From: a virus
Taxonomy: Duplodnaviria > Caudoviricetes
Length of the DNA stretch: 64,000 nucleotides
Virus record (IMG/VR): IMGVR_UViG_3300028797_000108
Span: 75,106-139,105 of that record
Direction: 5' to 3' (one strand)
Shown here piece by piece: positions 1 through 64,000 of this stretch. Made by a program: the position numbers and the translations under genes. The notes under the pieces were generated by a model. The model searched no databases and was not told the origin of the DNA. It saw only the letters and a list, made by a program, of their open reading frames with translations. Within the stretch, counting starts at the first letter, position 1. Each line of letters begins with the position of its first letter.

Positions 1-1
1 A

Positions 2-310
2 AATGTTCAGAGGAATGTTGACGCTGATATCTTGAAGGCTATGGACACTGATACTCTCGGTGGTTTGTTCCATCAGGAATATGGCTCTGGTGGCAGCACA
101 GCAGCAACTGGTAGATATCTGCGTGAGAATAAAGCAGCGGCTCTGGAAGATCTTAGAAAGAACAATGGTAAGTTCTCCGAAGAGTTCGCTAACAAGATGG
201 CGGCTAGCCTTGGTGCTAACATGCGAAAAGAAACAAAGAACTCGTATGTTGACCGAACCAAATACTTCACTGGAAGAACTGGCTACGCGGTTTCACACAA
301 GCACGCCTAA
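2..310 (+). CDS. 3' end of a gene entering from the left edge (unknown, possibly virion protein)
   Basis: Frame open from base 2 to TAA at 308-310, followed by a hairpin. Confidence 0.6.
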   Translation, partial: NVQRNVDADILKAMDTDTLGGLFHQEYGSGGSTAATGRYLRENKAAALEDLRKNNGKFSEEFANKMAASLGANMRKETKNSYVDRTKYFTGRTGYAVSHKHA

Positions 311-320
311 AGACTATAAA

Positions 321-342
321 AGCGGCGTTTTTCAACGCCGCT
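321..342. terminator. Hairpin between convergent genes, probable bidirectional terminator
   Basis: AGCGGCGTT-TTTC-AACGCCGCT inverted repeat. Confidence 0.65.
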
Positions 343-347
343 ATGTT

Positions 348-860
348 TTACTTAACTTGAGGTTTTGTAATGATGCCCACAATCTTCGGCGGGACGCCGT
401 CAGGAATATCTTCTAAGTCGCAAGCACAGATCTTAACCTTGACCTTTTGCTTGAGGAAGTCGTAGTTCTTTTCATCCTTGTGCATGATCTTATCATTGAG
501 CTCGGCGTATTCCCTATCCAGCTTTTCTGTTTCATTCTGGAACTCAACATTCATGTCAGTAATGACCGGCTGTTTGTTCTCATCAAAAACAGGATTGCCT
601 TGTTCATCACGGTCAACATACTTCATAATGATGGATTTCATCTTCTGGCAGTATTCGTGATACTTAGGGTCGTTCTGTTCATCGTAGGTGCCTTGTGCGA
701 TTTGGGCATAAGGTGTGCCCAATAGTAGAACATTGTTGTAAATTACCAGGCCCCACTTAGCAGGAAGGTTTGTTGCTTCCAAGTTCTTGTGGCTGTATTC
801 AAACAATGCTTTAATTTCAAACAAAGCAACTTCTATATCTTTTTCGTAGATGTTTGCCAT
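348..860 (-). CDS. Hypothetical protein, paralog of 54118..54651
   Basis: 170 aa, GAGAGG RBS; shares KYVDRDxQG...P(V/I)(I/V)T(D/E)M..E(F/Y)Q and D(I/M)PDG(V/L)PP motifs with 54118..54651. Confidence 0.85.
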   Translation of the reverse strand: MANIYEKDIEVALFEIKALFEYSHKNLEATNLPAKWGLVIYNNVLLLGTPYAQIAQGTYDEQNDPKYHEYCQKMKSIIMKYVDRDEQGNPVFDENKQPVITDMNVEFQNETEKLDREYAELNDKIMHKDEKNYDFLKQKVKVKICACDLEDIPDGVPPKIVGIITKPQVK

Positions 861-868
861 ATCCTCTC

Positions 869-1471
869 CTATTCTAGGAATCTTGCAAGTCCAGAGACAC
901 CGTCGGTCGGATCATCAATGGTGTTGATGTTGTCAAAGTAGTCAAGGCCACTGACCATTCTCTTTTCTCTGTCCTTAATTTGGTTGACGCTTAAAATGAT
1001 ACTGTTCGAGACGATCTGGGTGATAAATGCAAATGCAGAGGAACCGCGAGCAGGATCATATCTGTTTATGTAGCTAAATGCACAAATAAGTGCGTCTTGA
1101 ATGATGTCATTTATGTCATCAGGATTCCGCAACGAGGTTCTTAACTTATATGAATTTATACGACCATTGATGATTAGCAGAAAGTCTTCACAGAGTTCAT
1201 TCTTTATCTTTTCAAACTCAGCGTCAAACGCTTTCTTCTCTTCGGGCGTAAATGCTTCATACTTAGCTTGAAGCGCCTCAATGCTTTTGACTTTGTTGAT
1301 GATAAAATCTTTACCTAGTTCAAACTTCTGTCCGTCAATCTTTTCATTGTTCTTCTTGTGTTCAAGTCGTGCGAGATAGGCAGCACACCAATCTCCCTTG
1401 TCGTTGATGTTCATACTATTGTAAAGATTCACCACCTCGCGTAAGCGTTTATTATTAACGTATTCGGGCAT
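869..1471 (-). CDS. gp55: T4 gp55-like late transcription sigma factor
   Basis: Starts MPEYVNNKRL (gp55 YVNNK motif); DIIQDALICAFSYINRYDP..SSAFAFITQI region 2 motif; GGAGA RBS before ATG 1471. Confidence 0.85.
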   Translation of the reverse strand: MPEYVNNKRLREVVNLYNSMNINDKGDWCAAYLARLEHKKNNEKIDGQKFELGKDFIINKVKSIEALQAKYEAFTPEEKKAFDAEFEKIKNELCEDFLLIINGRINSYKLRTSLRNPDDINDIIQDALICAFSYINRYDPARGSSAFAFITQIVSNSIILSVNQIKDREKRMVSGLDYFDNINTIDDPTDGVSGLARFLE

Positions 1472-1572
1472 AGAATCTCCTTTATCTATTTTGTAGCATG
1501 TTATATGCTGGTATAAAAATAACAAAAAAATGGGATCTTTGAAGACCCCATGAAAATTTTCCGAGGCTGTGC

Positions 1573-2472
1573 TTAATGGGTTCTGAAGTTACGGCTATGT
1601 GCCTGAGCCTGTGCTGCTTGAGCCTTTGCCTTGGCAGCAGATTCTTGTTTTGCCATTTCCTCGTTTTCTTCCTTAATCATTACATTTGTCAATTCGGCTA
1701 TCATCTCAAATTCAGGCCACGGAGTGTCATCGCTGATTTGATATGTAAGGTACTTGGTGATCTTCATTGACAAGGATATGATATCTCGCATGTTTATCTG
1801 TCCGAACAATGCGCTTTCTGATATCATACACTGCATAGGGTTGATACCGTGACAGTGCGGACACTCAAGATCAAAGTGCATGTCAAAGCCAGCGTCATAC
1901 TGCTTGCATGTATTCAAAAGGAATGTGAAGTCCATCACCTTCAAGTTCATAATGTACCTGACGGGGTCAGGCTTGCGTATCATTCTAGCCATCAACTGCA
2001 CATCAGGGTCTTCATCAACAATCTTCAAGTCAGCGACTGTTGACAGTTTAAGGCTAACCCATTCTCCAGATCTTGGAAGTTTGATGTTCCCAGGTGCTGA
2101 CTGCAACTGTTTCAATGGAATGTCATCTAGCTTGATGGTAAAGTCAAACGGACGGCGACAATAATTGCATTTGCCGACGCTGACGCGGTATCCGTTTTCC
2201 TTCATGAACGAGTTTGCTCGCAACCAGAAGATCAAGTATGTGCGGTCACACAAAGCCAAGTCTTCCACTTGAATGTTCATGTAGAAGCATCGGTCAATGA
2301 TTTCGTTAATGATTGTCTGCGCTGTGGCATCTGTCAATAGAGCAAGGAACTTAATGTCTCGAATGTTCAAGAACCTGCCCTTGATGAATGTACCTTCAGG
2401 ATAGACCAACCCTCTTGATGGAAGATCTTCCATTTCAATAGGTAGATAATTATACTGTTGCTGCTGCTGCAA
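1573..2472 (-). CDS. T4 gp26-like baseplate hub protein
   Basis: LPSRGLVYP N-terminus, DRTYLIFWLRANS, two CxxC pairs (CNYC, CPHC); TTG start at 2472 behind GGAGG (alternative ATG at 2433). Confidence 0.7.
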   Translation of the reverse strand: MQQQQQYNYLPIEMEDLPSRGLVYPEGTFIKGRFLNIRDIKFLALLTDATAQTIINEIIDRCFYMNIQVEDLALCDRTYLIFWLRANSFMKENGYRVSVGKCNYCRRPFDFTIKLDDIPLKQLQSAPGNIKLPRSGEWVSLKLSTVADLKIVDEDPDVQLMARMIRKPDPVRYIMNLKVMDFTFLLNTCKQYDAGFDMHFDLECPHCHGINPMQCMISESALFGQINMRDIISLSMKITKYLTYQISDDTPWPEFEMIAELTNVMIKEENEEMAKQESAAKAKAQAAQAQAHSRNFRTH

Positions 2473-3133
2473 AATGTGCCTCCAATGTTCCTGTAAAAAT
2501 ACCATTAACGACAATGCCGTTCGTAGACAAGCATGTGCCAGCAATGAAAGCAGGACAAGGCGGCGTTGATGTGACAGCCATCTGCAGATATCTTGATTCT
2601 AGCTCACAGAACTTATATGCGTCAAGCGCTGTGCCTAACGCCTTTACCGCAGCCATGAACTGAGCGCCATACATTGCGTAATGCGCCGAGCTCATCATAA
2701 CAACGCCCATACTGTTGCATACATAAGGAACAACAGGAGCAGACTGCAGCTCAGCAACGCTTCGGGTCGTTGATGATACGCGGTTAAAGTTCAATGACAT
2801 CTTGCTGCCGAACAGGTTAAACAGGTTGATGAACGACATTTCTGGAACACCACACCACAAGGCAGCCTTCACCTCACTTTCAGTCAAACGAATATGATTT
2901 GGAACGAAGTATCCAAAATTGTTAGCCACAGGAGTCGTAATCGGCGGGGAGAATGGAAGGACAGTCACTCCAGTCACTGGTAAGTGCCTTTTACCAAACT
3001 CATCTTCAAGTTCCTTCATATACTTGTTCAGCGCTTTTGTGGTATTCCTGATATAGAATTCCATATCGGGATTGTCACCTTCCAATCGCAACTGCGGATT
3101 TATCAACGGTCTCATGTGGGTTTCAAAACTCAT
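2450..3133 (-). CDS. Hypothetical late (virion?) protein
   Basis: 227 aa ORF directly behind TATAAATA late promoter. Confidence 0.75.
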   Translation of the reverse strand: MSFETHMRPLINPQLRLEGDNPDMEFYIRNTTKALNKYMKELEDEFGKRHLPVTGVTVLPFSPPITTPVANNFGYFVPNHIRLTESEVKAALWCGVPEMSFINLFNLFGSKMSLNFNRVSSTTRSVAELQSAPVVPYVCNSMGVVMMSSAHYAMYGAQFMAAVKALGTALDAYKFCELESRYLQMAVTSTPPCPAFIAGTCLSTNGIVVNGIFTGTLEAHFAAAATV

Positions 3134-3137
3134 GTTA

Positions 3138-3145
3138 TATTTATA
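3138..3145 (-). promoter_or_regulatory. T4-type late promoter
   Basis: TATAAATA on minus strand just upstream of ATG 3133. Confidence 0.65.
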
Positions 3146-3200
3146 ACCCGCAAACCACCCTACAAATGTACATTATAATTCCATTGGTAATTCAACAGAC

Positions 3201-3229
3201 AAAAAAGAGGACACCCGTAGATGTCCTCT
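3201..3229 (-). terminator. Rho-independent terminator
   Basis: AGAGGACA/TGTCCTCT stem followed by T6 on minus strand. Confidence 0.7.
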
Positions 3230-3252
3230 ATCATCATAATTGCTGTATTTAA

Positions 3253-3588
3253 TTACTGGTCCTGATACCATTCTTCAAAGTAATCATCAATGAGTTCTTC
3301 CCATTCATAGAACATATCAACAGTATCGGGATTGTCCTTTTCTGGGTCAAACTTTCTATTTTTAGTTACATCATACAAGTAATCAAGAATGCTAAGGCAC
3401 GGGCGTTCCTTCATCTTGTCTTGCATAGATTCTTTTACCCATTTCTGCAACAGAGCAGTAGTCACTTTATACTTAGTTAGACCATACTTTGCGATAAAGC
3501 CTCTAAGTTTCTGCATCAGTCCATTTGTTCCTGCCTCACAGATAAACCCTGCTTGCTGCAACTTTGTCAATGCTTCATTTAATTCCAT
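3253..3588 (-). CDS. Hypothetical protein
   Basis: 111 aa, AAGGAG RBS, late promoter upstream. Confidence 0.8.
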   Translation of the reverse strand: MELNEALTKLQQAGFICEAGTNGLMQKLRGFIAKYGLTKYKVTTALLQKWVKESMQDKMKERPCLSILDYLYDVTKNRKFDPEKDNPDTVDMFYEWEELIDDYFEEWYQDQ

Positions 3589-3622
3589 TTTGAAAATCTC
3601 CTTTGAAAAATTCCTTCTATTC

Positions 3623-3630
3623 TATTTATA
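3623..3630 (-). promoter_or_regulatory. T4-type late promoter
   Basis: TATAAATA on minus strand upstream of 3588. Confidence 0.65.
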
Positions 3631-3633
3631 CTT

Positions 3634-4776
3634 TTAGTTCAATCCTTTCCAGAATGAATTGGCGTCAATGCCAGCACCGAACATCGAGTCGCCTGGCAAG
3701 CTCATATACATCGGCGGCGGCAAAGCGTCATCACCAGTTGCCTTCACTTCAGCCACACAAACTCCGTCAAGGTCTATCTCCGGCTGCTGTAAGCAGTAGG
3801 CTGCCCAATACAACCCACTCACCAAGTCATCGTGATTATCACCAGTCGCACGATACACACCAGTGCTCACTTCTTCAAACCTTGAAAGCTCCTTCACAGT
3901 TTCCGAATCTACGACTTCAAGCTCCCCTCTTTCAATCATCGTCTTCAGTATCTTACAAGCATCAATCTTCGTTGAGCGGTCCGCACGAGTACCAAGGTTC
4001 CCTCTTTTGTCCGTCGAGATCATTCCGTTGTCGCCAATCTCGTAATATAGAACATCCGCTACTGTTCTGCCAATATCATTATTTTCAATAATGTACATAG
4101 CAGAGTTATACATCTCACTAATGTCATGAACGACTTCAGCAAAGTCCTCTGGGCGAATCGTATTTCTGTGATACACCGCAACCTGTTTATACTTTCCTTT
4201 CGCTACCACTCGCAGCACCTGCACCACTGAATAGTCAGCAGCAACACCCATCGCTGAATCCACGCCCATAACATACAATGCTTTCGGATCCGGCTTTTCA
4301 TATATCAAGAAGTCATACCCCAGCTTATATTCAACCGGGTCACAGATTTTCATCTTATCCAAACCTTCTTCCGAAATCAAAGTCGATGTAGAACCACCAA
4401 ACGCACAGTTATGGTTTATTACTCCATTTACTTCCAAGTACCTTATTCCATCAACATTTAATGGGGTATATACGTCATTTAATCCTATTTGCTTAATTTC
4501 AACAACAGTTCCGTCAAATAACTTCCCATCAACTGATATTGCTAATCTATCCCCTTTTTCTATCTTATCTAGTCTAATCCATTTACAACTATCAATAGTC
4601 AAATCCCATTCTTTTCCACGGGGGATAATTAACACCTGATGATCATTACTGCCTTTAATACAATTTAATGTACCGTCAGGTTCTCCATTTACTTTATATC
4701 TAATCTCGAGGCATTTTGCTTTTTTTCGCACAATACCGTCAAAATCCTTAAACCCATCATCTGTAAGTATCTGCAT
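3634..4776 (-). CDS. terL: Large terminase C-terminal (nuclease) half fused behind a split-intein C-fragment
   Basis: After HN/C the protein reads CAFGGSTSTLIS then gp17 nuclease motifs YVMGVDSAMG, DYSVVQV, IIENND, HDDLV; no ATPase Walker motifs; own AAGGAG RBS. Confidence 0.9.
   Translation of the reverse strand: MQILTDDGFKDFDGIVRKKAKCLEIRYKVNGEPDGTLNCIKGSNDHQVLIIPRGKEWDLTIDSCKWIRLDKIEKGDRLAISVDGKLFDGTVVEIKQIGLNDVYTPLNVDGIRYLEVNGVINHNCAFGGSTSTLISEEGLDKMKICDPVEYKLGYDFLIYEKPDPKALYVMGVDSAMGVAADYSVVQVLRVVAKGKYKQVAVYHRNTIRPEDFAEVVHDISEMYNSAMYIIENNDIGRTVADVLYYEIGDNGMISTDKRGNLGTRADRSTKIDACKILKTMIERGELEVVDSETVKELSRFEEVSTGVYRATGDNHDDLVSGLYWAAYCLQQPEIDLDGVCVAEVKATGDDALPPPMYMSLPGDSMFGAGIDANSFWKGLN
4408..4776 (-). 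mobile_element. Split intein C-fragment (IntC, 123 aa), atypically split TerL type
   Basis: Begins ILTDDGFKDFDGI without block-A Cys1; SxxH block B (GSNDH); block F/G VYTPLNV...NGVINHN followed by Cys+1 (4405-4407). Confidence 0.85.
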
Positions 4777-5226
4777 TATAATTACTCCTTATATCACTTC
4801 ACTACCCCTATTTAATAATCTGTTATCTAACTGTTGATAAGTTGTATACTCGGGGTTATCTAAAAGTGCATCTATTTCTTTATTTATTCCTATTATCTCC
4901 TTGGGTTATTTTTGTTGCTATCTTTGGGGTAGGGGTGGCTTTTTGTTGCTATCTTAAGATGTTGGGATATCTTTGGGTTGCTGTTGAACCCCTGGGTTAA
5001 CTTTGGGAATCTTAGAACTTTTATTAAATCCGTGTATGACATTCGGAAGCGCCACCGCGGCACCCGCAGAAAAAACCTCAGGTTCTACCCTTGACAGTGA
5101 CAAAATTTGGTCAAGCGCATCATTTCCCCTATGGTTTTTTCATATTTTACACAAAATGCCCAAATTTCATCAATTCCGCAGATCTGTAAATTTTTAAGAA
5201 AAATCGTCATTATTTCCCCTATACCA

Positions 5227-5257
5227 TTTACAGTTATTCCGAAAATTGTTATATTTT
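5227..5257 (+). promoter_or_regulatory. Early sigma70-type promoter
   Basis: TTTACA-17nt-TATATT with TTGT extension. Confidence 0.65.
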
Positions 5258-5285
5258 GATTGTTGAAATAATAGAGGTACTCAAT

Positions 5286-5708
5286 ATGGCAAAAAGACAG
5301 ATCAAACTTTCCGCACTCGCACAGCTTTTCGCTGACAACCTTAACGCTCACGCAAAGAACAACGGGTATGAACTGGACTATACGACCGCGGGCCAGATGG
5401 GTACCGACTACGATGAAATTCAAATTTACAACAAGGACGTTCTCGTAAGAGTCAGCGTTGGCCTGGGTCACATGGACTTCGGCGACGGCACGACCTATCC
5501 GTCCAACAACAAAGGAAAGATCGGGGTATATCCATCCTTCCGTCACGCACCTGGCGGCTGCTACTCCACGGTGCAGCTGAAGGGCAATGTTGAACTGGAC
5601 TACAGCGATCTGCGACCGGTTGACGTTGCGCCGATCCTCAAAATGTGGAAGGCGGTCGGTGAACGCTTCGCTGCGGTGAAGGCACTTATTGAGGAACCGA
5701 TCTGCTAA
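5286..5708 (+). CDS. Hypothetical early protein
   Basis: GAGG RBS, ATG 5286, first gene of early operon. Confidence 0.8.
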   Translation: MAKRQIKLSALAQLFADNLNAHAKNNGYELDYTTAGQMGTDYDEIQIYNKDVLVRVSVGLGHMDFGDGTTYPSNNKGKIGVYPSFRHAPGGCYSTVQLKGNVELDYSDLRPVDVAPILKMWKAVGERFAAVKALIEEPIC

Positions 5709-5720
5709 GGAGATTTGAAA

Positions 5721-6212
5721 ATGGCTACCGATATTATTGAAATGGTAAAGCAGAACCCCGAAGTCAAATCTTGGGTCATTCACGACTCGACGGAGTTCAA
5801 AATCCGAGGGGAGCATTTTGACAACATTCGCTTGAAGCTCATGGAAGCGCTGGATGTGCCGCCTAAGAGCGTGGTTGTCTACGATATGCGCCGCGCTGAA
5901 TTGGGCGACATTGACTGCCTGATTGATTTTTTCCAAGACATTCGCATGAAGACCGTTGAAGAATCTGCGGATGGCGAAGTCGGTCCGATGCCGACCTTGA
6001 TCTTGCACGGCATGAGCGGCGGTGATCTTAATGATGAAGCCATGGAACGCCTAGGTGATTACATTTCCCGTATTATGGGTAACAGCAGCGTTCCGGCTCG
6101 AGTGATGCTTTGGGTCACTAAGGCCGGCGACTCGCTCGCAAATGAAAAGAAACTGTTGCGCTATTTTGACAACATTGAAGGCGCATTTACCTGCTGTGGA
6201 GAGGTATACTAA
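5721..6212 (+). CDS. Hypothetical early protein
   Basis: AAGGAG RBS, tight packing. Confidence 0.8.
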   Translation: MATDIIEMVKQNPEVKSWVIHDSTEFKIRGEHFDNIRLKLMEALDVPPKSVVVYDMRRAELGDIDCLIDFFQDIRMKTVEESADGEVGPMPTLILHGMSGGDLNDEAMERLGDYISRIMGNSSVPARVMLWVTKAGDSLANEKKLLRYFDNIEGAFTCCGEVY

Positions 6213-6766
6213 TGGCTGAAGAAAACATCTATGAACACACTTTCTCGCACCCCGACTTTCGAGATATTGAATATGGAATGAGGGTGCTTCGCAAGTTTTG
6301 CGAACTGATGGGTATTACCGAAGACTTGCTCCTTCCTGAAGGAAGCGGCTGGTGCGTCAAATTGTCTAACTTGCCGAACAAGGAGGACTGGGATTTTCTC
6401 GAGTATGAATGGAGCTATTTGTTCCAGTGCTCGCCGAACCACAGTTTGGACTATCGCTGTTTGGACCACGATCTGACCGCTGGAAAGGTCGTTGAGGACT
6501 TGCTGGTAAACAACTTCAAGCTCAGCAAAAAGTACCCCCGTGGTTTCTCGTTCTATTGGGGACGAGATGACAAGACTGGTGAATTCTGGGTCAGAGATCA
6601 GTTCACTGGAACTTATCACAACGATATGGCTGCAGAAACCGTTGCGGAAATTGCAGCAAACAGACAGAAGGCAATGGGTGCTTTCTATGGTAAACTGGTC
6701 GCCAATTTGACTAAGTTCAGAAAGAAAATGGAACTGACTGTTGAAAAGGCATTTTACAAGGAATAA
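6212..6766 (+). CDS. Hypothetical early protein
   Basis: GGAGAGG RBS, TAATG coupling. Confidence 0.8.
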   Translation: MAEENIYEHTFSHPDFRDIEYGMRVLRKFCELMGITEDLLLPEGSGWCVKLSNLPNKEDWDFLEYEWSYLFQCSPNHSLDYRCLDHDLTAGKVVEDLLVNNFKLSKKYPRGFSFYWGRDDKTGEFWVRDQFTGTYHNDMAAETVAEIAANRQKAMGAFYGKLVANLTKFRKKMELTVEKAFYKE

Positions 6767-6768
6767 CA

Positions 6769-7323
6769 ATGTTTGACCAATTCGTGCTCGCAGAGCAAAT
6801 TGAAATGGAGATGATTATGCAGAAGTTCAAAGGAATGAAGTTCGCTTGCGAAATGATGGACATTATCGCTAAGGAATTTGGCGGAGCCGATCCGACGGTT
6901 GGCGCCTGCTCTAACAACGGAAGCAATTACATGTGCTTTTCGTTGAAGGAGAAAGACATCGGTGGTATCAGTAACTGGCTTGCTGGTATTGAACGAGGAA
7001 ATGACGCTGACATGATTCGCATTTGGCCGACTCGTCAGGTGTTCGAGTACTGGGTTGTCGCCATGCCTCGCAAGCAGTTGATTGAGAACTTTATTGCTCA
7101 CGGCTGCACCCTTTATAATAACAGGGAAAACCGAATCGTCAAGTGGAGCGCTGACATCAAGTTTGATGATTTCAAGACTCCTGCAGAAGCTGCAGAAAAG
7201 GTGGTGACTGAATTCCGTAATTTAGTTAGCCTCGGTGAAATCAACGACCGTCTGCACAGCAAGATTGAAAAACTCGTTGGTATTGAATTTGAAAAGATCG
7301 TGTGTCCGACAAAGAAGCAATAA
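6769..7323 (+). CDS. Hypothetical early protein
   Basis: AAGGA RBS; C-terminus similar to next ORF (F..FK...EA.E, K..KL...EFEK). Confidence 0.8.
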   Translation: MFDQFVLAEQIEMEMIMQKFKGMKFACEMMDIIAKEFGGADPTVGACSNNGSNYMCFSLKEKDIGGISNWLAGIERGNDADMIRIWPTRQVFEYWVVAMPRKQLIENFIAHGCTLYNNRENRIVKWSADIKFDDFKTPAEAAEKVVTEFRNLVSLGEINDRLHSKIEKLVGIEFEKIVCPTKKQ

Positions 7324-7793
7324 TGAACGTTCAAGAAAGACTCCGGTTTACGGCTGACTTCATTGACGCTGCTATCCGTGAGACTAATTCAACCTGCTTT
7401 CAGCACAGAATCGTCGATCACGAGCCTGCGTATGAGCTGTTTGTAAAGGACTGTCCTCGTGCCCATAATTTATATGGGTCTGGCAATGACGCCTGCTGGA
7501 TCATATTGTTAAAGCCGCATCAGGAACATTTCAGGTGCTATACAGTAGTTTCTTCTAGAGCGGATGCGATTAAGTTTTTCATCGAGAACGACCTAGAACT
7601 GCAGTATACAAAGATCTGCGACGGTAAAGATGTGATCCCATTCTCGCAATTTAAGAATGGCACGGAAGCCGGTGAATTTGCGGCAGCTAAAATAAACGCA
7701 GTTTTTGATCTTATGGATATTGCTGAAAAACTGTCCAAAAAGGCCAAAAAACTGGCAGAAGCTGAATTTGAGAAAGTTCCGTTCTTAAAATGA
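7323..7793 (+). CDS. Hypothetical early protein, distant paralog of 6769..7323
   Basis: TAATG coupling; shared C-terminal pattern. Confidence 0.75.
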   Translation: MNVQERLRFTADFIDAAIRETNSTCFQHRIVDHEPAYELFVKDCPRAHNLYGSGNDACWIILLKPHQEHFRCYTVVSSRADAIKFFIENDLELQYTKICDGKDVIPFSQFKNGTEAGEFAAAKINAVFDLMDIAEKLSKKAKKLAEAEFEKVPFLK

Positions 7794-7852
7794 TGGAAAC
7801 ACAACTAAAGAAGACGGGTGGAAAAATAATGATTTTGACTCAATTTTGACCA

Positions 7853-7892
7853 TTGACGGCGTATTGAAAAATAATTATATTTTACTCGTAAA
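7853..7892 (+). promoter_or_regulatory. Early promoter
   Basis: TTGACG-17-TATATT then TTACTCGTAAA. Confidence 0.8.
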
Positions 7893-7938
7893 TTGAAAAC
7901 AAACTGATAACTGAAACCCCTTTAACCAAGGACAAAAC

Positions 7939-9186
7939 ATGGCTGATATTGCTACTGTGAAATCTTTGCTCCGTAAGATGAGCCCCTCCCACACCCCGAT
8001 GATTCAGGGTATCCACGGTACTGGAAAGACCGAAGTTGTTCGCCAGCTTTGCGCTGAACCGGACGGCTGGAACCTTCGCTGCTGCGAACTTCAGGGTTCT
8101 CAGCTCTCTGACGTTGGTGACCTTATCGGTCTCCAGAAGATCATTGAATATGAAGAAGAAGTGGAAGTCTTCGTAGACGGCAAACCCGTGAAGACCACGG
8201 TGAAGCGTCAGGAAACTGCGTGGATTCCGCCTTACTGGTTCCCGAAGGACGGCAAGCCGTTCTGCCTCTTCTTGGACGAAATCAACCGTGCTGCGCCGCC
8301 TATCAAGCGTGCAATGATGCAGATCGGTAACGACCATCGCCTCTTGAATTTTGAACTTCCGGAAGGCTCCCGCGTGGTTTGCGCCATCAACCCGGACAAT
8401 GAAGGTAACTACGACGTTGAAGAATTTGACGACGCCGAAAACGACCGTTACTGGAAGATCTTGTTCACCCCGACCATTCAGGAATGGATTTTCCATGCCC
8501 GCAAGATCGGCGTTCTGGACTGTATCATTTCCTACATTGAAGCCCATGAAGAAGACCTTGACCCGTATGCAATGGCAGGCAAGGTGAAGACCAAGGGCTC
8601 CAACGACGAAGTTGACCAGCTCGGCGTTAAGCAGTCTCGCCGTTCTTGGGTTCGCCTTTCCAAGGATATGGTTCGTGCCCTTGAAATTGACCCGGATGCT
8701 TACAGCGGTCCTAAGGGCAACGCTGAACTCCGTTTGCTCGCTGCCGGTTGGGTAGGTGAAGCGATTGCTCAGAACTTCGCTTCCTGGTACCAGCAGCACG
8801 GCGCTGGCTTGCAGCCTAACCAGATTATTGAAGCTGACCCGAGCGACAAGAAGATCTGGGCAAAGCTCAAGAAGATGGGTGAAGCTCAGTCGCTCGAAAC
8901 CCTTCGCCTCGGCTCCGCAATTTGCGGCTACCTCCAGAAGGTTGAAGATAAGCTCGTAGAAAAGTCCAAGCCGACTGAATACGGTAAGCTTGTCGCCGAC
9001 AACTGGTATAAGTTCCTTACCAGCATCCCGAAGGAAGTGGCTGCTCAGGTGAACATGCAGGGCGTGGAAGCTGCTCGTAAGCAGAACCAAAAGGACCCGT
9101 CCACCTGCAAGTGGGTTGCTCGCCTCTCGGCGATAAATGAAAAGGTCTGCGACTTCTACATTGACCTCGCTGACTACGATGTGTAA
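7939..9186 (+). CDS. MoxR-family AAA+ ATPase
   Basis: Walker A GIHGTGKT, DLIGL, Walker B LFLDEINRA, AINP sensor, SRRSW motif. Confidence 0.9.
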   Translation: MADIATVKSLLRKMSPSHTPMIQGIHGTGKTEVVRQLCAEPDGWNLRCCELQGSQLSDVGDLIGLQKIIEYEEEVEVFVDGKPVKTTVKRQETAWIPPYWFPKDGKPFCLFLDEINRAAPPIKRAMMQIGNDHRLLNFELPEGSRVVCAINPDNEGNYDVEEFDDAENDRYWKILFTPTIQEWIFHARKIGVLDCIISYIEAHEEDLDPYAMAGKVKTKGSNDEVDQLGVKQSRRSWVRLSKDMVRALEIDPDAYSGPKGNAELRLLAAGWVGEAIAQNFASWYQQHGAGLQPNQIIEADPSDKKIWAKLKKMGEAQSLETLRLGSAICGYLQKVEDKLVEKSKPTEYGKLVADNWYKFLTSIPKEVAAQVNMQGVEAARKQNQKDPSTCKWVARLSAINEKVCDFYIDLADYDV

Positions 9187-9227
9187 AACCCTGCGGGAGG
9201 GTAATTCCCGCAATTTCCTTGGTTGGG

Positions 9228-9255
9228 ATGGGCGGCAGCAATGCCGCCCATTTTT
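9228..9255 (+). terminator. Rho-independent terminator
   Basis: ATGGGCGGCA-GCAA-TGCCGCCCAT-TTTT. Confidence 0.8.
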
Positions 9256-9314
9256 CGTCAATTCCGCAGATATGTAAATTTTTTGACAAAAATCATATTT
9301 TTTCATATCAACTA

Positions 9315-9354
9315 TTGACAAAAACCGTGGAAATTGTTATTATTTACTCGTAAA
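9315..9354 (+). promoter_or_regulatory. Early promoter
   Basis: TTGACA-17-TATTAT then TTACTCGTAAA. Confidence 0.8.
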
Positions 9355-9371
9355 CTAAGGGATTTTGAATT

Positions 9372-11345
9372 ATGGCTGAAAAGAACTACTACCTTGATAC
9401 AACTGGCATGGCTTGGGAACCCGTCCTCGCACATGCCCGCAACACTATCGCGGAAGCGATGAAAATTCTGCAGCTTGAACCGGCTGCAATGCTTTACCTT
9501 TCAATTTGTGAAATGGTTCCCATCAATGATAAGGATGTGACGCTGCGTCTTGCGACTGCGAACGCTGGCGGTCAAATTCAGCTCCAGTATAACCCGTATT
9601 GGATTTGCCGTTTGAATGACGCATCCGAATTGGCTTTCGCATTTTTCGGCGAAAGTTTGCGCATCGCCTTGCACCACGCCACTCACCGCCGTGCTATGCC
9701 GGCTGCGCCGCACAAGTTCGCCTCCGACTTGATTTGCTTTGAAAACCAGAAGCTCTTGTCCAAGTGGCGTTCCGATGTTAAAGAAATTTTGAAAAACCTG
9801 CCGTCTTACAGTCAGATCGCCCCTGCCATTGAACCGATGGGCTTCAAGAAGCGCGATATGTGGCAGCTTGAAAAGATCCGCGACTACCTGCGCCGCGTGC
9901 AGGAACAAATGCAACAGAAGAAGCAGGGTCAGGGTCAACCCCAGCAGGGTCAAGGCCAGGGCCAGCAGGGCCAGAGCTCCCAAAATCAAAATGGGCAGGG
10001 CCAGCAGTCGCAGCAGGGCCAAGGACAAGGACAACAGCAACAGTCCGGTCAGGGTCAGGGTCAGCAACAGCAGGGCCAAGGACAAGGACAACAGCAACAG
10101 TCCGGTCAGGGTCAGGGTCAGCAACAGCAGGGCCAAGGACAAGGACAACAGCAACAGCAGCAAGGCCAAGGAAACGGCCAAGGCCAACAGCAGCAGGGTC
10201 AGGGCCAGAACGGTCAGCAACAGCAGGGCCAAGGACAAGGTCAGCAGCAGCAAGGCCAAGGACAGGGACAGGGCCAAGGTCAGAACGGCGAAGGCCAAGA
10301 TCAAAACGGTCAGGGTCAGGGCCAGGGACAGGACGGTCAGGGTCAGGGTCAAAACGGACAAGGCTCCGGTAACGGCCAAGATCAACAGCAGGGCCAGAAC
10401 GGTCAGGGACAAGGTGGCGGCCAAGGCGGCCAGCAGGGTCAAGACCAGGGTCAGGGCGATGACGGTTCTTCCTCGGGTGACCAGGGTGCCAACCAGGGTG
10501 ACCGCAGCGATCCGTCCCACGGTTCCAACGGCCTTGACAGCTCGGCAGACTGCGGTGACCTTCGCGGCGACAATGCTCCGAAGAACAGCAGCAATGATAC
10601 GGGCAACGCCTTGAATGAACACTTTGCGGCTGACGAACGCCACGCTCGTAAGGCTACCCAAGAATGGGGTGAAAACACTCTTGTCCAGCAGGAAATCCGT
10701 AGCATCACCAAGCACCTCGGTTCTAACCCTGAACTTTGGGGTTCCATGCCTGGTGAACTTCAGGAAATGATTCGCCGTGCCAACACGCCGAAGTTTGACC
10801 CGACTCCGATTATCAAGCACTGGAAGCAGACTATTCAGTCTGAAGAATACTATGATACTCGTGCCAAGGCAAACAGACGCCACGGCTTTGACAGACCTGG
10901 CTGGCGCCACAAGATGAAGAGCTCGATGGTGGAATGCGTGGACGCTTCCGGTTCTATGAGCGACCGCGATGTTGCGGCAGGTGAAGCATTTGTGAACCTG
11001 TTCATCAAGCACTGCGAAACTTGGTTCTGTTATTGGGACGCTGCCTGCGGTCCGATTGAACCTGTCAAGAAGAAGCGTAAGGGTGACCTCAACCTCGAGA
11101 ACATGAGAGGCGGTACCGATCCCCGTTGCATCATTGACAGAATTGAAAAGGAAAGATTGCAGTTCGGCGGTATCTTGGTGTTCACTGACTGTGGCTTTGA
11201 CTGGCCGCGTCCGAAGACTAAGTACCTGAACAAGATCTTCATCATCGGCACGGAAAACTGCTGTGCTCCTCCGAGCTGGTGCCGCCACTTCCTGAACATC
11301 AAGGACATCAAGAAGTGGATGAAGGACCAGAACTTCGAGTTCTAA
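9372..11345 (+). CDS. VWA-domain partner of the MoxR ATPase (DUF2201-like) with long Gln/Gly linker
   Basis: C-terminal MIDAS VDASGSM..GGT..VFTD; N-terminal peptidase-like domain (LQYNP) with HExxH position reading GESLR; central Q/G tract. Confidence 0.85.
   Translation: MAEKNYYLDTTGMAWEPVLAHARNTIAEAMKILQLEPAAMLYLSICEMVPINDKDVTLRLATANAGGQIQLQYNPYWICRLNDASELAFAFFGESLRIALHHATHRRAMPAAPHKFASDLICFENQKLLSKWRSDVKEILKNLPSYSQIAPAIEPMGFKKRDMWQLEKIRDYLRRVQEQMQQKKQGQGQPQQGQGQGQQGQSSQNQNGQGQQSQQGQGQGQQQQSGQGQGQQQQGQGQGQQQQSGQGQGQQQQGQGQGQQQQQQGQGNGQGQQQQGQGQNGQQQQGQGQGQQQQGQGQGQGQGQNGEGQDQNGQGQGQGQDGQGQGQNGQGSGNGQDQQQGQNGQGQGGGQGGQQGQDQGQGDDGSSSGDQGANQGDRSDPSHGSNGLDSSADCGDLRGDNAPKNSSNDTGNALNEHFAADERHARKATQEWGENTLVQQEIRSITKHLGSNPELWGSMPGELQEMIRRANTPKFDPTPIIKHWKQTIQSEEYYDTRAKANRRHGFDRPGWRHKMKSSMVECVDASGSMSDRDVAAGEAFVNLFIKHCETWFCYWDAACGPIEPVKKKRKGDLNLENMRGGTDPRCIIDRIEKERLQFGGILVFTDCGFDWPRPKTKYLNKIFIIGTENCCAPPSWCRHFLNIKDIKKWMKDQNFEF
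10014..10157 (+). repeat. 57-bp tandem repeat (about 2.5 copies) inside the Gln/Gly tract
   Basis: CAGGGCCAAGGACAAGGACAACAGCAACAG starts at 10014, 10071, 10128. Confidence 0.9.
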
Positions 11346-11355
11346 GGAGGGCGCC

Positions 11356-12000
11356 ATGAGCTTTACAGACGCCATCAACGAGCGCTGGGTGGAAGAAGGC
11401 TTGAAGTACCAATTCAAGACTGTCCCGAAGGAGGCTCGTGAGTCCTTCTATGTGCCAGACGATCGGAAGAACCCCTACGGAGGCGGCAAATACATTCAGT
11501 CCGGCTTCGAGCACGTAATCTATGTGGAAGACATCCTAGGGCCTAACTGGCTTTACTACAAAGGCTTGCTACCGAAGTGGTATCAGTGGGGTCCATGGAA
11601 GGAGAAAGGTCCTCCGGTTATCCGTTGGGTTCCCAAGGAGCACCCGCTGAACGCTGATGATAACATTCGTGCACGCGTATGGTATCTGATGTGTCCAGCG
11701 GCGTTGAACCTGACAAGTCTATCAATGGACTTCACGGATGACGGCATGATCCTCTATCAGCAGCACCGCCCGTTCCGCGAAAACACCTCTACGGAAATGC
11801 CCGTGGACCCCAAGGATGTAAAGAAGTGCCTTGACAATGTGGTGAGATCAATACGCGGTTTAGAGCGAGTGAAGGAATTTGCCGAGCCATATCTGGTGCA
11901 GATAAATGATGCAGTAACGGGTTTTCGCCAACAAATAAACAAAATAAAGATTAAAAATAGCCTAATAAACGAGCGCGAAAAACCTAAATTTAAGCAGTAA
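11356..12000 (+). CDS. Hypothetical protein
   Basis: AAGGAGG RBS, 214 aa. Confidence 0.8.
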   Translation: MSFTDAINERWVEEGLKYQFKTVPKEARESFYVPDDRKNPYGGGKYIQSGFEHVIYVEDILGPNWLYYKGLLPKWYQWGPWKEKGPPVIRWVPKEHPLNADDNIRARVWYLMCPAALNLTSLSMDFTDDGMILYQQHRPFRENTSTEMPVDPKDVKKCLDNVVRSIRGLERVKEFAEPYLVQINDAVTGFRQQINKIKIKNSLINEREKPKFKQ

Positions 12001-12074
12001 AATTACAGTTTTTGGCAGAAAACCTCGTATTTTATGTTAAAATAAGCGATTGTCCATAATTCCCCTGAATACTC

Positions 12075-12092
12075 TGTAAACGAAAGTTTACA
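12075..12092. promoter_or_regulatory. Palindromic operator-like site TGTAAA-N6-TTTACA (also 13986, 22194, 24537, 27123; N7 variant 16154)
   Basis: Recurrent inverted repeat upstream of early promoters. Confidence 0.65.
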
Positions 12093-12122
12093 GAGTTTTT
12101 TCATATATTTTTGATTTTTCCA

Positions 12123-12162
12123 TTGACGGCGCGGGTGGAATTTGTTATATTTTACTCGTAAA
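12123..12162 (+). promoter_or_regulatory. Early promoter
   Basis: TTGACG-17-TATATT-TTACTCGTAAA. Confidence 0.85.
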
Positions 12163-12178
12163 CCAAGGGAATCTGACT

Positions 12179-12532
12179 ATGAGCAATATCGAGAAATTTT
12201 TCAACGCCGTCACCCACGAGCTTACCCCCGCCATTTTGAACGGCTCTAGCTTCCAGATTATTGACAACTGTTTGAACATTGAAAAGAAAATGCCGAATCC
12301 GGCGCCCTACATGAGCATTCATTCCAAGTTGCTCCATGTCACCGTTGATCCCTATGCAAAGCACCGCGTCGTGATTGACGAGGTTTGGGTCGGCCGCGAC
12401 GGCGAAGGCTCTATGTGGAGCGACAACATGGGCGGTCGCTATATTGACTGCACCGGCAAGAAATACAAAGACGGCGCAAAATTCGTCGCCGACAAGATCA
12501 ATGAATTTTACGGAGAAATGCTCAATGGCTAA
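12179..12532 (+). CDS. Hypothetical early protein
   Basis: Directly behind promoter, AAGGGA RBS. Confidence 0.8.
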   Translation: MSNIEKFFNAVTHELTPAILNGSSFQIIDNCLNIEKKMPNPAPYMSIHSKLLHVTVDPYAKHRVVIDEVWVGRDGEGSMWSDNMGGRYIDCTGKKYKDGAKFVADKINEFYGEMLNG

Positions 12533-12728
12533 GGCAATGATCGGCACTGTCAAGTTTGATACACTTGACTATTTGACCCGCGAAGAAATCATCGAGACCG
12601 CACAGTGGAACGACTTCGCTGCATACGTCTTTGAGGTGTTCAACTTTGACTTGACGCATTGCCCGTCTACCGCACTTTTCTCTATCACCGACATGCTCGA
12701 ATGGGCTGACTCTTACAGAGGTATCTAA
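12525..12728 (+). CDS. Small hypothetical protein
   Basis: GGAGA RBS, overlaps upstream stop, starts MAKAMIG. Confidence 0.7.
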   Translation: MAKAMIGTVKFDTLDYLTREEIIETAQWNDFAAYVFEVFNFDLTHCPSTALFSITDMLEWADSYRGI

Positions 12729-12729
12729 C

Positions 12730-12828
12730 ATGAAGAAAATCAAATTTTACACCACCAAGGCAATGCTCGCCATCGCTTGCGTGCCCGTTGACTTCCTCGC
12801 CTTAATCGTCTGGAGTTGCTGTGGCTGA
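12730..12828 (+). CDS. 32-aa hydrophobic peptide
   Basis: GAGG RBS; MKKIKFYTTKAMLAIACVPVDFLALIVWSCCG fills the gap between two genes. Confidence 0.5.
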   Translation: MKKIKFYTTKAMLAIACVPVDFLALIVWSCCG

Positions 12829-13528
12829 TATTCGTATACATAAGCACTTCACCGACATTACGCTTGCGACCGATAACCCAGGCCGTCAGCTCTGGTGGTA
12901 TGAGGTGATGACCCAGCTGGAGAAGGAGCCGTTCGCAGTCATTAAGATCGGCGTTCCGATGCCGCCACTTTGCGGTGCTTACTTCGGCGTTCGTAAGGGT
13001 ATCACCACGCTCTGCCTTTCAGCGGAAGCAGCCACCTTTGAAGACAATATGATCACCTTTGCCGATGATCGGTATTTCGCCATGTTTGTCCACGAAGCGA
13101 GCCACTTCCAGCACTTCTGCGTTGACCGCGGAACATTCAAGTCGCCGTCGCTTATCAACAAGTGTCCGATTGATTTTGACAGAATGGACCAGATTGCCAG
13201 CGGGGATAATCTTGTTGACCGTGTGAGCAATTCAGAGCTCCGTGACATTGAATATGAAGCCGGCTGGCGAGCAATGTTCAGCGACAAGAAGTTCAAGCTT
13301 TTCCCGGGATCAAGGCTTTTGCTCGAAATGATGATGGGCAACCTGTTCCTGTATGACATCAAGAACCAGACCGTTGAATGGGCCACCAAGATGAGAGAAC
13401 TTCTCGCAAACGGCGAAGACATTCAGGAATGGCTCGTAAAGAATTCGCTGCCCCTCTACAAGAAGTATTCTGAATGGGCAGACCCAAACCACATTATCAA
13501 AGGAGTATTAAATGATGAAGCTGTATGA
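12821..13528 (+). CDS. Putative zincin-type metallopeptidase-like protein
   Basis: FVHEASH (HExxH) and downstream EYEA. Confidence 0.6.
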   Translation: MADIRIHKHFTDITLATDNPGRQLWWYEVMTQLEKEPFAVIKIGVPMPPLCGAYFGVRKGITTLCLSAEAATFEDNMITFADDRYFAMFVHEASHFQHFCVDRGTFKSPSLINKCPIDFDRMDQIASGDNLVDRVSNSELRDIEYEAGWRAMFSDKKFKLFPGSRLLLEMMMGNLFLYDIKNQTVEWATKMRELLANGEDIQEWLVKNSLPLYKKYSEWADPNHIIKGVLNDEAV

Positions 13529-13787
13529 CACTTTCCAGGAAGACTGCCTTCTTGCCATCCGTAAGATCAAGGAGGCGAAGACCACCGAAGATCGGATCAA
13601 GGCGTCACTCAACCTCGCAAAGATCAAGGTTGACTATTACGAACAGCACGCCAACGCGGACGGAATCAAGAAGAATCAGGAGTACTATGCTTCGCAGCTG
13701 AAGAATGCACTCTGGAGCTATCAGGCGGTTCTTGATGAAGCTCATGATGCCGGCGTATGTTTGGCCGGATTGACCTACGCGGCGTAA
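13512..13787 (+). CDS. Hypothetical protein
   Basis: AAGGAG RBS. Confidence 0.75.
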   Translation: MMKLYDTFQEDCLLAIRKIKEAKTTEDRIKASLNLAKIKVDYYEQHANADGIKKNQEYYASQLKNALWSYQAVLDEAHDAGVCLAGLTYAA

Positions 13788-13796
13788 AATTTACCC

Positions 13797-13836
13797 TTGA
13801 CAGATGTCGGAATAGTTGTTATATTTTACCTGTAAA
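13797..13836 (+). promoter_or_regulatory. Early promoter
   Basis: TTGACA-17-TATATT. Confidence 0.8.
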
Positions 13837-13849
13837 ATTGAGGTGATTT

Positions 13850-13990
13850 ATGACAAAAGCTAAAGAATCTGAACGCCAGCGCTCCGAACGCATTCAAAAC
13901 AGTAACAACGGAGCAACGCTTCGCACCCGCACGGTGCCCAATAAGAAGGGCTACAAGCGCAAAAAGAAGGTTGACGAGGAAGATCTGTAA
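13850..13990 (+). CDS. 46-aa basic peptide with its own promoter
   Basis: GAGGTG RBS; MTKAKESERQ...LRTRTVPNKKGYKRKKKVDEEDL. Confidence 0.7.
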   Translation: MTKAKESERQRSERIQNSNNGATLRTRTVPNKKGYKRKKKVDEEDL

Positions 13991-14022
13991 ACGAAAATTT
14001 ACATTTTTTCCCATTTTAACCC

Positions 14023-14062
14023 TTGACAAGATCCGCGACAGTTGTTAAATTTTAACTGTAAA
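14023..14062 (+). promoter_or_regulatory. Early promoter
   Basis: TTGACA-17-TAAATT variant. Confidence 0.7.
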
Positions 14063-14081
14063 ATTGAATTAGAGGTGTCTC

Positions 14082-14681
14082 ATGGCTAACTTTACCCCGT
14101 TCCGACAGATTGACAAACTTGCACAGCGCAACTTCAAGACCGACTTCTATGGCCTTGACGGCATTTGGTTCAATAAGATCTACGGGCGCTATGTTGAGCC
14201 CTCTAAGAAGGTGCCGTCTGAAGGCTGGGAATTGACTGATCTCAAGCAGCATATTGTCTACGGGTTCCGCTATCATACCCGCATGCCGCACGCTGACTAC
14301 GAGAAGAACGCCACCCGTGTGGTTGAACTGCTCTCGCAGGCGTTCAACGCCATCAATAAGGCCAACAAGAAGGCCGCCCTCATGGCGGAAGCTGCGGGCC
14401 AGTTGAGCTTTGACGCCATCAAGGCGAAGTTCAACAAGATCGCCTATATTGAAAAGTGCTGCAAGAAGTTCCACAAGGTTCACCTCGTTGTTGAGGTAAA
14501 TGATGACGGCAGCTGGCGTTATGACAACAGCTGGGAAAAGCTTGACAACAAGGAGTACTACTCCGTTGATGATGTCAAGGCAGTCGTTAACAAGCTCGTG
14601 GACAACCGCTGCGCATGGTATGATCAGCGCAAGCAGCTGATGCTTGGGATCAAGGCGAAGGCGGCTGCCGTGGAAATTTAA
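14082..14681 (+). CDS. Hypothetical early protein
   Basis: GAGGTG RBS, 199 aa. Confidence 0.8.
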   Translation: MANFTPFRQIDKLAQRNFKTDFYGLDGIWFNKIYGRYVEPSKKVPSEGWELTDLKQHIVYGFRYHTRMPHADYEKNATRVVELLSQAFNAINKANKKAALMAEAAGQLSFDAIKAKFNKIAYIEKCCKKFHKVHLVVEVNDDGSWRYDNSWEKLDNKEYYSVDDVKAVVNKLVDNRCAWYDQRKQLMLGIKAKAAAVEI

Positions 14682-14694
14682 TTCAAATTTACCA

Positions 14695-14730
14695 TTGACG
14701 GAGATTTGAAAATTTGTTAAATTATAAATA
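14695..14730 (+). promoter_or_regulatory. Early promoter overlapping a TATAAATA late promoter
   Basis: TTGACG-17-TAAATT; TATAAATA at 14723-14730. Confidence 0.65.
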
Positions 14731-14753
14731 CTTACAACTGAGAGGTTGAACTC

Positions 14754-15176
14754 ATGATGACAAAAGACGAAGTTATCGCTTGGATGCGAGACACGGCGTC
14801 ACTGTCAGGCTTGAACTTTGAGACCGAGAGTGCTATGAACGGTACTCGCTATCACCTATTGAAGCGAGTCCAGAAATACAATTCTTGGATGGGTAACATG
14901 CGTGACGTAATGTTCGCCACTTTTTACGAAGATGGCAGCATGACCTTGCATCACCCACACAATTTCAGGTTCAGTCAAAAGGATGAACTTATTGACTACG
15001 AACGGACATACGCAGAAGGTTTCGGCGATCTGAACGAAATTGATCCTAAGGTCCTGAATGAATACCGAGCATATGTATGTAAGGGCGCAGCCGATATGGA
15101 CAAGCAAAAAGTGCTAGGCCATCAGGAACGTAAGATCAAACAGCTCCGCGCCGAAAGGGCGAATGGATTGAAATAA
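14754..15176 (+). CDS. Hypothetical protein
   Basis: GAGAGG RBS, 140 aa. Confidence 0.8.
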   Translation: MMTKDEVIAWMRDTASLSGLNFETESAMNGTRYHLLKRVQKYNSWMGNMRDVMFATFYEDGSMTLHHPHNFRFSQKDELIDYERTYAEGFGDLNEIDPKVLNEYRAYVCKGAADMDKQKVLGHQERKIKQLRAERANGLK

Positions 15177-15192
15177 CAACAAGAGGCAAAAG

Positions 15193-15342
15193 ATGAAACA
15201 GAAACGTGAAAAACATATTGAAACTCAAGAAGAAAAAGAAGCTCGCTGGGCAAAAGCCAAAAAGCAAGCGAGGTCTTTTGCCAGACAAGCGGGCATAAAG
15301 ATTGACCGCAAACCGAAGCTTACAGAATTATACGACTACTAG
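15193..15342 (+). CDS. 49-aa basic peptide
   Basis: GAGG RBS, ends just before the first tRNA. Confidence 0.6.
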   Translation: MKQKREKHIETQEEKEARWAKAKKQARSFARQAGIKIDRKPKLTELYDY

Positions 15343-15347
15343 TCTCA

Positions 15348-15431
15348 GGCCTTATGGCGGAACTGGTAGACGCTGGGGACTTAAAATCCCCTGCCAGTAA
15401 TGGCGTCCGGGTTCGAGTCCCGGTGGGGCCA
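15348..15431 (+). tRNA. tRNA-Leu(TAA)
   Basis: Cloverleaf, GGGGA-CTTAAAA-TCCCC, long variable arm. Confidence 0.95.
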
Positions 15432-15440
15432 TACATTTTT

Positions 15441-15571
15441 CGGGCGATAGTTCAAGCGGTCGGGAATACTTTCCGAGTAAAACAGAACGATCTCAGACCT
15501 TCGTGCTAGGTCGCGAGAAAACACGAAGTTAGGACGATAGACTTCCCTGGGTTCAAGTCCTGGGGCGCTCG
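15441..15571 (+). ncRNA. tRNA-like RNA with expanded multi-hairpin centre
   Basis: 5' CGGGCGATAGTTCAAGCGG, 3' T-arm CTGGG-TTCAAGT-CCTGG and acceptor strand, followed by CTA; no anticodon loop. Confidence 0.55.
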
Positions 15572-15582
15572 CTAGCTTTTAT

Positions 15583-15656
15583 ACCCTAGTAGCTCAACTG
15601 GATAGAGCAACGCTCTTCTAAAGCGTGGGTTGCAGGTTCGAGTCCTGCCTAGGGTA
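15583..15656 (+). tRNA. tRNA-Arg(TCT)
   Basis: ACGCT-CTTCTAA-AGCGT. Confidence 0.95.
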
Positions 15657-15663
15657 CTTCTTT

Positions 15664-15735
15664 GAGGGTAAAGCTTTGACGGTGAAGCAATAGACTTTTA
15701 ATCTATGGAACCGGCTTCGAGCTCCGGTACCCTCA
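15664..15735 (+). tRNA. tRNA-Lys(TTT)
   Basis: ATAGA-CTTTTAA-TCTAT; atypical T-arm. Confidence 0.85.
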
Positions 15736-15745
15736 CTAAATTTCT

Positions 15746-15816
15746 TGCCGGTTCGTATAGCGGTAGTATAGGGGACTTTGAATCCTTTGGCGTTGGTCCG
15801 ACTCCAGCACCGGCAG
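15746..15816 (+). tRNA. tRNA-Gln(TTG)
   Basis: GGGGA-CTTTGAA-TCCTT. Confidence 0.9.
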
Positions 15817-15880
15817 CTATAGATCACGAGGTGTGCAAATCCCTCAAGCAGAGTGAACTGCGATAACAAGTTAAACTCAA

Positions 15881-15953
15881 CGGCAGATAGCACAATGGTT
15901 AGTGCAGCGGACTCATAACCCGCCGGTTGAAGGTTCAAATCCTTCTTTGCCGA
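15881..15953 (+). tRNA. tRNA-CAT (Ile2 or elongator Met)
   Basis: GCGGA-CTCATAA-CCCGC. Confidence 0.9.
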
Positions 15954-16014
15954 TAGTTAATAAACTGTTGATAAAACTGTGCATTAACTGTATAATTCAA
16001 ATTTTGAACTATTC

Positions 16015-16040
16015 ATGGCGCCCTAAAAAGCGCCATTTTT
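16015..16040 (+). terminator. Rho-independent terminator
   Basis: ATGGCGC...GCGCCAT-TTTT. Confidence 0.65.
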
Positions 16041-16181
16041 CTATCTCAAAACGATGAAATTTAAGCAGTTATATTACAGTAATTTACAGTAAACCGCGTA
16101 GATTGTGTTGATTTAAGCACTGTTGATATATTGTCAATTTGATCATAAATCACTGTAAATAAAAAATTTACATTTCTACCA

Positions 16182-16221
16182 TTGACGGACTTCCAGATAG
16201 TTGTTATATTTTACTCGTAAA
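16182..16221 (+). promoter_or_regulatory. Early promoter
   Basis: TTGACG-17-TATATT-TTACTCGTAAA. Confidence 0.85.
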
Positions 16222-16246
16222 TTGAAAACAACAAGGAAACTGGAAT

Positions 16247-16438
16247 ATGAACAAACAAGAACTGATCCGCGCGCTGATTGAAACCGCCGAAAAGGAAGGC
16301 TCAAACATTCATTTTGACCATCAATTTGGGTGGGACGGTTTTGTTGATTCCAACGGCGAATTCTGGGCTACCGACGGTCACTCCGTCTCCGAAATTTGTC
16401 GCAGAATTTTCAGTGCCTGTCAGGAAGAATTCATCTAA
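16247..16438 (+). CDS. Small hypothetical protein
   Basis: Behind promoter, AAGGA RBS. Confidence 0.75.
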   Translation: MNKQELIRALIETAEKEGSNIHFDHQFGWDGFVDSNGEFWATDGHSVSEICRRIFSACQEEFI

Positions 16439-16450
16439 GGAGAACCGACA

Positions 16451-17023
16451 ATGATTTTGAAAATCAACTACGCTCGTGCCCTTTACGTTGAATCTGACAC
16501 GATCTATCCGGAAGGTCCCAACAGCGACCACACCTATCAAACGGTGCGCTGCGACGGCCGCATCCGCAAGACCTGTTGGTTCCGCCTCGGTGAAGCATTC
16601 TTGAAGTTCCCCGAACATCGCGCGGTCACCCGCAAGGAAATCGCCGCAGTGATGGAACATACCTTCAGCCCTGACGGCACAAAGGATTGGGGCACGGGTA
16701 TCTGGAGTCCGGATATGTGGACGACCTTCGTTCATGATGGCTTCATCAAGAAGTTTCAGAACGGAAATCGCTTCACCTATATGCTCTCCGATTGGGGTCG
16801 CAGGACTACCATCGCAGCGCAGCGCGACTTCAGCAAGGAATTCACGAAGGCAACGCTTCGCATTCAGGCTATGCCCAAATCGGTTGAAGAAGCCAAGCAG
16901 CTCGTCAAGATCAAGTTTGACAAGCACGAGAATTACCTCGCCCGCAAGGCCGCAGGTTTTCCGAAAAAGAAGGCTCGCCTCGCAAAGGCTGCCCTCCGCG
17001 CTGAAGCAAAAATTTTGAAATAA
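16451..17023 (+). CDS. Hypothetical basic protein
   Basis: AAGGAG RBS, 190 aa. Confidence 0.8.
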   Translation: MILKINYARALYVESDTIYPEGPNSDHTYQTVRCDGRIRKTCWFRLGEAFLKFPEHRAVTRKEIAAVMEHTFSPDGTKDWGTGIWSPDMWTTFVHDGFIKKFQNGNRFTYMLSDWGRRTTIAAQRDFSKEFTKATLRIQAMPKSVEEAKQLVKIKFDKHENYLARKAAGFPKKKARLAKAALRAEAKILK

Positions 17024-17048
17024 AATGAAAAAAATTCAAAATTTACCC

Positions 17049-17088
17049 TTGACAGTTCAAAATTAAATTGTTATATTTTAACTGTTGA
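17049..17088 (+). promoter_or_regulatory. Early promoter with no downstream ORF
   Basis: TTGACA-17-TATATT. Confidence 0.75.
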
Positions 17089-17094
17089 AATTGA

Positions 17095-17372
17095 ACAACT
17101 ACTGCCTCTGGTTCAACGCCGCGGGCCACGCAGGACAACAAAAACCCACGCGGTTCACCTACTGCCCATCCTAGGAAGGGCGACAACTTGGAGATTGAAA
17201 TGAAACTTTTGACGTGTATGTAGAACGGTTTGAGCTTTCATCGTATCAGCTCATCAATGATTGGGGCGATGAAGGCGAGCGGATTTTGATCCCACCGTTG
17301 CGGTAGGCCTAGATGAGCGTTGCTCGAGTTGCAGAAGATCCTCGGAAAAATCTTCACGGGCGTCACCCGGAA
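17095..17372 (+). ncRNA. Candidate structured ncRNA
   Basis: Between two promoters, no substantial ORF, several hairpins. Confidence 0.4.
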
Positions 17373-17391
17373 AAAATTGACAAAAATACCC

Positions 17392-17425
17392 TTGACAGTT
17401 TCAGAAAACTATTTTATATTTGATA
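17392..17425 (+). promoter_or_regulatory. Promoter of main tRNA cluster; late promoter TATAAATA also at 17507-17514
   Basis: TTGACA-17-TATATT. Confidence 0.75.
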
Positions 17426-17532
17426 CTGTCAAAACAAAATCAATCCCGAGCGGATTTGATTGCAGCTTGAAATAGCGGAAACACAAGATTTTGAAAAGTT
17501 GTTGTTTATAAATATGAATAACAACTGAACAT

Positions 17533-17605
17533 GCCTCGGTGGCGCAATTGGTAGCGCAGCGGACTCTTAATCCGTGGGTTGAAGGTTCGAGTCCTTCCCG
17601 GGGCA
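17533..17605 (+). tRNA. tRNA-Lys(CTT)
   Basis: GCGGA-CTCTTAA-TCCGT. Confidence 0.95.
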
Positions 17606-18221
17606 CTACTGGACAAGATCGCGTCAAACTGAAGAGGATTGTTAGTAGTAGCGAAGTACAAGCTATGAACAGGGTTGCTAGTAGGTTTGATGGCAACGCG
17701 TGCAGACCCCACCGATGAGGAGGGGTGAACTGCAGAGGAACCCGACCTGGGGGCGCATCGGGGTGAGTCTTGACAATTTGATGAAAGCGAATCATCGCAA
17801 GTCGTTGGATGTAGTTATAAATGGAAAAACAGGGTCCGCTTCGGCGAGCTCATAATTGTGGGTCCGACTCCCACCGTCCGTAAAACGATTCTGTGAGTAG
17901 TCAAAGGGCTAATCTAAAGCTTGCCTCCAATGCGAAAAAAGCTGAGCGTGCCACCGGCGAGCGATGGTGGGGTTACAGCATAACCACAAAGCTGCACAAT
18001 GCAAGATCGCCTTCGGCAGATAGTTCAAGCGTAGAACATCGGGTTGTCCCCGAAGATTACTGGGTAAAAGCCAAGGCTACCAGAAGTCACCGATTGTTGC
18101 ATATCCTGCTTGGGTCGCGGTTGGTCCCGTGAGACTCGCTCAGGCTTGGTTGAAGGTTCAACAAGTAAAAGAGGACTTAGGCTTGCTTGGCGCCTTAAGC
18201 CTAACCAGCACAAGCATTATT

Positions 18222-18295
18222 GGGGTCATAGCTCAATTTGGTAGAGCACTAGCTTTGCAAGCTAGGGGTTCCGGGTTCGAGTCCCGGTGGCTCCA
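18222..18295 (+). tRNA. tRNA-Ala(TGC)
   Basis: CTAGC-TTTGCAA-GCTAG, G3-U70. Confidence 0.95.
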
Positions 18296-18306
18296 CGAAA
18301 CATTTC

Positions 18307-18668
18307 GGGCTCCCTCCGCCATTTGCAAGTAAGACAAAGAAGGCACGACAAACCGAAAGTAGTTACATTGGTTGCTCTTTGTGGCTGCGATCTTGGTCCT
18401 TCCTAATGAAAGTACCATACAAAGGAGTAGGTAGATCCGTGAAGGAATCGCTCTAAGCTGGAGTAGATCGGATCGGGAATCGCTGAAACGACCGAAGATG
18501 CCTATAACAGAAAGGTTGATGGTGTGCAGCTAGCACTGTCGCTGAAGTAAATGTGCGGCATTGGAAGGATGGAAACGGTGAGGCGGTATACTGATGGGAC
18601 AGGGATAAGCTCCTGACTTTTAGGTATATGTGGTAGCCACTGTGGAGGTTCAAATCCTTCGGTGCCCA
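18307..18668 (+). ncRNA. About 360-nt candidate RNA ending in a tRNA-like T-arm and acceptor strand
   Basis: GGGCTCC (18307) can pair with GGTGCCC (18661); T-arm GGAGG-TTCAAAT-CCTTC; followed by A+CTA like the tRNAs. Confidence 0.4.
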
Positions 18669-18679
18669 CTAATTATTAT

Positions 18680-18753
18680 TGGATTGTAGCTCAGTTTGGT
18701 AGAGCGGTCGGCTGTTAACCGATTGGTCGCAGGTTCGAGTCCTGCCTTTCCAG
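18680..18753 (+). tRNA. tRNA-Asn(GTT)
   Basis: GTCGG-CTGTTAA-CCGAT. Confidence 0.9.
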
Positions 18754-18780
18754 CTAAACGCCGATTAGGCAACATTTTCT

Positions 18781-18856
18781 GTGCTATAGCCGTCCGCAGG
18801 AATCGGACGCCGGCAGTCGCCGGAAATCAGTGGTTCAATTCCACTCGTAGCCACCA
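18781..18856 (+). ncRNA. tRNA-like RNA with 4-nt anticodon loop and encoded CCA
   Basis: CCGGC-AGTC-GCCGG, T-arm AGTGG-TTCAATT-CCACT, ends GCCACCA. Confidence 0.55.
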
Positions 18857-18970
18857 AAGGAAATGGCTTGGTTAAGATAACCTCAACATCAAGTAGCCGA
18901 AAGGTGTGGGACACTTGACGATCAGACAACTCGAGTAATGCTGAACGCTTGAGTCCCAGCGCTTTTGATT

Positions 18971-19043
18971 GCCTGTATAGCTCAGCTGGTAGAGCAGCGG
19001 CTTTGTAACCCGCAGGTCGGGGGTTCGGATCCCTCTGCAGGCG
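18971..19043 (+). tRNA. tRNA-Thr(TGT)
   Basis: GCGGC-TTTGTAA-CCCGC. Confidence 0.9.
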
Positions 19044-19181
19044 CTAATGGTTGAATGTTGGGTATCCTATAGGAATAAACAATAGCCTATAGGTGGACCG
19101 AGCCCCGTTCTGTAATGGGATGGGTGCCCGCATTTCACAATGCCGGTAGTCCGGTGGTGGCGGAACCACCTTAAAAACTTG

Positions 19182-19256
19182 CGGGCTGTAGCTCAGTCTG
19201 GCTAGAGCACTTGATTTGGGATCAAGGGGTCGTGGGTTCAAATCCCGCCAGCCCGA
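19182..19256 (+). tRNA. tRNA-Pro(TGG)
   Basis: CTTGA-TTTGGGA-TCAAG. Confidence 0.95.
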
Positions 19257-19265
19257 TAACATTAT

Positions 19266-19338
19266 TGCGGAGTGGAGCAGTGGTTAGCTCGGCAGCCTCA
19301 TAAGCTGAAGGTCGTGGGTTCAAGTCCCACCTCCGCTA
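19266..19338 (+). tRNA. tRNA-Met(CAT), initiator-like
   Basis: fMet-like body (GCGGAGTGGAGCAG), 1:72 mismatch, CTCATAA loop; lacks the three G-C anticodon-stem pairs. Confidence 0.85.
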
Positions 19339-19350
19339 CTAAAAGTATTT

Positions 19351-19436
19351 GCCAGTGCGCCGACGTTGGAGAGTCGGACCGGACTGTAAATCCGGGGCCC
19401 TCACGGGCTTTGGTGGTTCAAATCCACCCTCTGGCA
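19351..19436 (+). tRNA. tRNA-Tyr(GTA)
   Basis: CCGGA-CTGTAAA-TCCGG, long variable arm. Confidence 0.9.
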
Positions 19437-19450
19437 CGAAAAGAATTTTT

Positions 19451-19522
19451 GGCTCCTTGGTCTAGAGGTTAGGACACCACATTTTCAATGTGAGAACCCG
19501 GGTTCGAGTCCCGGAGGAGCTA
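19451..19522 (+). tRNA. tRNA-Glu(TTC)
   Basis: Glu-type D-arm GTCTAGAGGTTAGGAC; CACA-TTTTCAA-TGTG. Confidence 0.9.
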
Positions 19523-19681
19523 CTAAGCCTCGGATGGCATCGTTTGATTATGGCAAGACGCCCACGCGAAGTGGGAAAGAGCGGTCCGAATCCGCTTGCC
19601 TGAACAGTGAGTACACGGTCTGGGGCTAGGAGCAAAAAGCTGAGAGACGTCGTAGGTGTATTGCTCCGGTACTTTTGAATT

Positions 19682-19752
19682 GGGTTCATAGTTTAATGGA
19701 TGAATACCGGCTTGTCACGCCGGCGGTACGGGATCGTGACCCGTTGGACCCG
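19682..19752 (+). tRNA. tRNA-Asp(GTC)
   Basis: CCGGC-TTGTCAC-GCCGG; atypical T-loop ATCGTGA. Confidence 0.85.
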
Positions 19753-19759
19753 CTAAAAA

Positions 19760-19977
19760 TTGCTGTTTGACAAATCAGGTGAACTGCAGATAGCCTGAGG
19801 CGTTGATTGCGGTTTGAGGTCCGGCGACGGCTGGATGCAAAGGAATAGCCGGAAGCGCGGTTCTAGAGGAAGTTCCTCAGGAGCCGGTGAAGGGAGGCCC
19901 CAAAAGGGCATTAAAACAACGGCGGGAAGGCACCCTCTAAAGAGCTCTGAATATGCAGCCCTCAGAGCAAACAGCAA
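19760..19977 (+). ncRNA. Candidate 218-nt multi-hairpin RNA
   Basis: Perfect 10-bp closing stem TTGCTGTTTG/CAAACAGCAA spanning the whole gap between two tRNAs. Confidence 0.55.
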
Positions 19978-19981
19978 CTAT

Positions 19982-20055
19982 CGGCATGCATAACGATTGG
20001 TTCGTTTGCCACTCTGATAAGGTGGAGATTGAAGGTTCAACTCCTTCCGTGCCGA
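19982..20055 (+). tRNA. tRNA-Ile(GAT)
   Basis: CCACT-CTGATAA-GGTGG. Confidence 0.9.
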
Positions 20056-20058
20056 CTA

Positions 20059-20118
20059 AAGATACTTACAGCAAAGTTATCAACATTCTTTTTTTGGTAG
20101 AATCGCAAAGGTATCTTG
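20059..20118 (+). ncRNA. Scaffold RNA copy A (short hairpin cargo)
   Basis: AAGATACT-TACAGCAA...GGTATCTTG. Confidence 0.6.
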
Positions 20119-20123
20119 ATTAT

Positions 20124-20196
20124 GCCGCGGTAGCCTAGGTGGTCATGGCGCGGGACTGAAAATCCTGAGATGTTGGTCCGATTCCAACCCTCGGCA
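20124..20196 (+). tRNA. tRNA-Phe(GAA)
   Basis: CGGGA-CTGAAAA-TCCTG. Confidence 0.9.
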
Positions 20197-20209
20197 CTAA
20201 AACAATTAT

Positions 20210-20281
20210 AGCGGGGAGAGGATGGTTCCTCCGCCGGTCTCATAAGCCGTGCTTCTGCAGGTTCGAGTCCTGCCGCCGCTA
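20210..20281 (+). tRNA. tRNA-Met(CAT), atypical D-arm
   Basis: CGGT-CTCATAA-GCCG, canonical T-arm. Confidence 0.75.
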
Positions 20282-20285
20282 CTAT

Positions 20286-20369
20286 GGCCTACTGGCGGAA
20301 CTGGTAGACGCGCCTGACTTAGGATCAGGTGCCCGTGAGGGCGTGGGAGTTCGAGTCTCTCGTAGGTCA
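20286..20369 (+). tRNA. tRNA-Leu(TAG)
   Basis: CCTGA-CTTAGGA-TCAGG. Confidence 0.95.
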
Positions 20370-20389
20370 CTAAAACACAAGGAGTTATT

Positions 20390-20596
20390 ATGACTGAACA
20401 AGAAGCAAAAAGAGCAAAAGAAATTGAAGCAATGCTGAATTGGAATTTGCAGCGATCCCAGGCCTTGGGTGAATTCCCTTTGCCCGTCACTTGTGGTATC
20501 ACTCAGATCTTTAACTGCGTTCAGTCTGAAAGGGCGGCTGCTTGGAAGCGCAAGAATGATATTGCGAACGGGCGAGTCCCTGATTCGGTTCCGTAG
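20390..20596 (+). CDS. Small hypothetical protein inside the tRNA cluster
   Basis: AAGGAG RBS, 68 aa; stop codon lies inside tRNA-Arg. Confidence 0.65.
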   Translation: MTEQEAKRAKEIEAMLNWNLQRSQALGEFPLPVTCGITQIFNCVQSERAAAWKRKNDIANGRVPDSVP

Positions 20597-20662
20597 CTCA
20601 GTCGGATTTAGAGCGCCACGCTACGAACGTGGAGGTCCCAGGTTCGAGTCCTGGCGGAACTA
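20587..20662 (+). tRNA. tRNA-Arg(ACG)
   Basis: CCACG-CTACGAA-CGTGG. Confidence 0.95.
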
Positions 20663-20719
20663 CTAAAGCGGTTTGGGTGGAGGTACGTCGCCGTTATAAA
20701 TATCTCAAATCGCTTTTAT

Positions 20720-20803
20720 GCTTACATGAATCCGAGCGGCAAAGGACGCAGTCTGCAAAACTGCGGGCGAAAGCCTTCGCAGGTTCGAGTCCTGCTGTAA
20801 GCT
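20720..20803 (+). tRNA. tRNA-Cys(GCA) with long variable arm
   Basis: GCAGT-CTGCAAA-ACTGC, U73, variable hairpin GGC-GAAA-GCC. Confidence 0.85.
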
Positions 20804-20809
20804 CTAATA

Positions 20810-20935
20810 AAGATAGAGACAGCAAAATTAAATGCTATCCCAAGGCTGAAACGAGGGGTCCGAATCCCCTCATGGAGGTTGGTCTTCCATTCGTCTAGTG
20901 GTCTAGGACTCAGCCAAAGCAAAAAATCTATCTTG
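20810..20935 (+). ncRNA. Scaffold RNA copy B carrying a circularly permuted tRNA (CCC anticodon-like)
   Basis: AAGATAGA/TCTATCTT stem; T-arm, sealed acceptor stem, D-arm in that order. Confidence 0.75.
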
Positions 20936-20939
20936 TCTT

Positions 20940-21023
20940 GGAGGGTTAGCCTAACGGTAAGGCAGCGGTCTTGAAAACCGCCGCGGGGAAACTCGCTTGT
21001 AGGTTCAAATCCTGCACCCTCCG
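20940..21023 (+). tRNA. tRNA-Ser(TGA)
   Basis: GCGGT-CTTGAAA-ACCGC, long variable arm. Confidence 0.95.
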
Positions 21024-21037
21024 CTAAAACATTTTAA

Positions 21038-21109
21038 GTCCCATTGGTGTAGTGGTAGCACGTCTCCTTGCCATGGAGAAGGTCGCCGGTCCGAATCCGG
21101 CATGGGGCT
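21038..21109 (+). tRNA. tRNA-Gly(GCC)
   Basis: TCTCC-TTGCCAT-GGAGA. Confidence 0.9.
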
Positions 21110-21113
21110 CTAT

Positions 21114-21240
21114 AGATACGCACAGCAATGTTAAAGCATGGTCTGATAAACCCCGTGTTGCAGGTTCGAGTCCTGTCGGGTCGCTGAAAGGTGACCTGTA
21201 GCTCAATCGGTAGAGCAGGAAAAGCAAAAAACGTATCTTG
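21114..21240 (+). ncRNA. Scaffold RNA copy C carrying a circularly permuted tRNA (GAT anticodon-like)
   Basis: AGATACG/CGTATCT stem; anticodon loop, T-arm, GAAA-capped acceptor stem, D-arm. Confidence 0.75.
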
Positions 21241-21245
21241 TATAA

Positions 21246-21316
21246 GTCCTATTGGTGTAGTGGTAACATTTCTGCCTTCCAAGCAGGTGTGGCGAGTTCG
21301 AGTCTCGCATAGGGCT
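21246..21316 (+). tRNA. tRNA-Gly(TCC)
   Basis: TCTGC-CTTCCAA-GCAGG. Confidence 0.9.
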
Positions 21317-21319
21317 CTA

Positions 21320-21442
21320 AAGGTGCTCTCAGCTAAATTTTCATAGGAAAATTCTAGAGTAGTATAATTGGTTATTACACCCTCCGATAAAAGAGGGAGA
21401 TCCTGGTTCGAGTCCAGGCGCCAGACCCCGAAAGGCATCTTG
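21320..21442 (+). ncRNA. Scaffold RNA copy D enclosing a degenerate tRNA in normal order
   Basis: AAGGTGCT/GGCATCTT stem, CAGCTAA; inner D-arm, CCCTC/GAGGG arm with 8-nt loop, T-arm. Confidence 0.65.
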
Positions 21443-21450
21443 ATCTTACC

Positions 21451-21522
21451 CCCGTGGTAGTGTAATGGTTAGCACACGAGCTTGTGGCGCTCGTAGTTCG
21501 GATTCGAGTTCCGGCCTTGGGA
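21451..21522 (+). tRNA. tRNA-His(GTG)
   Basis: CGAGC-TTGTGGC-GCTCG; no encoded G-1, A73. Confidence 0.85.
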
Positions 21523-21525
21523 TAT

Positions 21526-21599
21526 ACCTCCGTGGCGCAGTGGTTTAGCGCGGCTGCCCTACAAGCAGCGGGTCGTAGGTTCAACTCCTACCGGGGGTA
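21526..21599 (+). tRNA. tRNA-Val(TAC)
   Basis: GCTGC-CCTACAA-GCAGC (C33). Confidence 0.9.
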
Positions 21600-21603
21600 C
21601 TAT

Positions 21604-21675
21604 TGGGGCGTGGTGTAATTGGTAACACGCATGACTCTGACTCATGAATTCTTGGTTCAAGTCCAGGCGCCCCAA
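21604..21675 (+). tRNA. tRNA-Gln(CTG)
   Basis: CATGA-CTCTGAC-TCATG. Confidence 0.95.
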
Positions 21676-21755
21676 CTATGGTGACCCAAAGCCAAAACAA
21701 ATTGGGTCGTTTCTAGTGAGTAGCCTTGTAGCTAGATCTGTAATTAAAGGCCCTT

Positions 21756-21828
21756 AGGGATATAGTTCAATTGGTAGAACGGCGGACTCCAAACCCGCGT
21801 GTTAGAGGTTCAAATCCTTTTGTCCCTG
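21756..21828 (+). tRNA. tRNA-Trp(CCA)
   Basis: GCGGA-CTCCAAA-CCCGC. Confidence 0.9.
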
Positions 21829-21832
21829 TTAT

Positions 21833-21916
21833 GGCCGAGTGGCGGAATTGGTAGACGCGGCGGACTCAAAATCCGCTGACCGCGAGGTCGTGAGAGTTCA
21901 AGTCTCTCCTTGGCCA
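21833..21916 (+). tRNA. tRNA-Leu(CAA)
   Basis: GCGGA-CTCAAAA-TCCGC. Confidence 0.95.
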
Positions 21917-21920
21917 CTAT

Positions 21921-22038
21921 AGATACCAACAGCAAAAATGCGTCTTGCTCCTCCTGGGGTTATAGCTCAATTGGTAGAGCACCGCCGACATACTGGCGGG
22001 GGTTGCGGGTTCGAGTCCCGATATGCAATGGTATCTTG
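21921..22038 (+). ncRNA. Scaffold RNA copy E carrying a tRNA-Ala-like body permuted at the T-arm/acceptor junction
   Basis: AGATACCA/TGGTATCT stem; TTGCTCC precedes GGGGTTATAGCTCAATTGGTAGAGC. Confidence 0.7.
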
Positions 22039-22043
22039 ACTTT

Positions 22044-22129
22044 GGAGGAATACACTAATTGGTTAAGTGGCCACCCTGCTAAGGTGGTGTCCCGAAAGGG
22101 GCGTGAAGGTTCAAGTCCTTCTTCCTCCG
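22044..22129 (+). tRNA. tRNA-Ser(GCT)
   Basis: CCACC-CTGCTAA-GGTGG, long variable arm. Confidence 0.95.
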
Positions 22130-22159
22130 TATTGACATTTTTTGACAATTTCTTGTTAG

Positions 22160-22189
22160 CGCCCGAATTGATGAAATTCGGGCGTTTTT
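22160..22189 (+). terminator. Terminator of the tRNA cluster
   Basis: CGCCCGAATT...AATTCGGGCG-TTTTT. Confidence 0.85.
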
Positions 22190-22240
22190 GTTATGTAAAC
22201 TTTATTTTACATATTTTTTCATATTTTGCGGATTATTTAG

Positions 22241-22280
22241 TTGACAGGTGGCGTGGAAATTGTTATATTTTACTCGTAAA
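22241..22280 (+). promoter_or_regulatory. Early promoter
   Basis: TTGACA-17-TATATT-TTACTCGTAAA. Confidence 0.85.
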
Positions 22281-22304
22281 CAAAACAACTGAAGGATTTG
22301 AACT

Positions 22305-22781
22305 ATGAGTATTGATTCCAAACGCCGCTCCGATATCGCCTCCACCCCGTGGGAAAAGCTTGAATATGGCCGTGACCTTACCGATTGTCTTCGCAATGAC
22401 TACCCCGAAAATTATTGTTCTGTTGAAGACCGAAATGAATGGAACGGTTTTGTTTGCGGAAAAGATAAGATGCCGAAGCGCGTCCTGATCCGTGACTCCT
22501 TCATGCGCCGTATGCCTGACGGTCACTGGGTTGAACAGCGTAAGGATTGGGAAGCCCTTGAACTCCTTGATTTTGAAATGAAGGACGCCTACATGATGGG
22601 CAAAACTCCTGAAGGAGAAGAAATTTGGGTGAACCGCACCGTTCACGTCGCAGCCCGTGACTGGGACGAAGCAACGAGAATTTACAACTGGCACAAGGAT
22701 CGCTGGATGAGCTGCGGCTTGATTTCTGGCTGGATGAATTTCTGGACTGACCGTGCCATCAACGCTGAAAAGAAGGCTTAA
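22305..22781 (+). CDS. Hypothetical early protein
   Basis: Behind promoter, AAGGA RBS. Confidence 0.8.
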   Translation: MSIDSKRRSDIASTPWEKLEYGRDLTDCLRNDYPENYCSVEDRNEWNGFVCGKDKMPKRVLIRDSFMRRMPDGHWVEQRKDWEALELLDFEMKDAYMMGKTPEGEEIWVNRTVHVAARDWDEATRIYNWHKDRWMSCGLISGWMNFWTDRAINAEKKA

Positions 22782-22783
22782 TC

Positions 22784-23002
22784 ATGAAGCGAACCGTTTA
22801 CATCCCCATTGAAATTGAATGCAACGACGAATACCCGTTAACCGACAGCGAAGCCTGCGCTATTGCCAGCTCAATGGCTGAGGATTGCCGCGACGGTTTC
22901 TTCAGCAGCGACAATATGTGGGATCGTGCGAGCGAGACCCTCGGCGAATACGGCATGATTGATTTTGGTTACACAATTAAGAACCCCGTCAGCAACATTT
23001 AA
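22784..23002 (+). CDS. Small acidic hypothetical protein
   Basis: Operon position. Confidence 0.7.
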   Translation: MKRTVYIPIEIECNDEYPLTDSEACAIASSMAEDCRDGFFSSDNMWDRASETLGEYGMIDFGYTIKNPVSNI

Positions 23003-23019
23003 CAAAAGGACATACCACT

Positions 23020-23469
23020 ATGGCTTACAAAGAAGTTGTTTCCAAACGTCGCACCGTCACCTTTGATCTTGGCGCTGAAAAGGTGACCATGACCCTCCGT
23101 CGCTTTGAAGGCAAGGTCCGTCAGCGCGACCCGGTGACCTTTAAGAACCTGGGCTGGGGTAAGTCCGGTTACACTTGCGTCAAGTGCGACCACTTCCCGC
23201 ATGCTGACTGGCGCCCCTACATTGACTTCGGCACCAAGATGGCTGACTGTTCGTTGGACGGCTGGGAAGCTGAAAAGCCTGAGTGGCCGTTGATTGACCA
23301 GCTCGCTGAAAGCATGATCTTTGAATATAAGGGCTGGACCGATGATGAAGGTTACATCTCGGTTGAAACGGCACTGGCAGACATTGCCAAGTTCAATGAA
23401 AACCTTGTCAAGGAAATCGCCCGCAAGGAACTTGCTGAAGCCGGCGAAATCCTGAAGGAGATCAAGTAA
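23020..23469 (+). CDS. Hypothetical early protein
   Basis: AAGGA RBS. Confidence 0.8.
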   Translation: MAYKEVVSKRRTVTFDLGAEKVTMTLRRFEGKVRQRDPVTFKNLGWGKSGYTCVKCDHFPHADWRPYIDFGTKMADCSLDGWEAEKPEWPLIDQLAESMIFEYKGWTDDEGYISVETALADIAKFNENLVKEIARKELAEAGEILKEIK

Positions 23470-23548
23470 TGAAGTAATTTACATTCAGTGCTTAAATTTC
23501 ATCAAAACCGCAGTTGTGTAAACTTTCATATTTTTCCTACAATTACCC

Positions 23549-23588
23549 TTGCCACGCGTCCGAATAGTTGTTATATTTTACTCGTAAT
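23549..23588 (+). promoter_or_regulatory. Early promoter
   Basis: TTGCCA-17-TATATT-TTACTCGTAA. Confidence 0.8.
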
Positions 23589-23611
23589 CAAAAACAACAA
23601 AAGGAAATCCA

Positions 23612-23743
23612 ATGGAATTTAATGAGTTTGAATCTTGGTCCATCCGCCGCCGTCGCGCCATTCGCGCCGAAAGAATTGAAAAGATCAAGGCTTGGGCTGG
23701 CCTCGCACTCATTTTCGCTGCCATGATTTTTGTAGGAGACTAA
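23612..23743 (+). CDS. 43-aa membrane peptide
   Basis: AAGGA RBS; basic N-terminus and hydrophobic C-terminus. Confidence 0.65.
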   Translation: MEFNEFESWSIRRRRAIRAERIEKIKAWAGLALIFAAMIFVGD

Positions 23744-23744
23744 C

Positions 23745-24194
23745 ATGCTTTACACTGCGACAAAAGGTGAACATCAGGGCGAAGCCCACAGCGTTGCCGA
23801 ATGGCATTTGATTATCCGTCAGGTTACGGACAAGACTGCGAAAGGCACTCATGTGGCCGTCTGGAAGAAGGGCGTTGCCGATGGCTTGTATGTCAAAATG
23901 TCCGGCAAGGGCACGGGCGCACCCCGCAAGGCTGCCGTCAAGCAGGCCGCTGCACCGGCGCCCGCAAAAGATCAAACCTGGCACCCGCACGGCTCTGACA
24001 TCAAGCCTGTCAAATGGTGCGTGAGCGATCCTACGGATACCCGCAAGTGGGAGTACGTCAAGGAAGAATTTGATACGGAAGCAGCTCGTGATAAGCGACT
24101 CGCCGAAGTTCTCGCTGACAAAGAAAAGTATGATTATCGCTCCAAGGGTTGGGGCGACAAGAAGTTCAACCTCTGCTACTGGAAGGTAAAATAA
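23745..24194 (+). CDS. Hypothetical early protein
   Basis: AGGAG RBS. Confidence 0.8.
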   Translation: MLYTATKGEHQGEAHSVAEWHLIIRQVTDKTAKGTHVAVWKKGVADGLYVKMSGKGTGAPRKAAVKQAAAPAPAKDQTWHPHGSDIKPVKWCVSDPTDTRKWEYVKEEFDTEAARDKRLAEVLADKEKYDYRSKGWGDKKFNLCYWKVK

Positions 24195-24430
24195 TGAATG
24201 AAGCTGAAATGAAATTTGTCTCCGACGCTATTGCCAAGTATAACTTGCAGAGCACTGAAAATCACCATACCATTCAGATTGTTGATTTTACGGTATATCC
24301 GGAAGAACAGGCAAACGGCGCACAGATGGCGCTGAAGTTCAAGGAACACCGCTGGAAGGGTGATGTGGAAACAACCCTTGAATACAGAAATTTTGAACAG
24401 TTGAAAAATTGGTTCAATTTCCATACTTAA
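24194..24430 (+). CDS. Small hypothetical protein
   Basis: TAATG coupling. Confidence 0.7.
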   Translation: MNEAEMKFVSDAIAKYNLQSTENHHTIQIVDFTVYPEEQANGAQMALKFKEHRWKGDVETTLEYRNFEQLKNWFNFHT

Positions 24431-24584
24431 TTTGAGGAAATTTAAGCAGTTTTATTACAGATTTTTGCAGTTATCTTACGAGAATATGATGGATGGCGCA
24501 GTGCTGTATAATTACCAATTGAACACAAAATTACAGTGTAAATGAAAGTTTACAGAAAAAAATCATTTTTTCCTTTACAATTGG

Positions 24585-24624
24585 TTGACAGCTCAGCGAT
24601 AAATTGTTATATTTTACTCGTAAA
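24585..24624 (+). promoter_or_regulatory. Early promoter
   Basis: TTGACA-17-TATATT-TTACTCGTAAA. Confidence 0.85.
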
Positions 24625-24658
24625 CAAAACAAACAACAATTTTTCAAAGGATTGAACT

Positions 24659-24928
24659 ATGGCTAACAACACCGCTGCCCTCAAGAACCTCGCAAAGAAC
24701 CTCAAGGCCTCCGCTGTCAAGGTTCCGAAAAGCGTCAAGCTTTGCCCGAAGGTCTCCAAGCTTCCTCGCACCTGGTGCGGCGGTCACAGCGATCTGCCGA
24801 CTGACACGAAGTGGGAAAAGCTTCGCTACGGCATCTTTGACGCCATGAAGAAGGACAAGGGTGACAACCGCGCCCTCTGCGCAGCGGTCGCTCAGATGGC
24901 CCACAACAAGAAGTTCGGTATCCGTTAA
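24659..24928 (+). CDS. Small basic hypothetical protein
   Basis: Behind promoter, strong codon bias. Confidence 0.8.
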   Translation: MANNTAALKNLAKNLKASAVKVPKSVKLCPKVSKLPRTWCGGHSDLPTDTKWEKLRYGIFDAMKKDKGDNRALCAAVAQMAHNKKFGIR

Positions 24929-24953
24929 TCACTTTTCAAAAAGGAAACATCTT

Positions 24954-25529
24954 ATGAGAGCAAATTACAAGGAATTCATCAACGCCAACCGTTCCAAGCT
25001 CACCCACGCAGAAAAGCGGGCCATGAAGCAGGCCTCCTCGCACATCCATCAGTTGAACAGCGACATCAAGCTCGCCAAGCTTATTCGCCGTATTGAAGAT
25101 CTGCCGGAACTCAGCGAACTTCAGGCTGAAAAGCGCGACACTCAGGCCCACCTGACTCGTTTGATTGCGGGTATTCACGACCGCCTCACCCGTGCAGAAA
25201 AGCGCAAGCTTGAAGCAAAGCGCCCCGCACCGAAGACCGAGGCTAATCGCCCCCGCTTGACAAAGGCATTCGTTGAAGCAGCAGCTGCAGCCGGTGACCC
25301 GTGGGCACAGGTTTTGATGGCAGTCGCCGATCCTGATACCACTTGTTGCCGTGAGGTGCCGGTGGCAAAGATCAACCCCAAGAAGATCGCCGTGCTGAAG
25401 TCCGGTTCCTTCACTGTCAACCGCAAAACCGCTGTGGAACTGTTCAATAAGCTCCATGAGCTCATTCAAAACAAGGATTGGATTGAACATCCGGAAAACC
25501 GAGCTGTTGTGGATTTCAAATCTGTGTAA
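24954..25529 (+). CDS. Hypothetical basic protein
   Basis: AAGGA RBS, starts MRANYK. Confidence 0.8.
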   Translation: MRANYKEFINANRSKLTHAEKRAMKQASSHIHQLNSDIKLAKLIRRIEDLPELSELQAEKRDTQAHLTRLIAGIHDRLTRAEKRKLEAKRPAPKTEANRPRLTKAFVEAAAAAGDPWAQVLMAVADPDTTCCREVPVAKINPKKIAVLKSGSFTVNRKTAVELFNKLHELIQNKDWIEHPENRAVVDFKSV

Positions 25530-25568
25530 AAACTCGGAAAATTTGTGAAAAAAACTCACAAATATCCC

Positions 25569-25606
25569 TTGACAAGATCAACAAACTTTTTTATATTATA
25601 CTCGTT
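25569..25606 (+). promoter_or_regulatory. Early promoter
   Basis: TTGACA-17-TATATT-ATACTCGTT. Confidence 0.75.
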
Positions 25607-25672
25607 GCCTGATTGAAACAGCACTGACGCCAATCAACTGGCAACATTCACTTCAAACCGAAAGGTAAAACT

Positions 25673-26389
25673 ATGGCTAACAAGAACGCTAAGGCTATCG
25701 CTCAGGCCTCTAAGGTGAGCAAGAACGCTGCAACCGCTACCGCTAAGGCTGCTGCCCCGAAGTCCAAGATTGAACTGTTTGGTGCTGCACTCGTGAACTT
25801 TGTTCGCTCCAACTTCGCTTGTGTTGAACACAAGGAAGGCTCCCACGACTATTTCCTCCGTGGCGTTGACCTCGGCAACGGGGTGAAGATTGACTATCGC
25901 CTCAGCATCGCTGAAGCTCCGGCTAAGGAAGGCAAGCGTGCCTCCCACAAGCGTGAGCTCTACCGTATTGACGCTGAAGGCAAGGAACGCCTCGTTCAGT
26001 TCGGTACCTTCAAGAAGAAGTACCTCTACCCGCTCATGGGCATGGTCGTGGCCGGCAAGCCGTCCAAGGTCTCCAAGATGGTGATTGACAAGGAACTGAC
26101 CGGCAAGATCGCCGACGCTATCCGCGCCGACCGCAAGAGCTTCAAGCTCGCTGACGGTGTCCTCTCCGGTAAGGTGAAGGATGTGGGTTCCTTCCGCATG
26201 GTTGAAACCACAAAGACCCTCAAGAACGGCAAGACCCAGCTTGTCCGCCAGTTGTTCATTGACGGCGTGCTCAAGCTTGAAGGCGGCCAGCTTGGCAAGA
26301 TCAAGAACGCCTTCACCAAGGTCGGTGCCCACCGCACCATGAAGGATATTCTGGCCGACGCTAACGACGCCGTGTCCGACCTCATCTAA
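25673..26389 (+). CDS. Lys/Ala-rich hypothetical protein, probably highly expressed
   Basis: Own promoter and terminator, extreme codon bias. Confidence 0.85.
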   Translation: MANKNAKAIAQASKVSKNAATATAKAAAPKSKIELFGAALVNFVRSNFACVEHKEGSHDYFLRGVDLGNGVKIDYRLSIAEAPAKEGKRASHKRELYRIDAEGKERLVQFGTFKKKYLYPLMGMVVAGKPSKVSKMVIDKELTGKIADAIRADRKSFKLADGVLSGKVKDVGSFRMVETTKTLKNGKTQLVRQLFIDGVLKLEGGQLGKIKNAFTKVGAHRTMKDILADANDAVSDLI

Positions 26390-26405
26390 GGGATTTACCT
26401 CCCCA

Positions 26406-26450
26406 GTGGGGTGCCGGGTTTTTGATTGTTGTTACCGGCGCCCCACTTTT
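26406..26450 (+). terminator. Rho-independent terminator
   Basis: GTGGGGTGCCGG...CCGGCGCCCCAC-TTTTT. Confidence 0.7.
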
Positions 26451-26482
26451 TATTTCTTTTTAACAGCACAGAGGTAATCAAA

Positions 26483-27016
26483 ATGAATCTTACTGCTCCA
26501 GTAGTTATCACAGGCCAGGATGGCAACCCGCAAAAGACTGAAGTTGCTTTCCGCGTAAAGTTTATCCACTCCCCGTTCGTCCAGAAGGCTGGTGCCGACC
26601 AGGGTACTCCCGATCCTAAGGCTACCCGTTCAACGACTTGCACGATTGCAGTTGTTTCCCCGGGTCCCATCAACTCCAACTCCGAAAAGTTTGAGGCAGA
26701 AGGCAAGGACACCGTGTTCCTGACCCCGCTCGTTGAAGCCAAGTCAATTTGTAAGGGCCGTGATGTGGTTCTATTCTCTGCTGCTTATGGCCGCAAGAAT
26801 TCCCTTGAAAAGGCTCTGCGTGTTCTCGTTGACCGCACGAAGTATACCACTGAAAACGCCCATGTTCTTGAAGGTCTTGAAGGCTGCCCGTTTGGGTTCA
26901 CCGACGAAACCGTAAAGGCGTTCATCAAGGCGCTCCGCGAGCGTTATCCTCGTGGTTGGGATGTGGCTGCAAACCTCAGCAAAACCGCCCCGACGGTCTA
27001 CCCTTTTCAGGGTTAA
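26483..27016 (+). CDS. Hypothetical protein
   Basis: GAGG RBS; SICKGRD..FSAAYGRKNSLEKAL resembles a common phage C...D.F....G...A motif. Confidence 0.8.
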   Translation: MNLTAPVVITGQDGNPQKTEVAFRVKFIHSPFVQKAGADQGTPDPKATRSTTCTIAVVSPGPINSNSEKFEAEGKDTVFLTPLVEAKSICKGRDVVLFSAAYGRKNSLEKALRVLVDRTKYTTENAHVLEGLEGCPFGFTDETVKAFIKALRERYPRGWDVAANLSKTAPTVYPFQG

Positions 27017-27170
27017 ATAAGCTGTTTTATTACAGTTAAAAGCAGAAAACCTTCCATTTTGGGTTGTATCTGGCAGTTCCGTATAATTTGCCGATACAAC
27101 CCGTTTTCGTGTATTCTGTCAATGTAAATGTAAATTTACATAAAAATATGAAAAATCCTTTGAATTACCC

Positions 27171-27210
27171 TTGACGGTTGTCCGAATAGTTGTTATATTT
27201 TACTCGTAAA
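27171..27210 (+). promoter_or_regulatory. Early promoter
   Basis: TTGACG-17-TATATT-TTACTCGTAAA. Confidence 0.85.
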
Positions 27211-27230
27211 ACAAAACAAATGGGTATAAC

Positions 27231-28388
27231 ATGGCAACTTTGGCACAAACCCTCACTTCTGATCTTATCGCCTGTCTCGTTGATATTGACGCCGCGAATG
27301 CTAATGACAAGCTCTCTGGCAGCGTCCGTTCAAACATTAAGTGGTTCTGCAACAACTTCAGCGATCTTAGCAAGCTCAAGTTCAAAAAGTTCCTTGACCG
27401 ATTGCTGGATGACGCGGACGCTCTGGGCGTCACTGTGACCGTCACCGATGTTGAAGATGAAGCTGTTGAACTTTATATGTCGCACGAACCCTGGGACACC
27501 CCCGACGAAGAAAAGCCGTCAAAGTTCAAGATCCGCGTCTATTACCGCGGCGACATGCAGATTATCGTGTTCGCCCTCAACAAGGGTAAGTACCCCTCTG
27601 TGAAGTGGGTGAAGCAGACCCAGGCTATCCTCAAGGGCAAGGGTTGGCAGAAGTCCTATCGCGGCAACGACCTCAAGGGCACAGATTTCAACTTCCGCCT
27701 CGTATGGTTCAAGAACTGGCTGAAGCAGGCTAAGATTCAGCACGACCGCCTGATGCAGGAAAAGCGTGAGTACATCAAGTTCAAAAAGCGTCAGGAACTC
27801 AAGTGCGAGTGGTCCCTTGGTCAGATCGCCCCGATTGCGGAAATGATTGAGGAAAGGATCCCTGGCCTTCATGTGACTGTTGAACACAATGAGGCTGGTG
27901 ATGCCTTCTGGCTCCGTCTCTGGAATGTTGAATATAGTGATCCTTGGGGTGGCAAGCGCCACGCTATCTTCATGCCGATTGAAGCGTATGAAAGGTTCAA
28001 ACTTTATCAGGGCAACATCGGCTGGCGTGACTTCACTTACCTCAAGCTCAAGGAAGCTAACCCCTGCCTCGTGCCCATGTACAGCCTTGTCCGTCGCTGC
28101 GGCACCAGGGTTGAAAGAAACTATTACTGGGAACGCCCGACGATCTATATCGGTAAGGATAAGGGCGTTGACTCGGATGACTGCTACGTCACCATTGAAT
28201 GCGATCTTCCTGAAGGTTCTGCCTTCCAGAAGGCATTGCATATCAAACTCGACAAGATTGAGGAATATGTCAACGCTTGGCTGAGCTACGAAGAAAAGTG
28301 CTACCACACGTTGATGGACTACGATGCAAAGCTTCGCATCATCAACACAACAATACCTGAAGAATTCAAGATCAGTGAGGTAAAGTAA
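27231..28388 (+). CDS. Hypothetical protein
   Basis: 385 aa behind promoter. Confidence 0.85.
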   Translation: MATLAQTLTSDLIACLVDIDAANANDKLSGSVRSNIKWFCNNFSDLSKLKFKKFLDRLLDDADALGVTVTVTDVEDEAVELYMSHEPWDTPDEEKPSKFKIRVYYRGDMQIIVFALNKGKYPSVKWVKQTQAILKGKGWQKSYRGNDLKGTDFNFRLVWFKNWLKQAKIQHDRLMQEKREYIKFKKRQELKCEWSLGQIAPIAEMIEERIPGLHVTVEHNEAGDAFWLRLWNVEYSDPWGGKRHAIFMPIEAYERFKLYQGNIGWRDFTYLKLKEANPCLVPMYSLVRRCGTRVERNYYWERPTIYIGKDKGVDSDDCYVTIECDLPEGSAFQKALHIKLDKIEEYVNAWLSYEEKCYHTLMDYDAKLRIINTTIPEEFKISEVK

Positions 28389-29098
28389 TGGAACTCGAAA
28401 CCTTTAAGCGCAAACTGTGGAATCAGTTCAAGATCAAACTCCACGACGTTGTTGTCAATACAGACGTAATCCCTCAGAAGGGTAAGCGAACCCCTGTATG
28501 GACAGAGATCAGGTGGAAGGATATTCCTGCGCTCGTTGAACTGTCGGGGCATAAGTACTCGACACCGATCATCAAGGTGCTCATCGGCTACAGCTCTAAA
28601 GACAATTACTCGCGGCAGCGATACGTCTACCAGATAGCCTTCATGAAACCTCTCGGCGAACCGTCAAGGGTAGATCAGGTTATCATGCAGTATCAGATGG
28701 GATATCTCAATTCCATTCCGCGTGAGCGCAGCTGGTTGAATAGGGTGACGAAGATTGGTTCGGAACTCAACAGCGATCCTGATACAGAACTCGAATCTGA
28801 AAGCTGGGCGTTCCACATTCAGGAAATACTTAAGGGCGTGCTGCTCTGGGAATCTATTATCAAGGATCCGGAGATCGCTGCAGCTCGTAAGGCTTATGCA
28901 GAAGCAAAGGCCAAGGTCCGCGAAGCTCAGAAGGTTACCACGAAGATCCGCAGGGATTTCTATTCAAATGGATATTCCGAGCAGCACCTTGAGCATTACC
29001 AGCAGCTAAAGACCTGGAAGGTCAAGGCATGTAAGCAGCTGGCGTTGAAGTGCGAGTCGAGACCCCGCACATACGGTGGAGGTAAATGCTACGTCTAA
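28388..29098 (+). CDS. Hypothetical protein
   Basis: GAGG RBS, TAATG coupling. Confidence 0.8.
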   Translation: MELETFKRKLWNQFKIKLHDVVVNTDVIPQKGKRTPVWTEIRWKDIPALVELSGHKYSTPIIKVLIGYSSKDNYSRQRYVYQIAFMKPLGEPSRVDQVIMQYQMGYLNSIPRERSWLNRVTKIGSELNSDPDTELESESWAFHIQEILKGVLLWESIIKDPEIAAARKAYAEAKAKVREAQKVTTKIRRDFYSNGYSEQHLEHYQQLKTWKVKACKQLALKCESRPRTYGGGKCYV

Positions 29099-29469
29099 GC
29101 GTTGATCTCGCTGGGGTATCTATAGGCCGGCTGCTCCTGTACCCATGCCTTTAGATCCCTGCACACCTTGAGCAATTCCCATTTGGTATACGTTGCCCCC
29201 GCTAGATCTTCCTCAAACAGTCTAACGGGATCGTATTCCTTTCCCTGTTCCTTTTTAGATAGATAAAGGAAATGGAACGTATCGTTGGCGATCTCGTCAA
29301 TGGTTGCATCAATACTCATTAGGGTTTTCTTTTTGTCGTGCAGCATCAAACGTTTCAAATGCAATAAGGTGGTAAAGCTATTGCAGTTATCCAATAACGA
29401 TTCAATAGTGACGGACCTGTATGTATTGGCTACGAGATATTGGCGCAGCACTTGTGGTATTATTCTCAT
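29095..29469 (-). CDS. Hypothetical protein (lone minus-strand gene)
   Basis: GAGG RBS before ATG 29469; converges on 28388..29098. Confidence 0.6.
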   Translation of the reverse strand: MRIIPQVLRQYLVANTYRSVTIESLLDNCNSFTTLLHLKRLMLHDKKKTLMSIDATIDEIANDTFHFLYLSKKEQGKEYDPVRLFEEDLAGATYTKWELLKVCRDLKAWVQEQPAYRYPSEINA

Positions 29470-30029
29470 GGTAACCTCGTGGTATAATTTGTTTGACAAT
29501 AGGGGCAATACTATTGATATATTGCCGCAAAATTGTTATATTTGAATAAAATAACGAATAATCTATATATTTAGGCAAAACTCATGAAAAAGTAAGAAAA
29601 CTAAAGAATTTCACCGAAAACATGGGTAGATCATGGGTATGAGCCCGGGTCTTACTAGGTGGGTGGGCATGACGATGGGTCTTGGGAGAACTACCCATAC
29701 TGTCAGTATTGCTGATAGGGTTGCTGACAATACAAATTGACCATATTTTGACCCATTGCCGAAAACCAAAGGTGGAAACACGAAAAAATGTATTCAGTCC
29801 CCTAGCCGGATAAAAAGAGGGGGTTGTCAACCTCAGGCTACTATAGCAAAAGAAGACATCTCTTTCTTGAGGACGCGGCGGAGAAAAGCAGCGGCGGCGG
29901 ATTGAAAAAATCAAAAAATTTTCAAAAGATGAACCTCGGATTTTTAATGGTCCCTAATAAAAAAATTACAAAAATTTCAAAAATGATGGATTGACAAATA
30001 ACCCTCTTCTTCAAACAACGGAGAAAACA

Positions 30030-30299
30030 ATGATCGGAAAAGTTGGACAGGACGACGAACGGATTACCCCTACCCCTAGAACTCAAAAGGAGGAATATCA
30101 CAGGGATGGATTTTTGGGGCTCGTTTCAGAACTCGGTACATTTGGCATGATCTTCATGTCTATTGTATTTGTGGTGTTCTCTATACCTTTGGGGATCTTT
30201 GTATTTTCGGAATTGAGTTATATGGTACTTCTGATATTGGCTATCGTATGTATCTTAACTATGATTGTAATTTTATTATTGACTGAAATGGAGAGATAG
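30030..30299 (+). CDS. Small membrane protein (2 TM)
   Basis: GGAGA RBS, two hydrophobic segments. Confidence 0.7.
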   Translation: MIGKVGQDDERITPTPRTQKEEYHRDGFLGLVSELGTFGMIFMSIVFVVFSIPLGIFVFSELSYMVLLILAIVCILTMIVILLLTEMER

Positions 30300-30304
30300 G
30301 ACAG

Positions 30305-30679
30305 ATGAAAACAACAATTCAGAAATTTACCGTTGATAAAAACGGAAACAAGAAAAAAGCAAATGGAACTGTTAACCATATACGCAATGCCGCTATGTAC
30401 ACGGAAGGGTTGACCGTGGAGGTTGACGGGATTAGCGCTAGCGGGAAGAAGTTCATGACGACGATGACATTGAAAGCTAGCGACAGCGAAGCGGTGATGA
30501 ATCGGATTGCGATGCAGAAGTTGGGCGCTGACGGGATTGCTCAGTGTCTTGGCTTTGGATTGCCGATTTTGTCAAAGCCGGTTAAGCGCTGTTATGGAAT
30601 TGAAATTGACGGGCAGCACTTCTTTGTCATTAGGACGATGGCTGACCTGCAGAACTTGTGTACCTTTATTAACACTTAA
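30305..30679 (+). CDS. Hypothetical protein
   Basis: Operon packing. Confidence 0.8.
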   Translation: MKTTIQKFTVDKNGNKKKANGTVNHIRNAAMYTEGLTVEVDGISASGKKFMTTMTLKASDSEAVMNRIAMQKLGADGIAQCLGFGLPILSKPVKRCYGIEIDGQHFFVIRTMADLQNLCTFINT

Positions 30680-30690
30680 GGGAGGAACTT

Positions 30691-31356
30691 ATGGGATTTA
30701 ATACTCCGACGGCAGAACTTATTGGATTGCCTACAGCAAAGAAGGAAAACGGCGAAGCCAGATATGATCGTATCTGGGCTTACATTCAAGATGTGGTGGC
30801 GAAGATTGACAAGGTCTTTGAGGAAGAAGCGAACACTGATCTCGTTTATACGAAGAAGGTGAAGGACTTTAAGCGCTATCCGGGTGGCTACCGTTGTAAG
30901 ATTACTTATCGTTTCCGTTTGGGGACGGAAGAGCTTGTTTACCGTTTGGTGGCGTCAGAGACTGAAACCTTTGTGATGCATGCGAAGATTATCCTTGGAC
31001 CGGCTGATACCGGATATGCTTGTCCGATCCGAACAGCGGTTGCGGGCTTGCTTAACACTAATCCGAGAAATGTTTATCCAGATATGATCGGCGCCGCGCA
31101 GACATTCAATATGTCGGACTACTCTGTATTCAACACTGCAGAAAAGGTCGCGCCGAAGATTGAATTTGTCAGATGCTGGCTGCAGAATGCTAAGCGCTGG
31201 ATGCGTTGGATTCGTCTTGTGAAGGAGAAGGCAGAAGAGGAACTTGTGGTTTACCGTAAGGAATCGGAAGAGCTTGAACATCTTCTTTCTATCAACCGTA
31301 TGAGAAGGGAGAGCTTGGCGATTAAGCTGCACAACCTTATGAAGGTCCTACCTTAA
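30691..31356 (+). CDS. Hypothetical protein, C-terminal coiled coil
   Basis: GGAGG RBS. Confidence 0.8.
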   Translation: MGFNTPTAELIGLPTAKKENGEARYDRIWAYIQDVVAKIDKVFEEEANTDLVYTKKVKDFKRYPGGYRCKITYRFRLGTEELVYRLVASETETFVMHAKIILGPADTGYACPIRTAVAGLLNTNPRNVYPDMIGAAQTFNMSDYSVFNTAEKVAPKIEFVRCWLQNAKRWMRWIRLVKEKAEEELVVYRKESEELEHLLSINRMRRESLAIKLHNLMKVLP

Positions 31357-31369
31357 AGGAGAACTTAAA

Positions 31370-31624
31370 ATGGAAATCTATTTAGGTTTTATGTCGGCGT
31401 TCTGTGCGCTGCTTGCACTGATCTTTATCATCATGCTTTTCCGTCATAAGACGGTTAACCTGATGCAGAAACGATTGGCGCTTGCCATCATTATCTGCTT
31501 GCTTGAGTTTGCGAGTTTCCATTGGGTCTTGGGATGTATCTGGATTGGTACATCTTTTATTCAATGGCTTGACTTGCGGGAAGCGCAAGAGAAGAATGAA
31601 AATGGACACATAAGGATTGAGTGA
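31370..31624 (+). CDS. Small membrane protein
   Basis: AAGGAG RBS, hydrophobic. Confidence 0.75.
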   Translation: MEIYLGFMSAFCALLALIFIIMLFRHKTVNLMQKRLALAIIICLLEFASFHWVLGCIWIGTSFIQWLDLREAQEKNENGHIRIE

Positions 31625-31887
31625 TGGGCGCCAACATTGAAATCAAGCGTGTACATATTGCTGAGAATGACGATTCATTCTATCGGCACCGTATGCGCAT
31701 TCCGTATGATGGCGGAAATTCAGATAGAGGAACGATGTGGTTCTTTTACATAGCCATAGCGGTATCTTTATTGCTTGTCTTTTATGCCATACACATCGGA
31801 CATGATGTGCCTAACGAACCCACAGAACCTAAACCTTTAATTGAAAATTCATTCCAACAGATGGACACGGATTATGAAACATATTAA
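31621..31887 (+). CDS. Small single-TM protein
   Basis: Coupled start, one hydrophobic segment. Confidence 0.7.
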   Translation: MMGANIEIKRVHIAENDDSFYRHRMRIPYDGGNSDRGTMWFFYIAIAVSLLLVFYAIHIGHDVPNEPTEPKPLIENSFQQMDTDYETY

Positions 31888-32086
31888 GATTGAACCGTTT
31901 GACGGAATGCCAGATGACGAAAAGCTGAAGATCCTGTTAAAGCAGATGAAGCGTAAGCGCCGCATTGCTATGATTATTATGTGGGCATGCATCATTGGAT
32001 TTGCCTTCACGCTTAACTCGGTCATTATGGACGCACACGAAAAAGCTAAGCAACAGGTGGAAATTACACATGAGACCGGACATTGA
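31874..32086 (+). CDS. Small single-TM protein
   Basis: Starts MKHIKI, hydrophobic segment. Confidence 0.7.
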   Translation: MKHIKIEPFDGMPDDEKLKILLKQMKRKRRIAMIIMWACIIGFAFTLNSVIMDAHEKAKQQVEITHETGH

Positions 32087-32137
32087 CAGATTGCTTGCCC
32101 GCATTATCATGGTTGTGATGGTTATCATTATAATAGG

Positions 32138-32440
32138 ATGGTTAATATGAGCAATAAAATTACCAAGAAGGATGTTCTCGATGTGCTTTCTAAGATTGAA
32201 GGCATCATCATAACTCAGAATGATGACCGCAGGGTCGCATTCACGCATAATGTGTATGGCGGCGATGGCTGGGTTACATTTAAAGATGGCAAATTTGAAA
32301 AGGGCAACTTGTCACCTTGGGAGGAGGCAGACTTGTTTTTTGATTTTGCTATTGATGAACCGAACGAAATTTATTATATTATTAAGGCGGGATTGACCGC
32401 AGCGAAATGGAAAAGGAAACAACAACATGAACGAACTTGA
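32138..32440 (+). CDS. Hypothetical protein
   Basis: Operon packing; start could be 32147. Confidence 0.75.
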   Translation: MVNMSNKITKKDVLDVLSKIEGIIITQNDDRRVAFTHNVYGGDGWVTFKDGKFEKGNLSPWEEADLFFDFAIDEPNEIYYIIKAGLTAAKWKRKQQHERT

Positions 32441-33263
32441 CGAATGGCTTGCTACTATGGGCGCGATTGGCGTCTTTGGCGATAAAGATGCTAAGGAAAC
32501 AATGGCGCATGCCCTGAAGATGGCAGGCATACTTGCACGAGGAAAGAGCGAAGCAAAGCCAGATCCTCGTAATGCTCCTAATCCTGAAGGATATATTTGG
32601 ACAAGAGCAAAGGTGGCTAAAGTAGACAACATGCTTATGGCTGCCAAGGACGATAATTTCAATTACAGAAAGATTGTTCATACCGACGAAGCGCCGACCG
32701 AGAATGATAAGCATTGGTTCATCTTCGTTGAATGGGATGTTCAGATTGGCGATACTGCTTACTGGGAAATCAAGATCCGAGCAAATAACAATACCGCCAA
32801 CTTTTATGCGGCACCGGTAGAATTTGATTTATCGGCTGTTCAAGACGCATTGAACGGAATGATGTTTGAAGAATTCGGTTGGAATAAAGACGAATTTGAA
32901 CGCCGCTTCGTTGAGAAGTTGACAAAGCACCGTCGTGAATGGGCACTGTATGACACGATTGAAGATAAGGACATTGAACATACTCAGAAATACATAAACG
33001 CAACAAAGGCTGCTAACCGTTATCTGAAAAAGGCAATGCCCTTCATTGAAAAGACTGTCACCGAACATCAAGACATGCTTAACAGGGCTAAGCAACTGCA
33101 GAATGATGCGACCGCATTAAGGAACGCTGCGATTACGAAAGCAGGTAAGATCTTTGAAGTGGTCAATGATATGCAGGTGAATACCGAACCTCAAGAAAAA
33201 GATGAAGATGATGAAGATGATGAACAGTTGTTCACAGACGACTTATCTTGGGATTTCACATAA
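32427..33263 (+). CDS. Hypothetical protein, C-terminal coiled coil and acidic tail
   Basis: 278 aa, AAGGA RBS. Confidence 0.85.
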   Translation: MNELDEWLATMGAIGVFGDKDAKETMAHALKMAGILARGKSEAKPDPRNAPNPEGYIWTRAKVAKVDNMLMAAKDDNFNYRKIVHTDEAPTENDKHWFIFVEWDVQIGDTAYWEIKIRANNNTANFYAAPVEFDLSAVQDALNGMMFEEFGWNKDEFERRFVEKLTKHRREWALYDTIEDKDIEHTQKYINATKAANRYLKKAMPFIEKTVTEHQDMLNRAKQLQNDATALRNAAITKAGKIFEVVNDMQVNTEPQEKDEDDEDDEQLFTDDLSWDFT

Positions 33264-33994
33264 TGAGAGCTGACGCAATTTTACCTCTAGAAGGTATACC
33301 GCCTTTTACAAGAGAGGCGGTTATTGAAATGATACTTAAAAGATACGCTCATTACTTTCCGGAGCTGGGTTATGACAGCACGAAAGTCGCTGCGTTGCTT
33401 GACAAGATGAATATGCGAGACATCATTGTCTTCAATTCATTCGTCACGGAAATTATGAGGGTCTTTACGGTTGACCAGATTGACTTTGCTGTTGAGAAGG
33501 TCTCAAGTATCACGAATGCGATAACACTTCGCTTCTCTTTGAAGGACACAGGATTGACTTTGGGTATCCTTCACCTTGATAAGGATGTAGGTCATATCCT
33601 TCGCGGTTCTTTTGCCATTCCTAAATACTTGTATCACGGTAAGCTGGGAATGACTCCTCGTCAGATTGAAGACTGGGAGAAGAATGTTGAACCGATTACC
33701 GATTGCTATTGGATAAATTATAACCATGCGACATCTGGAAGAACAGATGCGATGGGTGTATGCCATGCAACCGAAGATTGTGTAAGCATGTGGAAGAAGA
33801 TGCAGAAGTGGCGTGAAGTTGTCATTCCTAATGATGTTAAAACAGCAGAAAAACTTGAGAACATTTCAAAGAAGATTCAAGATCTTGAGGAACAGCGTAA
33901 ACAAGTTATCAAGCTACACTTTGAAAAGATAAACAAGATTGCAGACGCACTTGAATTAAAGGATGTAGATAAAGATGTCGCAAGAAAATGGTGA
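33263..33994 (+). CDS. Hypothetical protein, C-terminal coiled coil
   Basis: TAATG coupling. Confidence 0.8.
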   Translation: MRADAILPLEGIPPFTREAVIEMILKRYAHYFPELGYDSTKVAALLDKMNMRDIIVFNSFVTEIMRVFTVDQIDFAVEKVSSITNAITLRFSLKDTGLTLGILHLDKDVGHILRGSFAIPKYLYHGKLGMTPRQIEDWEKNVEPITDCYWINYNHATSGRTDAMGVCHATEDCVSMWKKMQKWREVVIPNDVKTAEKLENISKKIQDLEEQRKQVIKLHFEKINKIADALELKDVDKDVARKW

Positions 33995-34607
33995 AGTAGA
34001 TGAAAGAAAGTTAAGTCTGGCGGAGGCTGAACGAAGATACGCAGACTTCAGACGAGGCTTGCCTTATGACAGGCGTGTTGTCTGCGAAAGAATTCAGTAC
34101 ATCTTGAATTCTTGTTTTCCGCACGGCAAAGTTTTCTTCAGACATCTAGCTTTGGGTCCTGACAGATACCGAGGACAATGGTCGCTTGGTGAATTAGGAC
34201 AATACATTGCTTTGTATGAATGGTGGAAAGATGGGCGGGCAGAAGACACGATTATTTTGTATGCGCCGAATATCCCAAAAGCAGACAGATTTGAAACATT
34301 TAACCAAAATCATACCGTAAACCGTGTGCAGGGCGACATTGAATATCTAATGCTTTGTAGCCTCTCGCCGCTTGTGTGTGGAGAATCCATTTGGGATGAA
34401 GACCAAGTCAATAAGCTAAGAGACCGTTGGGCATCTTGGCTGGCAGGCATGGATAAAATCACCAAGCTTGAAAAAGATTACCGAGACGACATCAAAGCAG
34501 ACGTCGCATACATTGAAGGACTGATTGAAAAATTGCGAGACCGCAATAAGGCTCAGTACACAAAGTACATAAACATTTTGAATGCATCTAAAAGAGGATT
34601 AGACTAA
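33975..34607 (+). CDS. Hypothetical protein, tandem paralog 1
   Basis: Aligns by eye with 34607..35239. Confidence 0.85.
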   Translation: MSQENGEVDERKLSLAEAERRYADFRRGLPYDRRVVCERIQYILNSCFPHGKVFFRHLALGPDRYRGQWSLGELGQYIALYEWWKDGRAEDTIILYAPNIPKADRFETFNQNHTVNRVQGDIEYLMLCSLSPLVCGESIWDEDQVNKLRDRWASWLAGMDKITKLEKDYRDDIKADVAYIEGLIEKLRDRNKAQYTKYINILNASKRGLD

Positions 34608-35239
34608 TGGCGGTTTATGATCTTCGTTCAATGATAGCACGGCAAGAGTCGGAAACCTACTGGAATACTTACCGTAGAGCAATTCCGGATAAGAACCGTG
34701 TCATCGCTGAAAGAATTCATCACATTATGAACACAAGCCTTGATACTGAGGATGTCTATTTCAAATTTTCAACAACTGGCATTCCTTACAAAAGGTTTTA
34801 TGCAGAATGGAAATATAAAAGCACAGGATGCACTGTTGCTTTTTATGATGTCAGCTCTGAAGAGAAAGACGGTCCAGATATTGTTTGCTTATATTCACCT
34901 TACTTTGATGAACGTTCATTCATTCCTTATAACAAGTCACATGGTAGTGACGCAGGGGAATACCGTGCCATAGAACATGTGTTGTTGACTAATGCAGAAT
35001 CAACCATTGGCTTAGAACAACTTTGGGATGAAGAAAAGGTTGACGCTTTCCGCGATAAATGGATTGGTTGGTATAAGGCGATGAAGATCATCAAAGAACT
35101 TGACATCAAGTATCGTGATGATACAGCAGATGACATTGCTACGATTAGAAAACTTCAACACGATTTAGAAGAAAGAAACAAAATTCAGTTTAAGAAATAT
35201 CAGAACATTTTTAATGCAACTCAAAAGGGATTATCATGA
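34607..35239 (+). CDS. Hypothetical protein, tandem paralog 2
   Basis: Same length (210 aa); shared ERI..I.N, WDE..V...RD.W..W, YRDD..D, Y.NI.NA. Confidence 0.85.
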   Translation: MAVYDLRSMIARQESETYWNTYRRAIPDKNRVIAERIHHIMNTSLDTEDVYFKFSTTGIPYKRFYAEWKYKSTGCTVAFYDVSSEEKDGPDIVCLYSPYFDERSFIPYNKSHGSDAGEYRAIEHVLLTNAESTIGLEQLWDEEKVDAFRDKWIGWYKAMKIIKELDIKYRDDTADDIATIRKLQHDLEERNKIQFKKYQNIFNATQKGLS

Positions 35240-36087
35240 ACTACCGAGATGAAGACTTTGAAGAAGCATACCGTCGCTGGGGCGATGAATATATGATTGA
35301 CCCGTATGATGGTAGAATGATTCGTCGCCGCGACATGGCTGACTACTTGAGATGGCAGCGTGAAAAGTATGGCTACAGATATAATGAGCCTTATTATGGC
35401 GGTCCTTGGAGTCGCCGTGAATTTGAAGATGAAGTCTTTGAACACATGCGCCGCCGAGAAGAACTTGAAGCATATAGGAAGAGCCTTTGGTTCAAGCGTG
35501 AGGCCGTTGAAGATGCAGTCAAAACTGTTCGTGAACTTATCGCCGAACAGACACAAGATTATCCTTATGTAAGAGAAGCGGTTATTTCAAACAAGCCGCC
35601 TAAAGAAGAGGGCGACAGACATCACATGCATGTTGTGTGGTCTTTCAAGATTGGCCCAATGGGCAAAGACTTGATTTCAGTAGACGGTGATGAAAACGGT
35701 TTAAGAGTAGAAGTTTTTGACCCTGCTTTCATTAACGGCGATAACATAAAGAAGCTCGCTCATGACTTCCTATGGTATAGAAATAAAGATGAAGGCGATG
35801 GTTATGTGTCCATTTGTTTGAAGAACCTCTTTAAGCGTGATGATCATAGGACATTTCGTGGCGATGCATCTCGTGACGATTGTAAGACCGCAATAAAGGA
35901 ATGCGTTCTAAAGATTAAAAGATTTAACAAGTTCCTTGAGAAGATGGAAAAGTCGCCGCTTGAAAAAGTTGTCGCTGAAAAGGACGCTCTTGAAGCAAAG
36001 ATTGCTGAACTGCGTGACGAACAGAAGCAACTTGTTGAAGTAGCCGAAACAAAAATCCTTAAAATGACAAGTGCATTGGAGCTATGA
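35236..36087 (+). CDS. Hypothetical protein, C-terminal coiled coil
   Basis: ATGA coupling, 283 aa. Confidence 0.85.
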   Translation: MNYRDEDFEEAYRRWGDEYMIDPYDGRMIRRRDMADYLRWQREKYGYRYNEPYYGGPWSRREFEDEVFEHMRRREELEAYRKSLWFKREAVEDAVKTVRELIAEQTQDYPYVREAVISNKPPKEEGDRHHMHVVWSFKIGPMGKDLISVDGDENGLRVEVFDPAFINGDNIKKLAHDFLWYRNKDEGDGYVSICLKNLFKRDDHRTFRGDASRDDCKTAIKECVLKIKRFNKFLEKMEKSPLEKVVAEKDALEAKIAELRDEQKQLVEVAETKILKMTSALEL

Positions 36088-36893
36088 TGGACATTACAAA
36101 ATTCTTTTTTGAGCCAAACACACCAGGCGTTGATAAAGACCTAATCGCTCGCACAAACGAACAGCGAGTTGCATTGTGCGGGTTGATTGGTACTTGTCTA
36201 GCAGCCTACATGGACCGTTCGGTCTTACCTTTCTCTTACCGTTGCTCGCCTACATACCAAAGCAATTGGTTTGAGATAACCTTTGACATGAACCTGAAGA
36301 ACCGAACACAGTTCTTCAAGATTGCTCGTGTTCGTTATGAAGTTGAAAAGACTGAAAGCGGCGGGCTCAAAGAAGATGGCTTTGTGGAGTTCATCATCCC
36401 AGATGAATTCAGTGATAAGCAGTCTTACATTGACAATGAAGGCGATGAAATGCGATACACATTAACCAAGGACGGTTTCCGTGGCGGTGAATGTGAAGAA
36501 TTGTTGAAATATCGTGACCCGAAAATTTTGCTTCATAACTTTAACTGGAAGAAGGTAAGAATTCCGCTACGAGATTTCCTATCACAGGAATATCAAGATT
36601 TTGTCAATAAGACTTTGAAGAATTGGTCTTATGTAAGCAAGCTCATGAAGAATGTTATGACATGGGATCTTGAAAAGACAAGCACAGAGCTTGCTAAAAT
36701 CCGTGATGAAATAAATGCTCTTCAGGAACGACGCCGTAATATGATACAGGCAGTAGGTAAAAAGTTCGGCATGGTAGGACGAACATTACCTATGCAAGGA
36801 TTGCCGACAGTTCCTGAAGAAGATTATGATGATGGCGATGAAAATGCACCTAAGTGGCAATTCAAAATTGAAAACACTTATGTGATGGATTAA
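36084..36893 (+). CDS. Hypothetical protein, C-terminal coiled coil
   Basis: ATGA coupling, 269 aa. Confidence 0.85.
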   Translation: MMDITKFFFEPNTPGVDKDLIARTNEQRVALCGLIGTCLAAYMDRSVLPFSYRCSPTYQSNWFEITFDMNLKNRTQFFKIARVRYEVEKTESGGLKEDGFVEFIIPDEFSDKQSYIDNEGDEMRYTLTKDGFRGGECEELLKYRDPKILLHNFNWKKVRIPLRDFLSQEYQDFVNKTLKNWSYVSKLMKNVMTWDLEKTSTELAKIRDEINALQERRRNMIQAVGKKFGMVGRTLPMQGLPTVPEEDYDDGDENAPKWQFKIENTYVMD

Positions 36894-36955
36894 AATTTCT
36901 AACTGACCAATTTACAAATGTCTTTTAATTTGTTATTTTTGAACTAGAGGAACTT

Positions 36956-37681
36956 ATGATTGAAATTACAAAGACAATAGATGGACATGATATGGGTCCA
37001 GGCGTTGATGAAGCAATTGAGCACATCAAGAACATTGAAGCAACTGTGAATGCTTGCTTGGACAGATATTTTCCAAATGAGAAATTTGATACCACAGAAT
37101 TTCAAGAAGCGGTTAGGACACACTTCCATGAACAAGGAATTGAAATTCAATGCAGGTTCAAGTTTGACAATTATGATCTTAGCCCGCTTAAGATGTTTTC
37201 CAATCGTTGGCGAGAAGGCGTCATACCTTTTGTGATTTCATACCGCCGAGACAGAGGAGTAACTCTTACCTATTATAATTTATTTGGACTGAATGATGAA
37301 GACACATTGAGCAATGTGAATCGTCTCATTATATCTGACAAAAATTATTTGGCAACTAATGACAACCTCATATTTGACCTTCGCACACGAATGATTAAGT
37401 TCAATGATAGCGATGTTAATTATGATTCTATCAGACACAGTTTTAAGGAAAGTGTCATTGACCCAATGATGGGTATTTTCTACCGTTTGAAGTGGGCATC
37501 AAAATTTAATGATGAACTAACGAAAGCTGAAAAGCAAGTAATGGAGGCCACACAAAAGTTTCATGAACTTGCTGATGCGGTTGAGACCGCGAAGAAAACA
37601 CGCGATGAATATGTAACGACAAAGGCTAAGAAGATTGCTCAAAAGATCAAACTTTTAATGGAGAAATGTAAAGATGCCTGA
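36956..37681 (+). CDS. Hypothetical protein, C-terminal coiled coil
   Basis: GAGGA RBS. Confidence 0.85.
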   Translation: MIEITKTIDGHDMGPGVDEAIEHIKNIEATVNACLDRYFPNEKFDTTEFQEAVRTHFHEQGIEIQCRFKFDNYDLSPLKMFSNRWREGVIPFVISYRRDRGVTLTYYNLFGLNDEDTLSNVNRLIISDKNYLATNDNLIFDLRTRMIKFNDSDVNYDSIRHSFKESVIDPMMGIFYRLKWASKFNDELTKAEKQVMEATQKFHELADAVETAKKTRDEYVTTKAKKIAQKIKLLMEKCKDA

Positions 37682-38363
37682 GGAATTGCAGTTTAAGGCT
37701 AGCGGCTCACTTGTTCTTACGATGATTCAAGACAAGGACTTGCTTGCTGATTACATTACACGATTGCTCAATGATTGGGGAATTACAACAAAATGCAGTT
37801 ATACTTCCGATGGGGCAAAAGGTGAAGATGCGTCTGGCACATTCGTTTGGAAGTTGACCGATAAAAAGCTGCAAGATCTTTTGAAAAAGTCTGCAAGGAT
37901 TGATAGCGGGACCAGATCTTCAATGTCGCCGCTTTCTATGCTTTATTCACCTAGCGGACTTTTCGCAAAAGGATGTAAGTACTGCATTCAATTTTATTAC
38001 CCAGCTTTTGATCCGCGTGATATGAGAAGCATGACTGCGACGATAATGAACAGCGAGGACCCAGTTGCTGCTATGCAGCAATATGGGCCACAGTTCAAGG
38101 TCCAGCGAGTCACAACGATTGATGACTTAAAGTATGCTGCCGACAAGTGGTTTGCTGTGCTTCAGATGCAAAAGCACATTCTTGAAATCGTGACGACAAC
38201 GGATGTTCATAAGCGCTATCAAGGTTTAATGGCGAAAAAGAGAAAATTGGAATCTGATTTGCGGCAAGTTGAAGATGAAATGCTTTCATTGATGAACTTG
38301 ACAATTAAAAAGTGCGAAAAATACTGCGAAATTGAAAATGAAAAACTGAACGGCCTAAAATAG
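37674..38363 (+). CDS. Hypothetical protein, C-terminal coiled coil
   Basis: Overlapping start, 229 aa. Confidence 0.85.
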   Translation: MPEELQFKASGSLVLTMIQDKDLLADYITRLLNDWGITTKCSYTSDGAKGEDASGTFVWKLTDKKLQDLLKKSARIDSGTRSSMSPLSMLYSPSGLFAKGCKYCIQFYYPAFDPRDMRSMTATIMNSEDPVAAMQQYGPQFKVQRVTTIDDLKYAADKWFAVLQMQKHILEIVTTTDVHKRYQGLMAKKRKLESDLRQVEDEMLSLMNLTIKKCEKYCEIENEKLNGLK

Positions 38364-38471
38364 GCGCTTATTTTTACGAAATTTAAGCGCTTTTATTACA
38401 GTTTTTTGCAGAGTTCCTGCGAGATTGTGTTATTTTGGGCTAACCGTATAATTGACCGTGAGGTATGAAAA

Positions 38472-39245
38472 ATGGCGATTGTTCATGAAGTCCGTGAAGG
38501 AGATTCTTATCGGTGGACTGACCGCCCTGACCGCGATATAGACACATGGAAATTCCGAAAGAGGTATGAAATGAAAAGACCGATACTTACAGGAAACGTT
38601 ATGACCGGAGAAACCGGCATTGAAATCTTCTGGAAGATTGTTCACGAAGAATTGGGCACTAATGTTGTTGCTTTCGCCAACACATACATGATAGATGTTG
38701 ACTGTTCTTATAAAGCATCATTGAAGGCACATCAAATTCCGTGTCTTGCTAAGTTCTCAAGATGGGTCGGTTCTTCAGAAATCATTGATGTGCTGTTCAA
38801 CCAACGAACTGGAGAACTTTACAGCGTTTGGATTGATGCACCATATCTTGATGAACAGCATGTAAGCAAAATTTACAAAGATATCGTTGGAGATGACAGT
38901 TTCTTTGATGAACAGACTAAGCAGGATAAATGGGTTAACGGTTCAGGCACCATTCAGTGGCAACCGCTGGAATTAGAAACCAGCACGCACATGCTTGATG
39001 TATCTGCCTTAAGATCTGCGCTGCAAAGAATTAGACGCTTAGGCGACATTCTTAAAGATGCAAGACAAAATGAAAGCATCAAAGCACTGCATCAAGAACT
39101 CAAAGATATCATTGAAGAAAATACAAGACGCTTGGCTGAATTTGAAACGAAAAGACAGACTATGCTTGCGAAGGAAGTCAAGAAAGCAGTCATTAAAGAT
39201 GAACGAGCAAAAGAATGTTTGACACCAGACGAACAACAAGATTAA
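38472..39245 (+). CDS. Hypothetical protein, C-terminal coiled coil
   Basis: GAGG RBS. Confidence 0.85.
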   Translation: MAIVHEVREGDSYRWTDRPDRDIDTWKFRKRYEMKRPILTGNVMTGETGIEIFWKIVHEELGTNVVAFANTYMIDVDCSYKASLKAHQIPCLAKFSRWVGSSEIIDVLFNQRTGELYSVWIDAPYLDEQHVSKIYKDIVGDDSFFDEQTKQDKWVNGSGTIQWQPLELETSTHMLDVSALRSALQRIRRLGDILKDARQNESIKALHQELKDIIEENTRRLAEFETKRQTMLAKEVKKAVIKDERAKECLTPDEQQD

Positions 39246-39898
39246 AATTTCCGCTACTGCAGAAGTATATCACCGAAACGCTTGGAGTAGATTTTTCCAA
39301 GCTTAACCCGGCGATACTTTCAGAAGAGGATGACGCTTGGGGTGAGTTGAGGTACTCCATAACCGTCAATGACATACCAGAATTTGGTAAGACACTGTTT
39401 ATCAAAGGAACAGCAGAGGTCATTACGATTGTGATGCGAAAATGCCCTGAGGATCCTGACGGCTATGTTCGTGTAGTTGACATTTGGTCGCCGTGCATTC
39501 CTGAAGACAAGTACTTACACGATTGGATTGATAAAGAAAATCTTCGTTGCTTGTATTATCAGCTTGCATACAACAAAGGTAAGATTGACGCTTACGATGT
39601 TAATGACGAACAACACATCACTTGGCGAAACCAGACCTTCGGGGAAGAACATATGAATGATATTCATTGTGTTCTGCTGTCAGAGTTTTCTGATGTCACT
39701 TACGGCATAAGAACGATGATAAATGAGTTCATGAGAACCTATGCTTGGGTTGGCGCAGCAAGAGAAACGATTCATTTTGACAACATGGTCGAGATGGAAC
39801 ATGTGGAAGACATTGAGGCTTTCATTGAAAAACAAATAGACAGACACTATAAGAAACTTGAATTACAAAATGAAAGGAAGATGGGACTAACTTTATGA
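39215..39898 (+). CDS. Hypothetical protein
   Basis: 227 aa, operon packing. Confidence 0.8.
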   Translation: MFDTRRTTRLKFPLLQKYITETLGVDFSKLNPAILSEEDDAWGELRYSITVNDIPEFGKTLFIKGTAEVITIVMRKCPEDPDGYVRVVDIWSPCIPEDKYLHDWIDKENLRCLYYQLAYNKGKIDAYDVNDEQHITWRNQTFGEEHMNDIHCVLLSEFSDVTYGIRTMINEFMRTYAWVGAARETIHFDNMVEMEHVEDIEAFIEKQIDRHYKKLELQNERKMGLTL

Positions 39899-40512
39899 AA
39901 AGAGGAAACAACAAGGAATTCCTTTACATCTCGGAAGTCTTTGACACATTTAAGGAATGTGGCCTTGAACTTTCTAAGGAATCAAAGGAACGCATTCTTA
40001 AGTCACTTCACAAGGAAGGTCATGCGCTTGTGACTTGGAATGATACTTTCAAGTCTAAGTGGGGTACTAACTCCCATGCCAGACTTTGGTTCATTGAATA
40101 TGAGGACCACTGGGCTTCCCGTTATCATGACGGAACTTCGCTCGGTCAGACCATTCACATGACTGCTTACACGCAGCCCGACATGGATGATGCAAAGTTC
40201 ATCAGGCAGCTAGTCACTCGTCCTCGTAAGATGGCGTTCGGCGCGAATGACTTTGACCTTACATATCCGTATAATCACACGATTAAGTGCAAGAAGCAAC
40301 TGTCGGCGTCAATCTTTCAGGTATCAAAGGTCATCAATGAACGAAATGGTTTGATGCACTCGGAGTCCTTCAATGAAGGCGTTAGGCACTATAAGGAAAA
40401 CGCGAAGAAGATCGGCGAGCTAAGAAAGGAAAACACTGCGTTCTTGACTTCGTATGTAGGCAAAATTTCAAAGAAGCTTGCCTTGAAGCGTGAAGCAGAA
40501 AATTTACATTAA
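39895..40512 (+). CDS. Hypothetical protein, C-terminal coiled coil
   Basis: ATGA coupling. Confidence 0.8.
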   Translation: MKRGNNKEFLYISEVFDTFKECGLELSKESKERILKSLHKEGHALVTWNDTFKSKWGTNSHARLWFIEYEDHWASRYHDGTSLGQTIHMTAYTQPDMDDAKFIRQLVTRPRKMAFGANDFDLTYPYNHTIKCKKQLSASIFQVSKVINERNGLMHSESFNEGVRHYKENAKKIGELRKENTAFLTSYVGKISKKLALKREAENLH

Positions 40513-40588
40513 CCTTTTCAATTTCTTCTAAACATTGTTATATTTTATAAGGTCATATATAACTATGTAAAACATTATAGGAGACGAT

Positions 40589-41899
40589 ATGAACATCGCG
40601 ATTGGAAAATTTGGAAGAAGTATGTTCTTTGATGAAAGTTCTTGGAGCATCTATGCGGGTGATGACTCGCCTAAGATTGTTTATCTTGAACTTGCAAGAA
40701 AGCATCCGAATGACACATTCTACATTTTGGGTGCATCTGACTTTACAAAGTGGAAGGAAAAGAACTCCGGATTCTTTGCAGAAGAACAAGTGCCTGAAAA
40801 CATTGTTGATGTGTGGAATACCGCAAAGGCCGAACTTGGACCTAAATACAATTTCGGCAAGAAGGGCTACACAGAAGAAATGATGTATAAGATTGAAGGC
40901 AAGGAACCATGGCGCATGCTTGACGAATATGTTGACACGCATGGCTTGCATTTTGACCTTGGCATTTTCATGCAGGGTCCTGATGCTCGTGTTTCAGTCA
41001 TGGGTGAACATATTCCTTGTAAGAACAAGAAGGGTTCTTTCTCACAGTGCTTGATGATGGCTGCTTTGTATAACGGCCCAATGCGTCACTTGATTAACAA
41101 GCACAAGTTCCCTTGGTATAACATTATTGAAGACCCACGCTATGTTCCTATTCAGGATGTGGATGTTATTCATCATGAAATTTTCAACCTTTCACAGTGT
41201 AATGAAACATATCAGATTTCATCAATGGATTCTTACACACAAGATCCTGACACTTATGAAAAGAAACCGTTCATTTTGAAATACAGCCAGACCGAAAGAT
41301 GGTTCTTGCGTAATTTGAAGAAGGTTGACTTTACCAATCCTGATGCGATTAAGGTCGGTAAGCATACATACCAGAAGAAGACTCCGTTCATCTTGACATT
41401 GAACGGCGGTTATGACCGTTTGGAATTCTTGGAGAACTGGGTTTTGAACAAATTGCCGAACTGTAAGGTTTATGGTAAGTGGTCAGACGAAGCACAGGAA
41501 AAACATCCGGGTACATTTATCAAGAAGGGTATCGTTGAAATTCAGGACAAGATGTGGGAAGCAATGTTCACATTTGTGCCTTCATTCATGAAGAGCCGAA
41601 AGAACTTCGTAACCCAGAAGGTCTGGAAGATGATGTATTATGGCATCATTCCGTTCTGGGATAAGAATTCATACGATGTGGATAACCTGTTCCACGACCT
41701 GCCTGATTTCTTCAAGGTTGACTCACCTGAACAGATGTGGGAACGCATTAAGTACTTGATGCAGAACCCTGAAGAATACAAGAAGTATCTCGGTATCATG
41801 TATAAGCTCTTGGAAGATAAATACTTCAATGGGGACTTTATTGACGAAGTCTTTAATCCGCTCATTGAAAAGCATCGTCCGGAAGCTGAAAAGAAATGA
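40589..41899 (+). CDS. Putative GT-B fold glycosyltransferase (possibly DNA-modifying)
   Basis: 436 aa; MNIAIG Rossmann start, VYGKW, NFVTQKVWKMMYYGIIPF and V.SPEQM..RI C-terminal pattern resemble GT1/beta-glucosyltransferase-like proteins. Confidence 0.55.
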   Translation: MNIAIGKFGRSMFFDESSWSIYAGDDSPKIVYLELARKHPNDTFYILGASDFTKWKEKNSGFFAEEQVPENIVDVWNTAKAELGPKYNFGKKGYTEEMMYKIEGKEPWRMLDEYVDTHGLHFDLGIFMQGPDARVSVMGEHIPCKNKKGSFSQCLMMAALYNGPMRHLINKHKFPWYNIIEDPRYVPIQDVDVIHHEIFNLSQCNETYQISSMDSYTQDPDTYEKKPFILKYSQTERWFLRNLKKVDFTNPDAIKVGKHTYQKKTPFILTLNGGYDRLEFLENWVLNKLPNCKVYGKWSDEAQEKHPGTFIKKGIVEIQDKMWEAMFTFVPSFMKSRKNFVTQKVWKMMYYGIIPFWDKNSYDVDNLFHDLPDFFKVDSPEQMWERIKYLMQNPEEYKKYLGIMYKLLEDKYFNGDFIDEVFNPLIEKHRPEAEKK

Positions 41900-42282
41900 C
41901 CTATCACAACGCTTTGATATTTCTCAAAGACACCGCTGACGAACTAACCGCCAGCGGTTTTTCTGTATGTGAAGATGAAGAAAGGTCAACAGTCTTTCCG
42001 CAATACATTTTCAAAGTTGATGATACGGTTGTCGGCAAAATCGAGATATCCCATATTGACCCCTACAAGGATGATTGTAGCATTAAATGGGAATGTCAAT
42101 GGTATTCAATGCCTGACCCCACAAAGGGAGAATACCGCGGTCTATATAAACATGACACAGGTTATTGGGACAGCGTGGGCAGGTTCTTAGGCGAAATGTG
42201 CTATCTGGCTATGCCTGGAGAGAAACGAAAACGACGAGATTTGAAAGTAAAACAACTGAAAGAGGAAAGGGAAACGCTTTAG
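41896..42282 (+). CDS. Hypothetical protein
   Basis: ATGA coupling. Confidence 0.75.
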   Translation: MTYHNALIFLKDTADELTASGFSVCEDEERSTVFPQYIFKVDDTVVGKIEISHIDPYKDDCSIKWECQWYSMPDPTKGEYRGLYKHDTGYWDSVGRFLGEMCYLAMPGEKRKRRDLKVKQLKEERETL

Positions 42283-42298
42283 GGCGTTTCCCTTTTTT
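42266..42298 (+). terminator. Rho-independent terminator
   Basis: AAAGGGAAACGC...GCGTTTCCCTTT-TTT. Confidence 0.8.
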
Positions 42299-42300
42299 GT

Positions 42301-42308
42301 TATAAATA
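42301..42308 (+). promoter_or_regulatory. T4-type late promoter
   Basis: TATAAATA before the structural operon. Confidence 0.75.
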
Positions 42309-42340
42309 AATTGAGAAAGATTTTATAAAGAGGATTTCAG

Positions 42341-43303
42341 ATGTTAATTAGCGGTGGACAAGTTATTGCTATTGATAAGGTGGCACATGACACTACCTTG
42401 TCAGGTGACGGCCTATTCAATAAGCTCGGCGTCAATACATCTCTCTTGCTGACGAAGCAGGAAGCTGCTAGTTCATATCAACCTAAGGGTGACTATGCAT
42501 ACCGCAGTGAACTGGCATCATACTATACAAAGTCGGAGGTCAACACGACCTTCGCTAAAATTGCGAATGTTTATAGCAAGTCGGACATTGATAACAACTT
42601 CCAGCGTAAAGGCAATTATGCTACGGTTGCTGCCGTTCAGGCGGTTCAAAATGACTTGAACCAGGTTAAGTATGATCTTCCAAGAACATATTTGACAAAG
42701 GTAGACGCAGCGAGCCTTTATGCCTCAAAGACGGACCTTTCAAATCAGTACACAAGAATTACGGATGAAACTGACAATAAGTTGCAGATCATGCGTGAAG
42801 AAGAAGCTGATTTGAGACATCTAACTGAAGAACACATTTCTGATGAAACTCGTCACTTGGTTGAAGAGTCATGGAATTTCATTAATCAGTTGTCGGCGGC
42901 AGGCATAGATCATATCGTCACTACGGTTGGTCTTGACGAACTAGACAACAATACATTGTATGGCGTCTTTAACATCGGTCCGGGTCAATGGGAATGGCGC
43001 GAAATTGCCGGTGGTGGCCAAGGCATTATGGGCATTGACGCTGACCGCCCATTAAATGCAGTTAGAACAGATGATACATATCGCATTTACATGGACTTCA
43101 GCGCGGTTGATGTTATTGACCGAGCAAAGGCTTTGGTCGAGAATACAAATGTCGGCGCAAGCGGTATATTCATTGATACTCCTGAACCGAAGGTGACACG
43201 ATTCTATTCTGACCGAACAAAGGTAATCTTTACCGACGCCGAACCAACAACGGCAGTGAATGAAATCTATATGATGACTATGACAGCGGATTTGTTGGAA
43301 TAA
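42341..43303 (+). CDS. Fibre/whisker-like virion protein
   Basis: HDTTLSGDG, YQPKGDY and YYTKSEV fibre-type repeats. Confidence 0.65.
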   Translation: MLISGGQVIAIDKVAHDTTLSGDGLFNKLGVNTSLLLTKQEAASSYQPKGDYAYRSELASYYTKSEVNTTFAKIANVYSKSDIDNNFQRKGNYATVAAVQAVQNDLNQVKYDLPRTYLTKVDAASLYASKTDLSNQYTRITDETDNKLQIMREEEADLRHLTEEHISDETRHLVEESWNFINQLSAAGIDHIVTTVGLDELDNNTLYGVFNIGPGQWEWREIAGGGQGIMGIDADRPLNAVRTDDTYRIYMDFSAVDVIDRAKALVENTNVGASGIFIDTPEPKVTRFYSDRTKVIFTDAEPTTAVNEIYMMTMTADLLE

Positions 43304-43323
43304 ATACACAAAGGGAATAGGAA

Positions 43324-45648
43324 ATGGCAAATAAAGAAGTATTTTATCAGGTCGTAAGCGGTGACAAGATCCTACCCGTGTATGATGTTGATGCTCATAA
43401 TCGCATCGCCGCAGAAGGTCAAGCACTCGAAGGCCTATCTGGCGAGTTCAAGACATTCTCCGGAGCTATCTCTGGTAAGGTCTCAGGACTAAGTGGCGAG
43501 TTCAAAGATTTCGTAACCCAAACAAATCAGGAGTTCATTAACACATCTTCGTGGGCAAATGAAACATTTCAGCCGACAGGTGATTATGTTTCAGCGTCAG
43601 ATTTCTCAGCCTTCCAACAGCAGGTTGAAGATGCTCTAGATACGAAAGTTGACAAATCTACTTATAATGATTTTGTTGAAGAGGCTAGAGCGTGGGATAA
43701 TGAATTTTATACAGCCGGTGCTGACATTGAAATTTCAGGGCATGAAATTTCAGTTAAAAGTGATTTTGTAAGATTACCCTACTTACAAGCAAATTATTAT
43801 GACAAAGACACCGTTGATGAAAAGATAGCAAATTTCGGCGGGTTCCAAAAGGCGTCACCGACTGGCGCTGATAATCATCCTGATGTCAGCGAACCTCGCA
43901 CAAATATCATTTATCTTGTAAAGGTCGGCACATCTGAAAAGGATCCTTACTACGAATGGATTTATGATGCCGTAAACGGATGGGAGTGTATTGGCGAAAT
44001 GTCAGTGCCGCTTGCTGACTATTACACAAAGATTGAAGCCGATGCAAGGTTCCAACCTATTGGCGATTATGTTTCAGCAAGTGACCTCAACAATTATTAC
44101 ACGGTACCTGAAGTAAATGATATTGTCAGTGACCTTGAAGACCGTGTTGAGTCTGCTTATGGTGACTTGTTTAACACAACGCTCAAGGCCGGCACAAAGA
44201 TCACAATAACAACAGCAGCTGGTGCTAAGCCGGATGATATTGAATACACAATCAATGCTGATGCACCTGATATTCCTACGCTTGAAGGCGAAAGCGGTAT
44301 CAGCGCACAATACATCACTGCACAAAATAAGTGGAAGGTAGGTCTTGAAAGATTTGATGACGCTGGCTTTGCCAAGTTCTCAACATCAGCAAACACATTT
44401 GCGACAAGCGCTAAGCTTATTGGCTATCATCAAGATCTTAACTTAAACGAAAACAAGATATCACTTGTTGAAGACAAAATCATTATGCAGCCTGGCTTGT
44501 ATCACGTTGACATGCAGATCACGCTGTCAACTACTGGTGCTGAAAATGCTTATTATGAAACTATCATCAGATCATTGGCAGGATCTTGCTCAGACACCAA
44601 GATCATTGATGCATCATTCCAGCATAGTGAAACCGTTGACCTATCTTATGACATTAAGATTGCCAATGATGATACTCCACTTGAAACAACCATTGAAGGT
44701 TTCCAGGTTGGTGGTACCGCTACAGTTAATAACTTGAACATCCATGAAATTTTGCAGATGCCTTCTAAGATTAACGGAGGCGGCGGCAATTATGTGGCTG
44801 GTGATGGTATTAACATTATCAATGACACGGTTTCAGTTAAGATAGGCGACGGTCTTTGGGTTCCGGCATCATCAAACAATTTGGAAGTTAAGCTCGGCAA
44901 GGGTTTGACATTCTCAAGCGACGGCGGCATTAACGCATTGACGATTGACAATAAGGTTGAAGATGTTGTGGACACAGTTGAAAAATTGTCAGAAGACCTT
45001 GACACAAAGGTGACGGTTAACATGCCAGTTGCTTCAATTACCGACGTGTTCCATTCAGAGTACTGGCAAAACATTGACCAAGGTCAAGATGACGAAGGCT
45101 TGTATATTGCTCAGCTATTCTCAGTGCCTATCAACAATAAACTTTATGTTAGCGCGGCTGACGCAGAAATGATTACGAACATCGCAATTTATTCACATCA
45201 GGCATTCAGCAATTCAGATGTTATTTTCGGATTGCTTGAATTTGACTTTGATGGCAACGGCGGAACTGGTGATACGAACTGGGTAGCCGATACTGGTCCT
45301 GTTAGTTGGAACGCCGCTGGTAGACATGAATTCCCGCTAATTCATATGCATCCTGACCGTGCTGAACTTCAGGCTAACAAGATGTATTATGCAGTCGCTT
45401 GCGTTAAGAAAGGCTCTAGAAACAATTTGTGGCTGGCTGGAACAACAGGCTATTCACAAGCATTTAACAGTGACCCACGCATTGCATTTGGTTTTGGTAA
45501 CTGCACTACTGGCACTGGTGAGAACGCATTGAGATTTGACACATCGGCTGGTACGATTAGAAACGTTTCACGTTCTTATAATGAAACATGCCACTCTAAC
45601 CCAAGATTCTTTATGCAAATAAGAAACAAGAAGGTACCGAAGGCTTAA
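43324..45648 (+). CDS. Tail-fibre-like virion protein
   Basis: 774 aa; FQPxGDYVSASD twice, YTAG/YVAGDGINI repeats, YYTKIE. Confidence 0.7.
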   Translation: MANKEVFYQVVSGDKILPVYDVDAHNRIAAEGQALEGLSGEFKTFSGAISGKVSGLSGEFKDFVTQTNQEFINTSSWANETFQPTGDYVSASDFSAFQQQVEDALDTKVDKSTYNDFVEEARAWDNEFYTAGADIEISGHEISVKSDFVRLPYLQANYYDKDTVDEKIANFGGFQKASPTGADNHPDVSEPRTNIIYLVKVGTSEKDPYYEWIYDAVNGWECIGEMSVPLADYYTKIEADARFQPIGDYVSASDLNNYYTVPEVNDIVSDLEDRVESAYGDLFNTTLKAGTKITITTAAGAKPDDIEYTINADAPDIPTLEGESGISAQYITAQNKWKVGLERFDDAGFAKFSTSANTFATSAKLIGYHQDLNLNENKISLVEDKIIMQPGLYHVDMQITLSTTGAENAYYETIIRSLAGSCSDTKIIDASFQHSETVDLSYDIKIANDDTPLETTIEGFQVGGTATVNNLNIHEILQMPSKINGGGGNYVAGDGINIINDTVSVKIGDGLWVPASSNNLEVKLGKGLTFSSDGGINALTIDNKVEDVVDTVEKLSEDLDTKVTVNMPVASITDVFHSEYWQNIDQGQDDEGLYIAQLFSVPINNKLYVSAADAEMITNIAIYSHQAFSNSDVIFGLLEFDFDGNGGTGDTNWVADTGPVSWNAAGRHEFPLIHMHPDRAELQANKMYYAVACVKKGSRNNLWLAGTTGYSQAFNSDPRIAFGFGNCTTGTGENALRFDTSAGTIRNVSRSYNETCHSNPRFFMQIRNKKVPKA

Positions 45649-45649
45649 T

Positions 45650-45970
45650 ATGTTAAGAAATTATAACAGATTATATTTGAACAAGCAAACCGATCATGAG
45701 GCAAGCAAAGTCATTTATGATTCTCACGGCGTCACTGGTCTAGAATGGAACCAATACATCGGACGAATCATCATTAATGATTTCATCAAGCAGCTTGATG
45801 ACCATGTTGGTACTGAATTTGCGCCTTACATGGGCGTGCTGCCTTTCATTGAGTATGGAATGTTTCAGTCAGCGATAGGCGTCATACAGCAGATTGAAAT
45901 CCCTGGTTTGGAACGCCAGAAAGCTTGGCTGCTTGAAGCGTTGAAGGAAGGTGAGGACCGTTATGAGTAA
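45650..45970 (+). CDS. Hypothetical protein (possible fibre chaperone)
   Basis: 106 aa between fibre-like genes. Confidence 0.75.
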   Translation: MLRNYNRLYLNKQTDHEASKVIYDSHGVTGLEWNQYIGRIIINDFIKQLDDHVGTEFAPYMGVLPFIEYGMFQSAIGVIQQIEIPGLERQKAWLLEALKEGEDRYE

Positions 45971-47588
45971 GTTAAATAAAATTATTACCAATCTTCCGGT
46001 TTCATTGACAACGGAAGAAAATGAAGCGCTTAGCCAAACCTTCTCAGCCGTAACTGCTGCTGGAGGTGGTGGCGGCGGACAAAGCATTCGTTATGCTGGT
46101 GACGGCACTACTATTGTGTTGAACACAACGCAGAATACTTTCAGCTTGCATCAAGACTACATTAACGCAGTTCAGGGAATACCTACGAAAGTTACTGATC
46201 TTACTGACTCAGCGAATTATGAACTTACATCACATGCATCATCAACATATTTGACAAAGGCAAGCGCCGATAATGATTATGGCGCTAAGGCTGATGTTAC
46301 TGCGCTTAAGGAAGCATCGGCCGGTTGGGATAAAGGTGCTGCACTTACTGCATATAGTGCGAATGGTAAATGGCTTATTGCTGATGATATTACTGGAAAA
46401 CAAGATACGCTTACATTTGGATATAATGGTTCTAAGATTAGTGCCATCAATGAAACAGCCATTGACCAACCTGATGTCAGCAACTTCTTAACAAAAGAAA
46501 TTGCAGACACTTATTATCAGCCGACTGGAAATTATCAGCCCGCCGGTGCTTATGCAACAAGCAGCACTATTGCTGGTGACAGCGTGTATGGATTGACTAC
46601 CGCTGGATGGCAAATTGTTGAAGGCGGCGGAGGCGGAGGCGGCGGAATGATTGCCGTCACGCATGATGATACACTAAGTGGCGACGGAACAGACGCAGCA
46701 CACAAGCTAGGTGTTGTTTGGTCAACATTAAGTGCAGGCACAGTAAATTCTGCATTAAGCGCAGGAAGCGCAGCGAAGGCAGCATTATTGGGTACATCAA
46801 GCTTGGCTGATATTACAGCTGCCATCAATTTGAAAGCTGATGCAACTGATATTTCTGATATGTTAACCAAGACGCTTGCTGCGTCATTATATCAGGCAAA
46901 AACTGATATGACTGCATATCAAACAACGGCTGGTATGACAGCATATCAGACAACAGCTAGCATGTCAGATTACTGGAAGAAAACTGAAACAAGTAGTGAT
47001 GCACAGATTTCGGCAGCTTTAGCTGCTAAGCAAGAAACATTGACATTCAATTTTGCTGATGCTAGCACTACACAAATATCAGGCATAAACGGATATGACT
47101 TTGTTATTCCTTCTTTGCCGCACATCACAGTTATTCCTGGTACATATATTTCTGCCTCTGAAGGCACTGGTAGCGATGCTGGTAAATGGACAGTTGGAGT
47201 AAATGCTACTGCTAAAAACTACATAGACGCAATACCAAATAAAGTTACCAAGCCTGATGTTGCTGATAAGAACTTTATTTACACAACGTCTGGAAGCACT
47301 TCGGGATGGACTGATGCTGATGCGATTTATGCAACAACGGCAGCGGTTGATGCTAAGCTAAGTAAGGCTGACATTAGCATTACAGGCGCTGATAACGTTT
47401 TGAGAATAAAAGAAGCCGCAAATACATCGGCTACATTCTCAGCTGTTTCATGGTATGCTAATACCGCGGTCAATGCATTTAAGGCACAGAAGATATTTGT
47501 CGTTCGTAATGACGATGATATTATGGCTCATGCCCAATTTGCGAATAACCAAGGTTGCCTGTTCTTTGTTGTGTCAGGTCACTCGTAA
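45963..47588 (+). CDS. Fibre-like virion protein
   Basis: Ala/Thr/Ser-rich, poly-Gly hinges, KQDTL, HDDTLSGDG, YQPTGNYQPAGAY. Confidence 0.7.
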   Translation: MSKLNKIITNLPVSLTTEENEALSQTFSAVTAAGGGGGGQSIRYAGDGTTIVLNTTQNTFSLHQDYINAVQGIPTKVTDLTDSANYELTSHASSTYLTKASADNDYGAKADVTALKEASAGWDKGAALTAYSANGKWLIADDITGKQDTLTFGYNGSKISAINETAIDQPDVSNFLTKEIADTYYQPTGNYQPAGAYATSSTIAGDSVYGLTTAGWQIVEGGGGGGGGMIAVTHDDTLSGDGTDAAHKLGVVWSTLSAGTVNSALSAGSAAKAALLGTSSLADITAAINLKADATDISDMLTKTLAASLYQAKTDMTAYQTTAGMTAYQTTASMSDYWKKTETSSDAQISAALAAKQETLTFNFADASTTQISGINGYDFVIPSLPHITVIPGTYISASEGTGSDAGKWTVGVNATAKNYIDAIPNKVTKPDVADKNFIYTTSGSTSGWTDADAIYATTAAVDAKLSKADISITGADNVLRIKEAANTSATFSAVSWYANTAVNAFKAQKIFVVRNDDDIMAHAQFANNQGCLFFVVSGHS

Positions 47589-47606
47589 ATAATCTGAGGA
47601 CTATTT

Positions 47607-49247
47607 ATGGCTTGGAAAATTGATGGAAAAATTGGGTTGCTTGCATCTAATTATGAAGGCAACCCACAGCAAGATACTTACCGTATTGCATATAAAGATG
47701 CAAGCGGTAATGATTATGAAATTGAAAAGGTGTATTTTCTATCGGCTGATGACATTGCATATTTTGAGACGTTGACACAACAGGAACAACTTGCAGAACT
47801 TGCTACAGGTAAATATAATGTATGGCATCGTTATTGGGATCCTATGTATTACTTTGCACACTGTTATACTTATCAGAGCAATTCTTTACCTTCATTTTTA
47901 TTCTCACCTGAAAAATCTGGTGAACTTAAATCATTTACCGTTTATACCAAATCAGCCTGTAATGCAAAGTCACACTTGATTTTGGCAAGGTATGATGGCG
48001 ATGATATTGCTACATTAGATTATTCAAAGTTTTATGTCATTGCGAATAATAACGACTTCACAATTCGTTCATCAACGCTTTGCGATTTCAAAACACAATA
48101 TAATGAAGATGTTTATGAAACGGTCATAGAATACACAGGCTCATCGCCAATGCTGCTGAGCAAAAGCACGCATTACATGTTTGTAGCTAGGATGCGTCAT
48201 GATAATGATAATAATTATGATCTTGTGTATGACGCTGACTTGTCCGCAACAGAACCTGTTGCCCGTTCGTTGCAGTATGATAACTATAACATTCATGATA
48301 ATAAAAATCAGTACTGGCGTGATGCAGTAAATGCAACTGTTGAAAACGGATTTGTAAAATTCGGCATATCGGCTGATGATCTACAGTGGGCTAATGAAAA
48401 CGAACCGTTTTCAGCGTGTTATGTTGAATGGGATCAGTATGATGATTCCACAAAAACATTATCATGGCATACATTGTGTAATTATCCGGTAGGTTCAAAT
48501 AATCCTATTGATGTTAGCGATGATGTTGAATGGTATAGACTTAACAATGTCAATCCCAGAATTTCAGCTACATCAATTAAGACATCAGCATATACTGCAT
48601 TTGCTGATGATGGCATGCGCTTTGCATCAATACTTGCTTGTAATGAACACAAGTCACCTACTGCACGCGGCGGATTCCGTTATCCTTATAATGAACCTGA
48701 TGACCAAACATATTCATCATGTATAGATACATATCAGTACTATAGGATATCTGGTGAACAGTATGCATGCTTGCTGTATACGCCTACAACTGACTGTCGT
48801 CTTGTTTCTTTCTCATTCTTCAATAACTCGACTTGCGCATATAATGTTGACAACCGCGCAATAATTGAACTTAATGATGCAAAGACCCAAGGAACGGCAT
48901 ACGGCGCATTAACAGAAGACCATCGCATTGAATATAAGAAATCACGAGTTATAACGATGACTGGAACAACTGAAGTAAGTAGCCAAGTTGAAATGATTTA
49001 TAAGCATTACATGGTTCCTTCGCAAACAATAAATTTGTCAGCAGGAAAAACTTATGCATTTGCTTTGTATAATGATTTCAATGATTCTAAACATGGCATA
49101 GCATATTTTAGAAAAAATGCTTCAGCAGACGAAAGACACTATAACATCATACGAAGTAATCCTTATTACCTTGGCGGATGGACAGCTACTGACTATAATG
49201 CATACGCAATTATTACAACGGCAGCAGTTGAAGACGCACAAGCATAA
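47607..49247 (+). CDS. Hypothetical virion protein (possible receptor-binding, beta-rich)
   Basis: 546 aa, Tyr/Asn/Asp-rich, internally duplicated domain pattern (F.P...L.SF...). Confidence 0.7.
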   Translation: MAWKIDGKIGLLASNYEGNPQQDTYRIAYKDASGNDYEIEKVYFLSADDIAYFETLTQQEQLAELATGKYNVWHRYWDPMYYFAHCYTYQSNSLPSFLFSPEKSGELKSFTVYTKSACNAKSHLILARYDGDDIATLDYSKFYVIANNNDFTIRSSTLCDFKTQYNEDVYETVIEYTGSSPMLLSKSTHYMFVARMRHDNDNNYDLVYDADLSATEPVARSLQYDNYNIHDNKNQYWRDAVNATVENGFVKFGISADDLQWANENEPFSACYVEWDQYDDSTKTLSWHTLCNYPVGSNNPIDVSDDVEWYRLNNVNPRISATSIKTSAYTAFADDGMRFASILACNEHKSPTARGGFRYPYNEPDDQTYSSCIDTYQYYRISGEQYACLLYTPTTDCRLVSFSFFNNSTCAYNVDNRAIIELNDAKTQGTAYGALTEDHRIEYKKSRVITMTGTTEVSSQVEMIYKHYMVPSQTINLSAGKTYAFALYNDFNDSKHGIAYFRKNASADERHYNIIRSNPYYLGGWTATDYNAYAIITTAAVEDAQA

Positions 49248-49294
49248 CTAGATTATCATTTTCATGGCGGCGCTCACCGGCACCGCCTTTATAG

Positions 49295-49302
49295 TATAAA
49301 TA
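49295..49302 (+). promoter_or_regulatory. T4-type late promoter
   Basis: TATAAATA following a hairpin at about 49266-49288. Confidence 0.7.
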
Positions 49303-49318
49303 CAAAAAAGGGTAAGAT

Positions 49319-49768
49319 ATGCTAGTAGAAACATTTAATAAGATCGTTGATAACATCGCAGCACTGAATGAAAAAGAAGAAATTCATGTTTCTCCTCCTG
49401 ATGAACAGCCGGTTGAACATGAGGAATCAACTGAATCCGCTGATCCGAGAACAGCACTTCGTGACTCTATCAAGTCTCAGGCAGAAATTGCTGAAAGCGT
49501 GATTAAGTCTATCGGAGAAGCATACGCTGACAAATGCAACCACATGACCATTATGGGCAACATGGAAGACCAGATTAAGAACTGGGAACAAACAATGAAG
49601 GGTGCCTGTCATCAGGTTGTGCAGATGGTGAACTCAAAGAAGTTCACTGTTGATAAGCGCGTATGTAACCCACATGCATTTAATATGATTAAGGATTGTG
49701 CTTCTCGTGATACTGACGCATTGAAGACTGCGGCTGCGGTTATCGTATTTTACAATTCTTTGGGATAA
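49319..49768 (+). CDS. Hypothetical late protein
   Basis: 149 aa behind late promoter. Confidence 0.8.
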   Translation: MLVETFNKIVDNIAALNEKEEIHVSPPDEQPVEHEESTESADPRTALRDSIKSQAEIAESVIKSIGEAYADKCNHMTIMGNMEDQIKNWEQTMKGACHQVVQMVNSKKFTVDKRVCNPHAFNMIKDCASRDTDALKTAAAVIVFYNSLG

Positions 49769-49778
49769 GAGGTAAGGA

Positions 49779-51470
49779 ATGGCGCTTGTTGAGCAATTAC
49801 AACCTATTGCTGGTTGGAGCCATGATACAGTTGCTGACGGCGACTGGATGCAGTCTAAGACCATCAAGCCGATTGATGCAAACATCAAGATGCTTGCAGC
49901 GGCCTGTGATGACAACGGATTAGACCAGATCCCAGCAATTTCGGCTGCGGCATTTTCAGGCGCTTCCGCATGGCAGCAAGTAAGCGCCTATGCCGATAAA
50001 TTTGATGACATGCAGGCAAGCGCTGCATCAGGCGCTTCTGCTTGGGACAAAATAAAGAACTATAACATGACGGCACTTTCTGCTAGTGCGATGTCAGGCG
50101 CATTGGCATGGAATAAGATTGGTGACCCTAGCATTGACCTTAAGGAAATACGCGGCTCAGCACAGAGCGGTTTTGCAGCATATCAAAAATTAGAAGGCTA
50201 TGATCTTGCAGAAATTTCACAGTCCGCTGCTCTGGGTAAATCTGCGTATGATTACATCAGTCCGCGTGTTGGAGATTTGAATAGAGCACTTACAACATAC
50301 AATGCTGCCTACAGTGCAGGATTGTTGGGTGTATCTGCATGGAACACAGTTACATCAAATGAAGGTAAATGGAATAATGCTTACAGCGCGCTAACATCAA
50401 GAAGTGCGTCATGGAATGAAGGACGCATAACTGTTTGGATATACAGCGGCCTATGGAATGATGCGTCAAAATGGGTAACCGCAAATTCTGCTAAGTGGAA
50501 CATTGACATTGATGTTTATAACAATAACTATCAAAAGTGGAATAATGCAACTGGTATTGTTGAAGCTGATTCGGCTAGATGGAATAGTGCAGCAAGCGTC
50601 ATTGAAGGCGGCTCCGCAAAATGGAACAATGCGGTTGACACATTACGAAATTACTCTGCCGGATGGACGGCAGCTAAGAGCCAGCTTGATGCATCTGCTA
50701 AGTACTGGAACAGCGCTTATGATGTGATGAAGAATAACTCCGCAACATGGACGGCTATGTATGATGTTGTGAACCGCTCAGCAACAAACTGGAGCAACGC
50801 GGTCAACCAATTCAATACAAGCTCTTCAATTTGGACAACGACTGTCAATAACTACAACTCGAACACAGCTAAGTGGAACAGCGCAACGGCAACACTCAGC
50901 GCTCGTTCAGGTGTATGGCTTGACACGGTTGGTACTGTTGCAGCAGGTAAGTCAAAATGGAATTCTGACTATAACACAGTTTGTGCAAACTCAGCCAAAT
51001 GGAATTCTTGTGCTACAACGGTAAGTAATAACAGAGCTAAGTGGGACGCTGCTGGCACATATTTGGTTGACAAATATGTCAGTGCTTTGTCATCCATCTA
51101 TCTCACAATTACAGCTAAGTCTGGATATTGGGATTCAGCATACTCAGCATATGTATCAGCATTTGATAAGTTTGGAAACACGCTGACGATCGTTCAAAAT
51201 AATGTCGGCGCATGGAATGATACCGCTGGCTGGTATAGATCTAACTCAGCAACTACGACTGCATTTACATACGCAGTCACTGCTGGTTCAGCAGCATGGA
51301 CAAATGCTGCGTCAAAGGTTGTCGCAAGTGCGAAGTATTGGGACCAAGCATACTCAGCATTGACTGGAAGCAGAGGAACTTATATTCAGGGCTGGGACAT
51401 TACGGCCGCGGTCTATACAGGGTCTTATCCTTCTTCACCAAGTGCTAAAACGGTTTATTTCGTAGGTTAA
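49779..51470 (+). CDS. SAxWN-repeat coiled-coil fibre-like protein
   Basis: Many (N)S(A/G)xWN units with mostly 14-residue spacing. Confidence 0.75.
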   Translation: MALVEQLQPIAGWSHDTVADGDWMQSKTIKPIDANIKMLAAACDDNGLDQIPAISAAAFSGASAWQQVSAYADKFDDMQASAASGASAWDKIKNYNMTALSASAMSGALAWNKIGDPSIDLKEIRGSAQSGFAAYQKLEGYDLAEISQSAALGKSAYDYISPRVGDLNRALTTYNAAYSAGLLGVSAWNTVTSNEGKWNNAYSALTSRSASWNEGRITVWIYSGLWNDASKWVTANSAKWNIDIDVYNNNYQKWNNATGIVEADSARWNSAASVIEGGSAKWNNAVDTLRNYSAGWTAAKSQLDASAKYWNSAYDVMKNNSATWTAMYDVVNRSATNWSNAVNQFNTSSSIWTTTVNNYNSNTAKWNSATATLSARSGVWLDTVGTVAAGKSKWNSDYNTVCANSAKWNSCATTVSNNRAKWDAAGTYLVDKYVSALSSIYLTITAKSGYWDSAYSAYVSAFDKFGNTLTIVQNNVGAWNDTAGWYRSNSATTTAFTYAVTAGSAAWTNAASKVVASAKYWDQAYSALTGSRGTYIQGWDITAAVYTGSYPSSPSAKTVYFVG

Positions 51471-51471
51471 T

Positions 51472-53187
51472 ATGGCGATTGAGATTACAGCTTTAGCAAA
51501 CGTATCTAGGGAAACGCTAGCAGATGGTGTATGGTTTACCGACAAGATCATCGGCGTAGCGGACCAAGATCTTCAAAACATTGCTCAAGCGCTTGATGAT
51601 AATGACATTGCGAATTTACCGAATGTCATCGCTAGTGCTAAGCTAGGTGCTTCAGCATGGAACGCCGTTAAGAATCAAGACTTTGCCAAGATGTCGGCAA
51701 ATGCCGTAAGTGGTGCATCTGCTTGGATGAATGTAAGCGCATTTGATTATGATGGCGTTTCACGCAGTGCTTATTCGGGTTTTAAGGCCGCAGAAAAAAC
51801 ATTGCCGTATGACATCACAACTATTAAAGAACAAGCCAAACTTGGTTATGTTGCATACCAAGATTGCAGTGCATATAATCTTTCAGCAATACAGAACAGT
51901 GCTAAAAGTGCCCGCGGTGCATACAACAACATATCGGCTAACACTTCTACGATAAACAACCTCATTTCAACATGTTCTGCGTTTTCTAGCATATCAGCCT
52001 TTGGTCCAGTAACCATTTGGTATCTAAACGAAAATAGCGCCAGATGGAATGAAACAACAGCTAATCTTTCATTGTATGAAACTGCGTATGACGCATTGCT
52101 TCCCTATGAAAAATGGAGGGAAGACCCGACTAAACGATACAATGAAATGACTGCATTCTGGAATAATGTGCAGCTTAAGTTTGGCCGCTTGCAGACAAGC
52201 CTTGGTGAAATATCAGCTGATGCAAATAACATGCACAATGTAATAAGTGCATATTCAGCTCGTTGGAACCGTATGGACAGTGGGCAGCGCAGCGGATATG
52301 GCGCAAGCGCTTGGAACCAGTTGCCTGGCGAGACTGCAACATTCTGGCATTTGTCATCTGTTTCAGCTAAGTCTGCTAACTGGACATGGGCACATGACAA
52401 GACAAACCAAAGTGCTACAAAATTCACTAGCGCGGCAAACATCATTAGCACAAACAGAAATAAGTGGTTGTTGCCTTCTGCATTCAACACTTATACAAAT
52501 TTTGTGACAAGCTACCGTAAGAACTCTGAGATTTATAACCGTGCGTTCTATTCTGGTGCTTCATCTTTGTCAGCGTTGTCTGGATGGGCAGACACCTGTA
52601 AGAGCGATGTTGATGCAAGTGCTTCAAAGTGGAATAGCATAACCGTTAATCCTGACTGGACGGCTACTTATGGAAAAGTAAATGCCAACTCAGCCAACTG
52701 GCAACGCTATTGGACAAGCGCAGATAACATGAGCAGTTGCGTCACCGTTTTCAGTTCGCATTCAGGTACACAAACTTCACCGATGTGGGAACAGATGGCG
52801 TATGGCAAGAGCGATTGGTGGGGCAAGATTGGTTCTTGGACAGGTATAGTTGGAAGCAACTCAAGTTATTGGCTTGATCTTTCTGCAGTCCGTCGCGGAC
52901 TAACAGGTAATCCTAGCTATTCTGCTGCATTGACCGTAACTAATGCAAAGACCATTACATCAACAAGCGCTAACTTTAGTGCGTGGTATACGCTTTATGA
53001 TTATAACGGCGGAAAGGCTGAAGCATTGACTGAAATGTATAAGACATACACAGCTAACTCAGCATCTAAATGGCTCAAAACAAACGGCACAAATGCTTCA
53101 TTGAGAATTTTAAGAAGAAAAGGTTGGTTCACTAAGTATCATACAGGTACATCTGAAATTGCCAACACAATCTTTTTGATGTCATAG
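51472..53187 (+). CDS. SAxWN-repeat protein, paralog of 49779..51470
   Basis: Shared N-terminus T(V/L)ADGxW and GASAW/SAxWN repeats. Confidence 0.75.
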   Translation: MAIEITALANVSRETLADGVWFTDKIIGVADQDLQNIAQALDDNDIANLPNVIASAKLGASAWNAVKNQDFAKMSANAVSGASAWMNVSAFDYDGVSRSAYSGFKAAEKTLPYDITTIKEQAKLGYVAYQDCSAYNLSAIQNSAKSARGAYNNISANTSTINNLISTCSAFSSISAFGPVTIWYLNENSARWNETTANLSLYETAYDALLPYEKWREDPTKRYNEMTAFWNNVQLKFGRLQTSLGEISADANNMHNVISAYSARWNRMDSGQRSGYGASAWNQLPGETATFWHLSSVSAKSANWTWAHDKTNQSATKFTSAANIISTNRNKWLLPSAFNTYTNFVTSYRKNSEIYNRAFYSGASSLSALSGWADTCKSDVDASASKWNSITVNPDWTATYGKVNANSANWQRYWTSADNMSSCVTVFSSHSGTQTSPMWEQMAYGKSDWWGKIGSWTGIVGSNSSYWLDLSAVRRGLTGNPSYSAALTVTNAKTITSTSANFSAWYTLYDYNGGKAEALTEMYKTYTANSASKWLKTNGTNASLRILRRKGWFTKYHTGTSEIANTIFLMS

Positions 53188-53194
53188 GTTTAAC

Positions 53195-54121
53195 ATGGGA
53201 TTGATTAGAGTCACACAAAGCACAGCAAGTTCAAACAAGATCTGCTATCCTTTCATGAAGGGTGGTAAGGAGAAGATTGCTTTCTGCCCGGTTTGGCATA
53301 AGGATAATGGAACTTCATTTCTTCCTTATGGTGCTAAAGCAATTTGGAAACCTGACTCTCAGAATGAAACAACACAATGGAATGTTCGCCAATATTATGC
53401 TACCTCTAAGGACACATCTACTTATACATGTCCTGCAGGTCATGCGCCGTTCCAACATAAGTTCGTTTCATCACACGGCTTTCATATGACCAACACAACT
53501 TTTGAAAGGTCAACAGGTAACTGGACATTCTCAACTACGGCAAACCTCGCAAATGTTGGACTTGGTGCAGCAGGTACCGGCGTTTCATCAAATCTGCCAT
53601 TTTCAATTTATCCAGTTAGCGGACACTGGGAATGCTATTATGGCATCGCACCCGCACTTGAGTCAACATGCATGGGTAATAAAGCAACAGGTAAGATGGT
53701 GTTCGGCGCTGTTATGATGTTGCCATCTGCTATGAAGGACGGCGCGGTGACGGCATTCTGGTCAGAAGCGCCATTAGGCAAAACACTTAAACTAGAAGGC
53801 GGCCATTATAAAGCAGGACCTTCAGCGTGGTGGGAAAACGGAGGCTATGGATCGTATAGCCGTCAATGGTCATGGCAAGTTACTACTGCTACAACAGCAA
53901 TTACACCTAGCTGGCCTTCTGATGGCTCATCTATATTCACTGGTTTGAAGTGGCTAGGACATGATAGTTCACTGGGTGGTGAAATGATGTTCTTCCAAGG
54001 TTCAGCAACTGTCAGCTCGGGTTCTTTGATTATGCCACCGCATTTCTATTACACACGAACTGGTGTAACGAACCCGGTAACCACTCACATTTATGATGAG
54101 TGGGTTGCCTTCATAACCTAA
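53195..54121 (+). CDS. Hypothetical virion protein (possible fibre tip/adhesin)
   Basis: 308 aa, Gly/Thr/Ser/Trp-rich, last gene of late operon. Confidence 0.7.
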   Translation: MGLIRVTQSTASSNKICYPFMKGGKEKIAFCPVWHKDNGTSFLPYGAKAIWKPDSQNETTQWNVRQYYATSKDTSTYTCPAGHAPFQHKFVSSHGFHMTNTTFERSTGNWTFSTTANLANVGLGAAGTGVSSNLPFSIYPVSGHWECYYGIAPALESTCMGNKATGKMVFGAVMMLPSAMKDGAVTAFWSEAPLGKTLKLEGGHYKAGPSAWWENGGYGSYSRQWSWQVTTATTAITPSWPSDGSSIFTGLKWLGHDSSLGGEMMFFQGSATVSSGSLIMPPHFYYTRTGVTNPVTTHIYDEWVAFIT

Positions 54122-54651
54122 TAAATCTTAGAATAGATTTCAACGATTGCCGGCGGTAAACCGTCCGGCATATCTAGTATGTCGTTATAAAGAATGATTG
54201 GGAACTGCACATTGTGCTGCTTGAGGAACTCTTCAAACATCAAGTTCCTGTCAGCCGGCAAGGCAACGACATCTTTGTATTCGTCAAGCAACTTAATCAG
54301 TTCTTCCTGATATTCATTTTGCATTTCAGTGACGATAGGGTCGCCAAAAGCATCTGTTTTTGCTTCACCTTGGGCGTCACGGTCAACATATTTACGCTTT
54401 AGAGCATCTAATTTTTCCTGATGTTCACCAATCCTTTTCATGATTGGGTCAAAGCGTTCATGCACTTCACGGTCAATCTTTTCATCAAACTCCAGCATCG
54501 CCTTGCGGTTTTCAATCGTCAGCAGCGAGTATGTAATTGTCATACCTGGGTTGCCCATTGATGATTGATAATGATCCATCAAGATCTTAAAATCGTAATA
54601 TGAAATGTTTGCTATCTTTTCAAAACAGCCCTTTGTTAGATTCGTATTCAT
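54118..54651 (-). CDS. Hypothetical protein, paralog of 348..860
   Basis: Shared KYVDRD motif. Confidence 0.8.
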   Translation of the reverse strand: MNTNLTKGCFEKIANISYYDFKILMDHYQSSMGNPGMTITYSLLTIENRKAMLEFDEKIDREVHERFDPIMKRIGEHQEKLDALKRKYVDRDAQGEAKTDAFGDPIVTEMQNEYQEELIKLLDEYKDVVALPADRNLMFEEFLKQHNVQFPIILYNDILDMPDGLPPAIVEIYSKIY

Positions 54652-55507
54652 GTAGCCTCAGTCTTCCTGATGATGGTGTAAATGTTAATTCTGAAAATTT
54701 GATTTCGTTATTTATATGATATAGGTCAACCCTAACAAACTTAAAAGGCTCAGCAAGTTTCTTAACATAAGGCATCATTTGTTCGCATATAGCCTTTTCT
54801 GATTTTGAAAGAAAGTCTCTGGCGGGTTGTGCGCCCATTGCGTATTTGCCAACCCAGGCGATTGAACGAAGAGCATCTTTGTGTTCTTTGACTGTTAGGT
54901 TCAATGCATTGACTTCACCGTCTTCACACCAGAACTCCCAATTCATAAGGTGCCCTAAGTCAGGTTGAATGACGAACCCGGGTGCGATATGTTCATATTG
55001 CCATTCATACCCAGTGATGTAAGCGTAGTTCAGGTTATACCATTCCCACACCTTTTGCTGAATATATGTAGGGTCAAAATTATCGGTCTTTTCAAACTTG
55101 ATGTTCCAGCCAGAACCGTGCGCCATCTTGATGATGTACTTACCGTTAGGCAAATTCTTCCAGTCATTATCTGTCAGGTAGCAGCGGGAGTACATAACAG
55201 GTTCAATGGCAAGCTCTGGCATGCCGACTTCATTCAAGTTCCAGTGAGAGCAAATTTTGTCTGCCCACTTTTGCTTGAGTTCATTCCTATCATACAACTT
55301 GTAATTGCATATACGGTCAACGACATTCTTAGGATGTAAGATGTCAACATACGGCACATGGATTTTTAACCATGCTTCGCCGTATGCGATTTTATTTTCC
55401 GCAAACCTGCATGCATTGTATTCGGTTTGATGTAACCCAGCCTTCCATTCTTTATAGTACTCGGCTGGGTCCATCATTTTAGGTATAGGAAACATCAAGT
55501 ACTCCAC
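54620..55507 (-). CDS. TupA-like ATP-grasp protein
   Basis: ADK, YIIKMAHGSGWN, YEWQYEHI.P, FVRVDLY, FSELTFTPSSG; true start may be the Met near 55477. Confidence 0.8.
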   Translation of the reverse strand: MEYLMFPIPKMMDPAEYYKEWKAGLHQTEYNACRFAENKIAYGEAWLKIHVPYVDILHPKNVVDRICNYKLYDRNELKQKWADKICSHWNLNEVGMPELAIEPVMYSRCYLTDNDWKNLPNGKYIIKMAHGSGWNIKFEKTDNFDPTYIQQKVWEWYNLNYAYITGYEWQYEHIAPGFVIQPDLGHLMNWEFWCEDGEVNALNLTVKEHKDALRSIAWVGKYAMGAQPARDFLSKSEKAICEQMMPYVKKLAEPFKFVRVDLYHINNEIKFSELTFTPSSGRLRLHEYESNKGLF

Positions 55508-56354
55508 TGCACGGAGTGAATGTCATCTCACCGAAGTATATTTTTCCGTCAACACAATACATATCAACACGAACAAATGGGTAGCCTGCACATAGCTGCT
55601 TAACATAAGGTTTCATTCGTTCAAGTATCTCTTTTTGCTTTGGGTTGAGCTTCATCATAGCTGGAGGCATGCCGATAAACCATTTAGGGCATTCACCGTT
55701 TTCATCTACGAAGGCGACATAATCTTCAAAATTTTTACCGAGCTTCTTCGTCAGTCCAACACCCTCTATCTGGCCGTTAATGCACCAGAAAGACCAGTCT
55801 AAGGGAGTTTCAGTTAGGAGCTTTTGAATTACTATGCCGGGCTTTATCCACTTATATTGAACCTCGTAGCCTGAGATATAAGCATAGTTCTGTTTCAACC
55901 AACCGTTGATCTTGTCAAGAACAATCTTCTTATCAGATTTGCCCGGCGTGTACTTAACATTCCATCCCGAACCGTGATTGGTCTTGATGATGTAAGTGGC
56001 ATTCTTGTCTGTCATTGTGTCAAAAATGTCTTCTTCAAACTGTGGCTTATATGCTTTGTAAACATACGGCACTGCAAGGGATTCCAATCCCTTCTTAGCA
56101 AGCATGTCATAAGCATAGCACTTATCAGACCAAGCCATTCTGTCACAGACTTCTTCCCACGGTGCATGAATAAGACGGATCTTTTCATGGCAGATTAGGT
56201 CAACGACATTCTGTGGGTTGTCAATGTTGACTTGCTTACGGCTCATTAGCCATTCACGAGCGAACTTTTCTTTATCATCGGAAAAGCGGCAAGCATCATA
56301 CTCGCCGATAGGATACTTACCGCTTAATAAATCTTGTTTGTATTGGTTAATCAT
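55479..56354 (-). CDS. TupA-like ATP-grasp protein
   Basis: YIIKTNHGSGWN, YEVQYKWIKP, FVRVDMY, FGEMTFTPCSG. Confidence 0.85.
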   Translation of the reverse strand: MINQYKQDLLSGKYPIGEYDACRFSDDKEKFAREWLMSRKQVNIDNPQNVVDLICHEKIRLIHAPWEEVCDRMAWSDKCYAYDMLAKKGLESLAVPYVYKAYKPQFEEDIFDTMTDKNATYIIKTNHGSGWNVKYTPGKSDKKIVLDKINGWLKQNYAYISGYEVQYKWIKPGIVIQKLLTETPLDWSFWCINGQIEGVGLTKKLGKNFEDYVAFVDENGECPKWFIGMPPAMMKLNPKQKEILERMKPYVKQLCAGYPFVRVDMYCVDGKIYFGEMTFTPCSGVLDVSYT

Positions 56355-57244
56355 AATTCAAAAAGAGCCTTTGTCTGTTGCATTGTAAACTCAGGCATTA
56401 TATATCCGTCAGCATAAGCATTGTGATAAATGTTCTTATCATACCACTGATGGTCAACTGCTGCACTGCCGCGTTCCCACTTCTTTTCCCAATCCCACTT
56501 GGTCTTGATGTGGTAGTGATACAAGCGAAGGCATGCAGTCGGGTCAACGGAACCGTATGTTGTATCAGAGTATGCACTGCCGTTCACGATTGAGCTGCGA
56601 ACACCCATGAATTCTTTTTCAAGTCTATCACGCACATAAGGCACATGACCGCGTTCAGCAGTTTCTTGATTATTGAACTGATATCTTACATGCGGGTTAT
56701 ACTTGAGGATGCACTTGCCTTGAGCCGATTCATCAACACGACGATACACACAGAGGTCAAGCAAGTTTTTCTGAATTTCACGATTATCATGGATGTATGG
56801 AGTTGACATCAAGATCTGCGGCATCAAGATAACATCCGTTTTACGTTCAGGACCGTCAAATTTATACAGGCAGTCATCAACATATTGTTCAAGCGGGATG
56901 TATTTCTTATTTTCACATTCTGGAATGCGTTCTTCAAACTTCTTCCAGTAGTCTTGATAGTACCAAATGTATTCGTCATCATCAATGAATGCGACAAGTT
57001 CACCAGCACGGAACCCAAAACGGTTTTCATTCAAGATATCATCAAAGAGCTGCCACTGGTCAGGCCAACCTTGAAGTTCTTCGTATGTATCGCCGTGATT
57101 GAGGTCCATGTAATTTCTGATGGCACTGTTATCACCGTTGTTGATGATATGAATTGTCCAACCCATAGCCTTGTGATACTTATACCACAAGTGAAGGTCA
57201 AAGAAATTGTAAGGCTTTGTAAGTAGAACGATGTGTTTCATCAT
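56351..57244 (-). CDS. GT-A glycosyltransferase (GT92/GT2-like)
   Basis: W..YH...G, IINN, AFIDDDEY, KCI, LYHYHIKT..DW..K..RG. Confidence 0.75.
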   Translation of the reverse strand: MMKHIVLLTKPYNFFDLHLWYKYHKAMGWTIHIINNGDNSAIRNYMDLNHGDTYEELQGWPDQWQLFDDILNENRFGFRAGELVAFIDDDEYIWYYQDYWKKFEERIPECENKKYIPLEQYVDDCLYKFDGPERKTDVILMPQILMSTPYIHDNREIQKNLLDLCVYRRVDESAQGKCILKYNPHVRYQFNNQETAERGHVPYVRDRLEKEFMGVRSSIVNGSAYSDTTYGSVDPTACLRLYHYHIKTKWDWEKKWERGSAAVDHQWYDKNIYHNAYADGYIMPEFTMQQTKALFEL

Positions 57245-57543
57245 TAGTAAACTCCTTTTCTTATGTTCTCTTCTACTCTGTTAATAATTTCGCCTGCGAC
57301 ATAATACCTTAACATGTCGCAATGATGTGTATGCATGTATTCTTCCCACATTGATGTGTTGTAAGTTTCACGACATACCTTTGAAATGATTTCATCAAAT
57401 TGTTTGTCAAGGTCAATGTGGTCACACACATAATCAAAGATGTCAGAGGCGCGGTAGCCTCGTGCTTCAGCACATTCATAAAGGCGTTTCACCGCACCGT
57501 CACAAATCTTCTTCTTCCACTGTTCAAAAGTTTCAAGTTTCAT
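57244..57543 (-). CDS. Hypothetical protein
   Basis: Coupled on both sides. Confidence 0.75.
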   Translation of the reverse strand: MKLETFEQWKKKICDGAVKRLYECAEARGYRASDIFDYVCDHIDLDKQFDEIISKVCRETYNTSMWEEYMHTHHCDMLRYYVAGEIINRVEENIRKGVY

Positions 57544-58586
57544 TACTGATTAGCTCCTTTGAATGTATCATACAGTTTAATGAGTTCATTGTAGAGCTCT
57601 TGCTTATCAAGGTTCGTTTCAATTTCGTCAATGTATGAACGGAACAGACCGACAAGGTTTAGCGACTCAACATCAATAGATAATTCCGTCTTGTTGTCAG
57701 GACTGTCGCCGTTATAAGTGTTCACCGGATAGGCAGGACCTAGAGAATTCAAATGCTGAACGAAGTCAAAGATCTTCTTTGTTTCATTTTGCTTATCATA
57801 CGGAATTTCAATGTCAACCTGGTTGCCTGGGATCTTGCTTTCATCTACATTCGGGTAGATGTATTTCGTAAAGATCATTGACTCGGTGTTGGTGAACCAT
57901 TCAAAGCCGTTATTGCTTAGGTCAAGAATGCCGTAGCCACGGTTCTGCCCACGGTCAATGCGTGTAATCTGATATGGCGAACCGATGTAAGTGATGGTCT
58001 TTTCGCCGTCACCAAATTTCTTGATGGAACGAGCATGATAGTGACCTGTGTAAGTGTAGTCAATCTTGTCAATGACCTGTGAAATGGTGACGCCTTCAGT
58101 ACTTAGCCCACCACCCATGTCAAATCCTACGATGTCCAAGTGAGCAAACGCATACTTATACTTCTTTTCAAGGATTGTGTCAAAGTCTGTATATTTTGTT
58201 ATCCACGGAAGCATCAGAACTTCAGTGTTGCCTAGCATCACCTCAGTCGGCTTTTCATACACAGTCACATTTGGGAGCAAGTCAAGAGGCTTAAGCGAGT
58301 TGACCTCCGTTGTAGTTGTATGATAGATGTCGTGGTTGCCAACGACTACATGTATCTTGAAGTCCTTCAGTACATTCTTGAACAAGTCAATGACAATGTT
58401 TTCGGTTTGAACGTTCACCGCCTGTCGTGTATCATAGATGTCACCGCATACGATGATTGTGTCAATTTCCTTTTCTTTTAATTCTTTTACAAGCTGGTTT
58501 TTGAAAAATCTTAGTTGTGATTCTTGGAAAGTTCTATCGGATTTCTTTACACCTAGATGTAAATCAGCGATTAGAGCTACCTTCAT
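57543..58586 (-). CDS. gp47: T4 gp47-like recombination nuclease (Mre11/SbcD)
   Basis: ADLHLG, GDIYD, GNHD, AHL, GHYH, YIGSPY. Confidence 0.92.
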   Translation of the reverse strand: MKVALIADLHLGVKKSDRTFQESQLRFFKNQLVKELKEKEIDTIIVCGDIYDTRQAVNVQTENIVIDLFKNVLKDFKIHVVVGNHDIYHTTTTEVNSLKPLDLLPNVTVYEKPTEVMLGNTEVLMLPWITKYTDFDTILEKKYKYAFAHLDIVGFDMGGGLSTEGVTISQVIDKIDYTYTGHYHARSIKKFGDGEKTITYIGSPYQITRIDRGQNRGYGILDLSNNGFEWFTNTESMIFTKYIYPNVDESKIPGNQVDIEIPYDKQNETKKIFDFVQHLNSLGPAYPVNTYNGDSPDNKTELSIDVESLNLVGLFRSYIDEIETNLDKQELYNELIKLYDTFKGANQ

Positions 58587-58908
58587 TTTGTATCTTACTC
58601 TCCAATAATTTAATGTATTCGTCCTGTTTTGAAATAATGTAAGCCATGTTCTCTAGCTTTGCAGCAAATTCATCACGGATCTGGTCCATCTTAGCATTGA
58701 TGAAGTCACTTGCATTAGTGATTATGTGTGCTTCAAGATTGTTCATCTTGTTCTGCATATCATCTCTAATAACACGGTCTTGCTCAGCAACAACATTCAT
58801 GATTGTGCTGTTATTTCTGATCTGTTCGTCAGACACAACATCAGCAAGTTGCTGAAGTTCAGCCGGTGGGAGAACATCTTTAAAGATATCTCTTATTTGT
58901 CCTGTCAT
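58564..58908 (-). CDS. Hypothetical coiled-coil protein
   Basis: Fills gap between gp46 and gp47. Confidence 0.75.
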   Translation of the reverse strand: MTGQIRDIFKDVLPPAELQQLADVVSDEQIRNNSTIMNVVAEQDRVIRDDMQNKMNNLEAHIITNASDFINAKMDQIRDEFAAKLENMAYIISKQDEYIKLLESKIQNEGSSNR

Positions 58909-58909
58909 T

Positions 58910-60661
58910 TTATTTTCCTTTCTTTAGTTCTGAGAATAAACTCTTCTTTTCAATTTCAATAATCTCATTCCAGTTAATCTGAATGTCACTTAGCTTGTGG
59001 CTAATCAGATAGATGCCGAGATTTTTCTCATTTTCAGTTACGATGTTATAGAGGGTTGACAAGAACTGCTCAGTTCCTGCGTTGTCCACGCCTGCGTCCA
59101 TAACTTCGTCAATGAAAAGGATTGAGCAAGACCAATTTGAAATCATCTTTGAGATGTCAAAGAAGGACAACAAAATAGCCATGTCAATTCTTGATTTTTC
59201 ACCACCCGAGAACTGATTGTAATCTTGTTCAAAACGGCCAGTGGTAATCTTTTCTTCCATGTATGGGTCAAACTCAAGCTGCACAGACAGTTCAAATTTA
59301 CGAAGATAGAAGTTGATGCGCTGATTGAGGATTGGGAGGAGCTTCTTGAAGAAGTACATTCTCAAACCTTCATCGCCCAAGATGTCAATTAACTTATTGT
59401 CTATTGCGATCTTGTGGTCAATTGTGTTTATTTCTTCAGTCAGTGCATTAACCTTTTCTGTCAGGTCAGCGAGCTTAACTTCATATTCAGCAACGCTGAA
59501 GTCGCAAGTCTTGTTCTTGCATTCTTCAAGCTGCTTCTTCAATTCTTCAAGCTGCTGGGTATTCGTCTGCAGTTTGACTTCCTCAGCGATAACCTTTTGG
59601 TTAATCAAGTTAACACGCTGCTGAAGTGCATCATATTTTTTCTTGCGTTCATTCAGTTCATTCTGACGAGAAATCAAATCAGGAATGATCTTTTCATCAA
59701 TTTCTTTTAAGCGAGCACGAAGTTCATTGAAATGTTCAACCGCACGAGCGTCATCAAGTTTTTCACCGCAGATTGGACAAACGGCTTCACCGTTAATTTC
59801 TTGCAGCGTCTTATTGATGTGGTCTCTTTCATGATTGCTTGAGCCAAGCTGCGTATTCACAAAGCTGAACTCATCAATTCCTGGCGCCTCAACAGTTCCT
59901 TTCATTTTCTCAATGGCAGCCTTGCCAGATGATACATGACTTTGCTGTTCTGCGATGACATCTTCATAAGAAGCGATTGATGACTCAAGTGAAGCGATGT
60001 TCCGTGCCTTCGTTTCATCAAACTTTGCTATGTAATCGTTAATCTTGTCAATGTAGCTCTTATTGTCAATGACGTTTGACTGCAAGCCAGCAAGTTCGGT
60101 CAACTTGATTCTCTGTTCTGACTTGTTCAATGCATCACGCTTCTTAACATCCTTTGCCATAGCGGTCAAAACGTCAATGTTAAAGATACTTTCAATAAGA
60201 GAACGCTTATCACCAATGCTCATCGTTAAGAACGGCTTATTGTTCGTCACTGCAATTCCGACAATGTTCTTGAACAAGCGTTCATTAATGCCAAGCAGTT
60301 TATCAACTTCCTCTTGGTTAAGACGCTTAGAAGAAAGATTGTCAATTTCTTCGCCATTTTTATATAGTGAGAACAAAGTAGGTTTCAAACCTCTTATAAT
60401 CTTATAGTGGTCATTGGCTATCTTGAATGAAATTTCAACGACAAGGTCTTTTCCGTTATACTTATTGATGAGCTGGTTAATCTTAATGTTTCTAAACGGC
60501 TTTCCGAAGAGGCAAAAGTTAATTGCATCCAAAATCGTTGACTTACCTGAACCGTTCTGAGCCTTAACTAGGTTAAGACCGTTGCTGAAGTCCAAAGAAG
60601 TCCAGCGATTGCCGTATGATAAAACATTCTTAAATCTTAACTGCTCAAATTCAACAAACAT
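58910..60661 (-). CDS. gp46: T4 gp46-like recombination ATPase (Rad50/SbcC)
   Basis: FKNVLSYGN, NGSGKST, zinc hook CPICG, FSGGE, FIDEVMD, LISH. Confidence 0.95.
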   Translation of the reverse strand: MFVEFEQLRFKNVLSYGNRWTSLDFSNGLNLVKAQNGSGKSTILDAINFCLFGKPFRNIKINQLINKYNGKDLVVEISFKIANDHYKIIRGLKPTLFSLYKNGEEIDNLSSKRLNQEEVDKLLGINERLFKNIVGIAVTNNKPFLTMSIGDKRSLIESIFNIDVLTAMAKDVKKRDALNKSEQRIKLTELAGLQSNVIDNKSYIDKINDYIAKFDETKARNIASLESSIASYEDVIAEQQSHVSSGKAAIEKMKGTVEAPGIDEFSFVNTQLGSSNHERDHINKTLQEINGEAVCPICGEKLDDARAVEHFNELRARLKEIDEKIIPDLISRQNELNERKKKYDALQQRVNLINQKVIAEEVKLQTNTQQLEELKKQLEECKNKTCDFSVAEYEVKLADLTEKVNALTEEINTIDHKIAIDNKLIDILGDEGLRMYFFKKLLPILNQRINFYLRKFELSVQLEFDPYMEEKITTGRFEQDYNQFSGGEKSRIDMAILLSFFDISKMISNWSCSILFIDEVMDAGVDNAGTEQFLSTLYNIVTENEKNLGIYLISHKLSDIQINWNEIIEIEKKSLFSELKKGK

Positions 60662-60743
60662 AAATACCTTTTTAATCGGATGTTATAAAAATAACAAAAA
60701 TTTTCCCACATGACATTATAGGCGGTTTATTTTCTTCCGCCTA

Positions 60744-61166
60744 TTACATATTTGTGGTTGTGATCTTCTTGTAGTCGAGATAGTTCTTTATCGTGTAATG
60801 CATGTCTTTCAAATTAGCAAGTGTTTCGCCGATGTAATCAAGATAATACTTCTGCTCGGCGAGCTGACGATAAAGGGCTGTGTATTTCGGGTCAGCGAAA
60901 ATCTGGCTTTCAATTTCTTTAGTCGTGTTCCACTGAACATCGTCATCAATACGATAATGCTTAAAAAGCTGACCGTAGAGTTCATCCAGCTCAATCTTTA
61001 ATTTCTCGACTTCATACTTCTGTTGAGTATAGAACTTCTGCATATATTGGATTTCCGTCGGAAGCGCATTGTTCTTCTTTGCGATTTCCGCCATAGTATC
61101 CGGCATTGTGCAGTATCTTTCCCCAACCTGCTGTAGTTGTGCGAATATCTGCGGTGTGATAATCAT
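60744..61166 (-). CDS. uvsY: UvsY-like recombination mediator
   Basis: 140 aa helical; I.ADP.Y and MHYTIKNYLDYKK C-terminus; next to gp46/47. Confidence 0.75.
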   Translation of the reverse strand: MIITPQIFAQLQQVGERYCTMPDTMAEIAKKNNALPTEIQYMQKFYTQQKYEVEKLKIELDELYGQLFKHYRIDDDVQWNTTKEIESQIFADPKYTALYRQLAEQKYYLDYIGETLANLKDMHYTIKNYLDYKKITTTNM

Positions 61167-61217
61167 TAAAATAACCTCTAATCAATTATAATAATTTATT
61201 TGGGTTTGAAATGATAG

Positions 61218-61358
61218 GACGAAAATTTTCCATCATCGCCCGCTTACATACTACTTCGGAAAAATTTCATCATCGCCGTTGACCTATGAAATCTTTTTTA
61301 TATTTTGACCGTTAAGTATGGCGACTTAAGCAACTCGACGGAAAAATTTTTTCGTCAT
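61218..61358. repeat. Imperfect direct repeats in divergent intergenic region
   Basis: GAAAATTTTCCATCATCGCC, GAAAAATTTCATCATCGCC, GAAAAATTTTTTCGTCAT. Confidence 0.6.
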
Positions 61359-61406
61359 TCATTCTACCTCGGAAAATGTTGTTATATTTTACACGACATT
61401 ATAAAC

Positions 61407-61584
61407 CTTACTGACCGGAGCGAGACTCAACCCAATGAGCTATCGGCAGGTGTAAGTTGCGACCTAGCAGAGGTGCGGCTAGGGCTGTTCGTATAGTACC
61501 AAAGGATGAACTGTTCACGACAGTTCAGTATGCCGTCACAGGCGTATGGAATGTAGTCCGAGTACAGGGTGACCGCTCGGTAAG
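61407..61584 (+). ncRNA. Candidate structured ncRNA
   Basis: Behind TTGTTATATTTT promoter motif; closing stem CTTACTGA/TCGGTAAG; internal hairpins; no credible ORF. Confidence 0.5.
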
Positions 61585-61772
61585 TCCATTGTAAGTCCTC
61601 TTGCGAAGTCATACAGTTCACCAGTCAAAACAAAGTTTAGATTGATGTTAACTGGAGATTGTGAGTTCCCGATATGGGCTTGCTGTCTCCAGTTACCATA
61701 TCAAACAAAGATTTAGAATTCCCCTTAAATAAATAAAATACAAAAACACAAATAATAGAGAGGAATTTAATC

Positions 61773-62192
61773 ATGAGAACATTACAACGCAGAAGACACA
61801 AGCGCGGTGGCATGTATGCAACACTGAAGCATGAGGATTTGAAGATTAACGGAAATACCGGCAAGATTTCCGTGCCGACACCTCCGAGAACTGCAGCTGC
61901 TCAGGTTCAGTCTGACTTTGACCGTGAATACGAAGCATTCATTGCTGAACAGCAGGCTAAGAAGAAGGCACGCTTGGAAGCAGAAGCAAAGGCTTTGGCA
62001 GAAAAGGTTGAAGAACCTGTAGCCGAACAGACAGAATCACCTGTCACCGAAGGACCAGATATTGATGTCACAGAAAAGACCGAAGAAGATGTAGTTGCTG
62101 AAACTGTAGAAGAAACAGTTGACGAAGCTGCGGAACCGGTCACTGTTGAGACAAAGAAGAGCCGTAAGAAGAAAGCAGCAACCGCTGAATAA
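61773..62192 (+). CDS. Hypothetical acidic low-complexity protein
   Basis: GAGAGGA RBS, followed by terminator. Confidence 0.8.
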   Translation: MRTLQRRRHKRGGMYATLKHEDLKINGNTGKISVPTPPRTAAAQVQSDFDREYEAFIAEQQAKKKARLEAEAKALAEKVEEPVAEQTESPVTEGPDIDVTEKTEEDVVAETVEETVDEAAEPVTVETKKSRKKKAATAE

Positions 62193-62215
62193 TCTTAAAC
62201 ACAATTGGCTCATGG

Positions 62216-62241
62216 GAGGGTGCATCTGCACCCTCTTTTTT
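62216..62241 (+). terminator. Rho-independent terminator
   Basis: GAGGGTGCA-TC-TGCACCCTC-TTTTTT. Confidence 0.75.
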
Positions 62242-62245
62242 CATG

Positions 62246-62253
62246 TATAAATA
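62246..62253 (+). promoter_or_regulatory. T4-type late promoter
   Basis: TATAAATA. Confidence 0.7.
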
Positions 62254-62267
62254 ATCTGAGGTTCAAA

Positions 62268-63029
62268 ATGAAAAGTGAAGTAGTTCTTATTGCTAAATTT
62301 TTTCGTATCTTTGATGCGTTAGAATGGGTTCGTCATTATACACGCCTCGGGTTTGACCACATAACCATTTACGACAACAATACATCGTGTTTTGATGTAT
62401 CATCGCTTATGGTGCTGTTCCCAAACTTAACGGTGTGTAAGATTATGGGCAAACCATCACAATGCGAAGTCTATAATAACCACAGAATGCTACATCGTGA
62501 ATATGATTGGCAGTTCTTCTGTGATGACGATGAATTCCTTTACATTGACAAGAAGAAATTCAACAATGTAAATGAGTTCCTAGCATCGTTGCCGCCGTTC
62601 ATTCAGCAGTTTGGCGTGTACTGGAAGTATATGTCGTATGCGGGCGGTCAGGTTCCAGAAGATAGACCTGTCACACGCATGACTGAAGATATGATGTTCA
62701 CTGATAATGCTCCATATCTGACGCATATCAAGAGTTTTGTCAAGAATACACTTAACCCGGTTGACAACCGCTTTGATATTCCGCACTTGATTTACAATGT
62801 GCCGACATATACGATTGACGGTCCAGCAGAAAGTGCATCAACCATTCGTAATCCTTTTGATGACTACATTTCATTACATCACTACTACCGTAGGTCAAAG
62901 GCTGAGTTCAAAGAAAAGATGGAACGCAACCGAATTGACGCTGATTTGAAGTATAAGGATTACGAAGGTCAGAATGAATATGAAAAAGATCATAAGTATG
63001 ACATATTAGACAGTAGAATTTTGTTATGA
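62268..63029 (+). CDS. GT-A glycosyltransferase (GT92/GT2-like)
   Basis: EWVRHY..LGFDHITIYDNN, FFCDDDEFL, HIKSFV, LHHYYRRSKAEF..K..R. Confidence 0.8.
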   Translation: MKSEVVLIAKFFRIFDALEWVRHYTRLGFDHITIYDNNTSCFDVSSLMVLFPNLTVCKIMGKPSQCEVYNNHRMLHREYDWQFFCDDDEFLYIDKKKFNNVNEFLASLPPFIQQFGVYWKYMSYAGGQVPEDRPVTRMTEDMMFTDNAPYLTHIKSFVKNTLNPVDNRFDIPHLIYNVPTYTIDGPAESASTIRNPFDDYISLHHYYRRSKAEFKEKMERNRIDADLKYKDYEGQNEYEKDHKYDILDSRILL

Positions 63030-63640
63030 TTTACACCGTGCTTAGAGAGAACCAGCCGCACCTCGGTTTTATTGAGGCAACAAGGGTACCTGTGATAAAT
63101 ACAGATACCTCTGATCTGGCTGAACTTGCTGCATATAAGAAGCTAGACCTTTCAAACAAGTTTATTGGCTTTGAACATGTAAGAAGATATTTCTCTACGA
63201 AGCACGGAAGACCTTTAACTGAAGAAGAGCTGATAAAGAAGCTGGGTGACAAAGACATTATCGTCCCTAGCATTCAAATGATGCCACTTAAAGAATGGAT
63301 TCACCCGTCAACCTTTGCTTACACGAATAAGATATGTAGGCTACACCCAGAATATAAGGATGCAGTTGACGAAGTGCTTAACGGCACGACGATGTACCCA
63401 CATAATATGCTCTTTACAAGGTCTAAGACATTCAAAGAATACCGATCTTGGCTTTTCAACATAATAGGTACTGGCGGCACTGTGTGTACTGACCCAAAAG
63501 CTAAGTCCCATTATGGAGAGACCCTTTTAACGATTTATTGTAAACACAATTTTAAGCATAGCACAGTCACTTGTAATGTGACAGCATGGTCGCATGACCT
63601 AAGTCACATCGTAGACACAATTTCAGGCGTAGGCGATTGA
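63026..63640 (+). CDS. DUF4422-like polysaccharide biosynthesis protein
   Basis: AEL.A, FIGFEHVRRYF, DIIVP, NMLF, F.EY.SWLF.I, YGE.L. Confidence 0.65.
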   Translation: MIYTVLRENQPHLGFIEATRVPVINTDTSDLAELAAYKKLDLSNKFIGFEHVRRYFSTKHGRPLTEEELIKKLGDKDIIVPSIQMMPLKEWIHPSTFAYTNKICRLHPEYKDAVDEVLNGTTMYPHNMLFTRSKTFKEYRSWLFNIIGTGGTVCTDPKAKSHYGETLLTIYCKHNFKHSTVTCNVTAWSHDLSHIVDTISGVGD

Positions 63641-63642
63641 GG

Positions 63643-63650
63643 TATAAATA
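63643..63650 (+). promoter_or_regulatory. T4-type late promoter
   Basis: TATAAATA upstream of uvsW. Confidence 0.7.
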
Positions 63651-63654
63651 GATT

Positions 63655-64000
63655 ATGATAGAAATCACAATAGCAAAAGTTAATGAATCTTTCCTAGAAG
63701 TGAAAGCTAACCCAGATATTCTGAGTGAGCTATGGTCAAGATATTCAGCATATAAAGCAGGCTACCAATTTCATCCAAAATTCAAGAACCGTATTTGGGA
63801 CGGTAAGATCCATCTCTTTAATATCCGTTCAGGTATCCTGCCGATTGGCTTCTTGGCTGACTTGCTAGGATATGCGAAGCTCAAGGGTTACGAGTATGAA
63901 CTCGAAAACATCACTACCGAAGACTTAAAGTCTAAAATAGATGATGCAGAGTATGATGCCCAAATCCTTGAAAACATGAAATCCTCAGGAATGACAATTC
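63655..64000 (+). CDS. uvsW: UvsW-like DNA helicase, N-terminal part (runs off window)
   Basis: MIEITIAKVNESFL...GYQFHPKFKNRIWDGKIHLF...LPIG matches the UvsW N-terminal motif; not in the ORF track. Confidence 0.85.
   Translation, partial: MIEITIAKVNESFLEVKANPDILSELWSRYSAYKAGYQFHPKFKNRIWDGKIHLFNIRSGILPIGFLADLLGYAKLKGYEYELENITTEDLKSKIDDAEYDAQILENMKSSGMTI

What the first reader, a model, noticed from the sequence alone, without database searches (positions are those of the whole stretch)
21921..22038. tRNA-Ala-like cargo permuted at a different position
Seen: TTGCTCC (resembling the Ala 3' acceptor strand) comes before GGGGTTA-TAGCTCAATTGGTAGAGC, joined by TCCT, keeping a G3-U70 equivalent. The anticodon stem CCGCC/GGCGG holds a non-canonical 8-nt loop and the RNA returns to the scaffold right after the T-arm. 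Inference: several independent opening points fit repeated capture of circularised tRNAs, or repeated selection for elbow mimics.
Basis: partly seen in the sequence, partly recalled or inferred. Interest (0 to 1): 0.72.

Follow-up and report, generated by a model that had tools for sequence, protein, structure and literature searches.

The report
Sealed tRNA-Ala mimic on handle RNA
Between two ordinary tRNA genes of a large rumen phage lies a conserved 118-base RNA gene: a rearranged, non-decoding copy of the phage's own tRNA-Ala with its acceptor end closed into a hairpin, mounted on a short conserved "handle" that in other phages and gut bacteria sits beside the gene of a Ro60-shaped protein of unknown function (DUF2828).

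Summary
Window 21921-22038 holds an 8-bp closing stem plus ACAGCAA (the "handle") around a tRNA-Ala body. In that body the 3' acceptor strand comes first and joins the 5' strand through a UCCU loop. D arm, anticodon arm (8-nt loop) and T arm follow.

- **Origin:** put back in tRNA order, it is closest to the phage's own tRNA-Ala (18222-18296); only 5 differences lie outside the anticodon arm.
- **Conservation:** positional orthologues in three metagenome contigs keep every helix, with changes on both sides of four pairs. The hairpin pairing is therefore conserved.
- **Not a decoder:** the anticodon loops differ between orthologues (8 and 7 nt, not conserved).
- **AlaRS doubtful:** G3-U70 is lost in one orthologue.
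- **Family:** I found 108 distinct handle RNAs. The T arm comes last in 31, first (YrlA order) in 29, and none is detectable in 48.
- **Likely partner:** handle RNAs co-occur with DUF2828, not TROVE. My model of a phage DUF2828 protein matches Ro60 structures best.

Best reading: a Y-RNA-like tRNA mimic. I found no paper or Rfam family for it. This scan had already noted the same handle/DUF2828 pairing on other genomes.

Main gap: no DUF2828 gene lies in the 139 kb held of this phage (about 37% complete), and binding is untested.

The parts
21921..21928 (+). Handle, 5' strand of the closing stem (AGAUACCA)
   Evidence: Pairs with 22029-22036. The stem is predicted in every fold. Across 108 family members the stem sequence varies while the 3' strand stays complementary, including G-U pairs that work only on this strand.
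21929..21935 (+). Handle motif ACAGCAA, unpaired, next to the 5' strand
   Evidence: Present in all five window copies (CAGCUA in one) and in the orthologues. My searches required CAGCAA, so its frequency across the fetched loci is biased.
21936..21944 (+). 5' linker, not conserved
   Evidence: Differs in L118 and L122.
21945..21951 (+). 3' acceptor strand (tRNA positions 66-72), placed upstream of the rest
   Evidence: Matches the 3' strand of tRNA-Ala 18222-18296 at 6 of 7 positions. Pairs with 21956-21962. Covaries in the orthologues.
21952..21955 (+). Loop UCCU that seals the acceptor end (position 73, C74, C75, then U)
   Evidence: The orthologues have ACCAUU (L118/L129) and GCCAUU (L122). 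The apparent homologue L008:5475-5578 has ACCA plus 5 nt.
21956..21964 (+). 5' acceptor strand (1-7) plus U8 A9
   Evidence: Matches tRNA-Ala at 6 of 7 positions. G1-C72, G2-C71 and G3-U70 are kept in the window and in L118.
21965..21981 (+). D arm (GCUC / 8-nt loop / GAGC) and A26
   Evidence: Rfam tRNA alignment. Differs from the tRNA-Ala D arm by a single-base deletion.
21982..21999 (+). Anticodon-like arm: 5-bp stem with a non-canonical 8-nt loop (21987-21994)
   Evidence: In L118/L122 the stem keeps pairing (30:40 C-G becomes G-U), but the loop is 7 nt and different. This is the only part unlike tRNA-Ala.
22000..22021 (+). Variable region GGGUU and T arm (UUCGAGU loop)
   Evidence: T-stem pair 51:63 changes from G-C to A-U in L118/L122. 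Pair 49:65 is unpaired in all three.
22022..22028 (+). 3' linker between T arm and handle
   Evidence: Length and sequence vary in the orthologues.
22029..22038 (+). Handle, 3' strand of the closing stem plus UG tail (…AUCUUG)
21833..21917 (+). Flanking tRNA-Leu(caa). Its 3' processing would free the 5' end of the element.
   Evidence: Same neighbour in L118, L122 and L129.
22043..22130 (+). Flanking tRNA-Ser(gct). RNase P cleavage at its 5' end would free the 3' end of the element. A terminator-like hairpin follows at 22158-22186.
18222..18296 (+). The phage's true tRNA-Ala(UGC), the closest relative of the cargo
20060..20118 (+). Sibling handle RNA without tRNA cargo
20811..20935 (+). Sibling handle RNA, YrlA order (T arm, acceptor hairpin, D arm)
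21114..21240 (+). Sibling handle RNA, YrlA order. Sub-threshold Rfam YrlA match (42.8 bits, cut-off 69).
21321..21442 (+). Sibling handle RNA around a whole cloverleaf with an 8-nt anticodon loop (ARAGORN 'tRNA-???')

Best explanation
The element is a gene for a stable, non-decoding small RNA of about 120 nt. It belongs to a widespread family of 'handle RNAs' that I could not find in Rfam or in the paper library.

The RNA is transcribed with the tRNA array. Processing of the flanking tRNA-Leu and tRNA-Ser would cut it out (inferred).

Its constant part is the handle: a 7-8 bp closing stem, ACAGCAA and a …CUUG end. By analogy with Ro60 and Y RNAs, the handle is most likely the binding site of a DUF2828 protein, which is predicted to have the Ro60 fold (TROVE-like ring plus vWA domain).

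Its variable part is here a nearly complete tRNA-Ala shape derived from the phage's own tRNA-Ala lineage. The acceptor end is sealed into a hairpin, the loop keeps the C74-C75 positions, and the anticodon loop cannot decode.

The cargo would then act as a protein-recruiting or decoy module that looks like a tRNA, as proposed for YrlA and Yrn1 Y RNAs.

Shown: the sequence anatomy, descent from tRNA-Ala, conservation with compensatory changes, family membership, gene-level linkage of handle RNAs with DUF2828, and the Ro60-like predicted fold.

Inferred: expression, processing, protein binding and the role of the cargo.
For: 1. Anatomy and tRNA-Ala descent.
2. Positional orthologues lie between tRNA-Leu(caa) and tRNA-Ser(gct) in L118, L129 and L122.
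   - Changes on both sides at acceptor 4:69 and 5:68, anticodon stem 30:40 and T stem 51:63.
   - The U6/U67 mismatch becomes A-U, and no helix is broken (and my reading).
   - In L118 the minimum-energy fold contains all five helices.
3. Family:
   - The handle pattern found 35 viral loci against roughly 3-5 expected by chance.
   - 108 distinct elements: 31 with the T arm last, 29 with it first, 48 with no detectable T arm.
   - The same topology with other tRNA-like bodies occurs in L023, L006, L043, L126, L080, L090, L115, L005 and L009.
4. Partner, Pfam searches of whole records:
   - TROVE (PF05731): 0 of 9 handle-bearing phage records and 0 of 5 handle-bearing bacterial genomes.
   - DUF2828 (PF11443): 7 of 7 handle-bearing phage genomes at least 90% complete, 9 of 11 records in all, and 5 of 5 bacteria.
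   - Controls: 1 of 10 complete tRNA-bearing phage records (1 of 12 in all), and 0 of 14 reference genomes. Fisher p = 4e-4. The single positive control also holds a stem+ACAGCAA element (L085:3160-3224).
5. Adjacency: in 9 of 13 DUF2828 loci a handle RNA lies within about 500 nt on the same strand. One example is Oribacterium parvum, where two handle RNAs sit directly before the gene. In phage G007 an element with this finding's topology lies 29 nt after the gene (L195).
6. Fold: the AlphaFold2 model of phage DUF2828 (pLDDT 91.7, pTM 0.90) has Ro60/TROVE structures as its 12 best Foldseek matches. These align over the whole length with E 8e-9 to 3e-5 and TM up to 0.57.
7. Precedent, from Chen et al. 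2014 (PMC4201824):
   - Ro60 partners YrlA and Yrn1 carry tRNA-like domains in two different orders.
   - Yrn1 has D, then an anticodon-like arm with an off-size loop, then T.
Against: - No DUF2828 gene is found in the 139 kb held of this phage, by Pfam model or by my own alignment A4. The record is only about 37% complete, so the partner is unconfirmed for this genome.
- Protein-RNA binding rests on co-occurrence, adjacency and fold analogy only.
- The handle motif does not match the Ro60-binding motif GNCGAAN0-1G of bacterial Y RNAs.
- The Rfam YrlA model aligns the handle of the sibling copy poorly.
- For the window copy alone, the cloverleaf-type fold (-35.2 kcal/mol) is less stable than an alternative that pairs part of the 3' acceptor strand with the D-stem 3' strand (-43.2).
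- No expression data could be obtained.
- My pattern searches required the AGATAC stem and CAGCAA, so family statistics are biased towards that subtype.
Confidence: 0.6

Rival explanations
1. Precursor of a chargeable split tRNA-like RNA. RNase P cuts the sealed hairpin 5' of G1 and trimming exposes an N-C-C-A end. The result is a nicked tRNA-Ala body clamped by the handle, which AlaRS can aminoacylate. This could coexist with the main reading.
For: - The hairpin has 7 bp, the length that lets RNase P cut M. smegmatis YrlA, which then receives CCA in vivo (PMC4201824).
- Orthologue loops begin with ACCA or GCCA followed by UU before G1.
- At a position-defined test of T-first family members, CCA occupies positions 74-76 in 6 of 27 acceptor hairpins, against 0.4 expected, and CCU in 3 more.
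- The phages' real tRNA genes do not encode CCA.
- G3-U70 is kept in the window, L118/L129 and L008:5475.
Against: - The window copy has a tight 4-nt UCCU loop, with U rather than A at positions 73 and 76. It leaves little single strand for RNase P.
- L122 and L015:3659 have A3-U70, which removes the main AlaRS determinant.
- Many family members have no CCA in the loop.
- No read data are available.
Confidence: 0.12
2. A free-standing tRNA decoy that needs no dedicated partner protein. It would be a nuclease-resistant tRNA look-alike that soaks up a host tRNA-cleaving or tRNA-binding factor. The handle would serve only as an end-protecting clamp and processing signal.
For: - The ends are sealed and the anticodon loop is non-canonical.
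- The element lies in a tRNA array that would excise it automatically.
- No DUF2828 gene is seen in the held part of this genome.
Against: - A mere clamp would not need the conserved ACAGCAA and stem-end sequence across very different phages and bacteria.
- Handle RNAs without any tRNA part exist (20060-20118).
- Linkage with DUF2828 genes is tight.
Confidence: 0.15
3. A true permuted tRNA gene, matured by removal of the handle and ligation into a decoding tRNA-Ala, as in Cyanidioschyzon merolae.
For: - All tRNA parts are present in permuted order.
- The cargo is closely related to tRNA-Ala.
Against: - The anticodon loop has 8 nt here and a different 7-nt sequence in the orthologues, with no conserved anticodon or U33.
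- The phage already has a normal tRNA-Ala.
- Handle RNAs with no cargo or non-tRNA cargo show that the handle is not an intron-like spacer.
- T-arm-less apparent homologues exist.
Confidence: 0.03
4. A decaying tRNA pseudogene, or a DNA-level inverted-repeat element with no function as RNA.
For: - ARAGORN does not call it.
- The closing stem is an inverted repeat at the DNA level.
Against: - Orthologues in diverged phages keep all helices through compensatory changes.
- G-U pairs in the handle stems of family members work only on the tRNA strand.
- All copies are co-oriented with the tRNAs.
Confidence: 0.03

Closest known systems
YrlA, the tRNA-like Y RNA bound by bacterial and mycobacteriophage Ro60/Rsr (Rfam RF02553; Chen et al. 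2014, PMC4201824)
   Same: - Modular small RNA: a closing stem with a conserved motif near the 5' end, plus a tRNA-like domain whose acceptor end is a closed hairpin.
- Encoded next to a Ro60-fold protein gene.
- Found in phages.
- A sibling copy (21127-21243) gives a sub-threshold YrlA match.
   Different: - Arm order here is acceptor hairpin, D, anticodon arm, T rather than T, acceptor hairpin, D.
- A full anticodon-like arm is present.
- The motif is ACAGCAA, not GNCGAAN0-1G.
- The linked protein family is DUF2828, not TROVE.
- This element gives only an 18-nt D-arm match to RF02553 (11.5 bits).
Yrn1, the Y RNA of Deinococcus radiodurans (Chen et al. 2014, PMC4201824)
   Same: - D-like arm, then an anticodon-like arm with an off-size loop (6 nt there, 8 here), then T arm, between the strands of the protein-binding stem.
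   Different: - Yrn1 has no acceptor hairpin and only a partial D arm.
- It binds a TROVE-family Rsr through a different stem sequence.
Two-piece (circularly permuted) tmRNA precursors (from my own knowledge, not checked here)
   Same: - Ala-type acceptor stem with G3-U70.
- The 3' CCA end is joined by a loop to the 5' end in the primary transcript.
   Different: - No mRNA-like domain or pseudoknots here.
- An anticodon arm is present.
- ARAGORN finds no tmRNA.
Permuted tRNA genes of Cyanidioschyzon merolae (from my own knowledge; reviews listed, not read)
   Same: - The 3' part of the tRNA is encoded upstream of the 5' part and joined by a linker.
   Different: - Those mature into decoding tRNAs through a bulge-helix-bulge splicing site.
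- Here the anticodon loop is not canonical, and the flanks form a conserved handle shared with non-tRNA cargo.
Class I RNAs of dictyostelid amoebae (Rfam RF01414; Kjellin et al. 2021, PMC7919456)
   Same: - Short stem joining the 5' and 3' ends.
- A conserved 11-nt motif next to the 5' strand, whose invariant positions (T3, C6, C9, A10, A11) fit …CAGCAA.
- A variable remainder.
   Different: - Eukaryotic, 42-65 nt, with no tRNA-like cargo.
- The Rfam model gives no match here even at E 10.
Stable RNAs in phage tRNA clusters: T4 rnaC and rnaD
   Same: - Small non-decoding RNAs encoded within a phage tRNA cluster, with tRNA-like parts.
   Different: - The T4 RNAs lack the stem+ACAGCAA handle.

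Membership tests
tRNA (decoding) | Acceptor stem formed by the 5' and 3' ends, with a free 3' end | tested here: not met
   The 3' strand lies upstream and is joined to the 5' strand by a 4-nt loop. Rfam tRNA aligns positions 6-65 only. ARAGORN makes no call.
tRNA (decoding) | 7-nt anticodon loop with U33 and a conserved anticodon | tested here: not met
   The loop has 8 nt here and a different 7-nt sequence in the orthologues.
YrlA (RF02553) | Reaches the Rfam gathering score (69 bits) | tested here: not met
   11.5 bits over the D arm only for this element. The sibling copy reaches 42.8 bits.
YrlA (RF02553) | Arm order T arm, acceptor-like stem-loop, D arm | tested here: not met
   The order here is acceptor hairpin, D, anticodon arm, T.
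YrlA (RF02553) | GNCGAAN0-1G motif near the 5' end (PMC4201824) | tested here: not met
   The motif here is ACAGCAA. One relative (L002:5967-6079) has CAGCGAAG, which comes close.
YrlA (RF02553) | Encoded near a TROVE-domain Ro60/Rsr gene | tested here: not met
   No PF05731 match in the own record, in 9 other handle-bearing phage records or in 5 handle-bearing bacterial genomes.
Handle RNA / DUF2828 family (not found in Rfam or in the paper library; noted before by this scan) | 7-8 bp closing stem, ACAGCAA after the 5' strand, …CUUG after the 3' strand | tested here: met
Handle RNA / DUF2828 family (not found in Rfam or in the paper library; noted before by this scan) | A DUF2828 (PF11443) gene in the same genome | tested here: inconclusive
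   None in the 139 kb held, which is about 37% of the genome. Present in 7 of 7 complete handle-bearing phage genomes and 5 of 5 bacteria.
Handle RNA / DUF2828 family (not found in Rfam or in the paper library; noted before by this scan) | Physical binding of the handle by the protein | not testable with these tools
   Only co-occurrence, adjacency and the Ro60-like predicted fold are available.
tmRNA (incl. permuted two-piece) | tRNA-Ala-like domain joined to a tag-encoding reading frame and pseudoknots | tested here: not met
   ARAGORN finds no tmRNA. The element has 118 nt and an anticodon arm.
Dictyostelid Class I RNA (RF01414) | Match to the Rfam covariance model | tested here: not met
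   No match at E up to 10 on this element or on the cargo-less copy.

The most novel reading that the evidence does not exclude
The sealed acceptor hairpin is a processing site rather than a dead end. RNase P would open it 5' of G1, and trimming would expose the encoded N-C-C-A. A Ro60-like DUF2828 particle would then carry a handle-clamped, two-piece tRNA-Ala body that AlaRS can charge. That would be an aminoacylated tRNA mimic tethered to a ring protein, usable for example as a mini-tmRNA-like or non-ribosomal alanine donor during infection.
Probability: 0.07. Interest if true: 0.85.

Novelty: new variant of a known kind. Interest (0 to 1): 0.66.

Why it matters
Ro60 with its Y RNAs is a conserved but poorly understood RNA-surveillance particle. 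In bacteria, some Y RNAs mimic tRNA for unknown reasons.

This element belongs to what looks like a second, much more varied branch of that design.
- **Different protein family:** DUF2828, predicted to fold like Ro60, has no function in the held literature.
- **Different handle:** a closing stem plus ACAGCAA.
- **Interchangeable cargo:** one phage presents pieces of several tRNAs in different topologies.

The copy studied here is the clearest case of a nearly whole tRNA on the handle. Its donor gene is still recognisable in the same genome. It has a sealed acceptor end that keeps C74-C75 (a full CCA in the orthologues) and a deliberately non-decoding loop.

If the RNP is real, it gives DUF2828 proteins a function. 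It also gives a tractable route to what tRNA mimicry by Y RNAs is for, such as tRNA repair, quality control or counter-defence. Finally, it marks a class of phage genes that tRNA finders and Rfam both miss.

Tried and rejected
- **Ro60/TROVE as partner:** rejected at Pfam sensitivity. No PF05731 match in the own record, 9 other phage records or 5 bacterial genomes.
- **T4 rnaC/rnaD as relatives:** they have no handle.
- **Rfam:** nothing covers the handle, and RF01414 gives no match.
- **Close relatives through flanking or structural proteins:** both related-loci queries returned nothing.
- **BLAST of the element against cultured phages:** only ordinary tRNA genes, mostly tRNA-Ala, matched the D-to-T part.
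- **First pair count: invalid.** My dot-bracket string was out of register, and MAFFT had shifted the hairpin by one column. The pair changes in this report were read by hand.
- **Loose CCA enrichment test over all possible hairpins:** inconclusive (CCA ranked 8th of 64). The position-defined test on T-first elements was clear.
- **Automated hairpin parser:** it picked alternative registers and was not used.
- **Neighbouring and large ORFs of the window:** Pfam and PHROGs gave almost nothing. The only hits were an SbcC-like nuclease, an ATPase and an HNH endonuclease.
- **RtcB:** not in the held record.
- **Genome-contig hits:** about 34 of the 49 are expected by chance. Only those with tRNA-like cargo or a neighbouring DUF2828 gene were used.

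Full report
**Setting**

The window is the last 64 kb of a 139-kb IMG/VR virus record that CheckV rates about 37% complete. Bases 15348-22130 hold an array of 28 ordinary tRNA genes plus one odd call. Promoter-like sites (17392-17420 among others) precede the array and a terminator-like hairpin at 22158-22186 follows it. The finding lies in the 125-nt gap between tRNA-Leu(caa) (21833-21917) and tRNA-Ser(gct) (22043-22130).

**Observation**

- An 8-bp stem (21921-21928 with 22029-22036) encloses ACAGCAA and a 9-nt linker.
- Next comes a hairpin made of a 3' acceptor-type strand (21945-21951), the loop UCCU and a 5' acceptor-type strand (21956-21962).
- Then follow U8 A9, a canonical D arm, a 5-bp arm with an 8-nt loop, a 5-nt variable region, a T arm and a 7-nt linker back to the stem.

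Two tools agree that this is a tRNA body without a normal acceptor stem.
- Rfam's tRNA model matches model positions 6-65 only (30.7 bits).
- ARAGORN calls nothing here.

**Descent from tRNA-Ala**

I rearranged the element into tRNA order (1-65, then 66-72). Among the window's 28 tRNAs it is most similar to tRNA-Ala(UGC) at 18222-18296: 59 of 77 identities against 52 or fewer for the others.

Outside the anticodon arm only five differences remain. Both acceptor strands match at 6 of 7 positions, including G3-U70 and U5-G68. BLAST against cultured phages also hits mainly tRNA-Ala genes over the D-to-T part.

The cargo is therefore a tRNA-Ala derivative opened between positions 65 and 66, with a replaced anticodon arm.

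**Conservation**

A pattern scan of metagenome contigs found positional orthologues in L118 (identical in L129) and L122. Each lies between tRNA-Leu(caa) and tRNA-Ser(gct). Compared with the window:
- acceptor pair 4:69 changes from G-C to A-U
- 5:68 changes from U-G to A-U
- the 6/67 mismatch becomes A-U
- anticodon-stem pair 30:40 changes from C-G to G-U
- T-stem pair 51:63 changes from G-C to A-U
- no helix is disrupted

In L118 the minimum-energy fold contains all five helices. For the window copy alone, an alternative fold is 8 kcal/mol more stable than the cloverleaf-type fold. The case for the structure therefore rests on comparison, not on energy.

Three further observations bear on function.
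- The anticodon loops are not conserved: 8 nt here, a different 7 nt in L118/L122.
- G3-U70 is A3-U70 in L122.
- The hairpin loop reads ACCAUU in L118 and GCCAUU in L122, i.e. discriminator plus CCA. The real tRNA genes of these phages do not encode CCA.

**A more distant homologue**

L008:5475-5578 lies in the Trp-to-Ser(gct) interval of a more distant phage. It keeps the same acceptor pattern: G1-C72, G2-C71, G3-U70, U5-G68 and the U6/U67 mismatch. It also has an ACCA loop start, a D arm and an anticodon-like arm, but no T arm. L015:3659-3764 is similar, with GCCA and A3-U70. The tRNA elbow is therefore not always kept.

**The family**

The stem+ACAGCAA+…CUUG frame recurs five times in the window and widely elsewhere.
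- An exact pattern found 35 viral loci.
- A relaxed scan of all fetched loci gave 108 distinct elements with many covarying stem sequences.
- Of these, 31 have the T arm last (D, anticodon arm, T, as here), 29 have it first (the YrlA order), and in 48 no T arm was detected.

By eye, the T-last group contains three kinds.
- About a dozen have an acceptor hairpin in front of the D arm, built on different tRNA-like bodies: L023, L006, L043, L126, L080, L090, L115, L005 and L009.
- Some are whole cloverleaves inside the handle, such as window 21321-21442.
- Some have no acceptor stem at all, such as L065 and L093.

The different opening point of this finding is thus a recurrent class, not a one-off.

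Among T-first members, CCA occupies positions 74-76 of the sealed acceptor hairpin in 6 of 27 cases and CCU in 3 more, against 0.4 expected per trinucleotide.

**The likely partner**

The sibling copy at 21127-21243 gives a sub-threshold YrlA match (42.8 bits). That match lies in the tRNA-like part, and the handle aligns poorly.

TROVE-domain Ro60 is absent from 9 handle-bearing phage records, 7 of them at least 90% complete, and from 5 handle-bearing bacterial genomes.

A scan of bacterial genomes turned up handle RNAs in Oribacterium, Lachnospiraceae, a Eubacterium and a Treponema genome. In Oribacterium parvum ACB1 two handle RNAs lie directly upstream of an ORF that matches Pfam DUF2828.

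DUF2828 is then found as follows.
- In all 5 of these bacteria.
- In 7 of 7 complete handle-bearing phage genomes, and in 9 of 11 handle-bearing records in all.
- In only 1 of 10 complete control phage records with tRNA genes (Fisher p = 4e-4). That one also has a stem+ACAGCAA element.
- In 9 of 13 DUF2828 loci a handle RNA sits within about 500 nt on the same strand.

A phage DUF2828 protein also carries DUF7788, and some homologues carry a vWA signature. It has no sequence-level match to solved structures. Its AlphaFold2 model (pLDDT 91.7) has Ro60 and TROVE structures as its 12 best Foldseek matches over the full length. These include the Thermus phage Ro60.

The paper library holds no functional description of DUF2828.

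**What it most likely is**

I read the element as a Y-RNA-like small RNA. The handle would bind a Ro60-fold DUF2828 protein. The tRNA-Ala-shaped cargo, sealed and non-decoding, would act as a tRNA look-alike module.

Chen et al. 2014 give direct precedents.
- YrlA and Yrn1 carry tRNA-like domains in two different arm orders.
- Yrn1 has an off-size anticodon-like loop.
- M. smegmatis YrlA, which has a 7-bp acceptor hairpin, is cut by RNase P and receives CCA.

That last point keeps alive the rival that the hairpin here is opened to give a chargeable split RNA. The tight UCCU loop of the window copy and the loss of G3-U70 in L122 speak against it as the conserved role.

**Limits**

- No DUF2828 gene lies in the held 139 kb.
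- Binding, expression and processing are inferred.
- My searches favoured the AGATAC/CAGCAA subtype.

**Earlier notes of this scan**

Earlier notes describe the same handle/DUF2828 pairing on many other genomes and on the sibling copy in this window. I reached DUF2828 from the Oribacterium context before reading the notes that name it, and I checked the fold and the co-occurrence myself.

The suggested likeness to dictyostelid Class I RNAs fits the published description of those RNAs but not their Rfam model.

Noticed in passing
window 61501-61603 (+): Full-length match to the Rfam cow-rumen-2 RNA (74.1 bits, cut-off 66), a motif of unknown function. It fits a rumen origin for the phage.
   Followed up: no
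window 21353-21428 within 21321-21442: ARAGORN calls a 'tRNA-???' with a four-base anticodon and an 8-nt loop. It is a whole cloverleaf enclosed by a variant handle (AGGUGCU stem, CAGCUA). Apparent homologues are L035:6420-6549 and L008:4496-4607.
   Followed up: partly
L008:5475-5578 and L015:3659-3764: Apparent homologues of the finding in more distant phages. They keep the Ala-type sealed hairpin (ACCA or GCCA at the loop start), the D arm and the anticodon-like arm, but have no T arm.
   Followed up: partly
L030:2831-3148 (-): Head-to-tail tandem array of at least five 64-nt handle-only units in a 194-kb viral contig.
   Followed up: no
L147:7475-7545 and 7587-7720; L183:1182-1426: In the isolate genome of Oribacterium parvum ACB1, two handle RNAs (one short, one with D/anticodon/T-like cargo) lie directly upstream of a DUF2828 gene. 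The arrangement is conserved in several Oribacterium assemblies (L130, L156, L165, L166, L171).
   Followed up: partly
window tRNA genes 15348-22130: No tRNA gene encodes CCA. In most of them the base after the discriminator is C and the next two are UA (…N73-C-U-A…), a recurring 3' trailer start.
   Followed up: no
window 16190-16225, 17049-17077, 17392-17420, 22241-22269: A repeated promoter-like block (TTGACA, 17 nt, TATATT, with similar flanking sequence) precedes each transcription unit in and around the tRNA array. The copy near 16190-16225 was seen by eye only and lay outside the scanned range.
   Followed up: no
window 45951-53187 (+): Four consecutive ORFs of 545-571 aa with no PHROG match and no significant Pfam match.
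   Followed up: partly
L035:7430-7560 and L008:5589-5723: In these related arrays the slot directly before tRNA-Ser(gct) holds a handle RNA with YrlA-order cargo of a different tRNA type. The cargo at this position has therefore been exchanged or reshuffled between related phages.
   Followed up: partly
window 21910-22308 (+): A mechanical 132-aa ORF (TTG start) overlaps the element, tRNA-Ser and the terminator. It is very unlikely to be a gene.
   Followed up: no
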